NCBI GenBank assembly: GCA_014729135.1
Contig: WJKK01000001.1
Location: forward strand, 730,919-794,918
DNA: 64,000 bases
Source: a candidate division WWE3 bacterium
GTDB lineage: Bacteria > Patescibacteriota > WWE3 > UBA101185 > UBA10185
Direction: 5' to 3'
Shown here: positions 1 to 64,000 of the stretch, one piece after another
Position numbering within the stretch: the stretch's first letter is position 1
Layout: each line of letters begins with the position of its first letter
Notes under the pieces: generated by a model
Seen by the model: only the letters and a program-made list of their open reading frames with translations
The model's database searches: none
What the model was told of the DNA's origin: nothing
Position numbers and translations under genes: made by a program

Positions 1-2
1 AA

Positions 3-869
3 GTCGAGATTGCTGGACAGAATCCCAAGGGTACCGTCAACTTCCTTCGCATGGTTCGGAAGGTTGAGATGGTTGAATGGTCTTGGAGTGACAAGTTGGG
101 TAGCCGAAGCCGTCGCCCTGCCTGCTTGGTAATTACTCGCAAGGGTGACATTTATCGTTTTACCGGCAGCGATATCGAGGGCGTTGTCAAAGTCGTAAAC
201 TCCAACTACGTCAAGCAAGGTAAGTGGAGCCACACGACCTTCCATTGCATCTCTCCAGAAGGAACCAAAATCTACTCCTGGAGCCAAAGCTGGGGCGAAG
301 GTTTGTTTTGGCCGCAGGCTTCCTGGGAGGAGGCCATAGCCGAAATTCAGAATGCAGCTCCGCAGGCTAAAGCCCAGGCTGTGGAGAACGTTATAAGGGA
401 AAACTGGCCCCATGCGGCCGGAAAGTTCGACGAGAATCGTGCAGCAATGCACGCATTCGCCGGTGTCGAAGGCCCTATGGAATGGACATGGAACGATGGG
501 CTCGCAAGTCGAAGTCGCCGTCCTGCCTGCCTGATAATCACACCCCAAGGGGATGTGTACCGATTCGAAGGGGGTGACATCGAGGGTGTGGTTAAGGTTA
601 CGAAAGAGGACTATGAGAAAAACGGGAAGTGGAGCAATTCTACCTACCACTGTGTTTCTCCCTCCGGGTCCATAATCTACTCCTGGCGACAGAGTTGGGA
701 AGAAGGTTTGTTCTGGCCACAAGCTTCTTGGGAGGAAGCTATCACCGAAGTTCAACAGGAAGCTCCCCAAGCGAAACCAGAGGCCATTGAGGCTATCATC
801 AGGGAACACTGGAGCAGGGCTGCTGAGAAATTCGATGAGAATCGTGCAGCAATGCAAGCTTTTTCTTAA
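3..869 (+). CDS. Hypothetical protein with two tandem ~136-aa internal repeats (5' partial, ORF open to window edge)
   Basis: ORF 51..869 is open upstream to nt 3 with no stop. The protein holds two highly similar repeats ('WSW.DKLGSRSRRPACL.IT..GD.YRF.G.DIEGVVKV...Y.K.GKWS..T.HC.SP.G..IYSW.QSW.EGLFWPQASWEEAI.E.Q..APQAK...'), each ending '(K/E)FDENRAAM.AF'. Confidence 0.55.
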   Translation, partial: VEIAGQNPKGTVNFLRMVRKVEMVEWSWSDKLGSRSRRPACLVITRKGDIYRFTGSDIEGVVKVVNSNYVKQGKWSHTTFHCISPEGTKIYSWSQSWGEGLFWPQASWEEAIAEIQNAAPQAKAQAVENVIRENWPHAAGKFDENRAAMHAFAGVEGPMEWTWNDGLASRSRRPACLIITPQGDVYRFEGGDIEGVVKVTKEDYEKNGKWSNSTYHCVSPSGSIIYSWRQSWEEGLFWPQASWEEAITEVQQEAPQAKPEAIEAIIREHWSRAAEKFDENRAAMQAFS

Positions 870-1007
870 GAAGACTGTTGTAAAAGTTTCGCTTGGCTAG
901 TTTAGCAAGCAGAAACGGCAGCGATGCTCTCCACAAGAGCATCTAAAAATAAACTAGTGGGGGAGAACTCCAACTCCCAAATCAAAAAGGAAAAAAAGTA
1001 GTCCGAA

Positions 1008-1070
1008 GGGACATCTCTTACCAAACCAAGTTGTTTTATTGGTTTGTGCGTATAGAGATGTCCCTTTTTT
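1008..1070 (+). terminator. Rho-independent terminator-like hairpin after the repeat-protein gene
   Basis: Inverted repeat gggacatctct (1008-1018) / agagatgtccc (1054-1064) with an inner stem ccaaacc/ggtttg, followed by TTTTTT (1065-1070). Confidence 0.5.
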
Positions 1071-1425
1071 GTTGCCTCTAAAATCCAAAAATAAAAATCC
1101 AAAGAAAAGGTAAACAACCAAAGCATCCAAAGAATGTAAAATAAAACCATGTCAAACAACTCCCTTTGGGACTACAACGAAAAAGAACTCAGTAAAACAG
1201 AATCAGGAAGGGCAAAAATACTGGAAAGAAAGCTTAATTACGGTAGAAAAGGTAACGAGAAAATAAGCATTGCAGAAGTTAAGAAGTACTGGGATAAAAT
1301 GGATCTTTTTCCTTTAACAAGGAAGTTCTGGAAGATGATGTTGGAGGAAACGTCAGCCGGAGTGCCAAATTAGGCCTAAATCAGGCTCTAAGGGCTTAAA
1401 ATCAAATCCAAAAAACATCCAAAAA

Positions 1426-1454
1426 TTGACAAAATCACCCCAAACACTTATATT
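1426..1454 (+). promoter_or_regulatory. Sigma70-like promoter (TTGACA-17-TATATT) upstream of rpmF
   Basis: TTGACA at 1426-1431, a 17-nt spacer, TATATT at 1449-1454. A second TATAAT with an upstream TG lies at 1471-1480. Location upstream of the L32 gene. Confidence 0.35.
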
Positions 1455-1606
1455 GCGTAAGCTTAGAACTTGTATATAATAAAAGCACCTTAAGCAATAA
1501 GCAGAGCAAAGAGATAAAGAAAATCTAAAAGAAAATCTAACCGAGCCTACTAAAAGCAAGCTCAAATTAAGCTTAAGCAAACAACAAACTAAAAGGAAAA
1601 ACTAAA

Positions 1607-1762
1607 ATGCCGGTACCAAAAAGAAAACACAGCAAAAGACGAAGCAAAATAAAGCGCTACAACCACTACATCCGTAAACTTAAAAAAAAGGTTAAGAATG
1701 TTGTAAAGGTAAAGGAGGGAGTGTACAAACGACCTCATGTGGAGGAGGAAGTCCAGATTTAA
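1607..1762 (+). CDS. rpmF: 50S ribosomal protein L32 (51 aa; missing from the ORF track, below its size cut-off)
   Basis: Translation is MPVPKRKHSKRRSKIKRYNHYIRKLKKKVKNVVKVKEGVYKRPHVEEEVQI*. The N-terminal 'PKRK.SK.R' is the L32 signature. A spaced RBS 'aaaggaaaaactaaa' precedes the ATG. Confidence 0.6.
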   Translation: MPVPKRKHSKRRSKIKRYNHYIRKLKKKVKNVVKVKEGVYKRPHVEEEVQI

Positions 1763-1848
1763 GAGTTACCGCAAGCACCAAAGAATCGAGTTAGGACCAA
1801 GATCAGCTCCACAACCAAAACCAAACAAAAGCAAATTAAAAACAAAAC

Positions 1849-2301
1849 ATGCCCGGAAAAACCGACAAAAGACACTTAGCACGCAAAATAGCACTAGGCA
1901 CACTCTACTGCTCCTCCGAAAGCAAAGAAATCCCCATAGAAACCTGCCAAACTCTAGCAGAAGAAACCCTCGAAATAACCCAAACCCAAGAGAAAAAAGA
2001 AGAATACGACCAAGAACTGGCCAAAGAGCTCATCCAAAAAACCCCCGAAAACAAAGAAAAAATTAATCCCATCATAAAAGAATGCGCCCCTCAATGGCCC
2101 CTAGAAAAAATCTTTAAAATCGACTTAATAATATTACAAATAGCAATCTACGAACTCTTGATAAAACAGAACACACCCGATAAAGTAGTTCTAGACGAAG
2201 CCGTAGAACTTGCCAAAGAATACGGCAACGACACATCAAGTAGTTTTGTAAACGGCGTCTTAGGCACCGTTTTTGAAAGAAAGGACAAATATGTATCTTA
2301 A
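1849..2301 (+). CDS. nusB: Transcription antitermination factor NusB
   Basis: 150 aa. 'LARKIALGTLY', 'DLIILQIAIYELL' and 'DEAVELAKEYG...SSFVNGVLG' fit the NusB family. Confidence 0.7.
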   Translation: MPGKTDKRHLARKIALGTLYCSSESKEIPIETCQTLAEETLEITQTQEKKEEYDQELAKELIQKTPENKEKINPIIKECAPQWPLEKIFKIDLIILQIAIYELLIKQNTPDKVVLDEAVELAKEYGNDTSSSFVNGVLGTVFERKDKYVS

Positions 2302-2518
2302 AAAAGTTCAAAAAGTTATATTGGAAAAGACAGGAATTGAGCCTGAAGAGGTAGAGCCGGCAGATTATTTTGCAGAGGATTTAAATCTGGGCGAACTGGA
2401 GTTGCAGGAAATTCTGGAGGCTCTGGAGGAGGAGTACGAATTGGAGCTAACGGAGCGTATAGAGGAAATTGAGACAATTGAGGATTTGGTGACGCTTTTA
2501 TCGGAGGAGCTGGACTAA
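2291..2518 (+). CDS. Acyl-carrier-protein-like small acidic protein lacking the phosphopantetheine serine
   Basis: Aligns to ACP helix II: 'FAEDLNLGELELQEILEALEEEY' versus E. coli '[23 protein letters not shown]'. The DSL serine is replaced by Glu. Sits directly upstream of rnc, as acpA does in Bacillus. Confidence 0.5.
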   Translation: MYLKKVQKVILEKTGIEPEEVEPADYFAEDLNLGELELQEILEALEEEYELELTERIEEIETIEDLVTLLSEELD

Positions 2519-2566
2519 AAAGAGAAACCGAACTAAAAACTAGTTAAAATCCTGTCCGAAAAGCCA

Positions 2567-3265
2567 ATGCAACATTATATAGACACAAAAAAACTAGGTG
2601 AGATCCTGGAAATAGAGATTAAAAAGGAGAATTTATTCACTAAGGCGTTTACGCATCGCTCTTATTTAAACGAGCATCCGACTTATGAGTTTCCTTCAAA
2701 TGAGCGGTTGGAGTTTTTGGGAGATGCGGTTTTGCAGCTAATTTCCTCTGAGTATCTTTTTGGAAAGTATGAAAATCCTGAAGGTGACTTAACTAATTTT
2801 AGGGCAGCTTTGGTTTGCACTAAGTCGCTGGCGCAGGAAGCACGCCGCCTAGGTTATGGTGACTTTTTGCTGCTTTCTAAAGGGGAGGAGGCCACAGGAG
2901 GACGTAACCGTCAGTACATTTTAGCTAATACTTTTGAGGCGGTTTTGGGCGCCATATACCTCCAGGAGGGCCTAGAAACATGTCAAGAATTTGTAACTAG
3001 AGAGCTTTTATATAAGGCAGATAAAATTATTGAGGAGGAAACCTATAAAGATGCTAAATCTCAGTTTCAAGAGGAGGCGCAGGAAAAACTGGGAGTAACT
3101 CCGCAGTATAAAGTGCTGGATTCTTGGGGACCCGATCATGAAAAGCAATTTAAAGTTGGCGTTTACTTGGCACGTGAAGAATATGGAGTGGGCCAAGGCT
3201 CCAGTAAACAGAAAGCAGAGCAGCAAGCAGCCGTTAAGGCATTGGACAAGCTAACCACTGTTTGA
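2567..3265 (+). CDS. rnc: Ribonuclease III
   Basis: 'ERLEFLGDAVLQL' RNase III signature, with a C-terminal dsRBD-like region. Confidence 0.85.
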   Translation: MQHYIDTKKLGEILEIEIKKENLFTKAFTHRSYLNEHPTYEFPSNERLEFLGDAVLQLISSEYLFGKYENPEGDLTNFRAALVCTKSLAQEARRLGYGDFLLLSKGEEATGGRNRQYILANTFEAVLGAIYLQEGLETCQEFVTRELLYKADKIIEEETYKDAKSQFQEEAQEKLGVTPQYKVLDSWGPDHEKQFKVGVYLAREEYGVGQGSSKQKAEQQAAVKALDKLTTV

Positions 3266-3279
3266 TAGAATCCTTCCGT

Positions 3280-3648
3280 ATGTCAGTAACAATAAGATTA
3301 GCGCGAATAGGAAAGAAAAACGCACCGGCCTATAAAATAGTTGCAGCTCAAACCCGCACAAAGAGGACCGGTAAATTTCTGGACGTCCTGGGCTATTTCA
3401 ATCCGTCAGAAGGAAACGACGTTTATGAGATAGACATGGACAAATATCAAGATTGGAAAAATAAAGGTGCTCTCTCTACGGAAGCTGTGGAGAAGTTGAT
3501 TGAAGGCACCTATGAATATAAAGTTTATAACCCTAATGCTGAGGAAGAGGTAGAGGAAGAACCCAAGGAGGAAGCGGAAGCGACTCCAGAGGAGGATTCC
3601 ACTGAAGCTGAAACTGAAGCGGGGGAAGAGAAGGAGAACAATAAATGA
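3280..3648 (+). CDS. rpsP: 30S ribosomal protein S16 with acidic C-terminal tail
   Basis: 'MSVTIRLARIGKKNAPAYKIVAAQTRTKRTGKFLDVLGYFNP' matches S16. The C-terminus is Glu-rich and low-complexity. Start chosen at the internal Met of ORF 3262. Confidence 0.85.
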   Translation: MSVTIRLARIGKKNAPAYKIVAAQTRTKRTGKFLDVLGYFNPSEGNDVYEIDMDKYQDWKNKGALSTEAVEKLIEGTYEYKVYNPNAEEEVEEEPKEEAEATPEEDSTEAETEAGEEKENNK

Positions 3649-4055
3649 AAGAATTTGTTCAGTACCTAGTACAAAGTATTGCAAAACATCCTGAGGATGT
3701 TGAAGTAGTTGAGAAGCAACTCGACGAGACCTATATTAAGGAGGAAATTTCAGTTCACCCTGATGACATGGGTCTTATTATTGGGCGAAACGGCCGCACT
3801 ATTCGTAGTGTGCGTGAGTTGGCTAAGGCAAAGGCTATTAAGGCTAATGTTAAGGTTGACGTTGAGCTTTTGGAGCCTGACCGAGAGGAGAAGGGCGTTA
3901 AGGAGGCTGTAGAGGAGGCTGCTGAAGAAGTGGCTGACACTGCAGAGGAGGTTGTTGATTCCGTTGAGAATGAGGTTAATGAGATGGCGGAGGAGCTTAT
4001 GGATATGGTTGAGGGTGATGATGAGGCTGATTCCGAGGAGGTTGAGGCTGCTTAA
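3645..4055 (+). CDS. KH-domain RNA-binding protein (YlqC/UPF0109-like) with acidic tail
   Basis: 'LIIGRNGRTIRSVRELAKA' GxxG KH motif. Lies between rpsP and trmD as in the conserved operon. ATGA overlap with rpsP. Confidence 0.7.
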   Translation: MKEFVQYLVQSIAKHPEDVEVVEKQLDETYIKEEISVHPDDMGLIIGRNGRTIRSVRELAKAKAIKANVKVDVELLEPDREEKGVKEAVEEAAEEVADTAEEVVDSVENEVNEMAEELMDMVEGDDEADSEEVEAA

Positions 4056-4162
4056 GCTTTAAGTTAGTTAACGAGAAGGCAATTATTTTCTTCTTTTTAA
4101 ATAAAGGAGGAACTTGAAACCCCCACTTTGTGGGGGTTTTTTGTTATTGCTATAATCTAAAC

Positions 4163-4843
4163 ATGCTAACCATAAACATAATCACATTATTCCCTGAGCT
4201 CATAGAACCTTACCTTGAAAGACTCCCCTTTAGTAGAGCCATTGAAAAGGGAGCATTAGAAGTAAATTTAATCCAACTTAAAAACTATGCAATTGATGAG
4301 CGGGGAACAGTTGACGGCAGGCCTTATGGAGGGGGAGTGGGGATGCTTTTACGAATTGAGCCGGTTTGGCAAGCTTTGGAAAGTGTTTATGGCGCCTTTG
4401 ATAATCCCGAAAAAATACAGGCAGATTTAGAAAACACAATTATTGGCTTAACCCCTTCAGGAAAAACTTTTACTCAAAAAAAGGCGCAAGAACTTAGCAA
4501 AAAATCAACTATAACTTTAATTTGCGGGCGTTACGAAGGGATGGATGCACGAATTAAGCAGCATTTAACTACAGAAAACATCTCCATTGGGAACTATGTG
4601 CTTTCAGGTGGAGAAATTCCGGCTTTAGCTATTATGGAGGCAGTTGTGCGACTCCTCCCGGAGGCTATAGAAAAGGAAGAGGCAACCCTGCTGGAGTCTT
4701 TTTCACAGGGGCTTGATCAAAAAAAGGAATACCCGCAATTTACACGCCCTGAAACCTACAAAGGATTGGCGGTACCGGAGGTGCTACTTTCAGGCCATCA
4801 CGAGAAGATAAAAAAATGGCAAAAAGATCAAATTAACTCTTAA
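4163..4843 (+). CDS. trmD: tRNA (guanine37-N1)-methyltransferase TrmD
   Basis: 'MLTINIITLFPEL...GRPYGGGVGMLLRIEPV', SPOUT TrmD family. Start taken at the internal Met. Confidence 0.85.
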   Translation: MLTINIITLFPELIEPYLERLPFSRAIEKGALEVNLIQLKNYAIDERGTVDGRPYGGGVGMLLRIEPVWQALESVYGAFDNPEKIQADLENTIIGLTPSGKTFTQKKAQELSKKSTITLICGRYEGMDARIKQHLTTENISIGNYVLSGGEIPALAIMEAVVRLLPEAIEKEEATLLESFSQGLDQKKEYPQFTRPETYKGLAVPEVLLSGHHEKIKKWQKDQINS

Positions 4844-4844
4844 A

Positions 4845-6881
4845 ATGTCTCAAACTTTAGAAATACTACTGCATGACGGAATAAACTATCTATTGCCGCT
4901 AAACCTCTTTAATTTCGTAATGTTGGTAACAGGATTACCCCTGGGATTAAAAATCGCAAAAAAAGAAGTAAGCCACATAAGCACAGTTAGTTTAATTTTA
5001 GTAGGATACACAACCTTTGCATTAAATCATTTAAACTCACAACTATTTCCATTTAATAAAAAAACCTTACTTATAATCCTGGCTCTATGGTCAATCACAA
5101 ATGCGATTATTTGTTTTAAAGACAAAAACCTACAGCTAATTAAAACCAAGGCACTCCTAAAATATTCTCTTGCTTTCCTTTTAATAAGCACTTTCCTATA
5201 TCTGCTTAAATCCTTTGAACCGGAAATAAATCACATAGAAAGAACCATGAGCTTGGGAATTTTAAACGCGTTGGAAAAAACAACCAAACTACCTCCTAAT
5301 GATTTTTGGCTGGCAGGAAAGCAGCTTAACTATTATTATTTTGGCCATTTTTTGATAAGTAGCCTGCTAAAGCTAACACAAATACAACCTGTACCCGGAT
5401 TTTATGTAGGAACTATCTGGATGTATACAACCTTTATGCTCCTAACTTACACCACTGCAAAAAACTTATATGAAAAATTCTCCTCCAATAAAAGTGGGCA
5501 AAAAAAAGAGGCGGCACTTATAAGCACTTACTTCGTAACTCTGGGGGGAACACTGTATCCTTTTAGGTGGTTTATAGAGAATGTTATTAGACTGCTGGAA
5601 AAGCAAAAAGCAGTATCTTTTTTGTTTACGGAAGCTATAAGACCCAATAACCATAGACTTCTAGATATTCCACTATATAGCTTTTTATTTCATGAGTTAC
5701 ATGCGCATACTTGGGGGTTTATATTGGGCCTTATGATAATTAATGCTTTAATTCAATTAAAGAGTAGCCACATAAAAAAGGAGTTCGCTAAAATCGCATG
5801 GACAGGGTTCCTATTGGGAATAACTTTTATGACTAATTCTTGGGACACATTAACATTAGGAGTGCTCGTGGGAAGCACAATACTCTTTTACCTGAAGCCT
5901 AGAAAATTCGACCTGCAAACAATAGCAAAAAAAATAACGGGAATACTAGCGGTAATCACAATCGTTCTTATAACAGCACTGCCCTGGAAAAGCACCTTTA
6001 CATCTCCTATAACAGGAATAGCCATTACAGGAAACTCAACACCAATAATGCTATTACTTAGCTACTGGGGAACTTTTTTAGGAACCCTGATCCTGTACTT
6101 AATAGCGCAAATAAAATCAAAAAGGAAAGTTTGGTCCGTAAAGAAACCGGAGATCACTTTTCCACTCGTCATCCTGCTTATAGGAATAGTGCTACTAATC
6201 GCTATAGAAATATTTAGTGTAAAAGACCTTTTGGTAACAGTACAAAACAATGGATTTAACACTTTCTGGAAAACAAGCTTGCAGGTATGGATATGGTTTA
6301 ACCTTTTTACAGGAATCTTCCTAGTAGAGGCCTACAAAAAAACCAAGAACAAAAGGCTCTATGCAATTCTTTTTATGGTACTTATATTTACAACGGCCAA
6401 TTTCAGCGGAAAGATGCTTTTTCAAGGTGTTTTTAAGGATAAAAAGTTCTCCGGAATAAAAAATGGATTAGCCTTTTGGCAGGAAAGTTACCCCCAAGAA
6501 TATGAAATTTACAACTACTTAAAATCCCAAGAAGCGGACTCAAGTTTGGTCATTGCAGAAGCCCCTGGGCAAAGTTACACACATTACAACCTAATGTCGG
6601 CATTCGTAGGAGCCGAATCAGTATTAGGATGGTACACCCACGAGATAACATGGAGAAATGAGCCAACGGAACTTAAAAGGAGGCAAAGGGACTTGTATAA
6701 ACTATATACAAAAGCTTCGGTGGAAGAGGCGAAAAAAATAGTGCAAGACTACAAAATTGACTACATCATTGTTTCCGATAAAGAGAGAGAGACCTACAAG
6801 GATTTAAATGAGAAAACTTTAAGCAGGATAGGGAAAGTAGAATATAAAACCAAGGACATACTGCTTATCAAGGTAATTTAA
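4845..6881 (+). CDS. Large polytopic membrane protein, possible GT-C-type glycosyltransferase (ArnT/YfhO-like)
   Basis: 678 aa with more than 12 predicted TM helices, then a soluble C-terminal domain. No firm catalytic motif recognised. Confidence 0.3.
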   Translation: MSQTLEILLHDGINYLLPLNLFNFVMLVTGLPLGLKIAKKEVSHISTVSLILVGYTTFALNHLNSQLFPFNKKTLLIILALWSITNAIICFKDKNLQLIKTKALLKYSLAFLLISTFLYLLKSFEPEINHIERTMSLGILNALEKTTKLPPNDFWLAGKQLNYYYFGHFLISSLLKLTQIQPVPGFYVGTIWMYTTFMLLTYTTAKNLYEKFSSNKSGQKKEAALISTYFVTLGGTLYPFRWFIENVIRLLEKQKAVSFLFTEAIRPNNHRLLDIPLYSFLFHELHAHTWGFILGLMIINALIQLKSSHIKKEFAKIAWTGFLLGITFMTNSWDTLTLGVLVGSTILFYLKPRKFDLQTIAKKITGILAVITIVLITALPWKSTFTSPITGIAITGNSTPIMLLLSYWGTFLGTLILYLIAQIKSKRKVWSVKKPEITFPLVILLIGIVLLIAIEIFSVKDLLVTVQNNGFNTFWKTSLQVWIWFNLFTGIFLVEAYKKTKNKRLYAILFMVLIFTTANFSGKMLFQGVFKDKKFSGIKNGLAFWQESYPQEYEIYNYLKSQEADSSLVIAEAPGQSYTHYNLMSAFVGAESVLGWYTHEITWRNEPTELKRRQRDLYKLYTKASVEEAKKIVQDYKIDYIIVSDKERETYKDLNEKTLSRIGKVEYKTKDILLIKVI

Positions 6882-7315
6882 GAGGAGGGAGATTCTGTAA
6901 GGGGAAGACAGGTGCCGGAACCATCGCATTTTTCAACCATACCCGCGGTGGAATCGTATTCATAAGTACCCCCATCTGATGCGGGACCAACCACAACAAA
7001 ACTGCTGCCTGAGGGGGAAGAATAAGTGTAAGTGTCGCCCTCTTGGGGAGAGTCATCGGGCCAGCTTGTAACATAGGGGGAGTCGGCTAAAGTTGATTGA
7101 TCGGGATAATAACCTTCTAACAAATAAAACGATTCGGCTGCCTCCGCAAGCTTTTTAACATTAGCAATTCGCACAGAATCGCGCGTTTGATTCCTGTAAA
7201 ACTCTGGCTTTAGGACCGAAAAAACCACTCCGGATAAGATCCCCAAGAGAACTACTACTATAAGAAGCTCTACCAACGTAAAACCTGCCTTTTCTTTTCC
7301 TAAAAAATTCAACAT
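6878..7315 (-). CDS. Type IV pilin-like protein (prepilin leader + GFTLVELL)
   Basis: N-terminus '[24 protein letters not shown]' is a class III signal peptide with Glu at +5. Paralogous to the N-terminal half of 7324..8352. Confidence 0.75.
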   Translation of the reverse strand: MLNFLGKEKAGFTLVELLIVVVLLGILSGVVFSVLKPEFYRNQTRDSVRIANVKKLAEAAESFYLLEGYYPDQSTLADSPYVTSWPDDSPQEGDTYTYSSPSGSSFVVVGPASDGGTYEYDSTAGMVEKCDGSGTCLPLTESPSS

Positions 7316-7323
7316 AATAATTG

Positions 7324-8352
7324 TTACTGAAACACGGGAGTTCCTGTAGCCCCGCCCGATTCAAGGCATTGTGCACCAGAACAGATATAGGGGGAACAGC
7401 AATCACTATCCCCGGAACAATAACCACCCAAGCTCTGGCAAGGCTCCATACATCTATCTGATATACAAACATAACCGGAACAACAGTCTGAATCGTCCGA
7501 ACAGGGATCGTAGTAGCCCTCACATTCCAAGCAAAGGTTCTCATAGCAACTGCTGCCAGTGGAGTCTCCGCAGCACTGAAAGTCATAATCGCAGGAGGCT
7601 CCGGTAGCACCACAGCAATCAGCATCCGCATAGTCGGTATTTCCATCACAGTCATTATCCACACTATCCGAGCAACTCGACTCTGAACCAGTCTGGCAGT
7701 CAGTATCGGCACAATCAACAAAACCGTTGCAATTATTATCAACACCGTCTGAGCAGGAAACCTCAGTATCTCCTTGACAATCCAGGTCGGCGCAGTCAAT
7801 AAGGCCATCGCAATCATTATCCGTACCATCAAAACAGGCAACTTCTATAGGATCGCAACTTGGCGGTGTAGTACCACTACCAGTGCCATCACCGAAATCA
7901 AATGAAGTATCTGTTGCTAAACCTCCAGAAAGACCCTCACAGATCCCTCCTAAACATTCGTATAACTGTCCGGTATCTGAATGATATTCATAAGTCCCTC
8001 CGGATGAATTTGCTACTGAAACCGTAAAAGCACCGGAAGTGTAAGAATAAACATAAGCATCGTCACCAGTGGGAGAGCCGTCTGGCCAGTTTGGTAAATA
8101 GTCAACTGCAGCAAGGGCGGCCTGACTTTCTGGATAGCCTCCTTCTAAATTTGCATACACTTCTGCGGCGTCCGCTAACTTTTTCACGTTGGCTATTCGT
8201 ACAGAATCCCGTGATTGGTTTCGAGCAGCTTCAGGACGTATAACTGTTAAACCAACAGCTGCTAAAATCCCCACTAAAACAACAACAATGAGAAGCTCCA
8301 CCAAAGTAAATCCATACTTTCTATCTTTAATATCTTTTAATAGTACTTGCAT
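7324..8352 (-). CDS. Type IV pilin with C-terminal Cys/Asp-rich calcium-binding-like repeats and knottin-like modules
   Basis: '[22 protein letters not shown]' prepilin N-terminus. C-terminal 3x 'C.DG.DNDCDG..DC.D.DC' and 3x 'C...D.DCC.G..C....C' motifs. Confidence 0.7.
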
Positions 8353-8354
8353 AC

Positions 8355-9218
8355 TTATTCAGCTTCCGGTGTGGCTGCGGGAGCTTCCGATTCTTCCGCA
8401 GAGCCCTCCTCAAGTTCCTCCGGGGGAGTTTCCTCTACAACTATGTAATCCTCGGGAGAAATATCATAATGCCTTAAACTCTTAACCTTCTCTATAAAAG
8501 CGGTGAATTGAGGACTTGCAATATCGAGCTCAATGACCTCGTCGGTTACTGCATCTGCACGCACATCCAAATAGGGGGAAATCAGCTTAAAATTAGCAGA
8601 AAAGCCTGTCGCATCTTCCTGTTCGCTTTTGTTATAGCGGAAATCTTCCACTACAACTAAGCGGGAGGCATTTTCAACCCTTTGCATTAAGGCCAAAAGA
8701 CCTTGACGGGGTCCTAAAGCCTCCAAAGATACGGTCACATTTTCGTAAGAAACATTTTGGGCGCCTCCGGAGGGATCTGAAGAACTTGAGGAACCTACAG
8801 CGGGTACAGCTGAGCTACTCCCTTTGCTGTATGCAAGTTGCTCTACACCTAAAACGGATTCCCTTGCCATCAAATCTACCTGAGCTAGAAGCTCAGGAAC
8901 TGTTGGTTCGGACACTAAAGTCTTGTTTATAAAATCAGAATACTCCCGAACAACTTCTTCTAAATCAACCAGTAAATTAAGCGTGGAAACTTTGGTTTGC
9001 AACTGGCGGGAAAGATGCTGCTTCTCATCTAGGTTCTCTTGGATAAGAGGCATCTCCTGATATTTAGGGAAAAGGACTAAAAAAAGTAACAAGCCGGTAG
9101 CAATAAGCGAGATCAAAGGTATTAAAAAGTTTAACAAAAAGCCAGTCACCTTAGAAAGATCAAAGCCTTTTACATTAAGGCTATCTAAATTAACTTCTTG
9201 ATTTAAATCCAAAGCCAT
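8355..9218 (-). CDS. pilO: Type IV pilus assembly protein PilO-like (with acidic C-terminal tail)
   Basis: Single N-terminal TM plus a coiled-coil, directly downstream of pilM and pilN. Overlaps the pilN stop. Confidence 0.55.
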
Positions 9219-9826
9219 TAAAACCCTTTCTTTAAAGCCTCCCCGTTATAAGTAATGGAAATCACGTAATCTACAGTGGAATCGTTAGAATTTAAGGTCA
9301 CTGAGTTTAGGTAGGCCGTTTTAAAAATTGGAGTTTTTGAAGCACTTGGAGTTGATTCGTTAATAGAAGGATCTAAAACCTCCTGTTTATTTAAGTTAGC
9401 TAAAAATTCAGAAACCAGTAAGTAATTGGAGGCTCTTCCCGACACCGAAAGCTCCGAAGGTCCTTCAAAAGAAAAGGACGTCACCTCCACACCCTCCGGA
9501 ATACGCGAATTAAAATCCGCTAACAAATCCGAATAATACAGTCGAGAATTTAAAATCCCCGACAAAGCCTGATACTTTTTATACAAATTACGTGCCACAA
9601 TTTCCGTTGAAGCCATTCCCTTAATTTCAGAACGCGCCTTCTCAATACGGGATTCCTCCACTTCTATCTGCTTTTTTAAATCAGCTACCTTGAAATAAAA
9701 GTAAGCGCTAACACCGGCAACCAAAACAAACAAAACAATAGAAATAATTGAACTAAACTTAATAGCCTTAGTTTTAAACTGCTCAACTTTTTCTTCTTTT
9801 GTTAGTAAGTTTATGTCTGAATTCAT
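9218..9826 (-). CDS. pilN: Type IV pilus assembly protein PilN-like
   Basis: Short cytoplasmic N-terminus, one TM ('IISIVLFVLVAGVSAYFYF'), a coiled-coil, and the characteristic position after pilM. Confidence 0.55.
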   Translation of the reverse strand: MNSDINLLTKEEKVEQFKTKAIKFSSIISIVLFVLVAGVSAYFYFKVADLKKQIEVEESRIEKARSEIKGMASTEIVARNLYKKYQALSGILNSRLYYSDLLADFNSRIPEGVEVTSFSFEGPSELSVSGRASNYLLVSEFLANLNKQEVLDPSINESTPSASKTPIFKTAYLNSVTLNSNDSTVDYVISITYNGEALKKGF

Positions 9827-9886
9827 TTTTTCCTTTTTAAAACTTCCCGTAACTTCCGCCTAAAAATCCTCCGGCTACCGCAAACC

Positions 9887-10954
9887 CTAAGAAACCTTCA
9901 TGGCCAATCCCACAGGAACAGCATAAATAGGGCCTTTCCTATGAAAATCATCCTTAGAAGTATCTACCGAATCCAAATTTAAATTTGTCCAGGGATTAGC
10001 CAGCTCCACCTCCACGTCAAAATTATTCACCATGTATAAAAGTAAACCGGGCATAAGGGCAGTTTCTCCTGAAACAACTATCTTATTTATTCTAACATTT
10101 GGATTGTGTGTCGTAAAAAACACTTTAGACTTTTTAATTTCTGATATAAGCCGATCAAATAAGGGATGCAGGGCCTCATAAACTTTGCCTTCTACTTTGG
10201 ATTTGTCCAGACCGTAGCTATTCTTGTATTCTTTAGCACGAGTCATATCCAAATCCATTTTTTGGGCTAGGCTCTTTGTAAGCGTCAGATCTCCAAGAGG
10301 AATAGTGCGTGTTAAGATCACAAAACCTTTATAGGCCAAAACTATTAGAGTCTCTTTGGGACCAATTTCTATAACTAGCTCTGCCCCGGTAGCATGCATG
10401 TCGCCTCCTAAAGCACGTGTCATGGAAAGGGATTCGGGCTCTAAGGCACGCGGAGTTAGCCCAGCCTCTTTAACGATTTGTATGTATTTTTGAGATACAG
10501 TTTTTTTAGCGGCTACTAGCAAAACGCTTGTTTTATCCTGATCCTCTAGATCCAAGTTCATAACGGCATAACCAAGTGTCACCTCCTCCAAGGGAAGGGG
10601 GATGTACTGTTCGGACTCGTATTTAATAAAGTTATCTAGGTCTTTTTTGCTCATATGAGGAACTTTTATGGTTCTAACAAAGACCTGATCTTGAGGAAGA
10701 CTTACAATTGCATCAGTTGATTCAAAGTTAAAGTCAAAGAGAAACTTTTTTAGCTCTCTAGAATAGTGAGTACGGTTTTCTTCATTTTCTATATCTAAAG
10801 TAAAATTGGGCATCTCATGGGATCCCCAATTTAAGAGTGAGTTTTTGGATTTTTTCTTTTCAACTTCAACAGCACTAAAACCGTTAGTTTTAAGGTGAAG
10901 ACCTAGGGCAGACATATTTATATGATAATGCTTAAGGCTCCTTTTATCAATCAA
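9887..10954 (-). CDS. pilM: Type IV pilus assembly ATPase-fold protein PilM
   Basis: 355 aa with an actin-like fold pattern ('LVIEIGPKETLIVL', 'IVVSGETALMPGL'). First gene of the pilMNO trio. True start may be an internal Met. Confidence 0.65.
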   Translation of the reverse strand: MIDKRSLKHYHINMSALGLHLKTNGFSAVEVEKKKSKNSLLNWGSHEMPNFTLDIENEENRTHYSRELKKFLFDFNFESTDAIVSLPQDQVFVRTIKVPHMSKKDLDNFIKYESEQYIPLPLEEVTLGYAVMNLDLEDQDKTSVLLVAAKKTVSQKYIQIVKEAGLTPRALEPESLSMTRALGGDMHATGAELVIEIGPKETLIVLAYKGFVILTRTIPLGDLTLTKSLAQKMDLDMTRAKEYKNSYGLDKSKVEGKVYEALHPLFDRLISEIKKSKVFFTTHNPNVRINKIVVSGETALMPGLLLYMVNNFDVEVELANPWTNLNLDSVDTSKDDFHRKGPIYAVPVGLAMKVS

Positions 10955-11035
10955 TTACTTGTTAAGAAGAAGACTAGAAAAGATTTTCAGTTTTACACTC
11001 TAAAACGAAGAGTAAAGAGTTTAGAAACAGTAAAC

Positions 11036-11587
11036 TTAGTAGGAACCCCTCACAGTAAAGGTATCGCTTATGTAGTCCTCTGCTGCAAAGATGCTTCCAA
11101 CAGGGGCATTAACTTGAAAGATGTGAAGATTAACATCAACTCTATCGGGAACTCCCGCTGCAGATGTGACCTGAAAACAAGAACCCGCACATTCTACAGC
11201 CACCCCTCTCTCGGCATCTACATCCAAAAGAGATACAGGGGATCCTGTTTGATCCTGCCAAGTAAAAGATGTGGGAGCAGTGGTATTATCCACTTGGTAG
11301 GTTATTCTATAACCATTACGCTTAGTTAAACGCAAAGTTCTATTGTTTCCTGTTGCTTGAGCCGAAACCGAATTTTTGATGTCGTTTTGCAGTTTTAAAA
11401 AGATAAAGTTGGTAATCTGCTCTACTTCGTTAGCTGCTTGAGTTCTAGTATTAGTGCGTACAAGTGTAATTATTATGTCAGTCGACAATCCTATTACAAC
11501 TGATAAAAGGGCCACAGACACTAACAATTCCACAAGTGTAAAACCTTTAGTATTTTTAGTTTGTTTTTTGTTTTTGCTTACAACCAT
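11036..11587 (-). CDS. Minor pilin / pseudopilin (PilW/GspJ-like)
   Basis: '[21 protein letters not shown]' prepilin N-terminus. Confidence 0.6.
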   Translation of the reverse strand: MVVSKNKKQTKNTKGFTLVELLVSVALLSVVIGLSTDIIITLVRTNTRTQAANEVEQITNFIFLKLQNDIKNSVSAQATGNNRTLRLTKRNGYRITYQVDNTTAPTSFTWQDQTGSPVSLLDVDAERGVAVECAGSCFQVTSAAGVPDRVDVNLHIFQVNAPVGSIFAAEDYISDTFTVRGSY

Positions 11588-11593
11588 GAAGTC

Positions 11594-12178
11594 CTAACGA
11601 ACACTCCAATTGGATAACTGCGAGTAATTATGTGTAAATTTTGTTTCTCCACCAATTTCCCAGGTAGAAACGGCTATAACATTAATTACCTCAGTATTTC
11701 CGGAAACTGTTTCAAAGTAAATACAGGAGGTTATACCGTCAGATGCAGCAGGCAAACCTTCAACAAGCGAAATTCCGTCATTAATGTAGCAAGATCCTGC
11801 ATCAGAACAGTCAGTAGTGCAATTTAATCCGGATGCATAAAGATAGAAGTCCTCCCAAGTTGCGGACGTAATGTAGTCATCCCGCAAAGCTCGTGCTCTT
11901 TCAAGCTGTTGATTAGTTAGGCGAGTTCCCTTTACAAGACGCTCATTAACTGTGGAGGTTCTCAGCGTAAAAACTGCTAAGGAAACCATGGCTGTTACAA
12001 TAATTATACCCACCCCTAAAGCTATGATGACTTCCACCAAACCTATCCCTTCCTCCCTTGACTTTTTTGCTAGGCAATTTCCAGGGATTATCCTTGGTTG
12101 AAATACGCCTTCTCTCTCTAAAGAGAGGCGAAAGTGCGTTTGGGACAAAGGATGATCCTTGCAAACCTTTAAGGACAT
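11594..12178 (-). CDS. Minor pilin / pseudopilin (PilV-like)
   Basis: 'EEGIGLVEVIIALGVGIIIVTAMVSL' prepilin-type helix with Glu at +5. Long leader; start uncertain. Confidence 0.5.
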   Translation of the reverse strand: MSLKVCKDHPLSQTHFRLSLEREGVFQPRIIPGNCLAKKSREEGIGLVEVIIALGVGIIIVTAMVSLAVFTLRTSTVNERLVKGTRLTNQQLERARALRDDYITSATWEDFYLYASGLNCTTDCSDAGSCYINDGISLVEGLPAASDGITSCIYFETVSGNTEVINVIAVSTWEIGGETKFTHNYSQLSNWSVR

Positions 12179-12702
12179 GTAACTCCCTCTTCAACTAAAA
12201 GCCCTCCCGGAGTATTTGCCAAAATAGAAACACATTCAGCACCGGTTGCATCGGATTCTCCAATAATTACAAAACAATTAGATCCGTTTGCATCACAGGG
12301 GGTTGCCGGACTCCCTCCTGTTGTGTAAGCGTTTCCTGTAAACATGTCAAAAAGAATAACGTTGGAATTTTTAACCTCAATATCTCCTATTAAGGGATCA
12401 AACGTATCCTCTTTGCTAAAGGAGTCCAAGGCTTCCGAAAACGTGTATAAATCATAGGCATTGGTTCCATCTGCAAATTGAACACCCCAATAACCCACGC
12501 CGGCATCGGCAGATTTTAGGCCACCCAAAGCATTGTTTTGGGCTGAACGAAGGCTATCTTTTAGTTGCGCTGTAGACTGTTTTAAGTTTTGGTTTCTTGT
12601 GTAATTGGTAAATCCGGGAATAGCAGCACCGGCTAGGATTGTTATGAGAGAAACTACAATTAAAAGTTCTACAAAGGTGTAACCATGGACAGATTGTTGC
12701 AT
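12169..12702 (-). CDS. Minor pilin / pseudopilin (FimT/GspH-like)
   Basis: 'VHGYTFVELLIVVSLITILAGAAIP' motif. Start moved to the internal Met so it does not overlap the upstream pilin gene. Confidence 0.55.
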   Translation of the reverse strand: MQQSVHGYTFVELLIVVSLITILAGAAIPGFTNYTRNQNLKQSTAQLKDSLRSAQNNALGGLKSADAGVGYWGVQFADGTNAYDLYTFSEALDSFSKEDTFDPLIGDIEVKNSNVILFDMFTGNAYTTGGSPATPCDANGSNCFVIIGESDATGAECVSILANTPGGLLVEEGVTCP

Positions 12703-12758
12703 GGATTTATGATAGCACAATCTAGGGATAGGGGAGGGGCTAACGGAGAAAAAGGGAT

Positions 12759-13202
12759 TTAGGGATTGGTGACGCCGTAACAGGGATCGTAGTTGTCGGT
12801 AGAGGAACAACCCACGCCATTACCGGAGGAGGTTATTTCTACTTGAGATACTATTGTATAAGTGGAGCCATCAGAGGAGTTGTAAAGGTAAGGAGAGCTT
12901 GCTCCGGAGGGGTCTTGAGGAACGGGATTCATGTAGCTTGATAAAGCAGCAACTCCCGAAATATCTGCCCAGGAATGCGGATTAGGATACACTCGATTGT
13001 CTGCAAAGTACAATTCCAAACCTGCTTGAATACGCTTTAAATCAGCAATTCTTTGCTTGTCACGCGTTTTAGCACGCAACGCCTGTGGATTTAGTACTTG
13101 CAAAACTATACCGGACAAAATTGCAATAATAGAAACCGTTATCATCAGCTCTATTAAAGTAAATCCTTTTTTATTTTTTAGATTTTTAAGTCTTTTTAAC
13201 AT
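12759..13202 (-). CDS. Type IV pilin / pseudopilin
   Basis: 'KKGFTLIELMITVSIIAILSGIV' prepilin N-terminus. Confidence 0.7.
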   Translation of the reverse strand: MLKRLKNLKNKKGFTLIELMITVSIIAILSGIVLQVLNPQALRAKTRDKQRIADLKRIQAGLELYFADNRVYPNPHSWADISGVAALSSYMNPVPQDPSGASSPYLYNSSDGSTYTIVSQVEITSSGNGVGCSSTDNYDPCYGVTNP

Positions 13203-13213
13203 AGGTCACACAA

Positions 13214-13238
13214 CCGCCCCCAAGAGGGGGCAGTTTTT
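13214..13238. terminator. GC-rich hairpin + T-run between major pilin gene and next pilin gene
   Basis: ccgccccc-aaga-gggggcag, then TTTTT on the + strand. An A-run precedes it on the - strand, so it could act in both directions. Confidence 0.4.
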
Positions 13239-13247
13239 ATGATTAAA

Positions 13248-13688
13248 TTAGTCGATCACACAAGTTCCAACAGGAGCTACCTGTGTAGCAGCACCAGTCG
13301 TAGTGTTATAAGTGCACTGGAACGAACAGGTCGGAGAAGCGGCTGCATCTGCCCCTGTAACTGTGATTGTGGGTGCGGAATAGCTGACCGAATAGCTTGA
13401 ACCGGTGGGTGTGCCACTAGGATCATTAACACCAACATCTGAGAGAGTCACACAATCGGTACCGGGAGCCTGCCTGGAAGCAGCACAAGCATGCATGGCT
13501 AAACAAATCTTATCTGTGTTAGCACGCAAAACGGTCTGATTAGCCTTAGTTCTGGTCTCCGCAGGATTAATAACTGAAATAACAACTCCAGCTAAAATAC
13601 CAATAATAACGATAACAATTAAAAGCTCGATAAGTGTGAAACCTTCCTCACGTGAACTCTTTGTCCAAAAATTAAATTTTTTATTCAC
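13248..13688 (-). CDS. Type IV major pilin candidate
   Basis: 'EEGFTLIELLIVIVIIGILAGVV' N-terminus. 146 aa, Cys pair near the C-terminus, followed by a hairpin. First pilin of the operon, after the PilX-like gene. Confidence 0.7.
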   Translation of the reverse strand: MNKKFNFWTKSSREEGFTLIELLIVIVIIGILAGVVISVINPAETRTKANQTVLRANTDKICLAMHACAASRQAPGTDCVTLSDVGVNDPSGTPTGSSYSVSYSAPTITVTGADAAASPTCSFQCTYNTTTGAATQVAPVGTCVID

Positions 13689-13918
13689 TCTTACTTCACC
13701 TCCTTTTAAAACAAACTAATAAACTAATAATAGTCTTTAAATCAAATAAAGTTTTTCACTGAAAATAAGAAAAAATCAAAATAAGTTGCAAGAGAATAAA
13801 AAACTCCCGGGAAGGAAAAACTAAAATGTATTGCACTAAAACAATTGGAGTAGGCAGGTTTCATATAAAACAAGTATCCTATCTTAAAAGCAACCTGTCA
13901 AATAAAAACTCCGAAAGC

Positions 13919-14812
13919 CTAATTAGTAGAAATTCCATCAGCTGCAAAAACTCCAAATAAGAACCCGGAAGGCAAGTGGGGAAGTGATCTGCGAGCTGTT
14001 ACAACCTTAGTAACAACTTCAGCTCCTTCTTGTAAAAGTTCTCCTTGGGACGTGATTCTATATCCTAAAGTATCAAAAGAACCATCTAAAGGCTCCAAAG
14101 CAAAGTCACCGCGTTCATTTAAAGCTACAAAAGCTAGTGACTTATCGTCTCCGGAAGGGACTGTAACTTCATAACCGGTGTATCCGGAATCAGTGCAGTT
14201 GGCGTCTGAGGAAGCTACTGTTCCTGCTGTAGAGCCGGTGTAACAAGTAGAACCATTACCGCAAATTAAACCTTTTTCCCAGCCGGATCCGTCAGCGCCT
14301 CCGGTTAGAACGTAAAACACATCGGTGTCCCCTCGCCAACAAATGCTGACACCTCCGGAATAACTACCCAAAGGAATTGAGTTTACTTCTCCGGCTCCGG
14401 TGGAAACATAGTGAAAACCTGTATCGCTGTCACCAATGTATTCCTCTACCTTTACAACAGCACGTGAATTTATGGCATCATTCTCGGAGGAGGGGAATGT
14501 AACGATACAGTCGGCAGGAGGACTCTCAAGGGAAGTACAAGTGCCGGAAGCCCCTTCTAACTCCGGCGTGGTGTAGGACAGAAAGTGCTCAACGCCTCCT
14601 TCTGCAGCTGCTAAAACTCTAGAGGCTGTATCAGTTGTAGAAGTTCGCGAAACCGAGGAAAGTGTACGCAAGGAAGTGCTAACACCTACAGAAAGCGCAA
14701 CCGTTAAAGCTACAATTACAAATAAAAGTGTTTGACCTTCTTGACCTTCCCGTGATTGAGCTACTTTATTTTTGTTTTCTAAATGTTTATTTTTTAACGC
14801 CATAAAATCCAT
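13919..14812 (-). CDS. PilX-like / pilus-associated membrane-anchored secreted protein
   Basis: Hydrophobic N-terminal helix 'TLLFVIVALTVALSVGV' with no +5 Glu. Ser/Thr/Gly-rich ectodomain. Lies between the giant protein and the major pilin. Confidence 0.3.
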   Translation of the reverse strand: MDFMALKNKHLENKNKVAQSREGQEGQTLLFVIVALTVALSVGVSTSLRTLSSVSRTSTTDTASRVLAAAEGGVEHFLSYTTPELEGASGTCTSLESPPADCIVTFPSSENDAINSRAVVKVEEYIGDSDTGFHYVSTGAGEVNSIPLGSYSGGVSICWRGDTDVFYVLTGGADGSGWEKGLICGNGSTCYTGSTAGTVASSDANCTDSGYTGYEVTVPSGDDKSLAFVALNERGDFALEPLDGSFDTLGYRITSQGELLQEGAEVVTKVVTARRSLPHLPSGFLFGVFAADGISTN

Positions 14813-14827
14813 ATCTAAACCCCCTTA

Positions 14828-17800
14828 CTACTCCTCAACTTCCCAAGAAATATCTACTAAACTTAAAAACAGACTTTCAAAGTCGGTTCCTGCTGCCACA
14901 CTATCCATAAGCTGTTTGTGCAAATAATAAGCATAAGCAGGATCATAATGAACGGCAACTCCGGGATACATGTTTCGCAACTCACCCAAGTCGTTGAATG
15001 TACGGTTGCGGTTAAAGTTCATAGTACCTCCTGAAATAAAAGCACCTTCTAAAACTAGCGAAGTGTCTCCCGGGTCGTCAATTTCTTCATTTTCAAATTC
15101 AACAGAGGGGAAGTTTATGTCACCTAGGGCAAAAACAGAGGCTCCTATTGTGACATCAGAGGCATCTCCGGCGGGAACGTCTACACCCAATTCTTCGGAG
15201 AAAGTCACACCTCCATTAACAACGAGCAAAATCTTTCTATTGTCATTACCGCTGTAAAAGGGCTCCTCAAAAGTGATGTCGCCATCAATATAGATCACAA
15301 CCACACCATCAGAAGCAATATCACCGGAATAATCTCCCTCGCCTCCGATGTCTGCTAAAACGTCTTCAAAAGTGGAAGCAGACATGGAATAGACCATTGT
15401 GGGGTCTAAACCGGAAAAGTCTTCTGTAGAACTAATGTCCGCAAACTCCCCACCGGATAAGTCACCGGAGGCAATTGCCAGAAAAAGGGGAGAAGAAGCA
15501 TAGCCGTACTCAGGGGCGGAAGAGATGGCACTATTACTGTCAGAGCTTTCAACGTCAGATAAGTCTCCCGCAGATAGGGCAAAATCATCTGTCATGTAGT
15601 TGTCATAAACTCCGGGGGTTTCGGGGGTAATCATTGTAATAGCACTTCCGGAGTAAACACCTCCATTAACTACGGTAAACCAACCATCTAAAGCGGAGGT
15701 AAGCTCGTAACCTAGATTAATGGTTACATTACCGGGTACTGTGTAAGGTCCTGTGGCTAAAAGCCCCGGCCCTACACTTAAGGTTCCCGGAGTAACACAG
15801 CCCAGCTGAAAGTTTGTGTCTGTTGGGGCATCCAGGTCGTCCAATTCCAGATACATACCTGTAACATCAGAACCAACAGGGAAGGCGTCACTCTGATTAT
15901 TACTACTATATGCTCCTGTACCGGAATCTATACTAAACTCAAAGTTTTGTTGCGGATCAACAGGATCCGGAACTTCTGCGGTCATTGTAAGATCCGGAGA
16001 TGAAGCAAAATAAGCTAAAGTTTCTCCTTCAGCAGGATTGCAGGTAGTAGTGTCAGAAACAGTGGCGTCGAAAATGGTCCCGGAAATTTGCGGATACCGT
16101 AAAGTTACATTTTTGCTACAAGTAACACTAGCCTCACAAGAAGAATCGCTTAGGTTATCTGAAACTTCCAAAGATATAGGGGCGGAAAATCCACAAGAAG
16201 ATTCGTAAAAATTAGGGGCTGTATAAGAAGTGGAAATTTGTCCTGTAGAAACTCCTGAGGCTTGCTCAGGATTAAAAGAACCCAAGCAAGTAAGAGGTGT
16301 GGAACTCCAAGAATAATCCATATTGTAAGTATCGGAAATAGTGGAAGTGTAAAGCTCAGTGTCTCCAAAAAGTACTGTGCCAGAACCACTTATTGCTGTA
16401 CAGGAGGGGGTATCATTTTTTTGGATAGTGGTTCCTGCACAAAAAACCTGGGAACTATCATCACAGTTATCTGCGTAGGCGTGTATATGAACAGTTCCAT
16501 ATCCTGGATGATTCGCCAAGTTTACAGTTGCTTTCCAAGTGTTCCCACCTACATTAGAAGCCGAATACCGTACAATATCATCTTGACCACCTGTAGCCGT
16601 CCAAGTAGGAAATTTCACTGTCTCAGCGTTGGACACATTGTTAATATAAATATCCACTGTTGAATCAGAACCCAAAACGCAATCAACGCCAGAGCCGTCT
16701 TGCGTAACGGTAATGGAACTAGAACCACAAGTTGGAGCGGAACTATAACCACAATCATCTCCGCCGCCGCCACAATCACCGTCTGCAGGAAGACACGCGG
16801 AAATACCCTGACCACCCCCACAAGGGTCTGTTGGAAGCCACCGAGGATCACAGGTAGAATGGCACGTATCGCGTATATCACCGCATGTCCAATCACAGGA
16901 ACAGTTTGGGGGATCTTCTGGATCTTCTGGAGGGTCTTCAGGGTCAGGATTTACCCAATGACAATTCCAAGAGTCGCAGGAATAGGCACGTAAATCGACG
17001 CAACCGCCATAACTGGGCTCATAATAACAAGGATTCTGGCCAGTAGCACAGGTATCACAATAGGGGTCACCCTCCTCGCATTCACAGACAGTAGTACAAG
17101 GGGTGCCCGAACAATAAGCATATCCCCTCTTCAGAACCCCTAAACCCTCCAGGAAACCAATTAAACCACCATTCTTAGAAATATCCACCAAACCAACATC
17201 AGCATTCAAAGCCGTAAAAAACTCCTCGGGAGGAGAGTAATTAGATGAAACGACCTCAAAATCAGACGTCAAATAATCAACGCCCTGATAAAGCAACCCG
17301 CTAAAAATCTTCTCAGCCACAACTTCATTGCTTTGCAAAACAGCAGGCGAAATGCTAACTTCTAAAACAACATCTTCATCCTGCGCCAGAAAATTCAAAC
17401 CCATCTCCACATCTGTCCCCGAAAAAATCTTGGCGGAACTCAAATCATCCGTTAAATAAATCGTCAAAGTTTCAGGTGTAACATATTTCGGTGGAACCTC
17501 AGAGTCATTTTGCAAATACGTCTTGACTTCATCAAGCGAATAGGTGTAACGTGCAGCATTTTCTGTAAAAAAACCTTTAGTGTATAAATAAGCGGAAAAC
17601 TTTTGCTTTCCTGCAGGAGTAAACTCAATTTCAAAATCCTCAATTTGAGACTCTACGCGCACACTATCCTCAAATAAAGAAATATTAGAGTTGTCTCCGG
17701 ATTCCTGTATTTTTGAAAATGGTGAAGGAGTTTCGTCCCGAGAGGGGGATTGATTTGTTTTGGCAGCTCGTGGGGTGTCCTTTAGAAATAGTTTGGAAAT

Positions 17801-17923
17801 TTGTTCTACAGAGAGGGGGAAACTATAAGTGGTTATGGAAAATGTCAAACCTCCAAGCACAAAAATCAATAAAAAGGTCAAAAGGGCTAGAATTTTCAAA
17901 CCTTTAGGCAGTTTCAGCTTCAT
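14828..17923 (-). CDS. Giant (1031 aa) secreted Cys-rich protein, candidate pilus tip adhesin (PilY1-analogous)
   Basis: N-terminal signal/TM 'ILALLTFLLIFVLGGL'. Central cluster of about 40 Cys ('CSGTPCTTVCECEEGDPYCDTCATGQNPCYY...'). 'PEDPPEDPEDPP' linker. First gene of the pilus locus. Confidence 0.35.
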   Translation of the reverse strand: MKLKLPKGLKILALLTFLLIFVLGGLTFSITTYSFPLSVEQISKLFLKDTPRAAKTNQSPSRDETPSPFSKIQESGDNSNISLFEDSVRVESQIEDFEIEFTPAGKQKFSAYLYTKGFFTENAARYTYSLDEVKTYLQNDSEVPPKYVTPETLTIYLTDDLSSAKIFSGTDVEMGLNFLAQDEDVVLEVSISPAVLQSNEVVAEKIFSGLLYQGVDYLTSDFEVVSSNYSPPEEFFTALNADVGLVDISKNGGLIGFLEGLGVLKRGYAYCSGTPCTTVCECEEGDPYCDTCATGQNPCYYEPSYGGCVDLRAYSCDSWNCHWVNPDPEDPPEDPEDPPNCSCDWTCGDIRDTCHSTCDPRWLPTDPCGGGQGISACLPADGDCGGGGDDCGYSSAPTCGSSSITVTQDGSGVDCVLGSDSTVDIYINNVSNAETVKFPTWTATGGQDDIVRYSASNVGGNTWKATVNLANHPGYGTVHIHAYADNCDDSSQVFCAGTTIQKNDTPSCTAISGSGTVLFGDTELYTSTISDTYNMDYSWSSTPLTCLGSFNPEQASGVSTGQISTSYTAPNFYESSCGFSAPISLEVSDNLSDSSCEASVTCSKNVTLRYPQISGTIFDATVSDTTTCNPAEGETLAYFASSPDLTMTAEVPDPVDPQQNFEFSIDSGTGAYSSNNQSDAFPVGSDVTGMYLELDDLDAPTDTNFQLGCVTPGTLSVGPGLLATGPYTVPGNVTINLGYELTSALDGWFTVVNGGVYSGSAITMITPETPGVYDNYMTDDFALSAGDLSDVESSDSNSAISSAPEYGYASSPLFLAIASGDLSGGEFADISSTEDFSGLDPTMVYSMSASTFEDVLADIGGEGDYSGDIASDGVVVIYIDGDITFEEPFYSGNDNRKILLVVNGGVTFSEELGVDVPAGDASDVTIGASVFALGDINFPSVEFENEEIDDPGDTSLVLEGAFISGGTMNFNRNRTFNDLGELRNMYPGVAVHYDPAYAYYLHKQLMDSVAAGTDFESLFLSLVDISWEVEE

Positions 17924-17999
17924 GTTTTTAGTTTAAGAGATTTTTTAGTTGTTGGCAAATTTTTTATGTGTTTTTAGGGGAAATGTTTGATAGAGGGAA

Positions 18000-18033
18000 G
18001 AGGCCGACCCAGACACGTGTCCGTGTCGGCCTC
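18000..18033. repeat. Compound palindrome at the low-GC / high-GC junction
   Basis: gaggccgac (18000-18008) ... gacacgtgtc (perfect 10-bp palindrome, 18012-18021) ... gtcggcctc (18025-18033). The outer arms are exact reverse complements. Confidence 0.6.
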
Positions 18034-18064
18034 AGAAGTCGAAGTTGAAGTTGGGGAGGGGGGT

Positions 18065-18649
18065 CTAGGGGAGGGGGTGCCACCGACCAGCGTCGGAGCT
18101 GGGGATGGAGTAGGCGGCGGGCAATCCGTCAACGTAACGGACGGCAACAGCCGTTCCATCCTCCAGGAGGACAACAGCAGCACCCGCGCCGCCAGGGTAC
18201 TCCGCCAAAGGTGCGCCCATCGGCGACGTGGTCCACCGACCCCACTGATATCCCCAGAGAAGAAAATTGGAGCCGTCGCTACGCCGGAGGGCGTAGGGTT
18301 CGTAAACGACCTCGGCGGGGCAGCTGGCGTCGTCACGCAGGGCCGCGACGAACAGCTGATCTGCCGCAACGGGAACCTTATACCAGGGCGTCTGGTATGC
18401 CGAAACAGCTTCGTCACTCAGGAGCGTGCGCGCCTGCGCCAACCGCTCCTCATAGGCCGCACGGGCGGACGAATCTGGTGCGACGCAGATGGACATGTAC
18501 GTGCCGTCTGCTCGGCGGGTGATCGCCGCGAGCACCGCGTCGGGGTCAACCGCCGGCGGAGCCGAGGAGACACCATTGGGAACGAATAGCACGATAATGA
18601 GAACGACGCATACAGTAATCAACGCCAAACGAACCAGGTTGGTCTTCAT
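18065..18649 (-). CDS. Secreted hypothetical protein encoded in a high-GC island
   Basis: 194 aa from the ATG at 18649, preceded by a perfect SD 'aggaggtg' with a 5-nt spacer. Signal-peptide-like 'LVRLALITVCVVLIIVLFVPNGVSSA'. Codon usage is strongly GC3-biased, unlike the rest of the window. Confidence 0.5.
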   Translation of the reverse strand: MKTNLVRLALITVCVVLIIVLFVPNGVSSAPPAVDPDAVLAAITRRADGTYMSICVAPDSSARAAYEERLAQARTLLSDEAVSAYQTPWYKVPVAADQLFVAALRDDASCPAEVVYEPYALRRSDGSNFLLWGYQWGRWTTSPMGAPLAEYPGGAGAAVVLLEDGTAVAVRYVDGLPAAYSIPSSDAGRWHPLP

Positions 18650-18746
18650 CTTGTCACCTCCTGTGACCATCAGTGCGAAAAGAGCCTGCAACTTCAACTA
18701 TTCAAATTTCAAACTGTCTCGGATTATAGGATAAAACCTCCCAAAT

Positions 18747-18820
18747 TGCAAATTCACGCATTAGACAGTAATTTTCATCACTCAAGCCCTCCTGTTAGAT
18801 AAAAATTCAAAGAAATTTAA
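18747..18820 (+). repeat. Left copy of ~75-bp imperfect direct repeat
   Basis: 'tgcaaattcacgcattagacagtaattttcatcactcaagccctcctgttagataaaaattcaa...aatttaa' is ~80% identical to 21097-21173. Confidence 0.6.
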
Positions 18821-18950
18821 CACCTCGTATCCTAAGCAACCAGTCTATTGTGTAGAACAATGTAACTACCAGCTTATGCAGGGGTGCAGAGGGGGAAGGG
18901 AATAATTCGATAAAAAAGATATTATGGAAAAATTCCTCGTAAGGATTGAT

Positions 18951-19796
18951 CTATAATTCTACGCTTGTCCTTAATAACCGGTCTCTTATTTTGCTCGTTT
19001 TAGTAGAATAAAGTTCATATCTTATTCCCCTTAATAAGCATTCGCTGTTACAAAAAACAACATCCGGACTAAAAAAGTATCTGGCTTTTCTTTCTTTACT
19101 CAATTGCAGAAAGGTGACTTTAATTCTACCGTCCTCCTCATGATAAAAAGTAGTAAAGTGTTTTAATCCCGTATGCTCTGAAGAAGTTAGTTTATCAAAT
19201 TTACGAGTATCTAAACGTTCGGAAAAATAATTATTAATAATATTGGGGGGACTTTTTTCTTTAGAATCTTCTACGTATTGTTTACCCTTTTCATGTTGCA
19301 GAAAATATTTTGTTATTGCTCCCACACTCATATAAATGTTTCCTCCATCTGTTAAACAAGGAGGCTGCTGCTCTAAAGTCTCATAAATTCTTCCTGTATG
19401 TAGGATCGATAAAAAACTACTATTCTCTAAACCCTCCTTCGAAAGCAAATCTTCTAAGCTCTCTAAAGGGGAAGTGCCCTGTTTATAACCAATTTTAACA
19501 AGAGCTAAATTTTTATCTCCAAGCTTCACACCTTCTATTAAAAAATTTGAACCTTCCTTTTTTCCAATAAAGGCCGGGGCTTCTGTTAAAAAACCTAAAA
19601 CACTTTCCCCGTTTCTAAAGATAATCGGCCGTTGTTCCAACTCCTCCAAAGAATAAAGCTTGTTAAGGTTTTCTAAATAAACTTCTAAAACCTTTAAAAT
19701 ATTTAGCCTGTTTTGCTCTTTTATAATAGATAGAGTTAAAGACACAGTAGAATTATACAGGATAAAAAAAGAACCACGATAGATCCCGAACAGCAA
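18951..19796 (-). CDS. Hypothetical protein (281 aa)
   Basis: Long ORF with window-typical composition. No recognisable motif. Lies between direct repeat A and the IS element. Confidence 0.4.
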   Translation of the reverse strand: MLFGIYRGSFFILYNSTVSLTLSIIKEQNRLNILKVLEVYLENLNKLYSLEELEQRPIIFRNGESVLGFLTEAPAFIGKKEGSNFLIEGVKLGDKNLALVKIGYKQGTSPLESLEDLLSKEGLENSSFLSILHTGRIYETLEQQPPCLTDGGNIYMSVGAITKYFLQHEKGKQYVEDSKEKSPPNIINNYFSERLDTRKFDKLTSSEHTGLKHFTTFYHEEDGRIKVTFLQLSKERKARYFFSPDVVFCNSECLLRGIRYELYSTKTSKIRDRLLRTSVEL

Positions 19797-19938
19797 AAGA
19801 TCTATCGTGGCTTCGCCACCTTACGCTTCTTCGGCTCGATCTCAATCAGAGGGGCAATCGCAGTTGGTCGGTACCCTGTATTTTGGACATAAATCTATCA
19901 AAAACCTAGTATAAAATTAAGGTAAGGAGGATTATATT

Positions 19939-20187
19939 ATGTCTGAAACAACCCCACTTGAGGTTAGGAATAAAATCATGGAGGAGGTAAAGCTGGGTGA
20001 ACGCACTATAGCTGCCATAGCCAAGGATTATCACATTCCCGCAGGTCGCGTATACAACTGGATAAGTAGAGGTGTGTCCCAGGATGCACATGTTGTAGAG
20101 ATTAGGAGGCTTCGACGCAAAAACAAGGAACTATATGAAATAATTGGCCGATTAACAGAGGCCGTAGAGCACTTTAAAAAAAAATGA
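19939..20187 (+). CDS. IS3-family transposase OrfA (HTH)
   Basis: 'ERTIAAIAKDYHIPAGRVYNWISR' helix-turn-helix. Ends in KKK* over the A9 tract. Confidence 0.7.
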   Translation: MSETTPLEVRNKIMEEVKLGERTIAAIAKDYHIPAGRVYNWISRGVSQDAHVVEIRRLRRKNKELYEIIGRLTEAVEHFKKK

Positions 20188-20203
20188 GGTAGCCAGGTGG
20201 ATA

Positions 20204-21061
20204 TTGAGTCAGGACAACCAATATATTACCGTACAAGAGCTTTGTAACTGTTTAGATATTTCAAAATCCTCCATTTATTATGAAAAGAAGCTTCCCAAAA
20301 AAGACTTGAAGCTAAGTAAGCAAATTATTGATGTAATTAACAAGAATAAGACATATGGTCACAGACGGGTTGCCTTAGAGCTTAACATTAACAAGAAAAG
20401 GGTACTTAGAGTAATGAGGCTATTTAATATCAAGCCCTTAATAACCAGGTCTAAAAAGCCCCGATATAAATATAAGAAGGGAGAGTCTAGATTTGAGAAT
20501 CTAATTAAGACTATATGTCCAATAAGGCCTTATGTAATATTAGCTACTGATTTTACCTATTTGAGGTTTAAAAATTCCTTTTTGTATTTAGCTACTGTAT
20601 TAGACATATATACTAAGGAAATATTGGGTTATGCGGTTTCTACCAGACATACTCAAAACTTAGTATTAGAGGCTGTTAAATATGGATTAAGTAAATGCAA
20701 AACCTTACCTCTTTTTATACATTCTGATGAAGGTAGCGAATACATGTCAGATGCGTACATAAATTATGTACACTCCCAAAATATTGAACTATCAACAAGT
20801 GATATTGCTTCCCCTTGGCAAAACGGATTTAAAGAATCCTTTTATTCCCAATTTAAACTTGATCTGGGTGCAAAGAATCTAAACAGATTTGATACCTTGG
20901 GAGAAGTTGTAGGACATATTTATAAAACAATCTATTATCACAATAACCAAAGAATTCACACGACTATAAAAACACAACCTGTTAAATTTAGAAATCAAGA
21001 ATTAGCTAAATGGTCTGATGTTTGTTGTGATAGATTGGTGTCCAAAAAAATGGGTACTTGA
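20204..21061 (+). CDS. IS3-family transposase OrfB (integrase core, DDE)
   Basis: 'HRRVALEL...VLRVMRLFNIKP', 'ATDFTYL', 'HSDEGSEYMSDAY', 'SPWQNGFKESF' rve-domain motifs. Frame is open back to 20168. TTG start in the track. Confidence 0.75.
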   Translation: MSQDNQYITVQELCNCLDISKSSIYYEKKLPKKDLKLSKQIIDVINKNKTYGHRRVALELNINKKRVLRVMRLFNIKPLITRSKKPRYKYKKGESRFENLIKTICPIRPYVILATDFTYLRFKNSFLYLATVLDIYTKEILGYAVSTRHTQNLVLEAVKYGLSKCKTLPLFIHSDEGSEYMSDAYINYVHSQNIELSTSDIASPWQNGFKESFYSQFKLDLGAKNLNRFDTLGEVVGHIYKTIYYHNNQRIHTTIKTQPVKFRNQELAKWSDVCCDRLVSKKMGT

Positions 21062-21096
21062 CATTTAGACAGAGCATAGCAATTAAGAAGATTGAG

Positions 21097-21173
21097 TGCA
21101 AATTCATTAGATAATTATTTCTGTCATCCAAGCCCTCTTGTTAGATAAAAAATTCAATGCCATCCAAATTTAA
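21097..21173 (+). repeat. Right copy of ~75-bp imperfect direct repeat
   Basis: 'tgcaaattcattagataattatttctgtcatccaagccctcttgttagataaaaaattcaa...aaatttaa', a copy of 18747-18820. Confidence 0.6.
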
Positions 21174-21243
21174 AAGCCTCCGCCCAACACGCGCAGACCA
21201 CCCCATCGAAAACAAAAACCTACCACCATTATGTCTAATCAAA

Positions 21244-21438
21244 TTACTGCTCAACCAAAGTTCCCTTTCTATGAATTTTAAGAAAAAGCTTTTCTGCATC
21301 TTCAAGATATTCTGCAAGAGGCTTAAGACCTACTTCAGCGCGTAATTCATCCACTCTGTCAGGATACTGAAGGGGCATGTGAGGCTCTTTCTCCCACCTT
21401 ATCCGACTAGGACCCATGGAACCTATTCGGGCATACAA
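21244..21438 (-). CDS. Small hypothetical protein (64 aa), divergent from the radical-SAM gene
   Basis: ORF only. No motif. Confidence 0.2.
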   Translation of the reverse strand: MYARIGSMGPSRIRWEKEPHMPLQYPDRVDELRAEVGLKPLAEYLEDAEKLFLKIHRKGTLVEQ

Positions 21439-21472
21439 ACCAAAAACAACTACGGCGAGCGAGATTATCTTG

Positions 21473-21478
21473 TATAAT
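21473..21478 (+). promoter_or_regulatory. TATAAT -10 element with upstream TG, ~40 nt upstream of radical-SAM gene
   Basis: 'cttgTATAATgt', followed by a strong RBS 'aaggaggg' (21505-21512) before the ATG at 21517. Confidence 0.3.
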
Positions 21479-21516
21479 GTCCATAAATTGAAAACCTAAT
21501 ACAAAAGGAGGGAAGG

Positions 21517-22833
21517 ATGTTATACATGTTAAAAACAGACGTGTATTTTGTGCGCGGCGCCTTGAATGGTGCCCTTTTAGATACCCGAAGGGGGAATGTG
21601 TACTCCATAAACGAAAAGGCTTGCCAAGTACTGATGGGCGAGAGGGAAGATAGCGAATATTGGAAACTATTAAGTGACCAGGGACTTTCGGATAGTCCAG
21701 GTTCTATAAAAAGAGCGAAATTTTCAAGAAGAACCCCATGCGAATTAGACTTCGTGTGGTTCGAAATCACCTCTAGCAAATGTAATCAAAGCTGCATTCA
21801 CTGCTACACCGATTCCTCACCACAGACATCTCGTGAGAAACAGAAACACGTAGACACCTTATTAACACATCAGCAATGGCTTCAAGCTATACGGGAAGCC
21901 TATAACCTTGGCTGTAAAAAATGCCAGTTTATTGGAGGGGAACCCTTTCTCTATAGAGGAAAGGGAGGAGAAACTCTGAGAAATCTCGTTTCATATTCTA
22001 GAGACTTGGGATACAACTTCATTGAAGTTTTCACCAACGGATTACTTCTAACTCCCGCGAGAATCGCCTGGCTGAAAGAGTTAGGCGTTCATGTGGCCAT
22101 CTCCTTGTACTCAATGGAGGCGAGCATTCACGACTGTATCACACAAACACCTGGGAGTCAGCGTCAGACAATGTCTGCAATAGAAGAAATGTTGGCTAGA
22201 GATATTCCCTTTCGTGTCGAGACGGTCTTGATGAAACCTAACGAAAAAAGCGTTCCCAGACTTCAAGAAGCAAAGAAAACTTGGGGCGTTGAAAGTACCG
22301 TGGATATCTTGCGTCCTACAGGTCGAGGAGACAAACAACGATTCCAACCGGAATTTGAATACCTAGCTAAACATGGTCTGCAATTGGAACCTGCATTTGT
22401 CATAGATGAACAAACACTGCGACGGAACTTAGGTGGCAATCCCTGTCTCCAAAAACAACTCGTACTTACGGCGTCAGGGGAGGTATTTCCTTGTGTTTTC
22501 GCCAGAGAAACACATCTGGGTAGTATCAAAAAGACTTCCCTGGCAGGTATTATAGAGGAAACTCGCACCCAAGAAATATGGAATGCAACCAAAGACGGCG
22601 TCCTGGTGTGTAAGGACTGTGAGTATAGGTATGTTTGTCAAGACTGCAGGCCCCTCGCAAAAGCAGAGGCACACCCGCGGGGAAATCTCATGTCAGCTCC
22701 TCCACCTCGCTGTACCTACAACCCCTACACAGGGGAGTGGGCCGCTGGACTATGGACACTGGGCAACGAAGCATCTCCCTTCTATGATAGGACCAAGGGA
22801 GAGGAAATACAGCGTCTCCTGCAAATAAAGTAG
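21517..22833 (+). CDS. Radical SAM / SPASM-domain peptide-modifying enzyme with N-terminal RRE-like extension
   Basis: 'CNQSCIHC' is a CX3CX2C motif. 'IGGEPFL' is the SAM-binding glycine motif. The C-terminus has 'CX13GX4C' and 'CKDCEYRYVCQDC' auxiliary-cluster (SPASM) patterns. An ~75-aa N-terminal domain precedes the rSAM core. Confidence 0.8.
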   Translation: MLYMLKTDVYFVRGALNGALLDTRRGNVYSINEKACQVLMGEREDSEYWKLLSDQGLSDSPGSIKRAKFSRRTPCELDFVWFEITSSKCNQSCIHCYTDSSPQTSREKQKHVDTLLTHQQWLQAIREAYNLGCKKCQFIGGEPFLYRGKGGETLRNLVSYSRDLGYNFIEVFTNGLLLTPARIAWLKELGVHVAISLYSMEASIHDCITQTPGSQRQTMSAIEEMLARDIPFRVETVLMKPNEKSVPRLQEAKKTWGVESTVDILRPTGRGDKQRFQPEFEYLAKHGLQLEPAFVIDEQTLRRNLGGNPCLQKQLVLTASGEVFPCVFARETHLGSIKKTSLAGIIEETRTQEIWNATKDGVLVCKDCEYRYVCQDCRPLAKAEAHPRGNLMSAPPPRCTYNPYTGEWAAGLWTLGNEASPFYDRTKGEEIQRLLQIK

Positions 22834-22889
22834 TGTATACTCAACACAATGTAAACAAACTCCATTACCTAACAAAGGAGGTGAGAAGA

Positions 22890-23009
22890 ATGAAAACAGC
22901 TAAAGGAGCTACTCTGAAGCTGGTATCACAGGGTACAGATGTGAAATGTAAACCCACAAGCTGTAAACCCCGGATTTGCAATCCTAACGGAGGGTGCAAA
23001 CCACGTTAG
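22890..23009 (+). CDS. Candidate RiPP precursor peptide (39 aa) with four C-[K/N]-P motifs
   Basis: RBS 'aaaggaggtga' lies 7 nt before the ATG. Translation MKTAKGATLKLVSQGTDVKCKPTSCKPRICNPNGGCKPR*. Missing from the ORF track (<60 aa). Sits directly 3' of the rSAM/SPASM gene. Confidence 0.6.
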   Translation: MKTAKGATLKLVSQGTDVKCKPTSCKPRICNPNGGCKPR

Positions 23010-23059
23010 ACAGAGGGAATCCCGCGCCGTTAAATGAGGTAATATCTTAACAGAGGATG

Positions 23060-23806
23060 TCACTCTGATAGGATATTACCTCCCCTTATTTCTCTTAAAT
23101 ACTCATAAATATTCTGATTCTGACTTTCCAAATATACATTCCAACTATCAAGCAGCTCCTTTTTAATCTCAAGCAAACTCGCATGCCCTTCTAAATCTCC
23201 CGCAACAGAGTGATATACGTCACCTCCGTTCAGACGAATACGTAACTCATTATCAGCAATTAACTCTATTAACGCGTGCTCTAATTCACTCTTCCCAAAC
23301 AAAGAGTGCAAGGCTTCATGCACCAAATAAACAAGGGAATAATTTTCCCAATCCTCTGTATGCCCCCAAAGTATTTTATCCCCAATATTAATACCATTAC
23401 CAAGTTCAGGAGCTAATACAGCAACCTTAAAAGTCTCCACAGGTAAATCCACCCTCAAAATATCCTCCAGCTCTTTTAAAACTATATCTTTTTTATCTTC
23501 CCATTCCTTTTCTAACCATGCTTTATATTTCTCTGTCTTTTCTAGAAGCTTTTCATACTCTTTGGATTTTCTTACTTTATCGAATAAAGCTTCAGTTTGG
23601 TTTGGAACTTTTCTTAACTGCTCTAAAGCGGAATCATTTGCAAAAAATAAAACCACCTCTCTATATAAGAAAAACTCGTAAGCTATTTTGTAATCTTTCC
23701 ATAAAGCGTTCTTTAGGCTCTCCCAGTCCTCCAACGCGTAGGCATTCTTCCCAAACAGGGCCTCTGCAATGAGTATGGTTTCCTCTACTTCAAACTGAAA
23801 GTTCAT
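23060..23806 (-). CDS. HExxH-motif protein, putative zinc metallopeptidase
   Basis: 'LVYLVHEALHSLFGKSELEHALIELI' has HEALH plus a downstream Glu. Convergent with the precursor gene. Confidence 0.35.
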   Translation of the reverse strand: MNFQFEVEETILIAEALFGKNAYALEDWESLKNALWKDYKIAYEFFLYREVVLFFANDSALEQLRKVPNQTEALFDKVRKSKEYEKLLEKTEKYKAWLEKEWEDKKDIVLKELEDILRVDLPVETFKVAVLAPELGNGINIGDKILWGHTEDWENYSLVYLVHEALHSLFGKSELEHALIELIADNELRIRLNGGDVYHSVAGDLEGHASLLEIKKELLDSWNVYLESQNQNIYEYLREIRGGNILSE

Positions 23807-23945
23807 GAGCGTATTTTAGCATTTTTCATGATACACTCTCTCGCGATACCCCAATACTTAGATAAAACGCTGACAGCTACAAAAGAAGTCTCTCATTTGT
23901 AATAAAATACAAGTTATCGACAGAAATAAATTACTCTAAATAAAC

Positions 23946-24254
23946 ATGGAAAGAATGAGCATAATGACACAGAAAGCCGTCTTCAAAGAAATTTCCAAGA
24001 TTGTAAAAAAACATCTTCCTAAAGGGGATTATTCCGTTTTTGTTTTTGGCTCACGCGCTACAAATACCTCCAGAGAATACAGCGATATAGACGTTGGAAT
24101 AGAGGGTGACGAGAAACTCCCGCTAAGCACAATCGGATTTATGAAAGAAGATCTCGAAAAATCATCCATTCCCTATACTGTAGATGTTGTGGATTTTTCT
24201 AGAGTTTCTGCGCATTTTAAAGACTTTGCCACTAAAAATACAATTAAGCTATGA
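23946..24254 (+). CDS. Minimal nucleotidyltransferase (MNT / Pol-beta superfamily), no HEPN partner seen
   Basis: 'VFVFGSRATNTSREYSDIDVGIE' is the GS...DxD motif. Confidence 0.65.
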   Translation: MERMSIMTQKAVFKEISKIVKKHLPKGDYSVFVFGSRATNTSREYSDIDVGIEGDEKLPLSTIGFMKEDLEKSSIPYTVDVVDFSRVSAHFKDFATKNTIKL

Positions 24255-24409
24255 TTTCAAAACAGGAAAAAATCAACTATCAAACGAAAAGCTCAAAGCT
24301 ACACATTTAAAAGCAAATCTCCAGCTACAAACACACACACCAGCATAATGCGTTTGGAAGTTTATAAGTTAGGGGAATAAAAACCTATCTACTAAGCTAT
24401 AATATCCTC

Positions 24410-25696
24410 ATGCAAACAAACAAATTAAAAACCCTAATAAAAGAAAGCAAATTGTCGGTCTGCCTAGACTCCCGACAAATAAAAAAAGGAGACTACTTCA
24501 TCCCCGTTGTAGGAGAAAACCACGACGGCCACAGATTCATTGAAGCAGCCCTAAAAAACGGAGCTGCAGGAGTCATTGAAGAAAACGAACTTTATGACTT
24601 AGCACGTTTTAAAATCTCTCTTATAAAACCAAAAATCATAGGAGTCACCGGATCCTCCGGAAAAACCACAACTACTCAGTTTATTTACCAATTGCTGGCA
24701 ACCAAACATTCCACTACTTTGGGACATTTAAACACTAAACTGGGTCTTGCTGTGGATACCATTAATGAAATGAACTTAGACTGTAAGTATTTTATTGCAG
24801 AAATGGGGATGGATCGCGCAGGAGAACTAGAGGAAACCACAGAACTTTTCTCCCCAAATGTTGCTGTAATTACAACAATAAATGAGACGCACATGGAAAA
24901 ATTAGGTTCCCTGGAGAAAATTGCAAAAGCCAAATTTGGTATAGCCAAAAACCTAAAAAAAGAGGGTACGTTGATTTTAAATGCAGATAATGAGGCCATT
25001 CAAAATTATGTTAAGAGGCACCGTCCCAAAGTAGATTTGCTGTGGTTTAGCTTAAAAGACTCCGATGATATTAATCCGAAAAAGCTAAACAAAGATATAT
25101 TTAAAAACTTCAAAATTCCCGGGGAACACAACAAATCCAATTTACTTGCTTCCTTAAGTGTTTTAAAGGCTTTAAATGAACCAATAGACAACTACATTGA
25201 GCAAATTACCCAACTTCAACTGCCAAAGGGACGTCTCACAAAGCTAGAAGGCATTAACAACAGTGTGATTTTAGATGACACTTACAATGCTAATCCGGAA
25301 TCTACAAAAGCAGCTTTAAAAGTCTTGGATGAAATTAAAGGTAAGCGTAAGATTGCGGTTTTAGGAAATATGCTGGAGCTTGGAGATTATGAAAAAGAGG
25401 GGCATGAAAAGGTGGGTGAGGCCGTAACACAAGCTAAGGTTGATTTCTTGGTAACCGTGGGGGATTTGGGGGAAATTATTAGTAAAACCGCACAAGTTAA
25501 CAGGAAAATACATCTGGATAAGTCGACGGATTTTAAGGAGGCTTTAGACAAGGGAGAGGTGAAAATAAAGGAGGGAGATGTGTTTTTAGTTAAAGGTTCT
25601 CAAGGTGCACGAATGGAAAAAATTACAGAAGTACTTTTAGCTAACCCGGGAAGGGATAGAGCTAAGCTAGTGCGTCAAGATGTTCGGTGGGAATGA
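24410..25696 (+). CDS. murF: UDP-N-acetylmuramoyl-tripeptide--D-alanyl-D-alanine ligase (MurF-type Mur ligase)
   Basis: 'IGVTGSSGKTTTTQ' P-loop and 'DDTYNANPES' fit the Mur ligase family. Confidence 0.7.
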   Translation: MQTNKLKTLIKESKLSVCLDSRQIKKGDYFIPVVGENHDGHRFIEAALKNGAAGVIEENELYDLARFKISLIKPKIIGVTGSSGKTTTTQFIYQLLATKHSTTLGHLNTKLGLAVDTINEMNLDCKYFIAEMGMDRAGELEETTELFSPNVAVITTINETHMEKLGSLEKIAKAKFGIAKNLKKEGTLILNADNEAIQNYVKRHRPKVDLLWFSLKDSDDINPKKLNKDIFKNFKIPGEHNKSNLLASLSVLKALNEPIDNYIEQITQLQLPKGRLTKLEGINNSVILDDTYNANPESTKAALKVLDEIKGKRKIAVLGNMLELGDYEKEGHEKVGEAVTQAKVDFLVTVGDLGEIISKTAQVNRKIHLDKSTDFKEALDKGEVKIKEGDVFLVKGSQGARMEKITEVLLANPGRDRAKLVRQDVRWE

Positions 25697-26538
25697 CCTT
25701 TAACCACTAAAAACCTGCTTCGAAACCTGTCCCCGGTTAAACCCTCTAAAAGGTGTGAAGGGCTTATACAACGTATAGCTTCCCTTGAATCTCTAACTAA
25801 AGGATCCACAACATAAATCTTGCCCTCTATCTGTTTTAAAGTTACCAAATGGGTGTCTTCAAGCTCGGGGGCTTCAGAACCATATATCTCAGCGGCTAAG
25901 CTGTTTAAATAAGGCACAGCACTTTTCCGAAGCGAAACTACAATTAACTCTCCTTCACTTAGAAATTTCTGCAAAGTTTTTACAAACCTTTTCACATCCC
26001 TCATAATTGTGTGATTTAAAGAATCTCCCTCAATACCCCCTTCAGTGTATTCGTACAAAGAAACATCTAAACCTTTAGAAGTAAGAAAGGATTTCATACC
26101 GCGAGAATCGGTGCCGTATTTTATAGAAAAGGTTGGTAGATAAGTAATGTCAGTTGGGAGGTCAACGGAAATGCTAACGCGGCCTTTTATGTTGTCCCGT
26201 TGGGAGTTTAGCTTAGACCAAGCTTTAACTTCCTCTAGCACCTCTCCTCTCTCCATAGTATTAAGCACAGGGGCATAAGGGATCTTTATACCGGGTAAAC
26301 TAGGGAAAATGACGTTCACGAGAGGTCTAGTGTATTTACCAAATTCCACAAAATCTAGAAAAAGATCTTCTGGGGACTTGTCTAATTTATTAAAGTAATT
26401 AAGCACTTGTACCATGGAAGCTATACCACAGGCATTTAATAGTAGGACTTTAGGAAGCATCATGTCTAACTGGCTTTGATGTATTTTTGCTAAAGTGGTT
26501 TTTTCACAAAACATAGTTTGATTAGTGCCTACCGCCAT
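25675..26538 (-). CDS. Hypothetical protein (possible papain-like/C39-like Cys motif 'NACGIAS')
   Basis: 287-aa ORF. Only a weak motif. Confidence 0.3.
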   Translation of the reverse strand: MAVGTNQTMFCEKTTLAKIHQSQLDMMLPKVLLLNACGIASMVQVLNYFNKLDKSPEDLFLDFVEFGKYTRPLVNVIFPSLPGIKIPYAPVLNTMERGEVLEEVKAWSKLNSQRDNIKGRVSISVDLPTDITYLPTFSIKYGTDSRGMKSFLTSKGLDVSLYEYTEGGIEGDSLNHTIMRDVKRFVKTLQKFLSEGELIVVSLRKSAVPYLNSLAAEIYGSEAPELEDTHLVTLKQIEGKIYVVDPLVRDSREAIRCISPSHLLEGLTGDRFRSRFLVVKGHSHRTS

Positions 26539-26576
26539 ATTACGTCAGGAAAAAACTTAGATCATAAATGGAAAAA

Positions 26577-27410
26577 TTATAAGTACCAATTTAAGAACAA
26601 GTCTCCTGCTACAAAAACCAGAAGACTGCCTAGAATCATGAAAGGGCCAAAGGCAATCTTATCCTTCATTCCTTTTTTGCCTAGGGCCATCAATCCCAAA
26701 CTTACAACAGATCCTAAAACAAAAGAAGAGAAAATTGCAATAATATTGTAGGGAAAGCGGTTAAAAAGTCCTATTAAAAAAGCAAGGCGAACATCGCCAA
26801 AACCCATCCCTTTACCCTTAGTAATAGCATGTAAAAACCAAAAGAAAAGACCTAAAGAGACTGCAGAAACAACGTCAGACGATTTAAAACCAAACACCAC
26901 GTAGAAAACTCCAACCACTGCCAAACCTGTAAAAATAGCTTCATTAGGAATAATTTGATATTTGGTGTCTGCTAAAAAGATAACGATATATACCGAAAAG
27001 ATTAGTAAAAAATAGGCAAATAGCAAAACCGGATAGATATTGAAGCCCAAACCAAAAGCAGAACCCAGGGATCGAACTAAACCCGCATTTAATCCGGAAT
27101 GCAAAGGGGCGCCACCAAAAACTCCTGATGAAACTGCAGCCAACAAGAATATAACTCCTGTTAAAACCTCCGATAGGGGATAGGCCACTGATAAACGCTC
27201 GCTGCAGTAGCGACATTTCCCCTTGTTAAACACAAAAGAAAAAACGGGAATTAAATCGGCAACTTTTAAAACGTTGTCGCAAAAATCGCAATGAGACCGA
27301 CCAAATAAAATGGATTCTCCTGAAACCAAGCGATCAGCAACTAGATTTAAAAAGGACCCCACAAAAAGCCCCATGACAAAAACAAAAAAGTAGTAAAAGT
27401 ATATCTCCAT
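26577..27410 (-). CDS. pilD: Prepilin peptidase PilD (A24 family)
   Basis: 'CDFCDNVLKVADLIPVFSF...CRYCSERLS' tetracysteine motif and 'GMGFGDVRLAFLIGLF' catalytic Asp region. Start taken at the internal Met. Confidence 0.8.
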   Translation of the reverse strand: MEIYFYYFFVFVMGLFVGSFLNLVADRLVSGESILFGRSHCDFCDNVLKVADLIPVFSFVFNKGKCRYCSERLSVAYPLSEVLTGVIFLLAAVSSGVFGGAPLHSGLNAGLVRSLGSAFGLGFNIYPVLLFAYFLLIFSVYIVIFLADTKYQIIPNEAIFTGLAVVGVFYVVFGFKSSDVVSAVSLGLFFWFLHAITKGKGMGFGDVRLAFLIGLFNRFPYNIIAIFSSFVLGSVVSLGLMALGKKGMKDKIAFGPFMILGSLLVFVAGDLFLNWYL

Positions 27411-27481
27411 TAAAGTGTTCTCAATTTTAAAGTAGTCTCGGATAGCGTTTAAAACTTGGCATCCCCATATCAAAGAACCGG

Positions 27482-27991
27482 CTACAAACTCAAGTCAGTC
27501 CCAATCTCATATAAACCGGGAGAAACTCCACCATCAAGACGCATTTTGTTAGCATTATCCGCCGACTCCAAAGGCACGCTCAACTTAAACTTTTGAGTTT
27601 GACCATTTGCCACAAATTCATAAACATAAGGCTTCTCGTTAAGGGAATCTATGGGCAATTGATTCAAATATTTACGCAATCCGGGAGTTTCCTCCATAAC
27701 ATTAAACTTTACCCAGCCTTTTCCATCCACTTTAAAAGAACCGGTTAAAGTGGTGCAACTATCACAATCTGAAGTATCCTCCAAGGTAATAAGCTCTTCT
27801 GCCAAGGAAAGCTGCAAGGCCTTGTTAAGTTCATCCAAATCCTGGATTCTTTCGGCATCTCGACTTTTTGCAAGAATTGCCTGCGGATCTATGGCTACAA
27901 AGAGTATTCCGGTTATTGCCACCGCAACTCCTAAAACAATTATTAATTCGGGAAGTGTGAAGCCGGTCTTTTGGCAGGTTTTTTTATTCAT
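27482..27991 (-). CDS. Type IV pilin / pseudopilin
   Basis: 'KTGFTLPELIIVLGVAVAITGILFVAI'. Start taken at the internal Met (MNKKTCQ). Confidence 0.65.
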   Translation of the reverse strand: MNKKTCQKTGFTLPELIIVLGVAVAITGILFVAIDPQAILAKSRDAERIQDLDELNKALQLSLAEELITLEDTSDCDSCTTLTGSFKVDGKGWVKFNVMEETPGLRKYLNQLPIDSLNEKPYVYEFVANGQTQKFKLSVPLESADNANKMRLDGGVSPGLYEIGTDLSL

Positions 27992-28034
27992 ACACCTAGT
28001 ATAACAAAGTAGAAAAGTAGGACGGAAAAGAGTT

Positions 28035-28101
28035 AGGCTGTGTTTCTTTCGAACGAATTTTGGCGTACTCGCCAACCTGAGAGAGAAAGAACATACAGCC
28101 T
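28035..28101. repeat. Long imperfect hairpin between pilC and pilin gene
   Basis: aggctgtgtttctttc (28035-28050) / gaaagaacatacagcct (28085-28101), with a 34-nt loop. Confidence 0.4.
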
Positions 28102-28136
28102 AACTCGCCCCCTTGCACTACTCCCAGCTTAAAAAA

Positions 28137-29339
28137 CTAAATTGAAGTAGTAATATTATAAATCGGCGTAATAATCGAAACAATCAAAAGCCCCACCATA
28201 CTTCCCAATAAAACCAAAATAATCGGCTCCAAAGCAGCCGACAAATTCTCGATAGCCGAATTCGTCTCACCCTCATAATAATCAGCCACCCTACCCAAAA
28301 CCTCATCCATCTTACCCGTCTCCTCACCAACTCCCGCCATCTGCCCCAACAAAGCCGGAAAATTCTTATTCCCTCTAAAAAAGTCTGACAAAGAATTGCC
28401 CCGCTCCACATACTCCGCTGCATCCAGGGAAGCCTGCTTTAAATCGTGACTGTTAACAACCGAAGAAACGATGTTAAGCGACTCCACAATTGGAATAGCC
28501 GAGTTAATAAGCAAACTCAGTGTACGAGCAAAAGAAGTAATTTCTTTATTCCTATTAATCTTCCCAAAGACCGGAAGCTTGAAGCCAATTTCAGATAAAA
28601 GCTTCTTTCCATAATCGGTATTCTTAAAATAGCGAAGTGAAACCATAACAGCTCCAATAATTAACAGCAACAAAGCCGTATGCCCCGTCATAAAGTCAGA
28701 AATTGCAATCATAACCTTAGTGGGCAAGGGGAGGGGAACATCTAGATCTTTGTACATGTCCGTTAACTGCGGCACAACCACAATCATCATTAAAATGAAA
28801 ACACCAACCATTGCCAACATAACAATCGCCGGATAAATCATGGCTCCCTTAAACTTAGACTTTAATTCGCGCTCAGCCTCCATTGTTGAGGCCAGGCGCT
28901 TTAAAACAGTGTGCAAATTTCCTGAAGCCTCACCTGCACGTACCAATGCCTGATAAGTGTTAGAAAAAATGTTGGGATACTTTGCAAAGGAATCTGAAAG
29001 GGACAAACCTCCCTCAACATCCCGCAAAATGTTAGAAAGCACCTTGCGAAACTTGTAATTGTCAGTCTGACCGATTAGAACCTCTAAAGATCGCGACAGA
29101 GGCAATCCGGCTGAAATCATTGTAGAAAACTGACGCGTAAAAGTAACAACTTGATCCGTTGGGACCCCTCTAAAAGATAAAATAGACTTTAAAACATCGC
29201 CTTGAGACTTTTCCAAATTAACAATAAAAAGATCCTCCTCCTTTAAAAGTCCAACAGCACCTTCCTTTGTTTTTGCATCAACGGTTCCTGATTTTTTCTT
29301 GCCCTCATGATCTAGGGCAGTGTATTTATATACGGGCAT
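28137..29339 (-). CDS. pilC: Type IV pilus inner-membrane platform protein PilC (GspF family)
   Basis: 400 aa with two GspF repeats and three TM segments. Confidence 0.8.
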   Translation of the reverse strand: MPVYKYTALDHEGKKKSGTVDAKTKEGAVGLLKEEDLFIVNLEKSQGDVLKSILSFRGVPTDQVVTFTRQFSTMISAGLPLSRSLEVLIGQTDNYKFRKVLSNILRDVEGGLSLSDSFAKYPNIFSNTYQALVRAGEASGNLHTVLKRLASTMEAERELKSKFKGAMIYPAIVMLAMVGVFILMMIVVVPQLTDMYKDLDVPLPLPTKVMIAISDFMTGHTALLLLIIGAVMVSLRYFKNTDYGKKLLSEIGFKLPVFGKINRNKEITSFARTLSLLINSAIPIVESLNIVSSVVNSHDLKQASLDAAEYVERGNSLSDFFRGNKNFPALLGQMAGVGEETGKMDEVLGRVADYYEGETNSAIENLSAALEPIILVLLGSMVGLLIVSIITPIYNITTSI

Positions 29340-29351
29340 AAACTTCTTTTT

Positions 29352-30410
29352 TTACTTTAGCAAGCGCCTAACCTGATCCGGCTTATTTGTAAAGCGCAGC
29401 GCTTTATCGGGATCAACTAATCCTTGCTCTATTAAGGTAGCCAAGCTTCTTTCGAGGGAGGTCATGCCTACATTGGAGCTTGTATGGATTACGTTGTCAA
29501 TTTGCTCAAATTTACCTTCACGAATTAGGTTACGAACTGCAGAAGAACCCAGCAAAATTTCAGTAGCCGGGTAAATTTCACCGGATTTAGTAGGCACTAA
29601 GCGCAACGAAACCACAGCTTCTATAATGGCTGCAAACTGAGACTGGATCCCTCCATGTTTATCCTGAGGGAACACGTTAATTATTCGCTCAACTGTTTGA
29701 GAGGCCGAATTCGTATGCAGCGTGGCAAAAACCAGGTGACCTGTTTCCGCAATCCGCAAAGCTGCCGAAACCGTTTCGCGGTCACGCATCTCTCCAATAA
29801 AAACGACGTTAGGATCCTGACGCAAAACTGACTTTAAAGCATTATCCCAAGAAGCTGTATCCACAAAAAGCTCCCGCTGCTCCACTAAAGACTGCTTGTT
29901 ATTAAAAATGTACTCAATGGGATCCTCCAAAGTAATAATATGCTCGGCACGATTTTCGTTAATTTTGTCAATAATTGCAGCTATTGTAGTAGACTTTCCA
30001 TGACCTGCGGGACCTACCACTAAAATCATCCCTTGCTTTAATTCTGCAAGCTGGGAAATGCTTGGCGGAAGATTTAACTCCTCTAAGGAAGGAACTACAT
30101 TAGGAATGTAACGCATTGCAACGGAGGGGTAGCCCTTTTGATAAAAGGCGTTAACTCTAAAACGGGCTTTCTTCCCTAAAGCCACCGAAAAATCAAGCTC
30201 TTTGCTAACCTCCAAAATATCCAACTGATCTTGATCCAAAACTTGCGCCAAAAAGGCGTTAACGTCCTCTATGGTTAGCTGCGAATAACCCGGAAGCTTT
30301 TGCAATTGGCGATTCACACGCACCGTGGGCTCTGACCCAACAACAATATGAAGGTCCGAAGCCTCCACGTTTACAACTTCATCTAAAATCTTTGATGCAT
30401 TAAAACTCAT
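29352..30410 (-). CDS. pilT: Twitching-motility retraction ATPase PilT
   Basis: 352 aa. 'GPAGHGKSTT' Walker A and 'FIGEMRD' follow the PilT/GspE family pattern at PilT length. Confidence 0.8.
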   Translation of the reverse strand: MSFNASKILDEVVNVEASDLHIVVGSEPTVRVNRQLQKLPGYSQLTIEDVNAFLAQVLDQDQLDILEVSKELDFSVALGKKARFRVNAFYQKGYPSVAMRYIPNVVPSLEELNLPPSISQLAELKQGMILVVGPAGHGKSTTIAAIIDKINENRAEHIITLEDPIEYIFNNKQSLVEQRELFVDTASWDNALKSVLRQDPNVVFIGEMRDRETVSAALRIAETGHLVFATLHTNSASQTVERIINVFPQDKHGGIQSQFAAIIEAVVSLRLVPTKSGEIYPATEILLGSSAVRNLIREGKFEQIDNVIHTSSNVGMTSLERSLATLIEQGLVDPDKALRFTNKPDQVRRLLK

Positions 30411-30419
30411 ATTATTTTG

Positions 30420-32192
30420 CTATTTTGCTACTCGCATTACCTCCTCGAGAGTGGTGGTACCCTCTAAAACTCTTAAAACACCGTCTTGCTGCAAACTAAG
30501 CATTCCCTCTGCCTGCGCCTGCTGATGCAACTTTCCGGCGGAGGCGTGGTCTAAAACAAGCTCCGACAAGGCCTCACTCATCGACAAAACCTCAAAAATT
30601 CCAACTCGCCCGGAATAGCCCGTGCCATTACACTCGTCGCAACCCTTACCTCGATATAACTTAATATCATTATTACGCAACTTTTTTAATGATTCAATTA
30701 ATTGCTTATCTTTTGACTGCGAAAGGAGTTTTGACTCTTCCATACCATGCATAATACCTTTAATCTGCTGCTTTACTTCCTCGGGAGGATCTATTTCAGT
30801 TTTACAAACGGGGCAAATTCTACGAACAAGGCGCTGAGCAACAATGGCGTTTACTGTGGACACCAGTAGGTAGTCCTCAATGTCCATGTCAAGCAACCGT
30901 GGAAGCGCACCTGCGGAGGAGTTGGTGTGCAGCGTTGCCAGTACCATGTGACCTGTTAGTGCAGCATGAATTGCCAGTTCCGCAGTTTCACCGTCGCGAA
31001 TCTCACCGACCATGATGACGTTAGGGTCCTGACGAAGGAAGGCGCGAAGGCCGTTTGCAAATGTAAGCCCGGCTTGCGGATTCACCTGCACCTGATTAAC
31101 TCCCGGTATTCTAATTTCTACCGGATCCTCCAGCGTCATGATGTTAACACGCACTGTGTTTAGCTTGTTAAGCGCGGCTGCCAGCGTTACGGTTTTACCG
31201 GAGCTTGTGGGGCCTGTTACCAGAAGCATTCCTGTGGGTTTCAAGATAGCTTCTTCTACACGCTTTAATGAAAGCCCGCGCAATCCCAAATCCTTAAAGG
31301 AGTGAACAGAGCCCTCATCCTGCAAAAGTCGAATAACAACTTTTTCCCCGTTTACTGTAGGCAAAGTGGAAACACGCAAGTCCGTGGCCGTATCACCTAC
31401 TTGAACTTTAAAACGGCCGTCTAAAGGTTTGCGCTTTTCATCCAGCTTCATGTTGGCTAAAATCTTTATGCGAGCAACTACCGGATCATGCATCTGCTTA
31501 GGAAGCGTGCGCTTTTCCTCAAGAACACCATCAATTCGGTAACGCAATCTGGTGCTATCCTCATGCGGTTCAATGTGAATGTCGGAGGCTCCTGTTTTTA
31601 CAGCGGTCTCTAAAATCATGCCCACAATCCTTGCAATAGGAGCATCCCGAAGTGTTGCTGTAGATATCTCCTCGCTGGTTTCATCCAGTTTTAAAGTAGT
31701 TTGATTGATTTCCTCAAGGGCAGCGCTTATTTCCTCGCCAATGGCCCTCCCTTGTAAGTCGCCTAAAACATGAGAAATCTCCCCAGGAGTTGTTATGAAA
31801 GGCTTAACATGAACGTTCTCCTTTTTTTCTATGAACTCTATTGTGGGAAGATCCAGGGGATCCACCATTGCCAGTGAGAGCTTATTTTTTTCTTTGTCAT
31901 ACTCAAAGGGAATGACTTGCTGATTTTTTGCAAGGTCAATGGTTACGTAGTCCATTAGGGAAGGGTCTATTTCCTTGTCACGAAGCGATACAAAAGGAAT
32001 GCCGTAGGATTCACCGTAAGCTTTAATGAAGTCTAGTTCTGAAACGTAGTTGTGCTCTTTAATTATTTGGGTAACGGGTTTTCCGGTGTTAATGTTTTCA
32101 AATTTTATAGCCGAAAGTTGATCGTCGGTGATGAGTTCTTTATCGTGAAGGATGTCTTCAATTGATTTTGTGTCGGTTAGTTGAGTAGGCAT
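30420..32192 (-). CDS. pilB: Type IV pilus assembly ATPase PilB (GspE family)
   Basis: 590 aa. 'VTGPTSSGKT' Walker A, 'MVGEIRD', tetracysteine 'CPVCK...CDECNGTG'. Confidence 0.8.
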   Translation of the reverse strand: MPTQLTDTKSIEDILHDKELITDDQLSAIKFENINTGKPVTQIIKEHNYVSELDFIKAYGESYGIPFVSLRDKEIDPSLMDYVTIDLAKNQQVIPFEYDKEKNKLSLAMVDPLDLPTIEFIEKKENVHVKPFITTPGEISHVLGDLQGRAIGEEISAALEEINQTTLKLDETSEEISTATLRDAPIARIVGMILETAVKTGASDIHIEPHEDSTRLRYRIDGVLEEKRTLPKQMHDPVVARIKILANMKLDEKRKPLDGRFKVQVGDTATDLRVSTLPTVNGEKVVIRLLQDEGSVHSFKDLGLRGLSLKRVEEAILKPTGMLLVTGPTSSGKTVTLAAALNKLNTVRVNIMTLEDPVEIRIPGVNQVQVNPQAGLTFANGLRAFLRQDPNVIMVGEIRDGETAELAIHAALTGHMVLATLHTNSSAGALPRLLDMDIEDYLLVSTVNAIVAQRLVRRICPVCKTEIDPPEEVKQQIKGIMHGMEESKLLSQSKDKQLIESLKKLRNNDIKLYRGKGCDECNGTGYSGRVGIFEVLSMSEALSELVLDHASAGKLHQQAQAEGMLSLQQDGVLRVLEGTTTLEEVMRVAK

Positions 32193-32310
32193 AGGCAGTT
32201 TGTGTTTTAGACTGAGTTAATGATAGCACACCCGAAAAGGAATAGGCTTCTTAGGTAAATGAGAGCGAAGCGATCATTTAGCTATGCTGGCCCTTAAATT
32301 GAGAGATAAC

Positions 32311-32340
32311 AAAAAAGCCCTCGTATAAACGAGAGCTTTT
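32311..32340 (-). terminator. Rho-independent terminator on minus strand
   Basis: Minus strand reads agctctcg-tttata-cgagggct, then TTTTTT. Confidence 0.5.
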
Positions 32341-32396
32341 GTGCCTCTGCCCGAGCTTCTAAGAAGTTCGAGATTGGCGGACATTGAGATGTGTTT

Positions 32397-32425
32397 ATTG
32401 TACAACCGGCATGCTAAGGTGTCAA
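32397..32425 (-). promoter_or_regulatory. Near-consensus sigma70 promoter on minus strand (TTGACA-17-TACAAT)
   Basis: Minus strand TTGACA (32425-32420), a 17-nt spacer, TACAAT (32402-32397). It would start an ~80-nt transcript ending at the 32311-32340 terminator. Confidence 0.45.
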
Positions 32426-32446
32426 GGAAAAAAGGAATTTAAAATG

Positions 32447-32518
32447 TGGTGGAGATGACGGGGATCGAACCCGCCCGGCAGAGTCTCAATGTCCACCTAT
32501 CCACCATGGATCATCCCC
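32447..32518 (-). ncRNA. tRNA-like element (72 nt) without a canonical anticodon arm
   Basis: Minus strand GGGGATG...GCGGG-TTCGATC-CCCGT-CATCTCC-A-CCA. It has a 7-bp acceptor stem with G3-U70, a consensus T-arm, discriminator A and encoded CCA. No 5-bp anticodon stem can be drawn. Confidence 0.45.
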
Positions 32519-32682
32519 ACACACATACTATTTATAACAAAATGCATTAGGCAATAAAAGAGGGAATATTCTAGTTAGAATAGCCAAAAACCGACAGAAA
32601 CCACTGGCAAGCAATGCAGATCTCCAGTTAAATAGAACATACCTCAAAACAGCTTCCTCAATAGATCTGCTAATATCTAAAT

Positions 32683-33390
32683 GTGACACAAAAAAGCAAC
32701 TCAAAAAGTCCAACTCAAATCCTAAAAGGTACAATTTTAATTCATGGAGGAAGCGCCGCCTCCAGAGAAAAAGGGATCACTAAAATCTTAAAAAACGCTC
32801 AAGTAGACACCTCCCAAATAAAAAACAATCCCGATATTAAAATTCTTAAAAATAAAAAGGGTAAAAAAAGCATTGGAATAGGGCAGGTAAGGCAGGCTAT
32901 AAAATTTTTAAGTCAAAAGCCTTACATGTCACGGCGCAAGTTTGTAATTGTTAAAAATGCACATTTTCTAACACGGCAGGCACAAAACTCCTTTTTAAAA
33001 ACGCTGGAAGAACCTCCACAATATGCCACGCTCATTTTGGAGACTGCTAATAAAAAGGAGCTTTTGGATACCATTCTTTCGCGCTGTCAACAAATTAAGA
33101 TTGCTCCGGCAGCAAGAGAAGTAGAGCAGGCGCAAGCTTTGCCAAAAATTAAGCGTCTCTCTTTGGGTAAAAAAATGGAGTTAGCGGAGAAATTGGCAAA
33201 AAAATCTCATACGGAGGTGGCTTCGCTTTTGGAAAGGTGGATTGAGAGTGAACGTGCTTTGTTGAGGGAGTCATCGCAAGAGGATGTTATAAAAAATCTT
33301 AAGGTTTTAGAGCAGGTCCGCCAGGATTTAACAAGTACTAATGTGAACTTGCAGTTAGCCCTGGAATTTTTGCTTTTGAAGTTAAAATAG
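32683..33390 (+). CDS. holB: DNA polymerase III delta-prime subunit (clamp-loader AAA+)
   Basis: 'AQNSFLKTLEEPPQYATLILET' and 'LLDTILSRCQ' are delta-prime motifs. Confidence 0.7.
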   Translation: MTQKSNSKSPTQILKGTILIHGGSAASREKGITKILKNAQVDTSQIKNNPDIKILKNKKGKKSIGIGQVRQAIKFLSQKPYMSRRKFVIVKNAHFLTRQAQNSFLKTLEEPPQYATLILETANKKELLDTILSRCQQIKIAPAAREVEQAQALPKIKRLSLGKKMELAEKLAKKSHTEVASLLERWIESERALLRESSQEDVIKNLKVLEQVRQDLTSTNVNLQLALEFLLLKLK

Positions 33391-33539
33391 CCTTCATTTA
33401 CCTTTATCCTCCTAATAAATTATATAGCTACTTAAACCACGTATCGCATTTTTTATCAAAGTTAACTGGATTTTTCTCCTTAATTTGCTAATATGCTCTT
33501 TAAGGAGAAAACCTTTCGCAATCAACCAAGGAGGAAAGG

Positions 33540-33719
33540 ATGGCGATAGCGACCATAGTCAAAGTAGGCGAGGAATACGTAACAGTTTCCTTCGGCCTAT
33601 CTGAAATTAAGGACATGGAGATAAGAAAAAGTGACCTCACAGGAAAACCCCCTAAAAAAGGGAAACGCGTCGACATTCAGTTTGGAGGTATAACTATTAA
33701 AGAAGCAAAAGTTTTATAA
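33540..33719 (+). CDS. Small hypothetical protein (59 aa)
   Basis: RBS 'caaggaggaaagg' directly before the ATG. Translation MAIATIVKVGEEYVTVSFGLSEIKDMEIRKSDLTGKPPKKGKRVDIQFGGITIKEAKVL. Missing from the ORF track. Confidence 0.35.
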   Translation: MAIATIVKVGEEYVTVSFGLSEIKDMEIRKSDLTGKPPKKGKRVDIQFGGITIKEAKVL

Positions 33720-34011
33720 AAAACCGCCAAAAGGAAAGTACCGGTAGCAGGTTTGTGAGCGATTTAATCGCAAATCTGCTGCCGGTACCAAAAACTCCTC
33801 TAAATTACTCCATTTTTATTGAAAAACTCGAAACAACTGCCAACACACCACTCCGTAAAACAACCAAACTCGCTAAAAACACACAACTAAACCACTTTAA
33901 AACAACCCCTCCCAAATTTTTCAAGGAAAAACAACCAAAAAGTTGAAATGGTATGTTTTATCCCTTAGAATACAAAAGTCGTAGGAGGAGTGCTTTAAAA
34001 AACAAATAAAC

Positions 34012-35997
34012 ATGCCAAAAAACAACAAACCCAAAAACCTAGGAGACTACAGCGCAGATCAAATCCAAGTACTGGAAGGCTTAGACCCCGTACGCAAACG
34101 CCCCGGAATGTACATCGGCTCAACAGGCCAATCCGGACTCCACCACCTGGTAACCGAAATCGTCAACAACTCCATGGATGAGGCCATTGCCGGATATGCC
34201 GACCACATCAAAGTCGAATTCTTTAAAAACGGATCCGTTGCAGTTTACGACAACGGAAGGGGAGTGCCCTACGAAATAAAAGAAGCCTATGGAGTTTCAG
34301 CTTTAGAACTAGCTTTCACCAAACTTCACGCGGGAGGTAAATTCGGGGGAGGGGGCTACAAAGTCTCCAGTGGATTGCACGGCGTAGGATCCTCCGTAGT
34401 AAACGCCCTATCCGACTGGATGCGCGTTGTAGTTAAGCGCAACGAAGAAACCGTATTGCAAGAATACAAAGACGGGGGAGAACCAACAAATCCTTTACAT
34501 GAATGGGACCCTAAAAATCCTACAGAACTTGACAAAAAAACGTGGGATATAGCCCCGGAAAAATGGGACTACGAATCAGGAACCATTGTCCACTTTAAGC
34601 CCAGCGATAAAACCTTTGAAACCACAGACTTTAAGTACGACTTTTTTATAGACCAAATTAGAGAATACGCCTACCTAACAGCCGGAATAAAATTTGAACT
34701 TATAGATCATCGCGATGATAAACAGTATGCCTTTTACTTTGAAGATGGTATTAAAGCCTTTTTAAAATCACTAAATCGAAATAAAAAAATTATAAACGAT
34801 GACATTTTTTATGTTCACGACGAAGAAGACGATGTAGAAGTGGAAATAGCTTTGCAATACAACAACTCCTATGCTGAAAACGTTTTAACTTTTGCAAACC
34901 ACATAAAAACAAACGAAGGAGGGACCCACCTAACCGGCTTTAGATCTGCCTTAACTAGGACAATTAACGGCTATGCTCGTGAGAAAGAGCTTCTAAAAGA
35001 AAAAGACCCCAATTTATCCTCAAACGACCTGCGAGAAGGTTTAACGGCAATTGTTTCCGTTAAGTTGAATTCTGATGAATTGCAATTTGAAGGCCAAACT
35101 AAGGGGAAGCTAGGCAACTCCAATGTTAGAGGAGTTGTGGAAAGTATTATGCGCAAGGGGTTGGAAACGTATTTGGAAGAGCATCCTTCTGAAGCTGAAA
35201 AGATTATTAAGAAGAATGTTTTAGCTTTGCGTGCAAGAATAGCTGCAAAAGCTGCTCGCCAGACGGTTTTGCGAAAGAGCGTTTTGGAGGGTGGGGGAGT
35301 GCTACCCGGAAAATTAACCGACTGCCGAACTAAGAAACCTGAAAAAGCAGAGCTGTTCATTGTCGAGGGTGATTCCGCGGGAGGTCCGGCTAAACAAGGA
35401 CGCGATCGAGAGTATCAAGCAGTTTTGGCATTGTTTGGTAAGGTTTTAAACACGGAGCGTGCACGTTTAAGCCGAATTGTTTCCTCGGTTAAGTTTAAAG
35501 ACCTGATTATTGCTATTGGCGCAGGGATTGGGGAGCATTACGACCCTGAAAGCCTTAGGTACCACAAGCTAATCATCATGGCAGACGCCGACTCCGATGG
35601 AATGCACATTATGACGCTCTACCTGACCTTTTTCTATCGCCATATGAAAGAGTTGGTGGATAACGGCCATGTTTATGTAGCTGTGCCCCCTCTATTTAAA
35701 GCCACGTGGGGAAAGAATAAGAAATATCTTTTTGACAAGGAGGAGCGGGATGCTTTTGTGAAGACTCCGGAAGGAAAGAAGGCTATTATTCAGCGGTTTA
35801 AAGGTTTGGGAGAGATGAATGCGCAGGAGTTGTGGGAGACTACAATGAATCCTGAAACTCGACGGCTAAAGCAAATGACCGTGGAGGATGCTGCTAAAGC
35901 GGATGAGGTGTTTACAACGTTGATGGGTAGGCGAGTCCCTCCAAGGAAGCGCTTTATTCAGACGCATGCTAAGCAGGCTAATATTGATATTACTTAA
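34012..35997 (+). CDS. gyrB: DNA gyrase subunit B
   Basis: GHKL ATPase motifs ('LHHLVTEIVNNSMDEA', 'GLHGVGSSVVNALS'). Toprim 'EGDSAGG' and 'PLFK...GLGEM'. Confidence 0.9.
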   Translation: MPKNNKPKNLGDYSADQIQVLEGLDPVRKRPGMYIGSTGQSGLHHLVTEIVNNSMDEAIAGYADHIKVEFFKNGSVAVYDNGRGVPYEIKEAYGVSALELAFTKLHAGGKFGGGGYKVSSGLHGVGSSVVNALSDWMRVVVKRNEETVLQEYKDGGEPTNPLHEWDPKNPTELDKKTWDIAPEKWDYESGTIVHFKPSDKTFETTDFKYDFFIDQIREYAYLTAGIKFELIDHRDDKQYAFYFEDGIKAFLKSLNRNKKIINDDIFYVHDEEDDVEVEIALQYNNSYAENVLTFANHIKTNEGGTHLTGFRSALTRTINGYAREKELLKEKDPNLSSNDLREGLTAIVSVKLNSDELQFEGQTKGKLGNSNVRGVVESIMRKGLETYLEEHPSEAEKIIKKNVLALRARIAAKAARQTVLRKSVLEGGGVLPGKLTDCRTKKPEKAELFIVEGDSAGGPAKQGRDREYQAVLALFGKVLNTERARLSRIVSSVKFKDLIIAIGAGIGEHYDPESLRYHKLIIMADADSDGMHIMTLYLTFFYRHMKELVDNGHVYVAVPPLFKATWGKNKKYLFDKEERDAFVKTPEGKKAIIQRFKGLGEMNAQELWETTMNPETRRLKQMTVEDAAKADEVFTTLMGRRVPPRKRFIQTHAKQANIDIT

Positions 35998-36024
35998 GGT
36001 AGAATAGGAAATCGAAAGGACTTT

Positions 36025-36969
36025 ATGATGAAAATTTACATAACAGGACACAAATCACCGGATTTAGATAGTGTAGTTGCAGCAATTGCTTATACGGAAC
36101 TTTTGAAAAAAACGGACAAATATTCCAAGGCAGATCTAATTCCAACAATTCCCGGGGAAATTAATAAGGAAACAGAATTTGTTCTAGATAAATTTGAAGT
36201 AAAAATGCCTGACTCTCTGGATAAGTTAGATATAGAACCTGAAGCAGCGTTTATCCTGGTCGATCATAACGAAGAATCCCAAAGACATGAAGAAACAGAA
36301 GGGCACACAGTGCTGGAAATCATAGACCACCATAAAGTAAATCTAAATTTTGCTTCACCCCTGCAAATAAATATAAAGCCTTTAGGATCAACCTCCTCAA
36401 TAATTTATCAACTCTTTAAACGAGAGGGAATCAACCCCTCTAAAAAAGTAAAAGAACTACTTTTGAGTGCTATTTTATCTGACACACAGGGACTTAAATC
36501 AAGCACTACAACCGGAATAGACTCGGAAATTGCACATGAATTGGCTGACGATCTGAAAATGGAGCTTGATAAGCTTACATTTGAAATCTTTAGGGCTAAA
36601 TCGGATATTACAGGGCTCTCGGCACAGGAAATTACTAAAAAAGACTATAAAACTTTCCAGTTTGGCGAGCATGAAGTATTCATTAATCAAATTGAAACGG
36701 TAGAACCCGAGAAGGTTCTTGATATGAAAGAAAACCTTATCAAGGAACTAGAAGAAGTGAAAACGGAGCTGGGCTTGAGTACGGGATATATTGTTATAAC
36801 GGACATTCTGGAAGTTAACTCTCACGTTATTTACAGTAATGAAACTGAAAAAGAAATTTTGGAAGAGGCCTTTACAGCAGAAGGAAAAGATGGAATAGCT
36901 GATATAGGACCTCGTATGAGTCGTAAAAAGGACATTGCACCTGCAATAGAAAAAGTTCTTACACAATAA
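36025..36969 (+). CDS. ppaC: DHH/DHHA2 family II manganese-dependent inorganic pyrophosphatase
   Basis: '[18 protein letters not shown]', 'LVDHNE', 'IIDHH', 'LSAILSDT' match the family II PPase layout at about 310 aa. Confidence 0.65.
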
Positions 36970-36971
36970 AC

Positions 36972-39560
36972 ATGACAGATAATAAAGAAACAGAAAAAAA
37001 CATAGAGTCAAAAGAAGCCGGGGCCGGAAGCGGGAACGAGAATGAAACAGAAAACCCACGCATCATAAAAGCCAGCATCTCAGAAGAAATGAAAAAAGGC
37101 TTCCTAGACTACGCCATGAGCGTCATCGTCTCCCGCGCATTACCCGACGTTCGCGACGGTCTAAAACCCGTACATCGACGAATCATCTACGCCATGCAAG
37201 ACCAAAACATCACCGCTGACGGCAAATTCCAAAAGAGTGCCGCCGTAGTTGGAGAAGTCATGAAAAAGTACCATCCACATGGAGACACCGCCATTTACGA
37301 CTCCCTTGTAAGAATGGCCCAAGACTTCTCACTAAGATACCCTCTTGTAATCCCTCAAGGTAACTTTGGAAGCATTGACGGGGATCCTCCTGCTGCTATG
37401 CGATACACCGAATGTAAAATGGACAAAATTGCAGAAGACCTCTATGCCGACATCGACAAGGACACAGTTCCCTTTGTCATAAACGACTTGCAAAACGAAG
37501 AGCCCGAATTTTTACCTTCAAGACTTCCAAACATGTTACTAAACGGAGCCTCCGGAATCGCCGTTGGAATGGCCACAAACATCCCTCCCCATAACCTGGG
37601 AGAAGTTATTGACGGCTTACTCCACTTAATAGAAAACGCCGACGAAATAGGAGAAGCTCCCGCAAAAGACGCTGAAAAACAAATTTCAAAAACAGACTTT
37701 TCATCAACAGCTACAGTAGAAGACTTGATGGAATTTATAAAAGGACCCGACTTCCCAACGGGAGGAATAATTTATGACCGAAAAGAGATTATTAAGATGT
37801 ACGCCACAGGTAAAGGGCGCGTTGTAACCAGATCTAAAGTAAATATAGAACCTTTAGACCATGGAAAGGCTCAGATTGTAATCACAGAAATTCCTTATCA
37901 GGTTAACAAGGCCCGCCTTCTAGAAAAAATTGCAGAAAACGCCAAAAAAGACAAGATTCAAGGAATTACGGACTTGCGCGATGAATCCGATTTATCAGGA
38001 ATTCGCGTTGTAGTAGAAACCAAGCGCGGAGCCATTCCCAAAAAAGTTGAAAATCAGCTCTACAAGTACACTCCTTTACAAGACACGTTTAATACTAATA
38101 TGGTGGCGCTTCTTAACGGGGAGCCTAAACTTTTAACCTTGAAGACGGTTTTAGAGGAGTTTATTAAGCACCGTCAGATTATTGTTGTTAACCGCACTAT
38201 TTACCTTTTGAAGAGGGCAAAAGCACGAGAGCACATTTTGCGAGGTTTAAAAATTGCACTTGATAATCTGGACGCTGTTATTAAGCTGATTAGAGAAAGT
38301 CCTGATGTAGCTGCTGCTAAAGAAGGTCTTATGAAAAACTTTGATTTGTCTGATATCCAAGCGCAAGCAATTTTGGACATGCAGTTACGACGTTTGGCTG
38401 CTTTAGAACGGCAAAAAATTGAGGACGAGCTAGAGGAGATTTTGGCTACAATTGACGATTACGAAGATCTTTTGGCATCACCTCCACGAATTATCGACAC
38501 CGTTAAAAAAGAACTGATAGAGGTTAAGGAAAACTATGGCGATGAGCGTAGAACTAAGGTTATGAAAGGTAAGGCAGGTGAAATTTCTACGGAGGATATG
38601 GTGGCAAATGAGGATTGCATTATTACAATTTCGGAAGAAGGCTATGTGAAGCGCATGAAAAAGACGGCGTATCGTCGACAGGGGAGGGGAGGTAAGGGCG
38701 TTAAGGGCTCTGAGCTGAAAGATACGGATTCTATGGAAACTATTAGAGCTTGCCAAACACATGATTGGGCTTTGTTCTTTACTAATAAAGGCAAGGTTTA
38801 TAAGATGCGAATTTGGGAAATTCCTGAAACTAGTCGAACTTCTAAGGGTACAGCTTTGGTTAACTTTTTGGGGATTTCACAAGGTGAAGAAGTGCAGTCA
38901 TTTTTGACTATTGAACCGGAGGTAATGGACGGGGGAGAGGGTTACATTTTGTTTGCTACCGAAGAAGGCAAGGTTAAAAAAACAGAGTTAAAGGAGTATG
39001 AGAATATCCGTAGTTCAGGGATTATTGCGGTGGGCTTAACAGAAGGGGATTCGTTAGTGCGAGCTCAAATGACTTCAGGGACAGATCATGTTTTGTTGGC
39101 TACGGCTAAAGGGCAATCTATTCGCTTTGCTGAGGAGGAAGCCCGTCCTATGGGCAGAACTGCTAAGGGTGTAAATGGAATTAAGTTGAAGAAGAAGGAT
39201 GATAGTGTTGTGAGCATGATGGTGGTTCCGGAAGGCTCTGATGATTATGATTTGGTGGTGGTTTCTGAGAAGGGTTATGGTAAGAAGACTCCTTTGAGTG
39301 AGTATAGGGCGCAAAGTAGGGGAGGGTCAGGGTTGATTACGTATAATGTGGCGAGTAAAACGGGGGATTTGGTGGCTGCTCGTTTGGAGCCGGTGGAAAA
39401 GGAGGATAAACCAAGGGATGTTTTGTTGGCAACGGAGATGGGGAAGGTTATTAGAATCCCGGAGAAGCAGATTCCGGTGCTGTCGCGCAGTACTTTAGGG
39501 GTGCGCCTGATTAAGCTTGGTTCTAAAGATAGTGTGAGTTCTGTAGCGTTTTTAGACTAA
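36972..39560 (+). CDS. gyrA: DNA gyrase subunit A
   Basis: 'AAMRYTE' active-site tyrosine motif, 'GKYHPHGD', and C-terminal beta-pinwheel repeats. Confidence 0.9.
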
Positions 39561-39626
39561 TCAAATTGAAGCTTTTTAAAAGAATTTCTCCCGACAAAAT
39601 TTCTTCAGTAGTATAGTTAATTATAT

Positions 39627-40406
39627 ATGTCGAATCTTTTATCGTACGAAAAGGAATTGTGGAGTAGGGGGGTTGATTTAGTTGCGGGAGTTGATGAAGC
39701 GGGAAGGGGTCCGCTGGCAGGCCCTATGGTAGTGGCCGCGGTTGCTTTAAATAAAGCACACCTTGAAGGATTATCCTTGTGGTTAGAGAGGTTAGAAACT
39801 GTAACAAAAGCAAATTCAGACGAAAAGTCAAGGATTATCCTTAATCCCAGAAATTACGACGTCTTATCGGAAGAAAAACTAAAAAACTACTCCTTAATTA
39901 ACGACTCAAAAAAATTAACCGAAAAAAGACGAGAACTCCTTTATGACTTCATTAAAAAAGAGGCAATTTCCTATTCCATAATTGAAATTTCACATACCCA
40001 TATAGACACAAAGGGGATTTCAAGCGGAGTGCGGCTTGGTTTTAATAGTGCGGTAAAAGCTCTGGAAAAGCCGCTTAAAAAACTTAACAAAAAGTTAGGT
40101 CATGTTTTAACGGATCACGTAAAGATAGGGAAGATGGCCGACAATTTTCAGACAAATATTACAAAAGGGGATAGTAAAAGCATTAACATAGCAGCAGCTT
40201 CTATTTTGGCAAAGGTTTATCGGGACCGCTTGATGAAGGATTTGAGCTTAAAATTTCCGGAGTATGGTTTTGAAAGACATAAAGGTTATGGCACTAAAGC
40301 TCATAGAGAAGCTATTTTCAAGTTTGGACCTTGTGAAATTCACCGAAAATCCTTTGAACCGGTGAAATCCTTTTTCAAAGCCAGCCAATTCGAAAAAACG
40401 GGCTAA
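39627..40406 (+). CDS. rnhB: Ribonuclease HII
   Basis: 'VAGVDEAGRGPLAGPMVVAAV' RNase HII motif. Confidence 0.8.
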   Translation: MSNLLSYEKELWSRGVDLVAGVDEAGRGPLAGPMVVAAVALNKAHLEGLSLWLERLETVTKANSDEKSRIILNPRNYDVLSEEKLKNYSLINDSKKLTEKRRELLYDFIKKEAISYSIIEISHTHIDTKGISSGVRLGFNSAVKALEKPLKKLNKKLGHVLTDHVKIGKMADNFQTNITKGDSKSINIAAASILAKVYRDRLMKDLSLKFPEYGFERHKGYGTKAHREAIFKFGPCEIHRKSFEPVKSFFKASQFEKTG

Positions 40407-40462
40407 ATGCAAGGGACAGCAAATCTCACCAAAACAAAACCACATGATAGAATTCATAGGTC

Positions 40463-41635
40463 ATGCCAAAAATCAAGAAACCAAAAAAAACAAATCAAAA
40501 CGCAAGCCACAGAAACAACAAGCACCGAGAAGGAAGTTCTAACCAAAGCAAACAACAAAACCATTATCCACCACGAACGGCACAATTCCCTCTAGCACTC
40601 TCTTTTGACGACGTTCTTCTAAAACCACAGTACTCAAAAATTAAGTCAAGATCAGAAATTAATTTGGAAACACAACTCTCCCCATACTTAAAACTCGAAA
40701 TCCCTCTAATGACAACCAATATGGACACAGTCACCGGGGTGGAAATGGCTGTAAAAATCTCTGAATTGGGTGGTTTGGGCCTTTTGCCGCGGTTCTGCGC
40801 CCCTGAAAAACAGGCAGATCAGGTAGCGGAGGTGATAAAAAAGAAACAAATAGCAGCAGCGTCCGTGGGAATTAAAAAAGGGTTTTTGGAACGAGCAGAG
40901 ATGCTTGTAAATGCTGGAGCCACAATCATTAATGTAGATGTAGCCCATGGCCATTTAGAGGGAGCTATAGAGGCCACAAGAAAAATCCGAAATAAATTCG
41001 GTAAAAGAATTACGATAATATCGGGCATCACGGCTACCGCAGAAGCAGCCGAAGCTCACTACGAGGCAGGCGCTGATTGTATCAGTGTGGGTGTAGGATC
41101 AGGCAGCATCTGCACAACACGTATTATGACAGGCTGCGGAATTCCTGAATTTTCCTCTCTTATGGATGTTGCGCGTGCTGCAAAAAAACACAACAAAACT
41201 TTTATTTCCATAGCAGGGGTAAACAACTCAGGAGACGTAGTTAAAACCCTAGCAACAGGAGCTGCAGCGGTTTGTGCAGGATATATGTTTGCGGGAACAG
41301 ATGAAGCCCCTCCAGAAATCGTTGAAATTAAAGGCAAGAAGTATAAAGAATATAGCGGCTCTACAGCTAAAAAAGAGAAGGTTAAACAGGTGGGAAAGTA
41401 TGGCGCAAATAAAGGAGCAAATTACACTAAACATGTGGAAGGTGTGGAGGGCTTGGTAGAGTATCGGGGGGCCGTTGCCGACGTTGTGGAAGAAGTCTTA
41501 GCAGGAGTTAAATCGGGCATCAGCTATTGTGGAGCTGAGAATATCACAGAGTTGCAAGAAAGAGCGGAGTTTATTCGTGTTACCGCAGGAGGTTTTCGGG
41601 AAAGTGGCGCCCATGATGTTTTCGTAATGGGGTAG
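40463..41635 (+). CDS. IMP dehydrogenase / GMP reductase family protein (no CBS pair)
   Basis: 'ALSFDDVLLKP' and 'GVGSGSICTTR' catalytic Cys loop; TIM barrel. About 40-aa basic N-terminal extension. Confidence 0.65.
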   Translation: MPKIKKPKKTNQNASHRNNKHREGSSNQSKQQNHYPPRTAQFPLALSFDDVLLKPQYSKIKSRSEINLETQLSPYLKLEIPLMTTNMDTVTGVEMAVKISELGGLGLLPRFCAPEKQADQVAEVIKKKQIAAASVGIKKGFLERAEMLVNAGATIINVDVAHGHLEGAIEATRKIRNKFGKRITIISGITATAEAAEAHYEAGADCISVGVGSGSICTTRIMTGCGIPEFSSLMDVARAAKKHNKTFISIAGVNNSGDVVKTLATGAAAVCAGYMFAGTDEAPPEIVEIKGKKYKEYSGSTAKKEKVKQVGKYGANKGANYTKHVEGVEGLVEYRGAVADVVEEVLAGVKSGISYCGAENITELQERAEFIRVTAGGFRESGAHDVFVMG

Positions 41636-41664
41636 TGCAAATTTGTATGAATAAATAAAAAAGC

Positions 41665-42645
41665 CTACTCGACATCAGGCAGTACATCCTTATGGAAACG
41701 CTTATGCGTCTCCTTAAGGCGCTGATTTGTAACATGCGTATAAATCTGGGTCGTCGAAACATCCGAATGACCCAAAAGCTCCTGCACAGAACGCAAATCA
41801 GCTCCCTCCTGTAAAAGCCCCGTAGCAAAAGTGTGACGCAACGTGTGGGGAGTAACATCAACCGCCAAACCAGCCCTACGCCCATACTTCTTAATCATCC
41901 GCTGAACACTGCGAGCACTCAAGCGCAAAGACTCTCCATCGGGATCCTCATCCTCCATACTCTTACCGGAATAACGCAAAAACAAAGGCACAAACTCATC
42001 CCGACGGGTTGACAAATAACGACGTATCCACTGGCGGGCGGAAGGACTCAAATAAACAGTACGAGCCTTGCGTCCTTTACCTATAACCGTAAATTCACCT
42101 GTCTCCAAATTAATGTCATCCACATTTAAACCAACAAGCTCACTAACACGCAAACCCGTACTAAAAAGCGTTTCCAAAATTGCACGGTCACGAATACCTG
42201 AACGCTTGTTTAAATCCTGGGCAGAAAAGAGGCGTTCGAGCTGATCCTCATTTAAAACCTTAGGAACTCTGTCGCCACTTTTACCTAGATTGATTTGATC
42301 AGGAGAAATCACACTTAAATCACGTTCCACAATTAGATATTTCAAAAAAGCGCGAATTGCAACCATAAAAGTTTTTTGCGTCGACTGCTTATAACCGTCA
42401 TCTGAACGGGAATTTTTTCGACGATTTAAAAAGACACGATATTTACGAAGATTTTCCATTTGCAGATCCGCCGGATAAATCTTTTCTTTTTTTAGGTAAT
42501 CTTTAAGCCAGCCAAAAAAATCATTTAGGTAAAAATCATACATGCGAACAGTGCTTTGGGCCAGATTTTTTTCAATCTCGCAATATTCAAGATAATCAAT
42601 TAAAAGTGCGTCTAGTGAGTTTTTTCCTAAGGATGTGATACTCAT
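41665..42645 (-). CDS. Tyrosine site-specific recombinase XerC/XerD-type
   Basis: 'HTLRHTFATGLLQEGADLRSVQELLGHSDVSTTQIYTHV' is the R...HxxR...Y catalytic signature. Confidence 0.8.
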   Translation of the reverse strand: MSITSLGKNSLDALLIDYLEYCEIEKNLAQSTVRMYDFYLNDFFGWLKDYLKKEKIYPADLQMENLRKYRVFLNRRKNSRSDDGYKQSTQKTFMVAIRAFLKYLIVERDLSVISPDQINLGKSGDRVPKVLNEDQLERLFSAQDLNKRSGIRDRAILETLFSTGLRVSELVGLNVDDINLETGEFTVIGKGRKARTVYLSPSARQWIRRYLSTRRDEFVPLFLRYSGKSMEDEDPDGESLRLSARSVQRMIKKYGRRAGLAVDVTPHTLRHTFATGLLQEGADLRSVQELLGHSDVSTTQIYTHVTNQRLKETHKRFHKDVLPDVE

Positions 42646-43451
42646 GGTGTGTTTAAAAAGTTGCTTAGAATCGATTCTAGAGCCTCCATTTTTGGCAGGT
42701 TTTTGGAAAGTTTAGTTGTATTAAGTTGGAGACCTAAAACCGTCAAGGATGTACTTTGCATACTAAATTTATAACGTAAAATGCGACATTAATCAAAGTT
42801 TCAGTACAAGGTAACTAAATCCAAAAGGAGCATCTCCAGGGAAAAACCGCAGGAAACAAGGAGGAATCAACTAGAAAAGAAAACTAATTAAAGGCAAAAG
42901 GGAAGGGATAAAAATCAAATAAATTATTTTTAAATTTTTTAGAAGTAATTACATGGAAATTTATGGGAGATAAAGCCACACCATACACAAAGATAGGGAA
43001 GTGGCAAATTGGTAAATCTTGACAGAAATAGGACGTCGTATAATGTATGTTTAACGACATTGAGTATGTTAAAGATATGACAGAGGCAGATAAAGAGGAA
43101 AAAGGATACATTTACGGTAATGGAGAAGGATACTAATTAAAACCGCACTTAATTAAAATAATTTATCACTTTTTAGATTTAATAATTGTTAATTAAATGC
43201 TTTTTTCCTTTAATTACACCGCAAATAAATGCCTTAAATTATTCGGAAATTTAGAAGTTATCCACAGAAGGAGTGATTTGCAGTAATTACCAAAGTATGA
43301 CAACCCTACGTTCGCCAAAGTATGACAAACCCCCTACCCTACTCTAACCCGAAACCTAGCAACTCAAACTATAGGGTGATAATAAACTATAGGACTATAG
43401 GCCAACCTCACCACTACCACTTCCCTACTTTGCCCTGTTAATAAAGGAGTA

Positions 43452-44270
43452 CTAAGGCCTGAAAGCTAAAAGAATCAATAATAAAATAAGAAAAATTAAT
43501 CCATAATGATACATCAGATTGCTATTTATCTTGTTTTTCATATGCCCATCCAAATAGTTAACGCCAAAGAGCACTACCGATGCGCTAAATAATCCACGCA
43601 AAAAGGCCTCCGTAGGAAAAAAGGAGACCGTCAAGTGAGTACTTACTACTATAAAGGCCAAAAAAGCACAATTGACTAAAACATCTATCCAATTTACTCT
43701 TCTTGCCCTATCATCAAAGCTAATACTCCAAAAAAAGTAAACTCCAAACATAAAAGCAAATACTCCCGCCAGACCACTTTGCAACAAAGGACTAACATCC
43801 AGTTTATACACACCAGCAAACAACGGAATGGCTATAACAACAATTAAAATCTGACTCCATGTTACTGCAGCTCTATATAAAGGAATAGTGTCCTCCTTCT
43901 CACGTACCACTAAGAAAATGTTATTTACGAGATTAACCAGGTATAAAAGGACCCCTACTACTCCTAAACCGGAGAGCTTAAAAGCTAAACTAAAATTGGG
44001 AAAGTGAAAAAGTGTAAAAAATGCCCCTAAAACAAGCAAAACAGGGAGCAACACAACTAAAAAGCCTCTATAGTCAGTAATAGAGGTATATTGAGTAACA
44101 ATTGCCCCTACTACCGTAAATCCCGTAAGAAAGAGAAAAGGTTGCATAGCCACCTGCCGATAGCCAATGGATGTTTCTACCCAGAACAAAAGTAAAACAA
44201 CACCTAATGAGTATAAAATGTACCTGAATTTCTTAGAACTAAGATTTTGTAAGATTGTCATAAACGTCAA
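43452..44270 (-). CDS. Polytopic membrane protein, hypothetical
   Basis: 272 aa, about 8 TM helices. Confidence 0.5.
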
Positions 44271-44775
44271 CTACATCATCATGATCATCTAATTCATTAA
44301 TAAGCCCCTCTACCCCATTATACTCTCCTTTTTCTAAAGGCACCTCAAAACCGGGCTCCATATTATCGCCAAAAATATAACTTGCAGATCCTTTTGTACC
44401 CAAAGATCCACCTGCCTTTTCTAAAATATTTCTAATTTCAGCCACTGTCCTGTTCCTATTGTCTGTAACCGTATGGATCACCAAAGCAACCCCATAGGGC
44501 GCATAACCCTCATATACCACGCGCTCCAAAGCAGCAGCACCTTTCAACTCACCGGTTCCCTTCTTAATAGCCTTCTCAATATTATCCTTAGGCATATTAG
44601 CTTCCTTGGCCTTATCAATAAGCATAGTAAGCGAAGGATTCATTTCAGGATCTCCCCCGCCTTCACGAGCAGCAACCGTAATCTTTTTAGAAAGCTTGGA
44701 GAAAACCTTACCTTTTCTGGCGTCAACAACAGCCTTTTGATGCCTTATTTTAGACCACTTATTATGTCCACTCAT
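44239..44775 (-). CDS. YebC/PmpR-family probable transcriptional regulator (short form)
   Basis: '[49 protein letters not shown]' is the conserved YebC N-terminus. Confidence 0.65.
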
Positions 44776-44892
44776 GGGATGATTTTAGCATACAAACAGG
44801 CCGTTTCCTTTAGCGCCTCCACTATGGAAAGCAACGTTTTTTCAACGTTTTTTAGTTGACAAGACTCCCCTATTTGGTAAGGTTGTTTTTGT

Positions 44893-45156
44893 ATGAGTTT
44901 AGGTTTAGAAGAAACCGCAATAAAACTTGCACTTCAAAAGGAATGGGACAAGGCAATTGCCCTAAATAAAAAGGTTCTCCAAAATAATTCAAAAAATAAA
45001 AAGGCTCTTTTAAGGTTGGGTAAGGCGTATATGCAAAAAGAGGAGTATCTTGAGGCCAAAAGGGCTTTTAAGAAGGTGCTTGAGATTGACTCTATAAATA
45101 AGATTGCGCTTAAAAACCTTAAGAAAATAGACCAAAGGTCCCCCGCAAGAGTCTAA
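44893..45156 (+). CDS. Small TPR-repeat protein
   Basis: 'ALLRLGKAYMQKEEYLEAKRAFKKVLEID' is a TPR-like helix pair. Confidence 0.45.
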   Translation: MSLGLEETAIKLALQKEWDKAIALNKKVLQNNSKNKKALLRLGKAYMQKEEYLEAKRAFKKVLEIDSINKIALKNLKKIDQRSPARV

Positions 45157-45170
45157 TTACTCGCAAGCTA

Positions 45171-45272
45171 GAGTAAGTACCCCCTTTTTCTCTCACGTTT
45201 CGCGTGACTTTCCTTTTTTAATAGAAAAGTAAGTCCCGCTGCAAAAGTTCTTTCAAAAGGGGGTACTTACTC
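45171..45272. repeat. 18-bp perfect inverted repeat pair between convergent genes
   Basis: gagtaagtaccccctttt (45171-45188) / aaaagggggtacttactc (45255-45272). A second IR, aagatatctctctttt (45289-45304) / aaaagagagatatctt (45341-45356), follows. The spacer has a small hairpin plus a T-run. Confidence 0.6.
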
Positions 45273-45358
45273 TGAGGATACGGCAAGAAAGATATCTCTC
45301 TTTTGAGTGACATTTCGGAGCAAAGCGACGTCGTGGAACGAAAAAGAGAGATATCTTC

Positions 45359-48187
45359 CTAAGAGGCCTCAGAGTCATCCCCAATTCGCGCATCCACCTC
45401 CGGGTTCAACCCCTTCATAGAAAGCTTAATCTTCCCCGTATCCTCAGAAACCTCCAAAACCTTAACCTTAACCTTCTCACCTGCTTCAGCCAGCCCATCA
45501 ATATCCTTAACATACTTCTCAGAAATCTCGCTAATGTGAACCAAACCGGTAACTCCCTTCTTGATCTCCACAAAAAGGCCAAAACCTGCCACATCAGCAA
45601 TAGTTCCCTCATAAACAGCATCTGCCTCAATGTTGGAAATATCCTGCTCTAAAACCTCCTCCTCTTCCGGAGAAAGATCCACAACATCGCCTGCCTTACG
45701 ACGCTCAGAAATAGCCCTACCCAAATCAAACTCAGTTTCCGTCCAATTGTTAATCTCCCGCGTTACCTCCTCCACGGAAACGCCAAACTTCTCCCGACTT
45801 CGCTGCAAGATACTCTCCTTATTTCCCGACTTAGGCACTAAATTATCCTTCCAAGGAAGCAAAATCTTTGCAGAAAAAGGCATAGATGTCATACCATTAA
45901 TCATCAGCTTTATATAAATGTGGAAGCGCTCCATGGAAATAAGGTCATTCTCATCAAAAAACGGCGCAAACTCCTTGGACATTGCAAAGGCGTCAGGAGC
46001 TCCCAGAGCAAACGAAGCAATAGTCCCAACGTTACCTAAAACCGCCTGTAGAAGCTCCTCAGGAAGCTGAGCGGTATACTGGTGCGTCAGATGCAAAGCC
46101 AGTTTATACTTTCGCGACTCTGACAAAATCGACTCAAAACTTCCTGTAGCAAAGTTTTGAAACTCGTCAACATACAAATAAAAAGGTCGACGCTCATCCG
46201 GAGGGAGCTTAGCCCTCTGCAAAGCCATAAACTGAATCCTGGAAACCAGCAAAGCACCCAACAAATTAGCATTATCCGCTCCAATCTTACCCTTAGAAAG
46301 ATTCATGAGCAAAATCTTGCCCTCATTCATAATGTTCCAAAAATTAATTGTAGACTTTTGCTGCCCCAAAATATTTCTAATAGTTGAGGACGCCAAGAAC
46401 CTATTAACCTTGTTCTGAATTGGCGCTATTGCCTCTGTTACAAGCTTGTTATTCCCCTTCATGTTTTTATACTCGGTGTTCCAAAACTTCATAACAACGG
46501 GATCGTCCACATAATGGAGAATGTATTTCAGGTAATTTGGATCTTCCAACAAACGAGTAATTCCCAGCATTGTTGTATCCGGAGCCGAAAGCAAAGTCAA
46601 AATAGAGTAATTGAGTAAATATTCTAATCGGGGTCCCCAAGAGTAATCAAAATGCTGTTTAATAGCTGCTACTAAAGCAGAAGCCATCAGGTTTTTTTGC
46701 GAAGGATCATCAAGTTCCATTAGGTTTATGCCCACAGGATTTTCCAAATCCGACGGATCCACGTAAATAACGTCCTCAATACGGTCATCCGGAATTCTTT
46801 CCAAAACTGTATCAATTGTTTCCCCATGTGGATCCAAAACGCCTACGCCATAGCCCTTAGCAATATCCTGTGTCACCATATTTACAAACATAGTCGATTT
46901 ACCTGTACCGGACTTCCCTATTAGGTACATATGGCGTAACCGATCGTTACCGTCTTTAATTCCAAAGCGCATTTTTTTGTCGCGGTAAATTGTTTCGGCA
47001 ATATAGGTACAATCTTTTGTGGGCAATTCCGCAGGGGGCTCACCTTTTTTAGAGTAAACCCAGGAGGACATGTTAGGAGTGGCTATAACGGAGGAGGGTA
47101 AATGGAAAACTGCAGCAAGCTCTTCTATGTTTAGAATAAAAGCCTCGTTGGGATTAAAGCAGCGATCCCGAAAGCCTTGCAGAATTGAGGCTTTGTCGGC
47201 AGTTTTAGCAGCAGTAAAGCTGTTAGTTGTAGTTGTATAGAATTGCTTTAGGGAGGCTATTAGGGAGCGCATGTTACTTTGAGCAAGTCCCGGATCCGCT
47301 GCTGCAGAGGCCAAACGAACCTGAACAAAATAACCGAGTTTTGAGAGCTTGTTTTCTACAGCCTGGATCTCTAGTTCTTGTGTGGGTGATAAACGAACAG
47401 GCTCATCCCCTCCTCCGGTGGAACGCGCCCTAGCTTGAGATTCTTCGGCACTTCGAAAAAAGCCCGTTAAAAGCTCTACAATAATTTCGCCAACTTCAGA
47501 GACAATAGCAAAAAAGATAGATTTAATTTCATCACCAAACTGCTTTTTCTCGTAAGCTACTCCATCACGAATGGCCTCTACATAAGCAATTCCCTCATCC
47601 TGCCAAACATCCGGAGCAGGACGCACAAGTATTTGCATTCCCAGAAAGTCTTCAGGACCCACGTTTGACATAACAGAGGTAATTCCTGAAAGGGGGTCTA
47701 CTTCTAAGTCGCGAAAAGACTTTAAGGGGAAGAAAAATTCGCGGGAGAGTTTTAGCTGCGTGGTTTCATAATGCGTGTGAGTTAAAAGGCGGTCGGTGTA
47801 ATCGTCTACTATTTTGATTTGGGCGGAGGCATATTGGGCGTAAACCTGACTTTCAACAAATTTGGATATGCGCTTGGGAACAACCAAGTAAAAGCGAATG
47901 CCGTCCTCTCCTTGGGAGATTATTTCCAGTGAAAAGTATTCCTGGTCGTCGGATTCTTCTTTTAGTAGTCCGTGAAGGGCAGCAAACATGCTTTCGGCTG
48001 CTAACGAGGATGCCTGTATGTCTTGACGGGATTCGTCTATGCGAGGAACGCGAACCTCTAAGACGTTAACTTCGCCGGAAAGTAGACACTCCTCTCCCCC
48101 GCCGGATTTTCGCAGTTTTCGCGCTATAAAAATAGATATCACTCCAAGGCCAAATGCTAAAGGGCCTAGAATGCCATATGTTGACAT
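45359..48187 (-). CDS. Membrane-anchored P-loop NTPase (TraD/VirD4/HerA-like, AAA_10/DUF87-type) with C-terminal S1 RNA-binding domain
   Basis: N-terminal TM. 'LIGKSGTGKST' Walker A. 'LYVDEFQNFAT' Walker B. C-terminal 'GTIADVAGFGLFVEIKKGVTGLVHISEISEKYVKDI...KVKVKVLEV...GKIKLSMK' is an S1 fold. Confidence 0.45.
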   Translation of the reverse strand: MSTYGILGPLAFGLGVISIFIARKLRKSGGGEECLLSGEVNVLEVRVPRIDESRQDIQASSLAAESMFAALHGLLKEESDDQEYFSLEIISQGEDGIRFYLVVPKRISKFVESQVYAQYASAQIKIVDDYTDRLLTHTHYETTQLKLSREFFFPLKSFRDLEVDPLSGITSVMSNVGPEDFLGMQILVRPAPDVWQDEGIAYVEAIRDGVAYEKKQFGDEIKSIFFAIVSEVGEIIVELLTGFFRSAEESQARARSTGGGDEPVRLSPTQELEIQAVENKLSKLGYFVQVRLASAAADPGLAQSNMRSLIASLKQFYTTTTNSFTAAKTADKASILQGFRDRCFNPNEAFILNIEELAAVFHLPSSVIATPNMSSWVYSKKGEPPAELPTKDCTYIAETIYRDKKMRFGIKDGNDRLRHMYLIGKSGTGKSTMFVNMVTQDIAKGYGVGVLDPHGETIDTVLERIPDDRIEDVIYVDPSDLENPVGINLMELDDPSQKNLMASALVAAIKQHFDYSWGPRLEYLLNYSILTLLSAPDTTMLGITRLLEDPNYLKYILHYVDDPVVMKFWNTEYKNMKGNNKLVTEAIAPIQNKVNRFLASSTIRNILGQQKSTINFWNIMNEGKILLMNLSKGKIGADNANLLGALLVSRIQFMALQRAKLPPDERRPFYLYVDEFQNFATGSFESILSESRKYKLALHLTHQYTAQLPEELLQAVLGNVGTIASFALGAPDAFAMSKEFAPFFDENDLISMERFHIYIKLMINGMTSMPFSAKILLPWKDNLVPKSGNKESILQRSREKFGVSVEEVTREINNWTETEFDLGRAISERRKAGDVVDLSPEEEEVLEQDISNIEADAVYEGTIADVAGFGLFVEIKKGVTGLVHISEISEKYVKDIDGLAEAGEKVKVKVLEVSEDTGKIKLSMKGLNPEVDARIGDDSEAS

Positions 48188-48367
48188 AGGTTTAGTTTGG
48201 ATGGAGATGGGGTCTTTGTTTTTTGTTGCCGTAACAGCAGGTTCTCAGTATATCTGCCTTAACGCTTTTAACTTGGCACAAAAGTAGCGCTTAGTACTAG
48301 CAGATGTTCCTATTGTCGGTTAGTTTTGAAAGTCTGTCAAGTGCAATAATGGACTTAAGGGATTGGC

Positions 48368-49495
48368 TTATTCCCCTCCCAAAATCAGCGTCACGTCAGC
48401 ACGATCAATAACCGACTCATTACTCCCCAAGGAATAAGAGGCCTTTTCATAAATTCGATCAGGCGAAACATCAAAAAACCTTGCCAAATAGGCCACTGTA
48501 ACACTTCCAACGTCATCCGCAACAATATAAGTATCCGAATAAGAACCGATAGCATTGTCCACCGCCACAACATGGCCTCCCCTATTTTTAACCACGCGTG
48601 CCCCGAAACTTGCCAGGCCGGGCATAGAGGTACCATTTAAAACTGCTATACTTTTTTTCTCCTCTGCAAAAGTGGAGTCGTAGGTTTGCTGCCTGGTGTA
48701 GGCGTCTAAAGCCTCCGTTGTAGTGAACGCCACATGCTGAATATCCTTTGAGGAAAAAGATCGACTAATGGAATAGAGGTGCAAAAAATCACTAAATGTC
48801 ATATCGGTTTTTAGGGAGTTGCGAATGCACTTTACATCAGACTTATCAAAAAGCTCTGTGAAGCTGCCTTCTATAATGAGATTTTTGGAAAAGTCTGAAA
48901 GTGAAGGCTCCACCATTACAAAGCGGTCTATGTCAAGGCCTGTCAAATCTTTTAGGGCCTTTCGTGTGTAGGAAATTCCTGCGTTGAAGTTTGCTTCAGA
49001 GGTGGTTTGGGAGGTGTTGGTGTCGCTGTCTTCAGTGGAAGAAGCGCTGCTATCTAAAGTGCCTAAAGCAAAAGACCTGGAAATTGCCTCCTCCCCAAAC
49101 TTACCCGGCATATCCACCTGCTGATCCGGAGAAATGTCATAAACAGCAAAACTCTCATGTGAGGGGCTAATTAAAAGCACTTTTATATCCGCCAAAATTA
49201 AGGGACTTTCATTAAAGTCTTTTGCAAAGGTTTCCTTGGAAGTTAAAAGCGCTAGTGCATAGAAATCTTGATTTTGAAAGTCTTGGGAAGTGTTGGAGGA
49301 AGCGGACGTGTAACTTTGATGAAACTGTTTGTAAAATGCGTAAAAGCTGAGAAAAAGTAGGAAAGAAACAAACAAACCGCCTATTCCCAGATATTTTTGA
49401 AGTTGCTTTTTTCGAGTTTTGCGGGATTTTGAGGTACGTTTTTTCCTATTAAAAAGGGATTTTTTGGCAGCTTTTCTGGCAGTTTTAGCGGGCAT
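48368..49495 (-). CDS. LytR-CpsA-Psr (LCP) family protein candidate
   Basis: Basic N-terminus plus a TM. C-terminal 'IAVLNGTSMPGLASFGARVVKNRGGHVVAVDNA' resembles the LytR_C domain. Confidence 0.4.
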   Translation of the reverse strand: MPAKTARKAAKKSLFNRKKRTSKSRKTRKKQLQKYLGIGGLFVSFLLFLSFYAFYKQFHQSYTSASSNTSQDFQNQDFYALALLTSKETFAKDFNESPLILADIKVLLISPSHESFAVYDISPDQQVDMPGKFGEEAISRSFALGTLDSSASSTEDSDTNTSQTTSEANFNAGISYTRKALKDLTGLDIDRFVMVEPSLSDFSKNLIIEGSFTELFDKSDVKCIRNSLKTDMTFSDFLHLYSISRSFSSKDIQHVAFTTTEALDAYTRQQTYDSTFAEEKKSIAVLNGTSMPGLASFGARVVKNRGGHVVAVDNAIGSYSDTYIVADDVGSVTVAYLARFFDVSPDRIYEKASYSLGSNESVIDRADVTLILGGE

Positions 49496-49527
49496 TAAAA
49501 ATATTGTAACAGAAGATCAGGCGAATT

Positions 49528-50274
49528 TTAATAGTATTTTTGGAATTCTGTCGGGACTTGCGTAGCGTATGTCACTTTTTTACGTGACAGGGGATGATAA
49601 ATCTCAATTTGCTTTGCATGAAGCATTAAACGTCCAAACTGTGCTTTGTCCTCTTGGTAAGAGGATTTAGGGGCGTAGGTTTTATCACCAACCACCGGAT
49701 GATTTAGTGCGGAAAGATGCACGCGAATTTGATGAGTTCTTCCGGTTTTGGGCTGTGCCTGAACTAGGGAGTATTTTTCCTTAAAATTTAGAAGCCTAAA
49801 TGTAGTTTTTGCGGACTTACCCCCTTCTACAACAGCGAATTTAAAGCGATTTTTCGGGTTTCTGGCTATGGGGGCATTTACCTCTATTAAGGGATCCTTG
49901 AGTTTCCCGTGAGTTAGGGCAATGTACTCCTTTTTTACCTTACGCGTTTTAAATTGACTCATAAGATACCGGAGTGTTTCAGGATCCTTGGCCACTAGGA
50001 TTATGCCCGATGTCCCTTTGTCGAGGCGGTGCGCTAATCCGGAGCGACGTGTGAAAATTTGCTGCGGGGTGGGTTCTTCACTGGAGTTGTTGGAGGCTTC
50101 GGAATTATCGGAGGCTTCATCCGGAGAAAACAACTCAAGATAATCCTCTAAAAAGTCCTGAAGGGTCTTATCTTTTGTGGTATTCGAGCGATTTACTATT
50201 AAACCGGAGGGCTTGTCCAAAACCAGCAACGCCTCATCTTCGTGAATTATTTTAATGTCATCATTTATTTTCAT
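49528..50274 (-). CDS. RluA-family pseudouridine synthase
   Basis: 'HRLDKGTSGIILVAKD' catalytic Asp motif. Confidence 0.75.
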   Translation of the reverse strand: MKINDDIKIIHEDEALLVLDKPSGLIVNRSNTTKDKTLQDFLEDYLELFSPDEASDNSEASNNSSEEPTPQQIFTRRSGLAHRLDKGTSGIILVAKDPETLRYLMSQFKTRKVKKEYIALTHGKLKDPLIEVNAPIARNPKNRFKFAVVEGGKSAKTTFRLLNFKEKYSLVQAQPKTGRTHQIRVHLSALNHPVVGDKTYAPKSSYQEDKAQFGRLMLHAKQIEIYHPLSRKKVTYATQVPTEFQKYY

Positions 50275-50351
50275 ATACTGTCATCTTCAAGTATGATACT
50301 CCAATATTTGCATACTTCGTGCCTCTATTATGCGAAAAAAGACACTTTTAT

Positions 50352-50693
50352 TCAAGTATCATACTCAATGGGGCTTATTAGGGATTTTATGTAGACAAGA
50401 AGCAACAGCAAAAATCCAAGGTTTACAGAAATGTCGGCGTAGTTAAACGAGAAAATTCCAAAAAAGGAAAGCGGATCAGCCACACAACCCTCCACCAAAC
50501 GATGATACAAATTATAAGAACCTCCCAAAACCAGAAAAACCACTCCCAAAACCCCCAAGACTTTCCCCCTCTCTAACAATCCGGAAACATAAAATGAGTA
50601 AACAAACAACCCAAAAACAAGGACAATAAAAAAAACATAAACTTCTATAGAAATAAAGTTTGAAAATGGAAAACTGCAGTTATAAGTCATCAA
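50352..50693 (-). CDS. Small membrane protein, hypothetical
   Basis: 113 aa, three hydrophobic helices. ATGA overlap with the upstream gene. Confidence 0.3.
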   Translation of the reverse strand: MMTYNCSFPFSNFISIEVYVFFIVLVFGLFVYSFYVSGLLERGKVLGVLGVVFLVLGGSYNLYHRLVEGCVADPLSFFGIFSFNYADISVNLGFLLLLLVYIKSLISPIEYDT

Positions 50694-51832
50694 CTAGAAG
50701 AAGCTTCAGAACGACGTGCACACTCACTACACAAATGCGCCTCCGGATAAGCCTTCAACCTCGCCGGATCAATATCCTCACCACACTTCTCGCAAACCCC
50801 ATACTCCCCTCGAGACAACTTACCCAAAGCCTTCTGCACATTCGACTTCACCGACCCCAAAACACGCTTCTGCGCATCAATAACAGTCTTAAACGTATCC
50901 TCCAAATAAGCATCGTCCACCATCTCCGAATTATCCTCCGCCCGACCCTCCTGCATATAAGGATCCTCAGAATCCAACAACTTCTCCTGCTTCTCCAAAG
51001 AATCATTCTTCTTCTGCAAGGTCTTCTTTAAAGAGTCTATTAACGATTTGGGTAAATTTTTTCCTGACATAAACGATTTTGATTTCAAATTAGAATCAGA
51101 TTTTGACCTAACTAAGGACTTACTTAAAATAAGCTTTTTCACCCTCAAAATGAGAACTAACATACTAATTGTAAACAAGACACCATGGAATAGCAAATCC
51201 TCCATGGAGGTGTGCCCCAACAAAATCCCTGCTATAACAACCAGCAGCAGAAAAGCTACGAAAGCAAACCCTGAAAAAATCCTCTTAAGACGCAAAGCAG
51301 AAAAAACTCCGTAAAAAATGAGGAGGATTCCAATTAGAACCAGATAGCTAAAGTCTTTTTGCAGCCCAACAACAGACAGAAAAGCAATAGAGCCTCCAAA
51401 GGCCAGTGCCAAAGCAAAGATATCTAAGATGCGATATAAGGACCACTTGGAAGCGCGTACTAACAAGGTTGCGGTAGCTATAAATCCCAGTAAAAAGCCA
51501 GGAAAGCTTACGCCGGGCTTCCAAATAAGGATAGTGTGTTTTAAAAGGGGCATTGGCAAATAGCGGGAATTGTAGGCATAAAAGGCGCGAGAAACTAGTA
51601 ACCCTGCTACTAAGGAAAGCAAGTATTTGTCAAAAAGTTTCTCTTCGTCAAAGCCGTCCTTGCGCCCTTCCCTCCAAACGGGATAAAGTGAAAATAAAAA
51701 GCCGGCTATTAAAAAGAGTCCTTGAGTATAAACGGTTATATTCCCTATGCCTGCAAGGGATTCTATAGAAGCTCCAAAAATGTCGGCTAAGATGTCAGCT
51801 AAAGGGATTGTAATTTCTGCGGGTAAGTTCAT
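50690..51832 (-). CDS. Fusion: Lgt-like polytopic membrane domain + C-terminal DksA/TraR C4 zinc finger
   Basis: N-terminal ~250 aa with 6-7 TM segments and Lgt-like segments ('QGLFLIAGFLFSLYPVWREGRKDG'). The C-terminus 'CEKCGEDIDPARLKAYPEAHLCSECA' is a DksA/TraR-type CxxC-17-CxxC. Confidence 0.4.
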   Translation of the reverse strand: MNLPAEITIPLADILADIFGASIESLAGIGNITVYTQGLFLIAGFLFSLYPVWREGRKDGFDEEKLFDKYLLSLVAGLLVSRAFYAYNSRYLPMPLLKHTILIWKPGVSFPGFLLGFIATATLLVRASKWSLYRILDIFALALAFGGSIAFLSVVGLQKDFSYLVLIGILLIFYGVFSALRLKRIFSGFAFVAFLLLVVIAGILLGHTSMEDLLFHGVLFTISMLVLILRVKKLILSKSLVRSKSDSNLKSKSFMSGKNLPKSLIDSLKKTLQKKNDSLEKQEKLLDSEDPYMQEGRAEDNSEMVDDAYLEDTFKTVIDAQKRVLGSVKSNVQKALGKLSRGEYGVCEKCGEDIDPARLKAYPEAHLCSECARRSEASSS

Positions 51833-51873
51833 GTGTTAATAATAGCAAAAAAGGGAATTATCGTGGCAGCAGG

Positions 51874-52467
51874 CTAAGCTTTTGAAACATACCCCCCCGT
51901 TCGCGTATCCACCTTAATTTGCGTCCCCCTCTCAATAAAACTCGGGACCTTCACCGTAAAACCCCCATCAACCTCAGCATCCTTATAAACATTACTTACC
52001 GTATTACCCTTAAAACCGGGCTCCGTATAAGTCACCTCAAACACCATAGTATTAGGAAATTCCACCACCATAGGCTTCTCCTCGTAATAGAGCACCAAAA
52101 CCTCCGCCCCCTCCTTCAGGTATTTTGCCTGCTCCCCCAAAACTTTTTCAGGAATCTTAAATTGCTCGTAAGTTTGCGGATCCATAAAAACGTAGCCGGC
52201 CGATTCATAAAGATATTGAGCATTTTTCCTTTGTACAAAGGCGTCCTCCACACGAGTATCTCCCCGATAAGTCATTTGGCGGGTTTCACCGGTAATTAAG
52301 TTGCGCGCCTGAACTTTTACCGTAACACCGGAGCGCGCGGTTCTAATATGAGAGTATTTTTCCACTTGCCAAGGCTGATTTTTTTCTTGAAAGATTGTTC
52401 CTGTTTTTAGGCCTGTTGCTATCATGGGGGTTATTGTAGCATATGTTTTTGGGGGGGACTTACTCAA
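51874..52467 (-). CDS. efp: Translation elongation factor P
   Basis: 'KTGTIFQEKNQPWQV...GVTVKVQARNLITGE' and 'YEQFKIP...GAEVLVLYYEEKPMVVEFP' match EF-P domains I-III. Confidence 0.8.
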   Translation of the reverse strand: MSKSPPKTYATITPMIATGLKTGTIFQEKNQPWQVEKYSHIRTARSGVTVKVQARNLITGETRQMTYRGDTRVEDAFVQRKNAQYLYESAGYVFMDPQTYEQFKIPEKVLGEQAKYLKEGAEVLVLYYEEKPMVVEFPNTMVFEVTYTEPGFKGNTVSNVYKDAEVDGGFTVKVPSFIERGTQIKVDTRTGGYVSKA

Positions 52468-52522
52468 TAGAGGTTTTTCGAAATACTAGAGATTCCTATA
52501 ACGGAGGCGATCAGACGCGCCC

Positions 52523-53257
52523 TCACTTAAAATCCTGGCGAACCTTCTCATACATCACAAGAGCAGCACTTGTACTCACGTTTAAAGAGTCAATCCCCTC
52601 TCGCATAGGAATAGCCAGCTTACCATCGCAACGATCAACTACGTTATCCGAAAGGCCTTCCCCCTCGTTACCTAAAACCAGCGCCACTGCCCCCTGCAAA
52701 TTAGCGTCAAAGTATGTAGAACCTTCCATAGAAAGGGCAAAGGTTTTAATGGCTTTTTCAGAGCACTTTTTAATAGCCGTAAAAATATTCATCTTTACTA
52801 AAGGGATTCTAAGCATTGCTCCCATGGAAAGGTGAACGGTTTCGTCATTTAAAATGTCCTCCTGCCGACCCTGAAAAATAATGCCATTTACACCTGCTGC
52901 AAAAGCGGTTCTAGCTATAAAGCTTAAATTTGCTGTGTAATCAACCCGATTGGTTAATAAAAAGAAGGGCTCCTCCCCTTTTTGCTTTGTTTGAGCTAAA
53001 AGTTCTTCAAACGATGACAATTCGGGAGCTTTTAAAATGGCCACTATAGATTCGTGAGCTTCTCCGCTGCGTCCTTTAGGCATGTGGTTTCGAGCTATTT
53101 TTTTGATGTCAACGCCTCTGTTGTAGGCTTGTGAGATGATTCTTTTGACGCGAGGCTTTTCAGCGGAGTTTTTAGCAACCTGAATTTTTCCTATAGTTAG
53201 GGGTGTTTTTAGAATTTCAGTTATGATGTTTTCGTTGCGGATGGTTATGTAGCTCAT
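52523..53257 (-). CDS. SpoU/TrmH-family RNA 2'-O-methyltransferase
   Basis: 'LVLGNEGEGLSD', SPOUT knot motifs. Confidence 0.7.
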   Translation of the reverse strand: MSYITIRNENIITEILKTPLTIGKIQVAKNSAEKPRVKRIISQAYNRGVDIKKIARNHMPKGRSGEAHESIVAILKAPELSSFEELLAQTKQKGEEPFFLLTNRVDYTANLSFIARTAFAAGVNGIIFQGRQEDILNDETVHLSMGAMLRIPLVKMNIFTAIKKCSEKAIKTFALSMEGSTYFDANLQGAVALVLGNEGEGLSDNVVDRCDGKLAIPMREGIDSLNVSTSAALVMYEKVRQDFK

Positions 53258-53260
53258 AAG

Positions 53261-53704
53261 TTAATTGCCTCCTTCAGCGGCTTTCCTGTCGACAGAAGAA
53301 ACCAAACCGGCTTGCTCCAAAAAATCCAAGCGTACCTTCTCCAAATGAGGAGCTAAAACTTCAGAACTCGCGGAAACAGTCGCAACTTCTCCCTTTGAAA
53401 AAGAAAAATCCGCACAAGAATATAACGTTTTCAACTCCCTATAAACAAAAGGTGATACATAAGGATGCAGCAAGTCCTTCTTAACTAAATCAACCTCTCG
53501 ACCAAAAAGAGACTTAAAATCTTCCTCAACGTCAAAAAGATCAAAAAGACTTTTAACAGGGGTTTCCGGGGCGTACTCCACAAGAAGATCAACATCACTC
53601 CCCTCTTTTGCTTCTTGGCGTGCGTGGGAGCCAAAGAGACCAAGGTAAGTTATTTTGTATTTTTCACAGATATCTGCAATTTTTTGGGAATCTATTTGTA
53701 GCAT
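53261..53704 (-). CDS. Nucleotidyltransferase-domain protein (Pol-beta superfamily)
   Basis: 'LGLFGSHARQEAKEGSDVDLLVE' is the GS...DxD motif. Confidence 0.65.
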   Translation of the reverse strand: MLQIDSQKIADICEKYKITYLGLFGSHARQEAKEGSDVDLLVEYAPETPVKSLFDLFDVEEDFKSLFGREVDLVKKDLLHPYVSPFVYRELKTLYSCADFSFSKGEVATVSASSEVLAPHLEKVRLDFLEQAGLVSSVDRKAAEGGN

Positions 53705-53875
53705 GTGGTTATTATAGTATATGTTGTAGGATTTTTCAGGAAAAAGATCGCGGTGTTGTTCGTATCCTGATATTTATAAAAAGATTCGCGGAAGGAATCC
53801 CTTTTGGCAATAGAGTATGGGCGGTGTTACCAATTTTTGCATAATAAAAAGATTGAAATTTGAGATAATAGAATC

Positions 53876-54448
53876 GTGATAAAAAATGTCGCTTTTGATT
53901 CCGGTGGAGTTTTAATATTTACTAACAACTTTATTGATTATTTCATCAAGAACCTTCTTGAAAATAATATAGCAATTTCAAAGACTGATTTCTTAGACAG
54001 TTTGTCCCTTGCTGAATCTGGTACAAAAAAATTATCAGAAGTTTACAAAAATATTGATGGGTTTGAAAATTTATGGATTGAAGCTCTTGAAAACAATGCC
54101 AAATACAACTTTGAACTTCTCAACTACTATAAAAATGTTTTAGCAAAGAGGGTCGATGCAGGTATTTTAAGTAATGTTGATAGTATTCTTGCAAAATCTG
54201 GAATAAACAAAAACCTTTATAAGATTTTTGATAGCGTAATTCTCAGCTGTAATATTGGATATGCTAAACCCTGCCAGGAAATCTATTATGAATATTTAAA
54301 AAAGGTTAATTTACCTCCGGAGAAAGTCTTATTTATTGAGGACAAACAAGAGTATATAGATGTGGCTAATGACATAGGATTCGAAACTATTCACTTTATC
54401 AACACTCAAAAGACAATAGAGGAAATAAAAAAGATCATACTAAATTAA
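53876..54448 (+). CDS. HAD-superfamily hydrolase
   Basis: 'VAFDSGGVL' motif I and 'LFIEDKQEYIDVANDIGF' motif III/IV. Confidence 0.55.
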   Translation: MIKNVAFDSGGVLIFTNNFIDYFIKNLLENNIAISKTDFLDSLSLAESGTKKLSEVYKNIDGFENLWIEALENNAKYNFELLNYYKNVLAKRVDAGILSNVDSILAKSGINKNLYKIFDSVILSCNIGYAKPCQEIYYEYLKKVNLPPEKVLFIEDKQEYIDVANDIGFETIHFINTQKTIEEIKKIILN

Positions 54449-54675
54449 AAAGATCAGCTTTGTCACGTATTACGTACAAAATCGTAGCTCTTTGGGTGCT
54501 ATTACAGGAAATAAGACTCAGAACCAAGCCGTTTTTGCGGATTTTGGGCATGTCAAGAGGCTCACATTATGTTAAAAGAGCTCGCCTTTCACTTCGTGAA
54601 AGCCTCGGGTAGTTCAAAATGCTCCCGTTCGGTCGCATTTTGATCAACCATCGCCCTCGCCTACGGTGAGGCCTC

Positions 54676-54762
54676 TGGTGGGCGAGGAGGGAATCGAACC
54701 CTCACAGGATTGCTCCCATCGGTTTTTGAGACCGACGCGTATACCAGTTCCGCCACTCGCCC
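54676..54762 (-). tRNA. tRNA-Leu (anticodon CAA), type II with long variable arm
   Basis: Minus strand GGGCGAG-TG-GCG..CGC-G-TCGGT-CTCAAAA-ACCGA-(17-nt variable arm)-GAGGG-TTCGATT-CCCTC-CTCGCCC-A-CCA. All stems pair. Anticodon loop is CT-CAA-AA. Confidence 0.85.
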
Positions 54763-54835
54763 TTAAAAAGTTTTCGCAGAAAACTTTTTATGGTGATCAA
54801 AATACGAGCGTACTAACGCGAGTATTTTGAACTCC

Positions 54836-54863
54836 CGTCAAGTGTAGCGAAGCTACCTTGACG
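54836..54863. repeat. Hairpin repeat copy 1 (cgtcaag-t-gtagc-gaa-gctac-c-ttgacg) followed by gaacaaagcttga
   Basis: Perfect nested stems. Part of an ~105-nt tandem unit. Confidence 0.6.
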
Positions 54864-54989
54864 AACAAAGCTTGAGTTTCAATTCGTTTCGTTTCACAAA
54901 ACTTTTCAAGCTGATCGAAATGCGTAGCATTTCGAACTGCCGCAAAATGTCCGACTTTGGAGGACTTTTGCGAACTTCCCTTAAACTCC

Positions 54990-55017
54990 CGTCAGGTGTC
55001 GCAAAGCGACCCTGACG
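54990..55017. repeat. Hairpin repeat copy 2 (cgtcagg-t-gtcgc-aaa-gcgac-c-ctgacg) followed by gaacaaagcttga
   Basis: Same architecture as copy 1, with two compensatory base-pair changes (A-T to G-C outer, A-T to C-G inner). Confidence 0.6.
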
Positions 55018-55215
55018 AACAAAGCTTGATTTACAAAACACAGCATTTAGCTATGCTTAAAAGGTTTGTACTCAAACCTTTTAGAACCAAACTTACTCCC
55101 AAAGCAAAAGGAATTCTAACATAATCCTTTGAAATCGACATGAGAAATTATTCAAGTAATCTCTTTCTCTCTCACGTTTCACGGCGACTTTCTTTTTTTA
55201 TCCAAAAAGACAGCC

Positions 55216-55242
55216 CTAACAAGTTGCCTTGCAACTTGTTAG
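55216..55242. repeat. Perfect 12-bp stem / 3-nt loop hairpin
   Basis: ctaacaagttgc-ctt-gcaacttgttag. Confidence 0.6.
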
Positions 55243-55344
55243 CCACATCGAAATCCGTGGTTGACGGATTGTCGATGAGTCGTGAAAGTTCGTTCAAAAG
55301 GGATTACTTTGATTTAACCCTACAAAAAAGAGACTTCTCAAACG

Positions 55345-55569
55345 TTAATTTTGCATCTCCTCCAAAACAGCCTCTGTACCCTCGGAAGAAACCCCCTCAG
55401 AAACTCCCTCCAACAGATTCTTAATTTCTTGATCCATTTCGGAGAATTCACCACGCTCCCGCTCTAATACCTCTTCCGTAGTTCTCTCGAGACCCCCTCC
55501 AAGAGCTTCCACTGCCTTAAGCAACTGCTCCCTCCTGCTAGTTTGACCTTCAACATTACCTAAACTCAT
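55345..55569 (-). CDS. Small acidic hypothetical protein (74 aa)
   Basis: ORF overlapping the upstream small ORF by 4 nt (ATGA). Confidence 0.3.
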   Translation of the reverse strand: MSLGNVEGQTSRREQLLKAVEALGGGLERTTEEVLERERGEFSEMDQEIKNLLEGVSEGVSSEGTEAVLEEMQN

Positions 55570-55907
55570 CCTTCCAAACCTTCCATTAACGAACTAATAG
55601 ACTGATCAGCAACAAACTCCTTAAACCGTTGACCATAATCAGGAATCTGCGACACATACTTCCTCACAAACTCCGCCATGCTATCATCCGTTGTCTTTGC
55701 AGGAACAGGGCGATCATCCGTTAAAGCCTTTAAATCATTAAAAAATTGGGTAAACAAATAAGGAGGAATATTGAGTTGCAAAAACTTAAGCGCCATAACC
55801 GTAAAAAGAGTGTCCAGTTTTTGCTGAAGGGTGTCACGCTTTTGATCCGAAATCTCCAGCGAGTTTATGCGGTTTGTAAGAATTTTGTAGTATTCGCTTA
55901 CTTCCAC
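55566..55907 (-). CDS. Small hypothetical protein (113 aa)
   Basis: ORF only. Downstream of abiEii on the same strand. Confidence 0.3.
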   Translation of the reverse strand: MEVSEYYKILTNRINSLEISDQKRDTLQQKLDTLFTVMALKFLQLNIPPYLFTQFFNDLKALTDDRPVPAKTTDDSMAEFVRKYVSQIPDYGQRFKEFVADQSISSLMEGLEG

Positions 55908-55997
55908 GGATTTATCTTAGCACATTTTTCAATTACGAAGCGTAACACTTAATTTCGCCAAGGTTAACTAAATCCGCTCCGTAAAACAGAGCCACTA

Positions 55998-56780
55998 CTA
56001 CTCTAACTCCTCCACAAAACGATCAAACAGCAAAACACGAGAAATCTTTTTAGGATCTATAAGAAAAGGCTCAACATCCCGCGCCAAATCCTTAAGATTT
56101 ACCCGCTCAACAAAGCCTTTCAAAGCCCCCTTCAAATCTTGCAGGGACTTAACTTCATAGGAAGACTCCATTACCGAAAAATCCAAATCCTCCGCCGAAA
56201 TACGAGAAAAAAGATAAACAATATCATAAATATCCCTACCTTTAGGCCTTTTCCTACCCAACAGAGCCTCAAACTTTTTAATAGCCAAAACTTCTTGCGG
56301 ATAGGTCCTTATCTCCTTAAACACATCAAATTCATTTAGCAAGTGCATTCTAACGGGAGGCAGCTTACGCTTCTCAGCCACATCCAGCTGAATCAGGATC
56401 TTTTCGGTTATCTGATCTGAAAGCTTGTAATCATAAAGTAAATTCGGAAAACGAAGGTAGCAGCGATAAACTCCTTTATGAACATTGCGATACTCACTAA
56501 CTAAACCCCTCTTTTTAAGCTCTCTTTTAAGATATTGAGTAAAACGTTCAAACATTTGCTCATTTAATCCTGTAACGTCAAAGTCCAAATCTTCAGAAAA
56601 ACGATCACTCCCATAGACAATTCTAATTGCCGTACCTCCGGTAAAAACCAACTTATCTCCTAAAAACGAGGAAAAAATAAGATCAAGAATTTGATACTGG
56701 AGGTATTCCCTTAACAGAGCCCTCCCCAGCTTCTGCTCCTTTTCATTATAGTGCTGTTTTATTTGCTTTAAAGTAAGCAT
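55998..56780 (-). CDS. abiEii: AbiEii/AbiGii-family nucleotidyltransferase toxin (DUF1814)
   Basis: 'LVFTGGTAIRIVYGSDRFSEDLDFDV' is the characteristic DUF1814 NTase motif. Confidence 0.7.
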   Translation of the reverse strand: MLTLKQIKQHYNEKEQKLGRALLREYLQYQILDLIFSSFLGDKLVFTGGTAIRIVYGSDRFSEDLDFDVTGLNEQMFERFTQYLKRELKKRGLVSEYRNVHKGVYRCYLRFPNLLYDYKLSDQITEKILIQLDVAEKRKLPPVRMHLLNEFDVFKEIRTYPQEVLAIKKFEALLGRKRPKGRDIYDIVYLFSRISAEDLDFSVMESSYEVKSLQDLKGALKGFVERVNLKDLARDVEPFLIDPKKISRVLLFDRFVEELE

Positions 56781-56831
56781 TTTAGATGTTTTGTACAGTT
56801 TAGTCGGTTAGGCGAAAAACCGGCTAAACCT

Positions 56832-57479
56832 TTACTTACCTGCTTCCTTAAACAACTGTGTAAAAAATTTATACATTCTATTCTTGCGTATCTCTGAATC
56901 AACAAAATTAAAAAAGCCGGCAAGTAACTCAGGGTCAAAATTTTCAGGCAAAGTAAAGCGCATAGACTCAAAGTCAAGAGGAGTACTTAAGTCCTTCCTT
57001 AAATAAACAAGATCAAACAAGGCTTTTTCAGGAGTTGCTATTTTAAATTCTGCTGTTGTATTAGGCGCTGCAATGCTCTTCACCTTATCTGCAGTGTAAG
57101 TAGAGGGTTTTAAAACGTAACCTCTAAAAAGTTCGGGCTTGATTTTTTTATAAATAAAAGTGCCCACAGGGGTTTCAATAGTCGTTGAGGTCATAGTGGA
57201 AACACAAGTAACAGTTTGGGCTATATCGGGAATTATGCCATAGTAGGAAAGGGCGTATTCCAAGGAGATATACGAGGGGCGAATTTCATTTGACAAAAGG
57301 TGAATATCTATGTCAGTTTTGGGAAACGTGTAAATACCTTCTGTTAGGCGTTGAAGCCATCCCTTGTTTTCCCAGCGGGACATCTGAGCCCGATCGGCTT
57401 TTCCAAAGGCGTTTTCCACATCCTGTAGGGTGAATGTATGCTGAGTGCCCAGTTTCTCCTGAAGCTCTTTGAATTGCAT
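56832..57479 (-). CDS. abiEi: AbiEi-family antitoxin/transcriptional regulator (wHTH)
   Basis: N-terminal 'FTLQDVENAFGKADRAQMSRWENKGWLQRLTEGIYTF' is AbiEi-like. Directly upstream of abiEii. Confidence 0.6.
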   Translation of the reverse strand: MQFKELQEKLGTQHTFTLQDVENAFGKADRAQMSRWENKGWLQRLTEGIYTFPKTDIDIHLLSNEIRPSYISLEYALSYYGIIPDIAQTVTCVSTMTSTTIETPVGTFIYKKIKPELFRGYVLKPSTYTADKVKSIAAPNTTAEFKIATPEKALFDLVYLRKDLSTPLDFESMRFTLPENFDPELLAGFFNFVDSEIRKNRMYKFFTQLFKEAGK

Positions 57480-57554
57480 GGGTCTATGATAGCACAGTGT
57501 TGTAATTTTTTACAACATTGCGGAATGCTAGAAGGAAAAGCTCCGGATAAACCT

Positions 57555-58904
57555 TTACTCCTCCGGAGTCACAGATTTCTCCGCCTCGTAAAAGCGTGTC
57601 CTATTAGACTTAAAGAACAACGGAATCTCCCCCGTAGGCCCATTACGATGCTTAGCAATCACAAGCCCCATATTTTCCCGATCCTCCTCATCCGGTCTAT
57701 ACAAAAACAAAACCACGTCAGCATCCTGCTCAATAGAACCCGAGTCCCGCAAATCCGAAAGCTGCGGACGCTTCACTCCCCCACGCTGCTCAACCGCTCG
57801 TGACAACTGCGACAAAGCCAAAACGGGCACACGTAACTCCCTGGCCAAATTCTTCAAAGACTGAGAAATATACGTAACCTCTTGCACACGCGACTCAAAG
57901 TTCTTCCCATGAACAAGCTGCATATAGTCAATCATAATCAAATCCAAACCATGCTCCATTTGCAAACGCCTAGCCTTGGTTCGCATCTCAATAACAGAAA
58001 TTCCCGGCGTGTCATCAATAAAAATAGGAGCCTCCGCCAGCTGACCTGCAGCAATTCCATACTTTTCAAAATCCTCAGCCGCCAAATTCCCCGTACTAAT
58101 CCTCCAGTTATCAATGTCACCCTGCGCCGAAATCATACGATCCACAATCGACTCGCGTCCCATCTCCAAAGAGAAAAAACCAATCTTTTTGCCATGCTCT
58201 ATAGAGGCATGCTGAGCTATATTTATTGCCAGAGACGATTTACCCATGGAGGGGCGGGCCGCCAAAATAATGAGCTCTTCCTTTTGGAGTCCTGAAAGCA
58301 TTTTGTCCAGCTTTTTTAAGCCTGTAGGAACACCTCGCAAAGCTCCTCTAGTTTTGGAAAGCTCGTCTAGACGCTCAAACGTAACTTCTAAGGTTTTTTT
58401 AACGGGGACAAATTCTTCGTGAACACGATCCTGGGAAACATCATATAAAAGCTGCTCCGATTTATCCAGCAAATCCGTAACATCTGATTCTTCACGAACC
58501 ATGCGAGCAATTCTCCCGGCCGTTCTAAGAAGGTTTCTACGTGTGGCATGATCTTTAATAATGTTGCCGTAATGTTCTATATTGGCAGCAGTTGGCACAA
58601 AGTTCACCAGTTCCGTTAAATACGCCACTCCCCCACTGGATTTGAGCTCGCCCATTTTCCTTAGTTGATCCGGAACGGTTACAAGGTCGGCGGGCTCTCT
58701 ATTTTCGTAAAGTTCCAGGATTGCTTCGTAAATGTTGGCATGTGAAGTTTTGTAGAAGTGTTCCGCCCGAAGAAATTCAACAATTTTTACAAGGCTGTCG
58801 GGATCAAGCAAGATTGCCCCTAATACAGATTTTTCAGCATCAACATCATGTGGAGGGACATCTGGATTCATGTCGGGTCTGTATTTTGCAGGATTGTGCA
58901 CCAT
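57555..58904 (-). CDS. dnaB: Replicative DNA helicase DnaB
   Basis: 'SVLGAILLDPD' N-terminal domain. 'AARPSMGKSSLAINIA' Walker A. 'LIMIDYMQLV' Walker B. Confidence 0.9.
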   Translation of the reverse strand: MVHNPAKYRPDMNPDVPPHDVDAEKSVLGAILLDPDSLVKIVEFLRAEHFYKTSHANIYEAILELYENREPADLVTVPDQLRKMGELKSSGGVAYLTELVNFVPTAANIEHYGNIIKDHATRRNLLRTAGRIARMVREESDVTDLLDKSEQLLYDVSQDRVHEEFVPVKKTLEVTFERLDELSKTRGALRGVPTGLKKLDKMLSGLQKEELIILAARPSMGKSSLAINIAQHASIEHGKKIGFFSLEMGRESIVDRMISAQGDIDNWRISTGNLAAEDFEKYGIAAGQLAEAPIFIDDTPGISVIEMRTKARRLQMEHGLDLIMIDYMQLVHGKNFESRVQEVTYISQSLKNLARELRVPVLALSQLSRAVEQRGGVKRPQLSDLRDSGSIEQDADVVLFLYRPDEEDRENMGLVIAKHRNGPTGEIPLFFKSNRTRFYEAEKSVTPEE

Positions 58905-59026
58905 GTACTTAGTTTAACAGATGTTTGATTTGTCTAAGGGACAAACTAAACTCCAAAAATAGTGAAAACGACTGAGATGGCCAAGCAAAGCAACTATCGC
59001 GAAGTTTAAGTCTAATGATCTGGCGC

Positions 59027-59680
59027 TTAGTGCTGCGGCTTTAAAACCAAGACTTCCGTCTCATCAGGCACGCGCGAAGTACTCGACAAATTCAACTCCG
59101 ACTTTTGCTTCACGTCATCCTCTGCTCCCATCTCCTTTAAAAACGCCTCCAACTTAGCCAACTTCTTATCATACTTGGAATCCTTCGTATCATAATGCAT
59201 AGGCACCACAAATCCGGGCTCAATAGAGGAAATCACCTTAGTAGCAAGCTCTGCATCAATAACGTAGTTTCCCCCTACCGGAATCATCAAAACGTCGACA
59301 TCGCCTACTTTCTCCAAAGTCTTCTGCGGAAGTTCGTGCCCTAAACTCCCAAGATGCAAAATGCTAAAGTCGCCGTTGTCTATTAAATAGGCTGTGTTTT
59401 TTCCTAGATCGGAGCCTTCTTTGGCATCGTGATAAGTAGGAAGGCCGTAAATAAAAATTCCTCCCATTTCGTACTCCCCCGGAGAATCTATTGTAAATTC
59501 GTTCCCCACCACTCCTTTTGTGTAAGTGGTTTCCTTGTCGTTGTGGGAAAGCAAGAGGATGTCTGCTTTTGTCTCAGGAAAGTCGTATCCAAAGGATTTG
59601 GGATCGTAAGGGTCTATAACGATGGCGGTTTTGTCGATTTCTACTTTGAAGCTTGAGTGGCCTATGTATGTTATTTTCAT
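59027..59680 (-). CDS. UPF0173-type metal-dependent hydrolase (MBL fold)
   Basis: 'MKITYIGHSSFKVEIDKTAIVIDPY', then 'LLSHNDKE'. Confidence 0.65.
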   Translation of the reverse strand: MKITYIGHSSFKVEIDKTAIVIDPYDPKSFGYDFPETKADILLLSHNDKETTYTKGVVGNEFTIDSPGEYEMGGIFIYGLPTYHDAKEGSDLGKNTAYLIDNGDFSILHLGSLGHELPQKTLEKVGDVDVLMIPVGGNYVIDAELATKVISSIEPGFVVPMHYDTKDSKYDKKLAKLEAFLKEMGAEDDVKQKSELNLSSTSRVPDETEVLVLKPQH

Positions 59681-59711
59681 GGGAGTATCTTAACACAAGT
59701 GGAGAAAGTGA

Positions 59712-59921
59712 CTAGTCCCAATCTTCCCATTTATATCTATCACCATATCCATAAGGATCATTCTCTAGCTCCTTTATTGCTGCCATCAATTCCTCTGTTG
59801 TTACACCCACTTTCAAATCAAAAACACCCGTTACTCTTTTTACACGGGGAGGTGTGCCTTCTTCTCCTTTCTCGGGAGCATTCTTATTAATATTAGCTTT
59901 TCTTGAACTTTTCTGCACCAT
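59712..59921 (-). CDS. Small hypothetical protein (69 aa)
   Basis: ORF only. Confidence 0.25.
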   Translation of the reverse strand: MVQKSSRKANINKNAPEKGEEGTPPRVKRVTGVFDLKVGVTTEELMAAIKELENDPYGYGDRYKWEDWD

Positions 59922-60092
59922 GGTAAGTACATTCTAAAAGGGGTCTGCACAATTGTCTACTAGAAGTGGAACAGTGTACCGCACTACACTATTTTCGCCC
60001 TTTTTGGTGTAATGCAGCACACTCTCTAAAGAGAGCGTGTGGTGAAGGAATTTTAGACAAAAGGAACTCCGGAGATTACAATACAAAGGACT

Positions 60093-61436
60093 ATGAAAAA
60101 CATGAAAGATCAAAAATTAACAACAGAACCATACAAAGGAGCACGTGACTTCTATCCTGAGGAGAAGCGTATCCAGGAATATTTATTTAACATTTGGAGA
60201 GAAACTGCTAAAAGCTTTGGATATGAAGAATACGACTTCCCTCTTTTGGAAAAGTATGAATTGTATGAAGCTAAATCGGGGGAAGATTTGGTTCAAAATC
60301 AACTTTATTCCTTTGAGGACAGAGGCGGAAGAAAAGTAGCAGTACGTCCTGAAAAGACCCCTTCCCTAGCAAGAATGGTAGCTGCTCGAGTACAATCCTT
60401 ACCCAAACCCATCCGCTGGTTTAACATTGGAAATTGCTGGCGATATGAAAAGCCTCAAAGAGGTCGCGGAAGGGAATTCTACCAATTTGACTGCGATATT
60501 TTTGGAGTTGATGACATTTTCGCTGATGTAGAGGTCTTCTCTATTCCCATAGAGGTGATGAAAAAGCTTGGAGCAACTTCTGAAATGTTTGAAATTCGTG
60601 TTAACAATAGAAAATTCGCGGAGAGTTATTTGCGCAATATCGTTGAACTAAAGGGAGGGATGGCAGAAAAAGACTCACAGCTTTATGCGGTTACAAAAGC
60701 TATAGATTCCAAACCAAAGATTTCTGAAAATGAATTTTTGAAACTGCTAGAAGAGGCTTGGGTTAGCACAAAACAAATTGAAAAGCTAAACGAATACCTA
60801 AGTGCAGATCTGGAATTTGTGTCAAAGTATGCCAAGGACAATGAGGGAGCTAAGGAATTGCTAGATTTCTTTGCATTAATGAAAGAAACAGGATACGGCG
60901 AATTTATCGCCTTCAAACCGGAAATTATGCGCGGATTAGACTATTACACAGGCATGGTAATTGAGCAGTTTGACTTGAATCCCAAAAACAACCGCTCCAT
61001 GTACGGCGGGGGGCGCTATGAAAATTTAATTGGCCTTTTTTCTGATGAACAAATGGGGGGAGTTGGTTTTGCCATGGGCGATATGACCCTCCTAGAATTT
61101 CTCAAAGGATGGAATTTGCTACCGGAAATAGAACAGGAAGTTGACTATTATGTGACGGTCTGGCCTGTAAGTAAAGGAGCTAGCGAAGGCAAACAGGAAG
61201 CAACGGGAAACCTAGCAGACGCTTTTAAAACAGCTCGAAAACTAAGGGAAAAAGGTAAAAATGTCATAAATTGTCTAGACCCCACTACAAGCATTTCAGA
61301 CCAGCTAGCTGATGCAAACAAAAGAGGAGCCAAAAACGTTGTAATTCAAGGCCCTCAGGAAGAGGAAGAAGGCGTTGTTAGCGTTAAAAACATGAAATCA
61401 GGTGAGCAACAACAAATCCCCATAGAAAAACTGTAA
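60093..61436 (+). CDS. hisS: Histidine--tRNA ligase
   Basis: 'GARDFYPEE', 'RWFNIGNCWRYEKPQRGRGREFYQFDCDIFG' are class II motifs. C-terminal anticodon-binding domain. Confidence 0.85.
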   Translation: MKNMKDQKLTTEPYKGARDFYPEEKRIQEYLFNIWRETAKSFGYEEYDFPLLEKYELYEAKSGEDLVQNQLYSFEDRGGRKVAVRPEKTPSLARMVAARVQSLPKPIRWFNIGNCWRYEKPQRGRGREFYQFDCDIFGVDDIFADVEVFSIPIEVMKKLGATSEMFEIRVNNRKFAESYLRNIVELKGGMAEKDSQLYAVTKAIDSKPKISENEFLKLLEEAWVSTKQIEKLNEYLSADLEFVSKYAKDNEGAKELLDFFALMKETGYGEFIAFKPEIMRGLDYYTGMVIEQFDLNPKNNRSMYGGGRYENLIGLFSDEQMGGVGFAMGDMTLLEFLKGWNLLPEIEQEVDYYVTVWPVSKGASEGKQEATGNLADAFKTARKLREKGKNVINCLDPTTSISDQLADANKRGAKNVVIQGPQEEEEGVVSVKNMKSGEQQQIPIEKL

Positions 61437-61472
61437 CCAAATCGTTCCCGTTACTGTGCTAAGATAAACCAA

Positions 61473-62486
61473 GTGTTTAAAACTGCCCAACACAACAAAA
61501 AACACAAGCATAGCGAGCACTTTCTAGCCTATGCCGCCTTAACAACTGTAACGCTTCTGTGGGCGTTGGCGGGACCTGTTATTAAGCTCACACTCCATGG
61601 AATACCTCCTATGCACTTTCTGTTTCTGCGCCTCTTGATAGTGTGTATTGTCATTTTACCGGCACTGATTATGCGGCTTCAAAAGAATCCGGTGAGCTCA
61701 AAAGAAATCCCTACGCTAATAGCACTAGGACTGTTTAGCCAAAGCAGCCTGGCGCTAAGCTTTATTGGCTATCAATACGCCACAGCACTAGATGCCGCTA
61801 TTATTACGCTCATCTCTCCCCTACTTTCTGTGGCTGCCGGTCATCTCTACTTTAATGAAAAAGTCAGCAAAAAAACTAAAATTGGATTGACTTTGGCTAC
61901 AGTAGGCACCGCTTTAATCATTTTTGAGCCTTTGCTTTTAAACAATCACACGCCTTTGATTACTAAGGAGCTTCGCGTGCTTGGAAACATTCTTATATTA
62001 AGCTCAACGGTTGCTTTTTTGATTTATACGATTTGGTCTAAGTATGCGGAAGGTGCCCGTAGTAAAAAGCTTAAAAGTACGTTTAAGCTTTTGCACTTGC
62101 ATCGCCTGAAAAGGAATAGGTCGGCTTTGGAGATTACGTTTATTACTTTTTATGTAGGGCTTGCAACAACTATTCCTTTGGTGTTTTTGGAGGCTAAGGG
62201 GTTTTTAAATGGAGGGGTTCCGGTGGATTTTAATCCTGCTAACCTTGCAACGATAACTATTTTAGGGATTTTGTATATGGCGATTTTTTCTTCTATTGTG
62301 GCCTACACGCTTTTTGAATGGGCTTTGCAAATTTCGAGTGTTACGGATACTGCGTTTTTCAACTACCTCTCCCCTATTTTTGTTTTACCCTTTGCCTATG
62401 TGCTTTTAGGGGAAATTCCCACGACAATGAGTTTAATTGGTGGTGGAATCATTGCTGCCGGAGTGATTATTGCTGAGCATAAATAA
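61473..62486 (+). CDS. EamA/DMT-family transporter
   Basis: 10 TM helices in a 5+5 layout. 'ALIIFEPL' follows the duplicated EamA pattern. Confidence 0.6.
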   Translation: MFKTAQHNKKHKHSEHFLAYAALTTVTLLWALAGPVIKLTLHGIPPMHFLFLRLLIVCIVILPALIMRLQKNPVSSKEIPTLIALGLFSQSSLALSFIGYQYATALDAAIITLISPLLSVAAGHLYFNEKVSKKTKIGLTLATVGTALIIFEPLLLNNHTPLITKELRVLGNILILSSTVAFLIYTIWSKYAEGARSKKLKSTFKLLHLHRLKRNRSALEITFITFYVGLATTIPLVFLEAKGFLNGGVPVDFNPANLATITILGILYMAIFSSIVAYTLFEWALQISSVTDTAFFNYLSPIFVLPFAYVLLGEIPTTMSLIGGGIIAAGVIIAEHK

Positions 62487-62520
62487 GGGACAGTCCTTTA
62501 AGAGGCCTGTCCTTTTCTCT
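62487..62520 (+). terminator. Rho-independent terminator after EamA gene
   Basis: gggacag-tcctttaagagg-cctgtcc, then TTTTCTCTC. Confidence 0.5.
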
Positions 62521-62570
62521 CCGAGACGGCGCAAGTTATGACATTTGAGGCTAATTGCTGCCATAGTTTT

Positions 62571-62601
62571 AGGGGACAGTCCTTTAAGAGGACTGTCCCC
62601 T
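62571..62601 (+). promoter_or_regulatory. Second, stronger copy of the same hairpin in the rpmE leader
   Basis: aggggacagtcc-tttaaga-ggactgtcccct, a 12-bp stem, about 60 nt upstream of the L31 start. Confidence 0.4.
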
Positions 62602-62663
62602 ATTTCTAACTGCTGGAATAGGCATTGCCCACCGCAAAAAAAGCTGATATACTACACAACGCT

Positions 62664-63125
62664 ATGAAGAAGAACTTGCAGCCAAAAGTAAATACGGACT
62701 GTGTTGTAACCTGCGCCTGTGGAAACACCTTCACAACCACCTCCACTAAGCAAAAGATTACGGTAGACATTTGCAGTCAGTGCCATCCCTTTTATACAGG
62801 GAAGCAGCGCTATGTTGACACTGAAGGTCGTATTGAAAAGTTTGAGAAAAAGGTTAAGTTGGCTCAGGAAAAGCAAAAGGCTCGTAAGGCTAAGGCCTCT
62901 AAGAAAACGGAAAGCACTAAAAAGAAGCAGACCAAGAAAAAGACCTTAAAGGAGATGTTAGCAGAGGCGCAAACCACCGGAGGGTCTAAAGCCCCTTCCA
63001 AAGCTGCTGACGAAAAGGATCCCGGATCGGCGTCCGGAATGACGGAAACTCCTTCCAACTCAACATCCAATTCAGGCCCCAAAGACTCCAAGAAATCCGA
63101 TAAAGACGATGGCAAAAAACAATAG
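62664..63125 (+). CDS. rpmE: 50S ribosomal protein L31 (zinc-ribbon type) with ~85-aa Lys-rich C-terminal extension
   Basis: '[27 protein letters not shown]...[13 protein letters not shown]' fits L31. The tail is K/S/T-rich and low-complexity. Confidence 0.75.
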
Positions 63126-63197
63126 CTGACGTCAACCTCCAAAAATTCAACAGAAAAAGCAGTTGTCAGGGCAACTAAAGCAAGGAGCAAAAACAAA

Positions 63198-64000
63198 ATG
63201 GATGAAGTTAAACAAAACCTCTTAGAACAAATCCAAACTATAGAAAAGCAAATAGCCGAAAACGAAGAGCTTTTGAAAGAAACCCAGGATAGCGAAATGC
63301 AAGAGCTAATTAAAGCAGAAATAAAAGCACTTCAAACTCAAAAAGAAGGTCTTAAAGAAGCTATAGAAAACCTGGAACAGCAACAGCAAGCTCGCCAAGA
63401 AGAGGCGGAAGAAGCCCAAGGACCGCAAATTTTACCCAATGAGGCCATTTTGGAGATCAGATCAGGCACAGGAGGAGATGAGGCAGGACTTTTTGCACAT
63501 GATTTATACCGAATGTATGTTCGTTATGCTCAAAACAAAAACTGGAAAGTTGGTAGGGTTTTTTATTCCGAAAACACAGCGGGCGGTATAAAAACTGCAA
63601 TCCTTTCTATTAAAGGAAAGAACGTCTACAGATTGCTAAAAAACGAGTCAGGCGTACATCGAGTACAAAGAGTACCCACAACAGAGTCCTCCGGCCGCAT
63701 ACACACCTCTACAGCTACTGTTGCTGTACTTCCCAAGTTTAAAAAGATAGAACTGGAAATTAAAGATGACGATTTAGAAATGGACTTTTTTAGAGCGGGA
63801 GGTTCCGGAGGGCAAAATGTTAATAAGGTTTCTACGGCAGTTAGAATCAAGCATGTCCCCACCGGAGTAGTTGTGGAGTGCCAGGAGGAAAGAACTCAGC
63901 TTAAAAACCGGCATAAGGCTATGGAGATGCTGAAATCCAAAATTTTTGAGATGATGCGAAAGCAGAAAGTGCAGGAAATTACGGAGCTTCGGGCTTCTAA
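63198..64000 (+). CDS. prfA: Peptide chain release factor 1 (3' partial, runs off window; missing from ORF track)
   Basis: 'SGTGGDEAGLFA', 'RVPTTESSGRIHTSTATVAVLP' (PxT-type), 'GGSGGQNVNKVSTAVRIKH' GGQ motif. Confidence 0.8.
   Translation, partial: MDEVKQNLLEQIQTIEKQIAENEELLKETQDSEMQELIKAEIKALQTQKEGLKEAIENLEQQQQARQEEAEEAQGPQILPNEAILEIRSGTGGDEAGLFAHDLYRMYVRYAQNKNWKVGRVFYSENTAGGIKTAILSIKGKNVYRLLKNESGVHRVQRVPTTESSGRIHTSTATVAVLPKFKKIELEIKDDDLEMDFFRAGGSGGQNVNKVSTAVRIKHVPTGVVVECQEERTQLKNRHKAMEMLKSKIFEMMRKQKVQEITELRAS

Follow-up and report, generated by a model that had tools for sequence, protein, structure and literature searches.

The gene between nusB and rnc in this genome raises a question in two parts: can a protein that resembles acyl carrier protein (ACP), and is encoded where ACP is encoded, still act as a carrier once the serine that holds the phosphopantetheine arm has gone, and if it cannot, for what has it been kept? 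The open reading frame lies on the forward strand, from an ATG at position 2291 to a TAA at 2516-2518 of the window, the whole 64-kb stretch of DNA analyzed here. Its 75-amino-acid product, MYLKKVQKVILEKTGIEPEEVEPADYFAEDLNLGELELQEILEALEEEYELELTERIEEIETIEDLVTLLSEELD, is referred to below as the ACP-like protein, and NCBI labels this exact protein ‘acyl carrier protein [candidate division WWE3 bacterium]’. Asp and Glu account for 26 of its residues and Lys and Arg for five, giving a net charge of about −21; the pI, 4.05, equals that of E. coli ACP, which has six fewer acidic residues. A Shine-Dalgarno-like AAGGA is found 6 nt before the start codon (2281-2285). The last 11 nt of nusB are also the first 11 of the ACP-like gene, an overlap that suggests translational coupling, and rnc begins 48 nt 3′ of the gene in the identical frame (Table 1). 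Judged by consensus matches, a promoter-like site 5′ of rpmF could be the start of the operon and a terminator-like hairpin after the KH-domain gene could be its end, the former a weak indicator since promoter-like sites are no more common in the region than in shuffled sequence. For trmD, the final gene of the conserved block, a GTG at 4130 is a possible other start.

Table 1. Features of the ACP-like gene and its surroundings, in window coordinates
Feature	Position	Strand	Basis or remark
Promoter-like site 5′ of rpmF (TTGACA, 17 nt spacer, TATATT)	1426..1454	+	consensus 11/12
rpmF (ribosomal protein L32)	1607..1762	+	Pfam Ribosomal_L32p
nusB	1849..2301	+	Pfam NusB, 106 bits
Gene for the serine-less ACP homologue (ACP-like)	2291..2518	+	ORF and translation
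Degenerate site D30-L31-N32-L33-G34-E35-L36-E37	2378..2401	+	counterpart of the ACP motif D-L-G-A-D-S-L-D
Helix II, the ‘recognition helix’ of ACP, residues 35-49, ELELQEILEALEEEY	2393..2437	+	DSSP on the AlphaFold2 model
rnc (RNase III)	2567..3265	+	Pfam Ribonucleas_3_3, 137 bits, and dsrm
rpsP (S16)	3280-3648	+	Pfam; downstream member of conserved block
KhpA-type KH-domain gene	3645-4055	+	Pfam; downstream member of conserved block
Terminator-like hairpin after the KH gene (11 pairs, then T run)	4116..4140	+	consensus match only
trmD	4160..4843	+	Pfam tRNA_m1G_MT, 168 bits

Profile searches place the ACP-like protein in the ACP superfamily. The Pfam PP-binding model (PF00550) matches it at 25.4 bits, above the gathering cut-off of 20.8, and the match spans the full domain, with residues 5-70 aligned to positions 2-67 of the 67-position profile. 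Eleven NCBIfam ACP models score it at 34-46 bits, each under its curated cut-off (66-106); among these scores, the 43.9 bits for the equivalog TIGR00517 do not reach the cut-off of 70.45. A phmmer search against the PDB returned ACPs at E-values from 1e-8 to 1e-6, and identity to AcpP and AcpA is about 30-36%; the homology in sequence is real but weak. The structure prediction agrees with the profile match. AlphaFold2, given an alignment of 50 relatives, produced a model with a pLDDT of 95.2 and a pTM of 0.82, in which the helices assigned by DSSP (residues 2-14, 35-49, 54-59 and 63-74) are the four helices of ACP. The best 50 Foldseek matches of the model in the PDB are all ACPs, with TM-scores of 0.77-0.90 and rmsd values of 1.2-1.9 Å. 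An earlier note, made from the sequence alone, had described the protein as an ACP homologue in which the DSL motif has become GEL; sequence, fold and chromosomal position bear out the homology, and the alignments described below agree on the motif.

The site of prosthetic group attachment is where the ACP-like protein departs from a functional AcpP. Its alignments to the ACPs of the PDB are ungapped around helix II, where the segment FAEDLNLGELELQEILEALEEEY faces E. coli ACP and the ACP sequence EDLGADSLD is replaced by EDLNLGELE. Gly34 thus stands in the place of E. coli Asp35, and Glu35, encoded by a GAA codon at 2393-2395, in that of Ser36, the residue that carries phosphopantetheine; in place of the Asp-Ser-Leu motif the protein reads Gly34-Glu35-Leu36. 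In the AlphaFold2 model, helix II begins precisely at residue 35. A different alignment register had been suggested as a way in which a serine might yet be found at the modification position. Comparison with the PP-binding profile and with ACPs yields no such register, since the sole serine of the protein is Ser71, in helix IV, and no alternative alignment can therefore place a serine at the start of helix II. From established ACP biochemistry, a protein that lacks the Asp-Ser pair cannot be phosphopantetheinylated and so cannot carry acyl groups.

A change seen in a single gene could be an isolated one, and the earlier note had proposed a survey of relatives. Among 1.8 billion cluster representatives, an exhaustive HMMER search identified 587 matches at E < 1e-3, many of the best short ones carrying DDLN-x-[GST]-[ED]-x-E where ACPs have EDLGADSLD, and a profile search yielded further relatives. 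We combined 249 distinct short sequences in one alignment with E. coli AcpP; 184 belong to the family of the ACP-like protein and 57 are canonical ACPs. The Asp-Ser pair is present in all 57 canonical ACPs and in none of the 184 family members. In E. coli numbering, both groups keep Asp31 (98% of canonical ACPs, 100% of the family) and Leu32 (100% and 98%), and at position 33 the canonical sequences have Gly (49%) or Asn (42%) where the family has Asn throughout (100%). Position 35 is always Asp in canonical ACPs (100%) and mostly Gly (46%), Ser (24%) or Thr (19%) in the family, with Asp in 5%. Position 36, serine in every canonical ACP (100%), is Glu in 55% of the family, Asp in 26% and Lys in 5%, with Ala, Gln, Pro, Asn, Gly, Leu and Arg also found, so that the survey shows a column that is acidic in 81% of members. 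Only two of the 184, P0092 and P0136, have a serine there, and both lack the preceding Asp35, reading GSL and TSL.

Much of the rest of the ACP design is retained, and the family has added features of its own. The acidic recognition helix II of functional AcpP (Asp38, Glu41, Glu47 and Glu48 in E. coli) is present, with Glu at position 38 in 93% of members, Glu or Asp at 41 in 96%, Glu at 47 in 91% and Glu or Asp at 48 in 90%. The hydrophobic core residues of the ACP fold are also kept, and several of the positions that line the pocket are bulkier, with Ala59 of E. coli replaced by Lys, Ile or Leu and Ala68 by Leu. Position 74 is acidic in 97% of the family, compared with Glu in just 22% of canonical ACPs; position 34 is hydrophobic, position 35 small and position 27 aromatic, and in 56% of members one residue is missing between helices II and III. 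Each of the 184 sequences is an intact open reading frame of 69-120 amino acids, with nearly all in the range 75-89, and groups could be told apart by eye from length and motif: a WWE3-type group of 75-79 amino acids and others of 83, 79 (with Lys at the serine column), 80, 84 and 89.

Source names place the family in WWE3, Curtissbacteria, Gottesmanbacteria or merely Patescibacteria, and public annotations call its members ‘acyl carrier protein’ or ‘hypothetical protein’. We also searched for the pattern [DE]DLN[IL]GE[LMI]E, derived from a 13-sequence subset, in a single genome of each GTDB species. The scan found 27 loci, which are not a census because the pattern covers one subfamily only; all 27 are in metagenome-assembled genomes labeled WWE3, ‘Patescibacteria group’ or ‘uncultured Candidatus Saccharibacteria’. 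A tblastn search of a phage collection gave no match.

In all 35 loci of relatives that extend to both neighbors, the order is nusB-ACPlike-rnc, and rnc is the next gene downstream in every relative’s locus that reaches that far. Adjacency to nusB was seen in 28 of 28 initial loci and again in loci L029-L038 and L040, with the sole exception of L036, the locus of P0136, where no nusB was called and a gap separates recG from the ACP-like gene. The gene overlaps its neighbors by as much as 26 nt or is separated from them by as much as 48 nt. Where the loci of the pattern scan are long enough, they read rpmF(L32)-nusB-ACPlike-rnc-rpsP-KH(KhpA)-trmD, and the longer arrangement (recG)-(rsmD)-(rpmF)-nusB-ACPlike-rnc-rpsP-khpA-trmD is found across the six length and motif groups (75-79, 79, 80, 83, 84 and 89 amino acids). 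Contigs of the other groups and of P0092 and P0136 also keep this block, apart from the missing nusB in L036; they usually have tyrS or trpS, recG and at times rsmD before it, and pilO/N/M after it on the opposite strand.

This order has counterparts in bacteria with an ordinary carrier ACP. In E. coli, acpP follows rpmF in the order rpmF-plsX-fabH-fabD-fabG-acpP. The wider order in B. subtilis is recG-fapR-plsX-fabD-fabG-acpA-rnc-...-ffh-rpsP-ylqC(khpA)-rimM-trmD, and the CPR block looks like this ancestral array minus plsX and the fab genes, with nusB in their place. The likeness of the site upstream of rnc to Bacillus, pointed out in the earlier note, is confirmed by the literature: in B. 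subtilis, rnc comes second in an operon with the order acpA-rnc-smc-ftsY, and acpA and rnc have been detected together on a bicistronic mRNA (PMC4838370). Since the ACP-like gene occupies the position that acpP has after rpmF and acpA has before rnc, within a gene order of the ancestral type, we regard it as the positional orthologue of the housekeeping acpP/acpA rather than as a stray paralogue among carrier proteins.

The enzymes that would use or modify a carrier were sought in the same region. We ran a Pfam scan of essentially all open reading frames in the window (roughly 60), which makes up 7% of the 864-kb genome, and found among them no fab gene, no plsX, no acpS/sfp and no second PP-binding gene; nor did the scan find a lipid-metabolism gene in the operon or elsewhere in the window. 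The genes that are present include gyrB, gyrA, dnaB, one for the delta′ subunit of DNA polymerase III, type IV pilus genes, a murein ligase, IMPDH, Lgt, LspA, EF-P, hisS, an AbiE toxin-antitoxin pair and an IS element. The flanks of related loci likewise contain no AcpS/Sfp gene or gene for an ACP-dependent enzyme. Two statements of the earlier note, that no fab genes are present and that the lineage appears to lack fatty-acid synthesis, hold respectively for the 64-kb window and at the level of the lineage, the latter on the evidence of the survey of Probst et al., in which CPR genomes are reported to lack ACP synthase, FabD and ACP-using enzymes (PMC7242380).

The coding sequence is under strong purifying selection. 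For the four closest pairs of sequences, the Nei-Gojobori method gave dN/dS values of 0.038-0.056 at dS of 1.1-1.5, the analysis being restricted to these pairs as more distant ones are saturated at synonymous sites. Across 23 genomes, the mean protein divergence of the ACP-like protein is 0.83, near the values for the adjacent KH-domain protein (0.80) and S16 (0.71). Selective maintenance, as in the moonlighting ACPs that lack phosphopantetheine, is thus observed here from dN/dS, and a serine-less form that is kept under strong selection across the clade must have another job. The suggestion of the earlier note that the protein has been repurposed gains in strength from the clade-wide serine-less form, the dN/dS of 0.04-0.06 and the conserved residues peculiar to the family.

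These observations make us highly confident that the ACP-like protein is a serine-less positional orthologue of ACP under selection. In the account that we favor, the housekeeping acpP/acpA has lost its Asp-Ser pair in a CPR clade of WWE3/Katanobacteria and Microgenomates-type lineages, leaving a protein locked in the apo state that can neither be converted to holo-ACP nor take up acyl groups. Selection has preserved it as a folded protein of four helices, extremely acidic, and the acidic face of helix II together with the family-specific residues would bind, and stabilize or regulate, at least one basic partner protein, so that the ‘moonlighting’ side of ACP, independent of fatty-acid synthesis (FAS), would have outlived that synthesis. 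The preserved fold, the acidic helix II, the surface around Asn33, position 36 and Glu38 and the C-terminal acidic residues all fit a protein binder, and we infer that action as a protein-binding subunit is rather probable. The acidic residue at the old serine position may cap helix II or mimic the phosphate of holo-ACP. We set aside a strict phosphomimic role for Glu35, as the column holds Lys in one subfamily and also Ala, Gln, Pro, Asn, Gly, Leu and Arg. The interaction of apicoplast ACP with PKII requires the phosphopantetheine arm (PMC13574338). Several known moonlighting interactions of ACP have the same requirement, which counts against an apo-only reading.

Where such a partner might be found is less clear, and any particular protein that could be named has a low probability. 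The ACP-like gene would share a transcript with nusB and rnc, and its translation is probably coupled to theirs; this linkage points first to the machinery that transcribes and processes rRNA. NusB and RNase III both act on nascent rRNA, and the ACP-like protein could be a dedicated subunit or regulator of these steps that binds either or both of them, perhaps by capping their RNA-binding surfaces with its acidic residues or by mimicking nucleic acid there, or else a chaperone of L32 and S16, the basic ribosomal proteins that the operon also encodes. The unvarying nusB-ACPlike-rnc order in 35 of 35 loci, with spacings of −26 to +48 nt, and the net charge of about −21 speak for it, yet ACP-rnc adjacency occurs with an ordinary carrier in B. 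subtilis as well, so gene order alone is no proof. The acpA-rnc adjacency is ancestral in Firmicutes, whose ACP is an ordinary carrier, and linkage with nusB and rnc may reflect nothing but inherited gene order. A mirror-tree analysis of 23 genomes and six neighbors (L32, NusB, RNase III, S16, KH and TrmD) gave no clear signal of co-evolution: the partial correlations were 0.26 for rnc, the highest though weak, 0.23 for KH, 0.21 for L32 and 0.15 for NusB, all indistinguishable from noise. Nor are NusB (pI 5.0) and RNase III (pI 5.15) unusually basic, and we know of no interaction of an ACP-like protein with either of them in any organism. Taken with these objections, a role in rRNA transcription and processing or in chaperoning L32 and S16 is unlikely. 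A handler of lipids is a still more doubtful candidate. Lysolipids are enriched in CPR bacteria, which are thought to acquire lipids from other cells (PMC7242380), and a protein that keeps the ACP fold with its hydrophobic core might use the ACP pocket to hold, without a covalent bond, fatty acids or lysolipids that the cell has scavenged, and pass them to membrane acyltransferases. Against this, the operon and the window have no lipid-metabolism gene, and the bulkier residues at positions 59 and 68 suggest, by structural reasoning, that the pocket is filled. To our knowledge, moreover, no ACP carries lipids without its phosphopantetheine arm.

The two remaining explanations would dispense with a new function altogether. 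If the gene were a decaying relic, or a translated leader that serves only the expression of rnc, its protein would be functionless; a lineage that has lost fatty-acid synthesis could leave such a remnant, and the acpA-rnc mRNA of B. subtilis is a target of RNase III autoregulation, so that the open reading frame could matter only as RNA. The low dN/dS (0.04-0.06) is however a constraint at the level of the protein, and together with the 184 intact open reading frames and a divergence near that of the neighbors it contradicts this explanation, as do the conservation of Asp31, Leu32, Asn33 and the acidic positions and the pLDDT of 95; we give it very little credence. It is harder still to believe that the protein is an ordinary carrier whose loss of serine is only apparent, through sequencing error, a misplaced register or another modified residue. 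The database name ‘acyl carrier protein’ and the serine in the column of P0092 and P0136 would favor this, but the alignment at the site is ungapped and the only serine of the ACP-like protein lies in helix IV, the change recurs in 182 of the 184 independent sequences, which come from many different samples, the two exceptions still lack Asp35, and the column accepts Glu, Asp, Lys, Ala, Gln, Pro, Asn, Gly, Leu and Arg. These sequence data contradict the explanation.

AcpP/AcpA of type II FAS (PF00550, TIGR00517) share with the ACP-like protein the four-helix fold, at TM-scores of 0.83-0.90 and rmsd values of 1.2-1.6 Å, the acidic helix II and the position before rnc in B. subtilis or downstream of rpmF in E. 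coli. Unlike them, the ACP-like protein has Gly-Glu in place of Asp-Ser, no fab, plsX or acpS gene nearby, and traits of its own in Asn33, the acidic position 74 and, in 56% of the family, the deletion between helices II and III. The uncharacterized Pfam family DUF1493 (PF07377) has a weak precomputed match to the 83-amino-acid subfamily only; the window protein matches PP-binding and not DUF1493. In the mitochondrial ACP of Plasmodium the serine is replaced by a hydrophobic residue, Phe, whereas the replacement in the ACP-like family is mostly acidic. This organellar protein is otherwise the closest precedent, alike in the loss of type II FAS, in lacking phosphopantetheine and in its FAS-independent role, and different in being eukaryotic rather than bacterial, with the LYR protein Isd11, together with Nfs1, as its partner. 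The mitochondrial ACP of Plasmodium falciparum has no phosphopantetheine and yet is essential, binding and stabilizing the Isd11-Nfs1 complex (Falekun et al. 2021, PMC8547962). The ACP fold likewise acts as a small acidic adaptor in MukBEF-AcpP, Nfs1-ISD11-ACP, the mycobacterial EmbA-EmbB-AcpM and MmpL5-AcpM, and mitoribosome assembly factors, and such non-FAS complexes are among the sequence and structure matches of the ACP-like protein (9gm6, 5wgb, 8tvt, 7bvc, 9mx0 and 6sga). Their ACP bears the serine, is usually holo or acylated and also serves FAS, in contrast to the apo-only form expected here.

Neither the fold nor the superfamily is new, and ACPs that lack phosphopantetheine are already familiar from apicomplexan organelles. 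In the literature searched, we found no published description of a serine-less ACP in CPR/Patescibacteria or in other bacteria, and a bacterial housekeeping ACP that is locked in the apo state across a clade appears to be undescribed. One study includes ‘acpP’ among genes transferred into Patescibacteria and does not comment on the motif (PMC12455944). As annotation pipelines label the family ‘acyl carrier protein’, metabolic reconstructions of Patescibacteria and gene-transfer surveys that count ‘acpP’ may be misled.

ACP is among the most abundant and most connected of bacterial proteins, and its ‘moonlighting’ contacts are hard to separate from its carrier role because that role is essential. 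A clade without fatty-acid synthesis provides a natural experiment, in which the prosthetic site has been deleted and the protein kept under strong selection. That the rRNA transcription and processing machinery of the clade has made the housekeeping ACP an obligatory subunit, always in the apo form, through NusB, RNase III or the adjoining ribosomal proteins, is improbable on present evidence; if it were true, the acpP-rnc and rpmF-acpP linkages would stem from a real and ancient functional connection of ACP with ribosome biogenesis, one that survived the complete loss of fatty-acid synthesis. Whatever its identity, the partner would reveal a function of ACP that is indispensable besides lipid synthesis, as the mitochondrial ACP of Plasmodium did for eukaryotic organelles.

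Synonymous-site composition is extreme in nusB, whose third codon positions are occupied by A at 49%, C at 36%, T at 10% and G at 5%, with GAA outnumbering GAG by 18 to 2 and AAA outnumbering AAG by 17 to 1. Our third-position index (G+T-A-C) is -0.70 for this gene versus -0.19 to +0.49 in the other 61 ORFs. The bias reverses exactly at the junction with the gene for the serine-less acyl carrier protein (ACP) homologue, where GC skew moves from -0.37 to +0.39; in the ACP-like gene C makes up just 4% of third positions, and GAG exceeds GAA by 16 to 6. Read on the sense strand, the nusB pattern is equivalent to a surplus of G-to-A and T-to-C transitions; a comparison of composition found it absent from nusB of eight related genomes. 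Antisense transcription, strand-specific deamination and selection for unstructured mRNA are all possible causes.

Features of the window and of two further loci, with coordinates and strand
Feature	Coordinates	Strand	Remarks
272-aa ORF	51-869	+	two ~135-aa copies in tandem
nusB	1849-2301	+	extreme composition at synonymous sites; region noted 1740-2301
S16 and KH protein genes	3280-4055	+	
Type IV pilus cluster	6878-13688	-	large
Type IV pilus cluster	26577-32192	-	large
IS-type integrase (rve)	20204-21061	+	
XerC/D-like tyrosine recombinase	41665-42645	-	
942-aa HerA/TrwB-like protein	45359-48187	-	ATPase region (DUF87, TrwB_AAD_bind) and C-terminal S1 RNA-binding domain
Signal peptidase II (LspA)	50352-50693		short; adjoins the Lgt ORF
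Lgt-DksA/TraR ORF	50690-51832	-	prolipoprotein diacylglyceryl transferase (Lgt) domain at the N terminus, DksA/TraR C4 zinc finger at the C terminus
tRNA-Leu(CAA)	54676-54762	-	sole tRNA gene of the window
AbiEi/AbiEii toxin-antitoxin pair	55998-57479	-	
ACP P0084	L043, 5001-5228		motif DADELD
ACP P0148	L042, 5001-5237		motif GADDLD

The tandem ORF at the start of the window, in which the pattern WxWxDxLxSRSRRPACLxIT...GKWSxxTxHCxSPxG...FWPQASWEEAI...FDENRAAM is repeated, has a GC content of ~0.53, above that of the rest of the window, and a Pfam search with it gave nothing significant. Long, strongly acidic C-terminal tails are present on ribosomal protein S16 (122 aa; tail ...EEEVEEEPKEEAEATPEEDSTEAETEAGEEKENNK) and on the KhpA-type KH protein (136 aa; tail ...EEAAEEVADTAEEVVDSVENEVNEMAEELMDMVEGDDEADSEEVEAA). 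In several related loci their homologues are far shorter, at 74-85 aa.

One of the two pilus clusters contains PilM/N/(O) together with seven or more genes for pilin-like proteins that bear an N-terminal methylation motif, a Cys-rich pilin of 342 aa among them; pilMNO is also kept immediately past trmD in related loci. The other encodes a prepilin peptidase and PilC, along with a pair of ATPases of the T2SSE family that are presumably PilB and PilT. Two further proteins have uncommon domain combinations: the pairing of Lgt with a DksA/TraR zinc finger in one ORF, and the architecture of a HerA/TrwB-like ATPase ending in an S1 domain. Functions linked to mobile elements and defence are represented by the rve integrase, the XerC/D-like recombinase and the AbiEi/AbiEii pair.

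Loss of the ACP serine is also seen in two other proteins, P0084 and P0148, which look otherwise canonical and lack Ser but keep Asp35. A tblastn search of a phage collection returned zero matches. The contig that bears the gene for P0084 is phage-like, holding genes for AntA/ANT and MT-A70 as well as numerous small ORFs, and the gene for P0148 is carried by the 126-kb replicon CP134613.1, on which no fab genes were found near it. Mobile elements may therefore repeatedly carry ACP variants with an acidic residue in place of Ser, which could serve as mimics of ACP.

Follow-up and report, generated by a model that had tools for sequence, protein, structure and literature searches.

Introduction

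How simple pili come to have diverse functions is currently explained by modular pilins. In Streptococcus sanguinis, the pilins PilB, which carries a vWA module, and PilC, which carries a lectin module, act as adhesins, and modular type IV pilins are common in CPR bacteria (PMC8179133). The accessory-domain pilin PilX2 of Saccharibacteria TM7x is needed for efficient host binding (PMC11623550). Also relevant here are the tandem-ICK (inhibitor cystine knot) toxins, or SCREPs (Xt3a 7RZ3, Hi1a 2N8F, DkTx), secreted animal venom peptides in which two ICK modules follow one another head to tail with very short linkers (PMC6262176, PMC9885460), and the C-rich domain of teneurin-4, where calcium sites I and II of three are coordinated as in TSP3 repeats and where the acidic motif binds calcium through Asp side chains, has its Cys residues in disulfides and stabilises conformation instead of binding a partner (PMC9058538).

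Here I describe a gene from a MAG of candidate division WWE3, an ultra-small bacterium not in culture, located in a 64-kb stretch of DNA (the window), whose product unites a type IV pilin, three acidic repeats and three ICK-like modules in one protein. Each part is a member of an already known family, and the combination was absent from the literature searched. Like PilB and PilC of S. sanguinis, the WWE3 protein has a class III signal, a small pilin module, a short linker and a grafted module, and is encoded in a type IV pilus (T4P) locus, but the grafts are acidic double-disulfide repeats and three ICK-type knots. Toxin_12 (IPR011696) is absent from Dataset S1 of Raynaud et al. (2021), which covers 264 architectures and 1,219 proteins, and the PF11617-type motif (IPR021655) occurs there in just three proteins, each time after a FecR domain (PMC8179133). 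The protein is also similar to PilX1 and PilX2 of TM7x in being a CPR pilin with C-terminal extra domains (PMC11623550), although a sequence relationship with these two was undetectable. An initial annotation, made from the DNA letters, had read the gene as a pilin with calcium-binding-type acidic repeats and knottin-like modules that form a candidate pilus-displayed binding domain, and this central reading is supported by the analysis below.

The gene and its pilus locus

The gene closes a pilMNO operon, with its ATG 2 nt after the pilO stop codon, and the window also encodes a prepilin peptidase and assembly machinery, the context expected of a pilin.

6878..7315, minus strand: tandem paralogue, a plain 145-aa pilin that shares the leader and the disulfide loop but has no Cys-rich tail
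7324..8352, minus strand: modular type IV pilin gene, 342 aa (NCBI MBD3366423.1, candidate division WWE3 MAG)
8355-9218, minus strand: pilO-like gene (weak PilO match, 17 bits)
9218-9826, minus strand: pilN (PilN, 39.5 bits)
9887-10954, minus strand: pilM (PilM_2, 135.7 bits)
11036..13688, minus strand: five pilin-like (minor pilin) genes (N_methyl matches, G[F/I][T/S]L.E motifs)
26577-27473, minus strand: PilD prepilin peptidase (Pfam A24_N_bact/Peptidase_A24)
27482-28075, minus strand: further pilin (GFTLPE motif)
28137-29339, minus strand: PilC (Pfam T2SSF)
29352-30410, minus strand: PilT (Pfam scan; T2SSE/MshEN among the window's PilB/PilT assignments)
30420-32192, minus strand: PilB (same scan and assignments)

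The reading frame is uninterrupted, without frameshift or internal stop, and proceeds from the pilin (residues 1-138) through a linker (139-165) and the NF033662 repeats to the Toxin_12-type modules, which is the modular-pilin architecture of Raynaud et al. (2021). Taken on these family-level and predicted-fold module assignments, MBD3366423.1 is a modular pilin, and it is the only place in the 64-kb window where the acidic-repeat and 6-Cys motifs were found. A protein that is a singleton in the databases searched and whose sequence comes from a MAG may raise the suspicion that the gene is a pseudogene, a fusion without function or a chimera of the assembly, and a pseudogenised fusion was an outcome that the initial annotation itself had said would speak against its reading. 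I consider this very improbable given the intact frame, the 30 of 30 cassette Cys that are in register, the GC and GC3 of the modules within the host range, and the tight operonic position on an 864-kb contig.

The pilin module and its tandem paralogue

The first 165 residues of the protein are divided as follows.

8311..8352, minus strand: class III leader, residues 1-14, cleavage site G14/F15 (PF07963 and TIGR02532 above cutoff; sequence)
8242..8310, minus strand: hydrophobic helix alpha1-N, residues 15-37, Glu at +5 (E19)
7939..8241, minus strand: globular pilin module, residues 38-138, ending in the disulfide loop C133-x4-C138
7858..7938, minus strand: Gly/Ser/Thr/Asp-rich linker, residues 139-165 (composition; pLDDT 30-40 in the single-sequence model)

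The leader ends in Gly and is followed by FTLVE, placing Phe at +1 and Glu at +5 as in a class III signal, and both PF07963 (30.7 bits, cutoff 21.2) and TIGR02532 (28.1 bits, cutoff 16.3) match here, confirming the canonical prepilin N-terminus that had been proposed. F15 aligns with residue 1 of the mature solved pilins PilE/PilA, and solved PilE, PilA and PilE1 match by sequence over residues 15-80, and up to 10-140. Judged on sequence, the pilin module belongs with the major pilins. A single-sequence AlphaFold2 (AF2) model placed a helix at residues 17-37 and strands at 99-140 with low confidence (pLDDT 40-85), and the C-terminal half of the full-length single-sequence model stood at pLDDT 30-40 only. 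The globular domain had been described as common to the neighbouring pilin, and the two indeed share 55% identity across 141 aa (E=1e-31), with the two-Cys loop conserved in both; the 145-aa neighbour is a candidate for the major pilin.

Acidic repeats

Three Asp/Cys repeats with a period of 27 residues follow the linker.

7777..7857, minus strand: acidic repeat R1, residues 166-192, C166 C173 C181 C187 C192 (NF033662)
7696..7776, minus strand: acidic repeat R2, residues 193-219, C200 C208 C214 C219 (NF033662)
7615..7695, minus strand: acidic repeat R3, residues 220-246, C227 C235 C246 (NF033662)

The number and Asp-rich nature of these repeats, as first annotated, agree with the match to NCBIfam NF033662 (acidic double-disulfide repeat), which covers 3 stretches and scores 48.5 bits (cutoff 41); PF11617 falls below its cutoff of 27 both with the whole protein (13.9 bits) and with the isolated region (23.5). 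The repeats had also been called TSP3-like, which holds as a resemblance and fails as a family assignment: neither the whole protein (at E<=1) nor residues 160-246 (at E<=10) matched TSP_3 (PF02412), so membership was rejected and the repeats are better described as NF033662/PF11617-like. The resemblance is indirect, since it runs through R1, which aligns to the teneurin-4 C-rich domain (PDB 7PLP) over 24 residues with E=6e-4, and it is sites I and II of that domain that are TSP3-like.

R1 and teneurin-4 share the acidic motif ExxCxDxxDNDxDGxxDCxDxDC, with E170, D175, D178, N179, D180, D182, D186, D189 and D191 corresponding to teneurin E835, D840, D843, N844, D845, D847, D851, D854 and D856, so that nine of nine teneurin-type side-chain Ca2+ ligand positions are conserved in R1; in R2, Asn replaces Asp at two ligand positions. 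Furthermore, 'CC' and a stretch resembling conotoxins come after the teneurin motif, much as at the junction of R3 and the first ICK-like module here. However, the teneurin-4 domain is eukaryotic and stands singly, with 6 Cys that pair 1-3, 2-5 and 4-6, whereas the WWE3 pilin has three tandem 4-Cys repeats and an extra Cys at the position of teneurin Gly846. Counted against the four Cys of an NF033662 repeat, R1 has four plus the extra C166 before it, R2 has four, and R3 has three because Tyr241 stands in for the third; C166 and C235 are without an obvious disulfide partner.

The Asp/Cys-rich tail might instead be a metal-binding or redox domain for the sequestration of Cu, Zn, Fe or Ca in which the thiols are mostly reduced, as would fit an anaerobic habitat. 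Residues 246-342 are 20% Cys, and PF11617, the relative of the acidic repeats, is named a putative metal-binding motif. No oxidoreductase gene (Dsb, thioredoxin or VKOR) was found in the window by a Pfam scan covering most of its ORFs of at least 120 aa, and CPR bacteria are not known to have quinones, which are used by the classical DsbB/VKOR oxidation pathways. However, the Cys count of the extracytoplasmic part is even in 10 of 10 exported proteins of the locus (for three ORFs that had been called too long, Cys ahead of the prepilin motif were left out), a pattern typical of disulfide use that makes oxidative folding plausible; PilM, PilN, PilO, PilT and PilC have zero Cys. The two-Cys loop is kept in both pilins, the teneurin relative binds calcium with its Cys disulfide-bonded, and the exact ICK Cys spacing occurs three times in alignment with disulfide-bonded toxins, all of which makes a reduced metal-binding or redox tail distinctly unlikely in my opinion.

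Cystine-knot-like modules

The C-terminal part of the protein consists of three modules and a short tail.

7525..7614, minus strand: ICK-like module K1, residues 247-276, C247 C254 C260 C261 C269 C274
7444..7524, minus strand: ICK-like module K2, residues 277-303, C277 C284 C290 C291 C296 C301
7360..7443, minus strand: ICK-like module K3, residues 304-331, C305 C312 C318 C319 C324 C329
7324..7359, minus strand: C-terminal tail, residues 332-342, and stop codon (pLDDT <50)

All three have the six-Cys framework C-x6-C-x5-CC-x4(7)-C-x4-C, with loops in the ICK range (6/5/0/4/4 in K2 and K3; 6/5/0/7/4 in K1, where the Cys4-Cys5 loop is 7). The initial annotation had recognised three Cys modules and likened their spacing to inhibitor cystine knots; the modules exist as claimed, their composition was incomplete, as the first Cys of each (C247, C277, C305) had been missed, and with six Cys instead of five the match to the ICK framework is stronger than was then supposed. 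When residues 246-331 were shuffled and screened with my own regular expression for the 6-Cys framework, a single match appeared in 24% of the shuffles and a pair in 0.24%, while none of the 200,000 gave three. The knottin and TSP3 profile searches that had been suggested as a check were split in outcome, TSP_3 being negative and Toxin_12 (PF07740) scoring 25.5 on residues 244-342 and 24.3 bits on K2 alone against a cutoff of 21, with 19.3 on the full-length protein being under that cutoff; PF07740 is also present in the database's precomputed annotation of MBD3366423.1. Dickkopf_N (PF04706) matched residues 244-342 as well (28.4 against 25), but a complete Dickkopf CRD1 was rejected, since only profile positions 20-51 of 51 of this 10-Cys domain are involved and they overlap Toxin_12; the match is a shared sub-motif.

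Tandem-ICK toxins share the C-C-CC-C-C framework with K1-K3 and are the best profile matches, although they have two modules, whereas the WWE3 protein has three, fused to a pilin. K2 aligns to Mu-theraphotoxin-Hhn2b, and a profile built from the K region aligned Xt3a over two consecutive modules (E=3e-5); its other matches include Hi1a, a double-knot toxin, and some 35 ICK toxins of spiders. Among prokaryotes, tandem 6-Cys arrays are found in a Polyangiales protein (MFO0609567.1), a Bilamarchaeaceae 'dickkopf-related protein' (HLC68883.1) and the proteins P0047, P0048, P0052 and P0053, which score above cutoff for Toxin_12, Conotoxin_I2 or Dickkopf_N and share with K1-K3 the consensus C.x.G..C...xDCC.g..C..g.C at a period of 28-30 residues, and 18 of 18 module Cys are in register with the tandem 6-Cys modules of other prokaryotic proteins. 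These arrays differ in their anchor, which in place of a pilin is either a lipoprotein signal or a transmembrane helix at the N-terminus; none of the array proteins has the G-F-T-L-x-E motif, and no pilus genes lie nearby at the two archaeal loci examined.

Since ion-channel toxins and squash trypsin inhibitors are the nearest relatives in sequence and fold, and tandem knots confer avidity in DkTx and Hi1a (both among the matches), one could imagine the head as an effector presented by the pilus, which would either block a membrane channel or transporter of the host as toxins do or inhibit a protease, whether on contact or once released. However, the likeness does not extend beyond the Cys scaffold and a small number of Gly/Asp positions, with no functional loop conserved, and most prokaryotic relatives are lipoproteins or membrane-anchored surface proteins. 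Release of the knottin head is itself unlikely, because only 2-3 residues (LE, MEP) separate the modules and these linkers lack an obvious processing site, dibasic or otherwise. I regard an effector role as unlikely overall.

The initial annotation had also named a structure prediction without a knot as evidence against its reading, and a knot-type fold is what was predicted. The MSA-based AF2 model of residues 244-342 has a mean pLDDT of 77.5 (75-86 for the modules, about 83-86 for K2) and shows, in each module, a turn ahead of the CC pair and a hairpin bearing Cys5 and Cys6. By Foldseek it superposes on SGTx1 with a TM of 0.72 and an rmsd of 1.1 A over 30 columns, and on EETI-II (0.73), hanatoxin (0.73) and GXIA (0.75), with JZTX-XI and Pn3a also among the top matches; the domains are tiny and the E-values are not significant (best 0.013, none <=0.001). 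At the level of prediction, K1-K3 would adopt a compact ICK-type fold that is superposable on solved knottins, although AlphaFold may be reproducing a learned ICK prior.

Knottins are very stable, and the cassette could be chiefly structural, a rigid and protease-resistant decoration or spacer without a specific ligand, which might shield against proteases, phages or grazers, or support Ca2+-bridged pilus bundling or biofilm. The conformation-stabilising role of the teneurin acidic motif is consistent with such a purpose, and with a pilin module of the major-pilin type the protein could sit along the shaft as a decoration. Against this, the modular pilins that have been characterised use their accessory modules to bind ligands, and the plain paralogue next door suggests that the tail adds a distinct function, so a mainly structural cassette seems rather improbable.

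Relatives and origin

No full-length relative was found in any database searched, and this singleton status means that conservation is no argument for function. Whole-protein scans of species-representative genomes and metagenome contigs returned acidic-repeat proteins only, with no relative of the pilin module or the full architecture; a search with the pilin module returned the paralogue and two weak pilins and nothing more; a look-up of contigs by the exact protein sequence came back empty; and tblastn found nothing in collections of phages and plasmids. Horizontal acquisition was considered and rejected, the GC3 of the modules (0.37-0.46) being reported as within the host gene range of 0.32-0.45. 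Recent internal duplication was likewise rejected, as the modules differ extensively in DNA. The initial annotation had taken the plain paralogue as a sign of a recent modular gain, which the data do not establish, the paralogues being only 55% identical, the modules diverged in DNA and their GC3 inside the host range; with related genomes lacking for comparison, the difference may reflect gain or loss.

Discussion

The reading that I favor, as somewhat probable, is that of a modular pilin whose stalk is stiffened by calcium and whose trivalent head of knottins serves to bind a ligand on a host, a partner cell or a substrate. PilD would cut after Gly14, and the alpha1-N helix and the PilA/PilE-like globular module would allow insertion into the pilus made by the adjacent PilB/C/M/N/O machinery. 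[quoted passage not shown] Each of the three acidic repeats may, if it behaves like teneurin, take up as many as three Ca2+ ions, giving a stiff stalk, and the three tandem ICK-type mini-domains would form a protease-resistant, multivalent distal head. Binding of the head to a surface ligand on host, partner cell or substrate could then be followed by PilT-driven retraction that draws the cell inward. An adhesin-type role is suggested by the precedent of the accessory-domain pilins in S. sanguinis and Saccharibacteria.

A bolder version, which I would treat as a long shot, is that the ICK knots of ultra-small episymbionts are host-targeting warheads, here carried on a retractable pilus and working as a tethered toxin or a receptor-specific harpoon against a channel or transporter of the host envelope. 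If this were true, the modules found on surface proteins of Micrarchaeia-class (DPANN-type) archaea and of myxobacteria would suggest a prokaryotic ICK lineage whose likeness to the animal ICK toxins stems from homology and goes beyond convergence.

CPR pili are leading candidates for host recognition, and the present case, one gene in one MAG, would add to the repertoire of pilus-borne modules a class of disulfide-rich mini-proteins that has so far been studied nearly entirely in venoms and plants. The cassette of ~165 aa also offers a small, expressible target for exploring oxidative folding in CPR bacteria, the host receptor of WWE3 and the ancestry that prokaryotic and eukaryotic ICKs may share.

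A pilin with a long C-terminal tail

The tailed pilin is encoded on the minus strand at 7324-8352 by an uninterrupted open reading frame of 342 codons, with no sign of a pseudogenised fusion, and the possibility that the protein is an artefact is ranked lower than a genuine pilin. At NCBI the protein is recorded as MBD3366423.1, with the annotation [quoted passage not shown], and it comes from an 864-kb contig of a candidate division WWE3 MAG. As the initial annotation had proposed, it opens with a canonical class III signal ([14 protein letters not shown] / [21 protein letters not shown]), with both PF07963 (30.7 bits vs a cutoff of 21.2) and TIGR02532 (28.1 bits vs 16.3) above threshold, and F15 lines up with residue 1 of the mature solved major pilins, those matched being PilE 2HI2 (E=2e-6), PilA 9LAA (residues 10-140) and S. 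sanguinis PilE1 8PFB. The paralogue, a plain 145-aa pilin encoded 8 nt downstream (6878-7315), is 55% identical to residues 4-142 (E=1e-31), which bears out the claim of a pilin module common to the two neighbors; they also have in common a two-Cys loop (C133 and C138 among the 32 Cys of the tailed pilin), just after which the paralogue stops.

Parts of the tailed pilin beyond the pilin module (residue numbers; gene on the minus strand)
139-165: Gly/Ser/Thr/Asp linker
166-192: acidic repeat R1, 27 residues
193-219: acidic repeat R2, 27 residues
220-246: acidic repeat R3, 27 residues
C247, C254, C260, C261, C269, C274: Cys of six-Cys module K1
C277, C284, C290, C291, C296, C301: Cys of K2
C305, C312, C318, C319, C324, C329: Cys of K3

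A complete retractile pilus locus

A PilO-like gene has its stop codon 2 nt ahead of the ATG of the tailed pilin, and PilN and PilM are directly upstream of these two genes. The remaining pilus genes are distributed as follows.

11036-13688: five pilin-like genes, ahead of PilM/PilN
26577-32192: PilD, a further pilin, PilC, PilT and PilB

Since the locus holds PilM/N/O, pilins, PilD, PilC, PilT and PilB, a complete retractile T4P system is present in the window. A gene at 14828-17923 (minus strand), between the minor-pilin cluster and the remaining T4P locus, encodes a Cys-rich surface protein of 1031 aa that has a hydrophobic anchor at its N-terminus and bears a GBS_Bsp-like repeat. This protein contains 30 Cys, with a dense Cys/Asp/Pro-rich segment around residues 270-400, and is a possible PilY1-like adhesin of the tip or surface. 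Where the minor pilins and the pilus assembly genes are apart, the intervening region is split by an IS-type integrase gene (rve, 20204-21061) and one for a radical SAM/SPASM enzyme (21517-22833), together spanning 20204-22833 on the plus strand. A DUF2298 polytopic membrane protein (4845-6881, plus strand) is convergent with the plain pilin gene, with a 4-nt overlap at its 3' end. Other genes in the window include an AbiEii toxin/AbiEi antitoxin pair (55998-57479, minus strand), a 942-aa protein with a HerA/TrwB-type ATPase region and a C-terminal S1 RNA-binding domain (45359-48187, minus strand), and a 380-aa ORF (50690-51832, minus strand) that matches Lgt (prolipoprotein diacylglyceryl transferase) at its N-terminus, carries a DksA/TraR zinc finger at its C-terminus and is either an unusual fusion or two genes joined by the ORF caller.

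For the exported proteins encoded in the pilus locus (6878-32192), Cys were counted in the extracytoplasmic portions, leaving out any that precede the prepilin motif in three over-extended ORF calls; the number was even in 10/10 (2, 2, 2, 2, 4, 4, 6, 6, 30 and 32), and PilM, PilN, PilO, PilT and PilC have zero. This parity pattern in the sequences suggests that a CPR organism forms extracytoplasmic disulfides; Pfam scans of most window ORFs of at least 120 aa found neither Dsb nor VKOR.

Acidic repeats with putative calcium sites

R1-R3 follow the motif C-x-D-G/S-x-D-N-D/N-C-D/N-G-x-x-D-C-A-D-x-D-C, and neither this motif nor the six-Cys framework has other copies within the 64-kb window. The NCBIfam acidic double-disulfide repeat NF033662 matches the tailed pilin in three stretches (48.5 bits vs a cutoff of 41), and the related Pfam motif PF11617 falls under its cutoff (23.5 vs 27) when the acidic region is scanned alone. 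Thrombospondin type-3 family membership was rejected because Pfam TSP_3 gives no match on the acidic region even at E<=10. Just one solved structure is related by sequence, that of the teneurin-4 C-rich domain (7PLP, E=6e-4), a crystal structure that holds three Ca2+ via E835, D840, D843, N844, D845, D847, D851, D854 and D856, with coordination like that of TSP type-3 repeats at sites I and II and like that of LDL-receptor A modules at site III (PMC9058538). All nine ligands are conserved in R1 (E170, D175, D178, N179, D180, D182, D186, D189 and D191), two of the nine positions are Asn in R2, and R3 keeps every one, with Tyr241 in place of the Cys equivalent to C852, the third Cys of R1 and R2. 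The earlier description of these repeats as TSP3-like and calcium-binding is therefore a fair functional analogy under the wrong family name, and by analogy with teneurin-4 calcium binding by R1-R3 is putative; a reduced metal-binding tail is ranked lower than a calcium-loaded stalk with a knottin head. Two Cys of the acidic-repeat region (7615-7857, minus strand), C235 and the extra C166 preceding R1, have no obvious partner; they might pair at long range or between molecules.

Three six-Cys modules with a predicted knottin-type fold

Three Cys-rich modules are present as initially described, but with six Cys in each and not five, spaced C-x6-C-x5-CC-x4-C-x4-C (the fourth loop of K1 is x7). 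When residues 246-331 were shuffled 200,000 times and matches to a regular expression of the framework were counted, 24% of shuffles had one match, 0.24% two and 0/200,000 three. Residues 244-342 alone pass Toxin_12 (25.5 vs a cutoff of 21) and Dickkopf_N (28.4 vs 25, over just the final 32 of the profile's 51 positions), with K2 by itself scoring 24.3 for Toxin_12 and the full-length protein 19.3, slightly below cutoff. Against PDB sequences, a single-sequence query found Mu-theraphotoxin-Hhn2b (E=0.026), and a profile query found Xt3a (E=3e-5, aligned across two consecutive modules), Dkk4 (1e-4), the double-knot toxin Hi1a (4e-3) and about 35 spider ICK toxins at E<1.

An AlphaFold2 model of the region, built from a 29-row alignment, has a mean pLDDT of 77.5 (75-86 across modules) and the same topology in K1-K3, namely a short turn ahead of the CC pair and a beta-hairpin bearing Cys5 and Cys6. 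Foldseek against the PDB places Dkk4 and Draxin at the top and knottins in most of the remaining list (EETI-II, SGTx1, hanatoxin, JZTX-XI, conotoxin GXIA, Pn3a and huwentoxin-I), with no E-value for these small domains reaching 0.001. The model superposes on solved knottins, for example SGTx1 (target-normalised TM 0.72, rmsd 1.1 A over 30 columns), in line with the knot-type fold foreseen by the initial annotation; K1-K3 have a predicted knottin-type fold with putative I-IV, II-V, III-VI connectivity. A tethered toxin or inhibitor is ranked below a ligand-binding head.

Relatives and distribution

An exhaustive HMMER search of 1.84 billion representative proteins with residues 244-342 returned 34 proteins, about 12 of which carry tandem arrays of the same six-Cys module with a period of 28-30 residues, including one from Polyangiales and one, listed at NCBI as a "dickkopf-related protein", from a Bilamarchaeaceae (Micrarchaeia) archaeon. 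The relatives score above the cutoff for Pfam Toxin_12, Conotoxin_I2 or Dickkopf_N, several have N-termini that by eye resemble lipoprotein signals, and 18/18 Cys of K1-K3 are in register with them. Two archaeal loci (L023, 8001-9425; L024, 3129-4568), one cluster of which bears the dickkopf name, encode proteins anchored by an N-terminal transmembrane segment, with ICK-like modules in tandem arrays of 7-12; their flanks hold archaeal housekeeping genes, and pilus genes were not found there.

No full-length relative exists in a 5.8-billion-protein collection, where every match spans the acidic repeats only; the pilin module as query finds just the paralogue and two weak pilins, the full architecture has no relative in the species-representative genomes or metagenome contigs scanned, and phage and plasmid collections gave no match. 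Asp/Cys-rich acidic repeats without knots also follow the pilin module of another pilin, unrelated to this one (P0038, 429 aa, at 198-1487 of locus L001, a 1.9-kb contig). A 698-aa Phycisphaerales protein (locus L011, 4222-6318, MAG CP070744.1) ends in a single acidic repeat ([20 protein letters not shown]) with a single six-Cys ICK-like module right after it, so the acid-then-knot order occurs outside pilins; this order, in that protein and in the tailed pilin, echoes the teneurin C-rich domain, and the two parts may be a pre-existing composite cassette. There is no sign of the recent modular gain once suggested, with module GC3 (0.37-0.46) within the host gene range and repeats diverged at the DNA level.

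A possible surface-binding pilin

The family of each part and the modular-pilin design principle are already known. Precedents are S. sanguinis PilB, from a study that describes modular pilins as widespread with 264 architectures (PMC8179133), and TM7x PilX2, on which host binding depends (PMC11623550). In Dataset S1 of Raynaud et al. (PMC8179133) there are three pilins with a PF11617-type motif and none with Toxin_12, and a full-text literature search for a cystine knot combined with a pilin found nothing relevant. The tailed pilin is a single instance whose architecture, locus, families and predicted fold are established. It would be processed by PilD and incorporated through its PilA-like module, with the flexible linker holding the cassette out from the filament. 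The acidic repeats, loaded with Ca2+, would serve as a stiff stalk and the trivalent knottin head would bind a surface ligand with avidity, a reading ranked above purely structural decoration; PilT retraction would draw cells together.

Follow-up and report, generated by a model that had tools for sequence, protein, structure and literature searches.

A GC-rich gene for a small secreted-type orphan protein beside the type IV pilus cluster of a candidate division WWE3 bacterium

Does a sharp island of high GC content in a small CPR genome mean that foreign DNA has arrived there recently, or can it belong to an old gene of the locus? The question is raised by a window of 64,000 nucleotides (the whole stretch of DNA analyzed here) from a candidate division WWE3 bacterium. 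Here we analyzed the composition of the island, the gene which it carries, the relatives of this gene and the surrounding locus, and we discuss how the unusual composition may have come about and how long it has lasted.

Composition and gene of the island

The GC content was 0.64-0.66 across positions 18000-18599 in windows of 200 nt, with flanks of 0.33-0.39 just below 18000 and 0.31-0.42 above 18600, and the mean of the whole 64-kb window is 0.416; the jump to about 65% at roughly 18000-18650 that an earlier note on this DNA had described was thereby reproduced. The same note had placed in the island a single minus-strand gene with a perfect Shine-Dalgarno sequence and a signal-peptide-like N-terminus. 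The gene is real and encodes 194 aa as proposed, its coordinates were slightly corrected to 18065-18649, and both the ribosome-binding sequence and the N-terminus were read as described. The elements of the gene are given below.

18723..18751, minus strand: sigma-70-type promoter TTGCAA-17 nt-TATAAT, matching the consensus at 10 of 12 positions
18655..18662, minus strand: Shine-Dalgarno sequence AGGAGGTG, 5 nt upstream of the ATG
18065..18649, minus strand: coding sequence (CDS) of the island gene, 194 aa, ATG at 18649-18647 and TAG stop at 18067-18065
18563-18649, minus strand: signal-peptide-like hydrophobic N-terminus of the island protein, residues about 1-29
18000..18033, minus strand: two-tier hairpin, 32 nt 3' of the stop codon

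Since it has a sigma-70-type promoter of its own, the island gene is taken as its own transcription unit, and the island as a whole is one ordinary, independently transcribed gene with promoter, Shine-Dalgarno sequence, coding sequence and putative hairpin terminator. The encoded protein is identical to the NCBI entry MBD3366433.1 (GF360_03810, a 'hypothetical protein' of a candidate division WWE3 bacterium, on an 864-kb contig); it is acidic (pI about 4.9-5.0), poor in Lys and rich in Ala, Pro, Arg and Gly.

The GC of the island gene is 0.64, with 0.67, 0.53 and 0.71 at the first, second and third codon positions (GC1, GC2 and GC3), and its GC3 ranks at the top of 63 ORFs in the window (about 0.70 vs a mean of 0.40, sd 0.067). 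The synonymous GC excess, calculated as observed GC3 minus that expected from the codon usage of the window, is +0.30, which lies 7 sd from 29 other genes. With the synonymous usage of the window the same protein would be encoded at a GC of 0.52 and a GC3 of 0.41 in place of the observed 0.64 and 0.71, so that about half of the excess comes from the amino acid content and about half from synonymous choice. On the side of the amino acids, the summed fraction of Gly, Ala, Arg and Pro is 0.37 vs 0.22 in the window background. On the synonymous side, codons ending in A account for 7% vs 26% in the background, the codons AGA, AGG, TTA, ATA and AAA are used zero times, and a final G is favoured even in the two-fold purine boxes (GAG, CAG and AAG), a bias which looks like general GC pressure, unlike classic translational selection. 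The raised GC3 runs along the entire gene and is found at conserved and variable alignment columns alike.

Second in GC3 within the window is the plus-strand ORF 51-869 (GC 0.53, GC3 0.56), which consists of two tandem copies of about 135 aa (102-457 and 507-862) with 69% nucleotide identity; it is an orphan with no match in Pfam or NCBIfam and has no signal peptide.

Relatives of the gene and the conserved locus

A word-indexed search of 5.8 billion clusters returned one homologue of the island protein, and an exhaustive phmmer search of 1.84 billion representatives returned three, giving four family members at E <= 0.001; only three relatives were thus found among about 15 billion proteins. 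No further members came from a search with the family profile, and no homologue was present in the viral contigs, plasmids and phages searched. The three relatives and the loci in which they lie are listed here.

P0002: 185 aa, 45-48% identity to the window protein, from an ENA contig (L001)
P0006: 258 aa, 45% identity over the C-terminal part (55% by tblastn), from the WWE3 MAG T3Sed10_354 (L002/L005)
P0007: 211 aa, 41% identity to the window protein, from two Logan contigs (L003/L004)

Two of the family members are named, and both are labelled candidate division WWE3. The small protein had no match in Pfam or NCBIfam, and a PDB profile search with it gave nothing below E = 0.1, so going by these searches it is a secreted-type protein, putatively of the Sec type, of an orphan family of four sequences. 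All four begin with M-K/R, followed by 15-20 hydrophobic residues and then a Ser/Ala/Gly-rich stretch, and no lipobox cysteine is conserved across them. The C-terminal third is the most conserved (YPGG...VVLLEDGTAVAV...P.AYS.P..D..W..LP), with an invariant terminal Leu-Pro. The gene was also considered as the target of a DGR and rejected as such, since no template repeat of the island occurs elsewhere in the window; within the family, it is at the C-terminus that the sequences vary least.

Directly downstream of the island gene lies a giant gene, which in this window heads the type IV pilus cluster. The features of this part of the locus are as follows.

17930..17958, minus strand: promoter-like TTGCCA-17 nt-TAAACT, the -10 box ending 6 nt before the ATG of the giant gene
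14828..17923, minus strand: giant partner gene, 1031 aa
6878..13688, minus strand: type IV pilus cluster, downstream of the giant gene, with prepilin-like genes carrying an N-methylation motif
9887-10954, minus strand: PilM, in the pilus cluster
9218-9826, minus strand: PilN, in the pilus cluster
8355-9218, minus strand: PilO-like gene, in the pilus cluster
30420-32192: PilB-type ATPase gene (T2SSE and MshEN domains), within the region 26577-32192, about 12 kb from the pilin/PilMNO cluster

The giant protein is very acidic (pI 4.05); it has a membrane anchor at the N-terminus, a region rich in Cys and a GBS_Bsp-like repeat, the last giving its only matches in Pfam. In all three related loci found, the homologue of the island gene stands upstream of a homologue of the giant protein; the giant homologues match that of the window with 37% identity (E 1e-58) in L001, 30% identity (E 9e-40) in L002, where one gene lies between the small and the giant gene, and 25% identity (E 7e-18) in L003. 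The window and L001 are also alignable in the downstream intergenic region, including the hairpin and the start of the giant gene.

The coding sequence of the island gene is kept in frame in the three homologues, and the third positions are near random. GGAGG sites like its Shine-Dalgarno sequence also precede the homologues, and the context of the -10 box, TATCCTATAAT, together with a downstream AGTTGAA motif is common to the window, L001 and L002. The start of the giant gene, TAAACT-N6-ATG, is common to the window and L001 (930-950), and no Shine-Dalgarno sequence is visible for this gene in the window (17923-17958). The -10-like TAAACT ending 6 nt before the ATG in both suggests that the mRNA of the giant protein may be leaderless or near-leaderless.

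The 'compound palindrome' which the earlier note had seen at the low-coordinate boundary of the island is present at 18000-18033, with 17-nt arms that are 88% complementary, and folds at -26.2 kcal/mol (z = -5.2); what changed is its reading as a boundary mark. Comparable hairpins of -24.8 to -30.8 kcal/mol lie directly 3' of the stop codon in L001, L002 and L003. Because a strong hairpin stands immediately 3' of the stop codon in all four loci, the palindrome is probably the intrinsic terminator of the island gene and not an insertion scar. A U-rich tract follows the hairpin in L001 (UUUCUUUUU) and L003 (UUUCUUCGUUU); the tail in the window, UUCCCUCUAU, is pyrimidine-rich without a clean U run, and a consensus terminator scan made no call at the 18000-18033 hairpin. 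An inverted repeat of 11-14 nt which brackets the island gene (18037-18053 / 18686-18699) was considered as transposon ends or as a stem between the 5' and 3' parts of the mRNA and was rejected, as its duplex energies were no better than those of shuffles in 4/4 loci; it is not conserved.

Other contents of the island were likewise considered. The long ORFs in other frames had been called spurious by the earlier note, and the homologues bear this out by interrupting the codon-aligned antisense frame with stops (5, 9 and 8 in the three homologues, 1 in the window copy). An antisense overlapping gene (200-aa ORF, 17987-18589, plus strand) is rejected on the 5-9 stops in the same frame of the homologues; this ORF is open only because the window copy has no TTA, CTA or TCA codons. 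A structured non-coding RNA is also rejected, there being no Rfam match at the gathering score and the CDS of the window folding like its shuffled controls (z -1.4 for dinucleotide and -1.0 for synonymous shuffles, with L002 and L003 weak too). The z of -5.7 obtained for the folding of the whole region is an artefact, because the shuffled sequence was of mixed composition and included the terminator hairpin.

The copy of the small gene in L001 (271-828) is far more stably folded than its shuffles, unlike the other three copies, with z of -5.6 for dinucleotide and -6.4 for synonymous-codon shuffling. A canonical G-quadruplex motif, GGGGAGGGGGGTCTAGGGGAGGGGG, lies on the plus strand at 18053-18077, which is the template strand of the island gene, and spans the stop codon of this gene. 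The 64-kb window contains just one other motif of this kind, and the motif at the stop codon is not kept in the three homologous loci.

Age and origin of the composition

The small gene has a GC of 0.64 in the window and of 0.56, 0.53 and 0.54 in L001, L002 and L003, and its GC3 in the same order is 0.71, 0.55, 0.51 and 0.54 vs 0.35, 0.28, 0.35 and 0.36 in the neighbouring giant genes. Because distant relatives have it at the same spot and with the same unusual composition, it is read as an old resident and not as a recent import or an assembly error; that its arrival was not recent is a robust conclusion, and we take it to have been passed on vertically at this locus. With three independent relatives, the unusual composition has lasted very long at this locus, and a sharp GC island with foreign-looking codons in a small CPR genome need not signal recent transfer or contamination.

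The synonymous divergence was analyzed at fourfold sites of conserved residues, with four sequences and 37-59 sites per pair, and 80 of 273 pairwise comparisons were identical vs 70.5 expected from composition. The giant gene beside the island shows a similar near-saturation at synonymous sites. A model of ancient transfer, in which the ancestral GC4 is 0.95 and each lineage relaxes toward the composition of its neighbour, predicts 81.2 identical fourfold sites against the 80 observed, and the ancestral fractions retained in this model are 0.53 in the window and 0.27, 0.10 and 0.19 in the others. Ancient transfer followed by uneven and incomplete amelioration therefore fits at least as well as independence, a model in which the sites are saturated and a high-GC equilibrium is maintained and which the same data do not reject. 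The further reading that synonymous saturation proves selection to hold GC3 high was rejected, as the amelioration model fits equally well.

The most economical account is an ancient transfer which has been partly ameliorated. A single acquisition from a high-GC source would have taken place before the four lineages diverged, and the gene would then have decayed toward the AT-rich composition of its host at differing speeds, the window copy being the least decayed. GC richness is a property of the whole family, with the window copy highest. GC12 and GC3 drop together across the lineages. The polarised singleton changes are weak evidence on GC decay: in the window lineage they are balanced at codon positions 1 and 2 (11 AT-to-GC vs 13 GC-to-AT, without net decay), and those of L1-L3 lean GC-to-AT, significantly only in L3, where the direction is ambiguous if the root lies on the L3 branch. 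It is the composition of the gene that speaks for a foreign source, because no donor homologue was found in any collection searched, and under the decay model a foreign origin in the distant past is possible. The whole explanation, namely an old secreted orphan gene of ancient high-GC acquisition with the giant protein or the pilus as its partner, is the one we lean to, at a little over an even chance.

Lawrence and Ochman reportedly proposed the amelioration model for horizontally acquired genes. The island gene is like the genes of that model in its foreign-looking codon usage and GC-shifted amino acids in a low-GC genome, in the joint fall of GC3 and GC1+2, and in that a decay model reproduces its synonymous identity. 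It is unlike them in predating four lineages whose synonymous sites are near saturation, in having no donor or homologue found outside the recipient clade, in having no associated integrase, tRNA or direct repeats, and in that the window copy shows no net loss of GC. If the reading of ancient transfer is true, the window copy is an unusually slow-ameliorating gene.

The gene may instead be ancestral with a high synonymous GC which is actively maintained, through a stable GC-rich mRNA, high expression or GC-biased gene conversion, and this we regard as possible but doubtful. In its favour, the sites are indistinguishable from saturation and yet GC3 stays 0.15-0.35 above the neighbours in four lineages, GC-raising and GC-lowering changes balance in the window lineage, and GC3 is equal at variable and conserved columns; the island gene also has a near-consensus promoter and a strong Shine-Dalgarno sequence, the one ribosomal protein gene of the window is likewise raised (GC3 0.51), and the L001 copy is far more folded than its synonymous-codon shuffles (z = -6.4). 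Against these points, the codon arrangement of the window copy brings no extra mRNA structure (z -1.4 and -1.0) and L002 and L003 are weak in this respect, the G-ending in GAG, CAG and AAG resembles general GC pressure, the pilin genes and the giant gene of the same locus have ordinary GC3, and L1-L3 lean toward GC loss. If composition is maintained after all, a gene-specific force holds synonymous GC high in a 41% GC genome.

A bolder proposal, that the coding sequence is kept GC-rich on purpose in a gene which works with a pilus-associated giant adhesin, is in our judgement quite unlikely. In one variant, a high-GC host would be the ancient source of the gene, which would have been retained because its product mimics or binds the host. 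In the other, the GC-rich nucleic acid, as mRNA or as DNA, would have a role of its own, for instance through extreme stability of the transcript or through the G-quadruplex at the stop codon, which might influence read-through toward the giant gene.

Recent horizontal acquisition from a high-GC donor, e.g. an actinobacterial host, which the earlier note had preferred, is very improbable after this comparison. The strongly atypical composition and codon usage (GC3 z = 7), the sharp boundaries of the island and an IS3-family element 1.2 kb off would all suit it, but GC-rich homologues stand at the same position in three other independent assemblies, so that the gene is ancestral and GC-rich at the same site in 3/3 related loci, the copies differ at synonymous sites nearly to saturation and to a degree similar to that seen in the giant gene next to them, and the promoter and terminator flanks can be aligned with those of the relatives. 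Moreover, the IS3 element has its own 33-nt inverted repeats and the island lies outside it, and neither tRNA genes nor flanking direct repeats bracket the island. Among the marks of a genomic island, atypical composition and codon usage were found, and an empty site in a relative, a donor homologue and mobility at the borders were not. An actinobacterial or any other donor is not borne out, as a homologue is absent from the high-GC organisms, plasmids, phages and viral contigs searched, and none lies outside the four-member family among 1.84 billion representatives. A donor was also sought with the back-translated pattern LLEDGTAVAV, and the four high-GC metagenome contigs so obtained encode RecB-like helicase-nucleases with a chance match of 10 residues.

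An assembly chimera or contamination, in which a foreign high-GC fragment was joined into a low-GC contig (the other reading offered by the earlier note), has the abrupt change of composition as the sole point in its favour and is effectively excluded, because the assemblies with the same locus are independent: the same order of small and giant gene, with the same GC contrast, is seen in ENA, NCBI and Logan assemblies made from other samples, the CDS is flanked on both sides by AT-rich native-type promoter and terminator DNA shared with the relatives, and the region upstream of the promoter is duplicated elsewhere in the low-GC DNA of the window.

Possible role and neighbouring elements

The small protein may work outside the cell with the giant protein or the pilus, e.g. 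as an accessory or as a partner in assembly, and we propose this with low confidence from its sequence and position. The partnership with the giant protein is suggested by the conserved position together with a shared Cys-rich module. The small protein of L002 has a 74-aa Cys-rich insert (P0006 residues 77-150; L002 379-600), which is 68% identical (E 5e-33) to the module of its own giant protein at L002 about 3204-3416, and this points to a probable exchange of the module within the L002 locus. AlphaFold was run twice on the four-sequence alignment with pLDDT of 46 and 45, and since the fold is thus not predictable, the proposed role is drawn from gene order and this one module; in the low-confidence run, residues 3-22 of the island protein form a helix. 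The small protein was also considered as a paralogue of the N-terminal domain of the giant protein and rejected, with a hhalign probability of 0.3% and nothing found by BLASTP. It is not a pilin, as it lacks the N-terminal prepilin methylation motif (PF07963), and neighbouring genes match N_methyl.

Among Saccharibacteria, type IV pili drive host binding (PMC9894109, PMC11623550). Like other orphan secreted proteins found by type IV pilus genes in CPR/Patescibacteria, the island protein is a small secreted-type protein heading a pilus cluster in a CPR genome, here paired with a giant surface protein having a GBS_Bsp-like repeat. It differs from them in being no pilin, in having no similarity in Pfam, NCBIfam or PDB, and in being linked to the pilus by gene order. 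We know of no counterpart in WWE3 to the pilus-mediated host binding of Saccharibacteria and, to our knowledge, WWE3 has no cultured members and no known hosts.

PilY1/PilC-type tip proteins are pilus-associated large adhesins with accessory partners. By analogy, the locus is like theirs in that a very large non-pilin protein heads a minor-pilin operon and a small conserved partner gene adjoins it; it is unlike theirs in that similarity to a PilY1/PilC family was not detected at the sequence level and in that the small gene is transcribed separately, from a promoter of its own and with a putative terminator of its own. The analysis flags a conserved pair, i.e. a small secreted-type orphan and a giant Cys-rich surface protein heading a WWE3 type IV pilus cluster, and contact with a host most likely runs through surface proteins of this kind. 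The island gene itself is a modest evolutionary curiosity and a caution for HGT calls made from composition only, and it is no new kind of system.

Further observations concern the surroundings of the gene in the window and in the relatives. The island gene sits between the pilin/PilMNO cluster and the region of the PilB-type ATPase, and the minus-strand ORFs 26577-30410 adjoin the PilB-type gene. The extra gene between the small and giant genes of L002 (1111-1971, GC 0.51) encodes a secreted-type acidic product whose tail is rich in Pro and Thr and whose C-terminal hydrophobic segment ends in RRRKP. TATAAT, with AGTTGAAAA after it, is present in the promoter of this gene too, and the gene has no counterpart in the window. 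No match was found in the window for this second L002 gene or for the upstream fragment of L001.

The IS3-family element at 19871-21057 has 33-nt inverted repeats which are 82% complementary and lies 75 nt upstream of a 281-aa orphan ORF (18951-19796, minus strand), the element and the island being separated by another gene. Its two ORFs are as follows.

19939-20187: IS3 orfA (HTH)
20204-21061: IS3 orfB (rve integrase core)

A direct repeat of about 80 nt and about 80% identity is found at 18747-18825 and 21093-21170. The first copy comprises the -35 box of the island gene's promoter and the region upstream of this promoter, and the second lies just outside the right end of the IS3 element and has a promoter-like TTGCAC-17-TATGCT on the minus strand. 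The 23-nt core of the repeat occurs at these two sites only, with 0 occurrences expected by chance. The repeat looks like a duplicated regulatory region whose second copy may have been cut off by the IS from the 281-aa ORF that it probably drove. The sole tRNA gene in the window is a tRNA-Leu CAA at 54676-54762, and beside it lies a 56-nt direct repeat with 86% identity (54827-54882 and 54981-55036).

Follow-up and report, generated by a model that had tools for sequence, protein, structure and literature searches.

Repeated Cys-X3-Asp units, each closed by a thioether from sulfur to C-beta, characterize the ranthipeptides of the PapB/freyrasin type, to whose synthase NxxcB, GggB and QmpB are related. 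The locus described here, from a candidate division WWE3 bacterium, resembles these systems in that a radical SAM (rSAM)/SPASM maturase lies beside a small precursor carrying tandem short Cys units that are apparently processed singly. It differs in the unit itself, which is C-x-P, without Asp, Asn or Gly conserved as an acceptor (at position +3, Asp occurs in 23% of units), as well as in the leader motif and the HExxH partner. Compared with the ranthipeptide systems of PapB, SCIFF-CteB and QhpD, the locus reached none of their family models, and its peptides have no conserved acceptor at a fixed spacing of the C-X3-D kind. Sactisynthases (SkfB, AlbA, StsB and CteB-like enzymes) share with the maturase an N-terminal leader-binding domain, putative in the present case, an rSAM core and a seven-Cys SPASM region. 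Unlike these enzymes, it scores far under the cut-offs of the AlbA, StsB and SkfB models, no sactipeptide model being matched, and the core has Cys through to its C-terminus, whereas a sactipeptide forms a hairpin with Cys in one half and the acceptors in the other; no hairpin-type core was found.

The anaerobic sulfatase-maturating type of enzyme, anSME, is likewise a SPASM rSAM enzyme whose substrate Cys has a Pro at +2, and its fold match to the maturase is comparable. To our knowledge, the sulfatase motif is the only rSAM/SPASM substrate motif with an invariant Cys and Pro at +2. In contrast to anSME, which modifies a folded sulfatase, the present enzyme is paired with a dedicated small leader peptide whose family carries 3-16 units, and it has an RRE-like N-terminal domain; of the sulfatase motif C/S-x-P/A-x-R, the C-x-P is present and the Arg at +4 is not, and the anSME model TIGR03942 does not reach its cut-off. 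Finally, the rSAM-associated HExxH beta-hydroxylases ChlH, BpmH and PflC (IPR026337/TIGR04267) are similar in that an HExxH gene is coupled to an rSAM RiPP maturase. The HExxH protein of this locus differs in having no TIGR04267 match and in its predicted gluzincin-type third ligand, a Glu 20 residues past the motif; the named hydroxylases are alpha-ketoglutarate-dependent, and many host organisms of the cassette are anaerobes.

As a rule, CPR/Patescibacteria are considered to have hardly any biosynthetic gene clusters. The features of an rSAM/SPASM RiPP system are found together here, namely a maturase with a CX3CX2C motif and a seven-Cys SPASM region, and a co-located small ORF with a conserved leader and a variable core. 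Judged by sequence comparison, the system is a new family among rSAM-modified RiPPs and carries a real chance of new chemistry. We consider it likely that the small ORF is a RiPP precursor gene in a three-gene cassette, consisting of the rSAM/SPASM maturase, the precursor and a convergent HExxH protein, and that the cassette works by the mechanism proposed below.

The locus and its small open reading frame

The stretch of DNA that was analysed, referred to as the window, is 64 kb long. The features of the locus within it are the following.

21517..22833, + strand: radical-SAM/SPASM peptide maturase, 438 aa (Pfam Radical_SAM 3.6e-17, SPASM 6.2e-07)
21517..21687, + strand: N-terminal RRE-like domain of the maturase (aa 1-57), three strands then two helices (AF2 model)
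21781..21804, + strand: CX3CX2C rSAM cluster motif CNQSCIHC (C89, C93, C96; translation, invariant in 39 homologues)
22444..22713, + strand: SPASM region, C310-x10-G-x4-C326 ... C365-x2-C368-x5-C374-x2-C377 ... C399 (translation)
22874..22884, + strand: Shine-Dalgarno sequence aaaggaggtga of the peptide gene (sequence)
22890..23009, + strand: predicted precursor peptide gene, 39 aa plus stop (translation, family HMM, alignment)
22905..22928, + strand: predicted leader recognition motif GATLKLVS (aa 6-13; translation, aligns with (E)PTIELVT, GATLVLVS and ELTKVT)
22947..23006, + strand: predicted core region (aa 20-39) with four C-x-P units and a net charge of +5 (translation; leader/core boundary approximate)
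23036..23082, no strand: inverted repeat of 20 nt, 90% complementary, with a 7-nt loop, between the convergent genes (repeat finder)
23060..23806, - strand: HExxH protein, 248 aa, convergent to the precursor (conserved neighbour)
23306..23320, - strand: HEALH metal-binding motif (H163, E164, H167; translation)

ORF 22890..23009(+) encodes the peptide MKTAKGATLKLVSQGTDVKCKPTSCKPRICNPNGGCKPR, reading from an ATG at 22890 to a TAG at 23007-23009, and begins 56 nt after the stop of the rSAM/SPASM gene 21517..22833. A first, sequence-only reading of this DNA had singled out the 39-aa ORF and noted its near-perfect Shine-Dalgarno sequence (aaaggaggtga, 7-nt spacer), and the ORF's sequence, coordinates and ribosome-binding site were all confirmed, with 7 nt separating AGGAGGT from the ATG. 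The peptide genes of relatives have the same AAAGGAGGTGA-type site ahead of their start codons. An exact look-up of the peptide showed it to be absent from the collection of called genes, and both flanking genes are present in the NCBI record of the bacterium (P0001 and P0121), on a contig of 864 kb.

Within the window, this is the only ORF of 20-150 aa with at least three CxP units. A family HMM built from 28 CPR precursors, with the window peptide left out, was run against 1839 six-frame segments of the window and recovered the ORF at E = 7.8e-8, the runner-up segment scoring E = 1.2. Twenty-two family members align with the peptide, which shares 51% identity with the peptides of two loci (L016 and L022). 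Scans of the window peptide and 13 relatives against Pfam and NCBIfam assigned no family. Their only NCBIfam match, the UXPK-star selenoprotein domain NF047647, was rejected as a chance match (11.8 bits against a cut-off of 35, E = 0.23, no UGA codon); this domain is the C-terminal tail of selenoproteins such as methyltransferases and is unrelated to rSAM systems (PMC13188914). An Rfam scan of positions 19000-25000 returned matches at chance level only. The inverted repeat at 23036-23082 is a probable bidirectional terminator hairpin, its function being read from the sequence, and is missing from a scan for consensus terminators because it has no T-run.

The Cys residues of the peptide are at positions 20, 25, 30 and 36, each followed by Lys or Asn and then by Pro, so that translation bears out the core that had been described, with a Pro after every Cys-(K/N) and a spacing of 5/5/6. 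None of the four units has Arg at +4, and the core is the shortest and, together with that of one other peptide (L020c), the most basic among 51 family members. The first part of the peptide had been taken for an amphipathic leader. Residues 1-19 stand as a leader, and the trait that defines them is the conserved, strand-like GATLKLVS instead of amphipathicity; searched on its own by HMM, the 10-residue leader motif ranks first in the window with an E-value of 0.44, which is not significant. No weight attaches to the argument, also made at that stage, that Pro blocks lanthionine chemistry, since the Pro is at +2 and not adjacent to the Cys. The case against lanthionine comes instead from the partner enzyme, which is of the rSAM type, and from the Pfam annotation of the neighbours, in which no lanthipeptide enzyme (LanB/C, LanM, LanKC or LanL) was found in the locus.

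The CxP precursor family across genomes

A family-alignment scan with one genome per species returned 69 loci; these were found via two exact peptide patterns, and the family is therefore undersampled. The loci belong to CPR lineages, Chloroflexi, Firmicutes (Lachnospiraceae, Blautia, Clostridium and Peptococcaceae) and a few others. Across the 69 loci and the window, 61 of 7743 ORFs of 20-150 aa have three or more CxP units, and nearly all of them adjoin an rSAM gene on the same strand. The search that the sequence-only reading had called for, of homologous small ORFs next to SPASM rSAM genes, was thus rewarded, with repeated C-x-P ORFs adjoining SPASM rSAM homologues in at least 50 of the 69 loci, spread over CPR phyla, Chloroflexi and Firmicutes; 50 loci have an ORF with at least three units, and several further loci have two units or lower-purity versions. 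L020 and L037 are among the loci that carry two or three precursors, and one database protein (P0160) is a fusion of two leader-core modules.

Core statistics were taken from 51 curated precursors, for which the start codons of the relatives were picked by eye from Shine-Dalgarno sites and the leader alignment. Nearly every core Cys (295 of 303, 97%) lies in a C-x-P unit, and residue x is nearly unrestricted, the commonest being Ser, Gly and Asn, with Gly in 45 cases and Pro in 19. Position +4 is most often the next Cys and is Arg in 5 of 295 units. A core holds 3-16 units at spacings of 3 to 18 (mode 4), including period-3 arrays in which C-x-P-C-x-P units stand back to back, and two cores terminate exactly at C-x-P. 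Cys and Pro make up 15.5% and 26% of the cores, respectively, and both odd and even Cys counts occur. Upstream of the core, the leaders share a short motif, (E)PTIELVT / ATLVLVS in its general form. It reads (E)PTIELVT in Microgenomates and in WWE3, ELTKVT in genomes of the Saccharibacteria-like kind, and either YE[IF]ECLT or IEKLT among Firmicutes; the nearest relatives have GATLVLVS.

In seven homologue pairs, pN/pS was 0.19-0.35 with pS near 0.8, that is, with near-saturated synonymous change, and roughly one in two conserved Cys or Pro positions used different codons. Conservation is therefore at the protein level. The sequence-only reading had named a lack of conservation, or conservation confined to nucleotides, as the finding that would speak against it; the low pN/pS and the differing codons are the opposite. 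Comparative sequence evidence thus establishes ORF 22890..23009 as a real, unannotated gene and as a member of the CxP precursor family. Locus conservation and coding selection also give good support to the proposal that the peptide serves the neighbouring rSAM enzyme as its precursor and is modified in units of CxP.

Gene callers mostly miss these peptides, and searches of protein collections billions strong recovered between 8 and 34 of them. A profile search over 5.8 billion clustered proteins yielded 8 CxP peptides, the few of which that bear a name from their source are called hypothetical, and an exhaustive HMM search of 1.84 billion representatives gave 34 hits at E <= 1e-3, including a few unrelated long repeat proteins. 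Searches of open-access papers and bioRxiv on the topics of the CxP motif, CPR RiPPs, Cys-Pro crosslinks and HExxH-rSAM pairs turned up no description of CxP peptides, and the family goes unmentioned in the main text of the Mitchell laboratory's compendium on rSAM proteins associated with an RRE (PMC10288494). The repeated Cys-x-Pro peptides thus form a large, apparently undescribed family in CPR bacteria and some Firmicutes and Chloroflexi. What is defined here is a precursor family, with an (E)PTIELVT-like leader and a core of 3-16 C-x-P units, and a dedicated rSAM/SPASM maturase, for which there is no Pfam or NCBIfam model.

The maturase and the chemistry of the Cys-x-Pro unit

Homologues of the maturase at 41-47% identity number about 600, and almost all of them bear CPR names (WWE3, Woese-, Roizman-, Ames- and Levybacteria). 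All seven SPASM Cys are invariant in 39 homologues, and the same 39 sequences show no conserved eighth Cys upstream. In the AF2 model, which has an overall pLDDT of 83.6, the N-terminal domain is formed by strands at residues 9-13, 18-22 and 27-31 and helices at 33-39 and 46-54, with pLDDT values of 82-94, and contains the family-invariant residues G14, S30, N32 and L52. A Foldseek search of the PDB placed SuiB, SkfB, TigE, anSME and CteB on top with almost the same scores (E = 1e-13 to 1e-11, TM about 0.5). Of these, SuiB, SkfB, TigE and CteB are RiPP maturases that depend on a leader, and the fold matches to the RRE-containing SuiB, CteB and TigE extend over the full length, about 450 columns. 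By analogy with known RRE-containing maturases, and on the strength of the model, aa 1-57 are taken as a putative leader-binding domain resembling a shortened RiPP recognition element.

No NCBIfam family model reaches its cut-off for the maturase. Scores were obtained with the AhbD model (92 bits against a cut-off of 500), for the SPASM part only with the grasp-with-SPASM model (90 against 175), and with the models for anSME (TIGR03942, 53 against 349), AlbA (49.7 against 850), StsB (47.2 against 625) and SkfB (44.4 against 300). The PapB model NF047865 lies outside the best 25 NCBIfam matches of the window enzyme and gives 55 bits against a cut-off of 340 for a Firmicutes homologue (L053). 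With no model near its cut-off, the maturase falls into an uncharacterised clade of SPASM peptide maturases. A family-profile search of the PDB gave the sactisynthase SkfB as the best match (6.5e-13), and similarity does not assign the chemistry in any of the three approaches taken (single-sequence and family-profile searches of the PDB, and Foldseek), fold and HMM similarity giving no separation of thioether synthases from anSME and other SPASM enzymes.

In the mechanism that we propose, the GATLKLVS of the leader (approximately residues 1-19) would dock on the RRE-like N-terminal domain of the maturase, pairing with it as a strand. The enzyme would then cleave SAM reductively at its CX3CX2C cluster, and the 5'-deoxyadenosyl radical would remove one hydrogen atom per Cys-x-Pro unit, at all four units. 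By imposing a turn, the invariant Pro at +2 probably exposes the unit to the active site, and the acceptor may be this Pro itself. Each unit is predicted to be modified on its own because units can stand back to back with a period of 3 and cores can end at C-x-P; these two observations, together with the invariance of Cys and Pro only and the occurrence of Gly or Pro at x, indicate that the modification is confined to the unit. A strictly local three-residue unit of this kind constrains the chemistry in a way for which the known thioether RiPPs offer no explanation.

The chemistry that we prefer is a small thioether within the unit, from the Cys sulfur to the C-alpha of x or to a Pro carbon, with a change of -2 Da per Cys; the x-Pro amide, with its easy cis conformation, would bring residues i and i+2 together for such a bond. 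This preference is a tentative one and could well be mistaken. It is favoured because thioether formers (PapB, NxxcB, GggB) typically pair a SPASM enzyme with tandem Cys units, because a seven-Cys SPASM region without an eighth ligand recalls CteB, in which a substrate Cys binds the open iron site, and because the units lack the Arg that the sulfatase motif has at +4. We know of no precedent for a thioether onto Pro or onto a residue adjacent to the Cys.

The same cassette and precursor could also operate without any crosslink, through abstraction of a C-beta hydrogen from Cys as in anSME, to give formylglycine or an oxidised or heterocyclised Cys (a thiooxazole, for example) and hence a peptide bearing many aldehydes or heterocycles. 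The sulfatase motif has C-x-P at its core, with Pro likewise a turn-forming recognition element, and the anSME structure 4k39 is among the top fold matches (E = 3.4e-12). A change confined to Cys and made unit by unit would suit both the arrays with a period of 3 and the cores terminating in CxP, and a side chain at x would not be required, since x can be Gly or Pro. Set against this are the rarity of Arg at +4 (5 of 295 units) and the TIGR03942 score of 53 bits against a cut-off of 349; an SbtM-type thio/selenooxazole model, moreover, is not among the top NCBIfam matches of the maturase. The enzymes themselves differ as well, anSME having eight cluster-ligating Cys, no leader-binding N-terminal domain and an Asp after the GX4C cysteine, whereas the maturase family has seven invariant SPASM Cys, the N-terminal domain and a nearly invariant Ile327 at that position. 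Taken together, we judge an anSME-like oxidation to be unlikely, yet it is the main competing reading and a serious one.

It is far less probable still that the peptide is an unmodified, small Cys/Pro-rich metal-binding or disulfide peptide of a metallothionein-like kind and that the rSAM enzyme acts elsewhere. The Cys and Pro content of the cores and the lack of an exporter in the cassette would agree with such a role. However, the enzyme-peptide pair persists over CPR phyla, Chloroflexi and Firmicutes while its neighbours change, the leader is conserved and set apart from a core that is hypervariable, an RRE-like domain is part of the enzyme and a peptidase-like gene stands alongside the pair, all of which are RiPP hallmarks; the odd as well as even Cys counts, in addition, misfit simple disulfide pairing. 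The remaining reading, that a frame of just 39 codons, with no gene call in the public record and a hairpin immediately downstream, is a chance ORF in what would be the rSAM gene's 3' UTR or terminator region, is effectively refuted by the strong Shine-Dalgarno sequence at the correct distance, the family HMM score of 7.8e-8, the in-frame retention of CxP by relatives at a pN/pS of 0.19-0.35 and the lack of an Rfam match in the region.

We think it possible, if somewhat doubtful, that the rSAM reaction on the Cys-x-Pro peptides is new to RiPPs and autonomous for each unit, and/or that the cassette is the most widespread peptide natural-product system of CPR/Patescibacteria. Reactions that may prove to be new are a Cys-to-Pro thioether, a thioether from Cys to the C-alpha of its neighbour (a thiomorpholinone ring) and a multi-site conversion of Cys to formylglycine, and elucidating the chemistry of the unit may reveal novel enzymology and supply peptide engineering with a compact motif.

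The HExxH neighbour and the spread of the cassette

The cassette is found across Microgenomates, WWE3, Dojkabacteria and Saccharibacteria-like genomes, whose size is about 1 Mb. That genomes this small have kept a three-gene peptide system speaks for an important function. The cassette also gives a means of testing how uncultured episymbionts deal with hosts or competitors and, if it is indeed the most widespread peptide natural-product system of the CPR, might have a role in the episymbiotic lifestyle.

The third component of the cassette emerged from all-against-all clustering of neighbouring ORFs, the convergent HExxH gene having been missed in the sequence-only reading. An HExxH protein stands beside the precursor in 33 loci and belongs to one of two families, the first of about 280 aa with the motif HEFGH (20 loci) and the second of about 250 aa (13 loci, including the window, where the motif is HEALH). 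The two are counted as separate families because profile-profile comparison with hhalign gave a probability of 0.8%, with no homology beyond the motif. Gene neighbourhoods and translated sequences thus establish the linkage of enzyme, peptide and HExxH protein, and the domain architecture. The Pfam annotation of the neighbours includes no exporter or transporter encoded in the cassette.

In the window protein, H163, E164 and E187 are invariant among 25 homologues and H167 is at least 90% conserved. E187 lies 20 residues past H167, the same spacing as that from H146 to E166 in thermolysin. Together with the AF2 model (pLDDT 89.7), this arrangement classes the 248-aa protein as a predicted gluzincin-like enzyme, with HExxH, a downstream Glu as third ligand and a thermolysin/M1-like fold. 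Neither Pfam nor NCBIfam gave a match to the protein. An HExxH protein encoded in a RiPP cluster need not be a peptidase but can instead be an alpha-ketoglutarate-dependent oxygenase (PMC12636437), and a search of the window protein with TIGR04267, the model for alpha-ketoglutarate-dependent HExxH hydroxylases, gave no match at E-values up to 1. From motif and model, the protein is probably a zinc metallopeptidase that removes the leader; in the proposed mechanism, this gluzincin-like peptidase would act after the maturase, taking the leader off the modified peptide. Its 30 homologues are mostly unnamed or called hypothetical, with one source giving the name CheZ to one of them. In Clostridium sp. 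UBA5530 (L054), the place of the HExxH protein is taken by two S8 subtilases.

Chromosomal surroundings of the window cassette

The genes that surround the Cys-x-Pro (CxP) cassette of the window, with its radical-SAM maturase, precursor and HExxH gene, are listed in order of position.

14828-17923, minus strand: 1031-aa protein containing a GBS Bsp-like repeat
18050-18650, minus strand: ORF of ~195 aa with a GC content of 55-60% against ~40% for the genome
19939-21061, plus strand: IS3-type transposase, directly upstream of the radical-SAM gene
19939..20187, plus strand: HTH orfA of this transposase
20204..21061, plus strand: rve integrase orfB of this transposase
23946-24254, plus strand: small nucleotidyltransferase, like the MntA antitoxin of a type VII toxin-antitoxin (NCBIfam 1.4e-10, under the cut-off)
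26577-32192, minus strand: type IV pilus gene block comprising an A24 prepilin peptidase, a T2SSF platform protein and two T2SSE ATPases

Among the fetched loci with maturase homologues, the marine Patescibacteria locus L014 harbors, beside its own CxP cassette, homologues of three ORFs of the window pilus block, including the prepilin peptidase and the platform protein. On the upstream side, the window cassette may have a mobile element as its neighbor, represented by the IS3-type transposase, but the genes downstream of it are syntenic with L014, which speaks for a stable chromosomal site. The ~195-aa ORF, whose N-terminus is hydrophobic (MKTNLVRLALITVCVVLIIVLF...), matches no Pfam family, and its product is probably a secreted or membrane-anchored protein that was gained horizontally. 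The 1031-aa product is probably a surface protein.

Kinases and regulators near the cassettes

In six CPR loci (L004, L014, L016, L024, L027 and L028), sensor histidine kinase genes lie no more than a few kb from the cassette, and the kinases of L004 and L016 have PAS domains. The maturase gene of L038 is directly followed by a LuxR-type response regulator and a histidine kinase, and the related locus L037 contains ORFs that match this pair in size and position (L037 and L038, 5218-6952). The proximity of these genes may be a sign of regulated or autoinduced production, or else a coincidence.

Variation in precursors and cassette composition

L020 carries three separate precursor genes around a single maturase, and L037 carries two. 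The metagenome protein P0160 joins two complete leader and core modules in tandem within a single ORF. L054 from Clostridium sp. UBA5530 (257-6392) seems to hold a more elaborate form of the cassette, in which the CxP precursor and maturase are flanked by two S8 subtilases along with an additional, shorter radical-SAM gene. In precursors of the Microgenomates type (L002, L006, L007, L011, L013, L024, L030, L041 and L060), the last CxP unit is followed by a conserved C-terminal polyproline tail, ...PPPGPPKPN / PRPPGPPKPPGPN, and the HExxH partner in all of these loci belongs to the ~280-aa HEFGH family rather than being the window-type HExxH protein.
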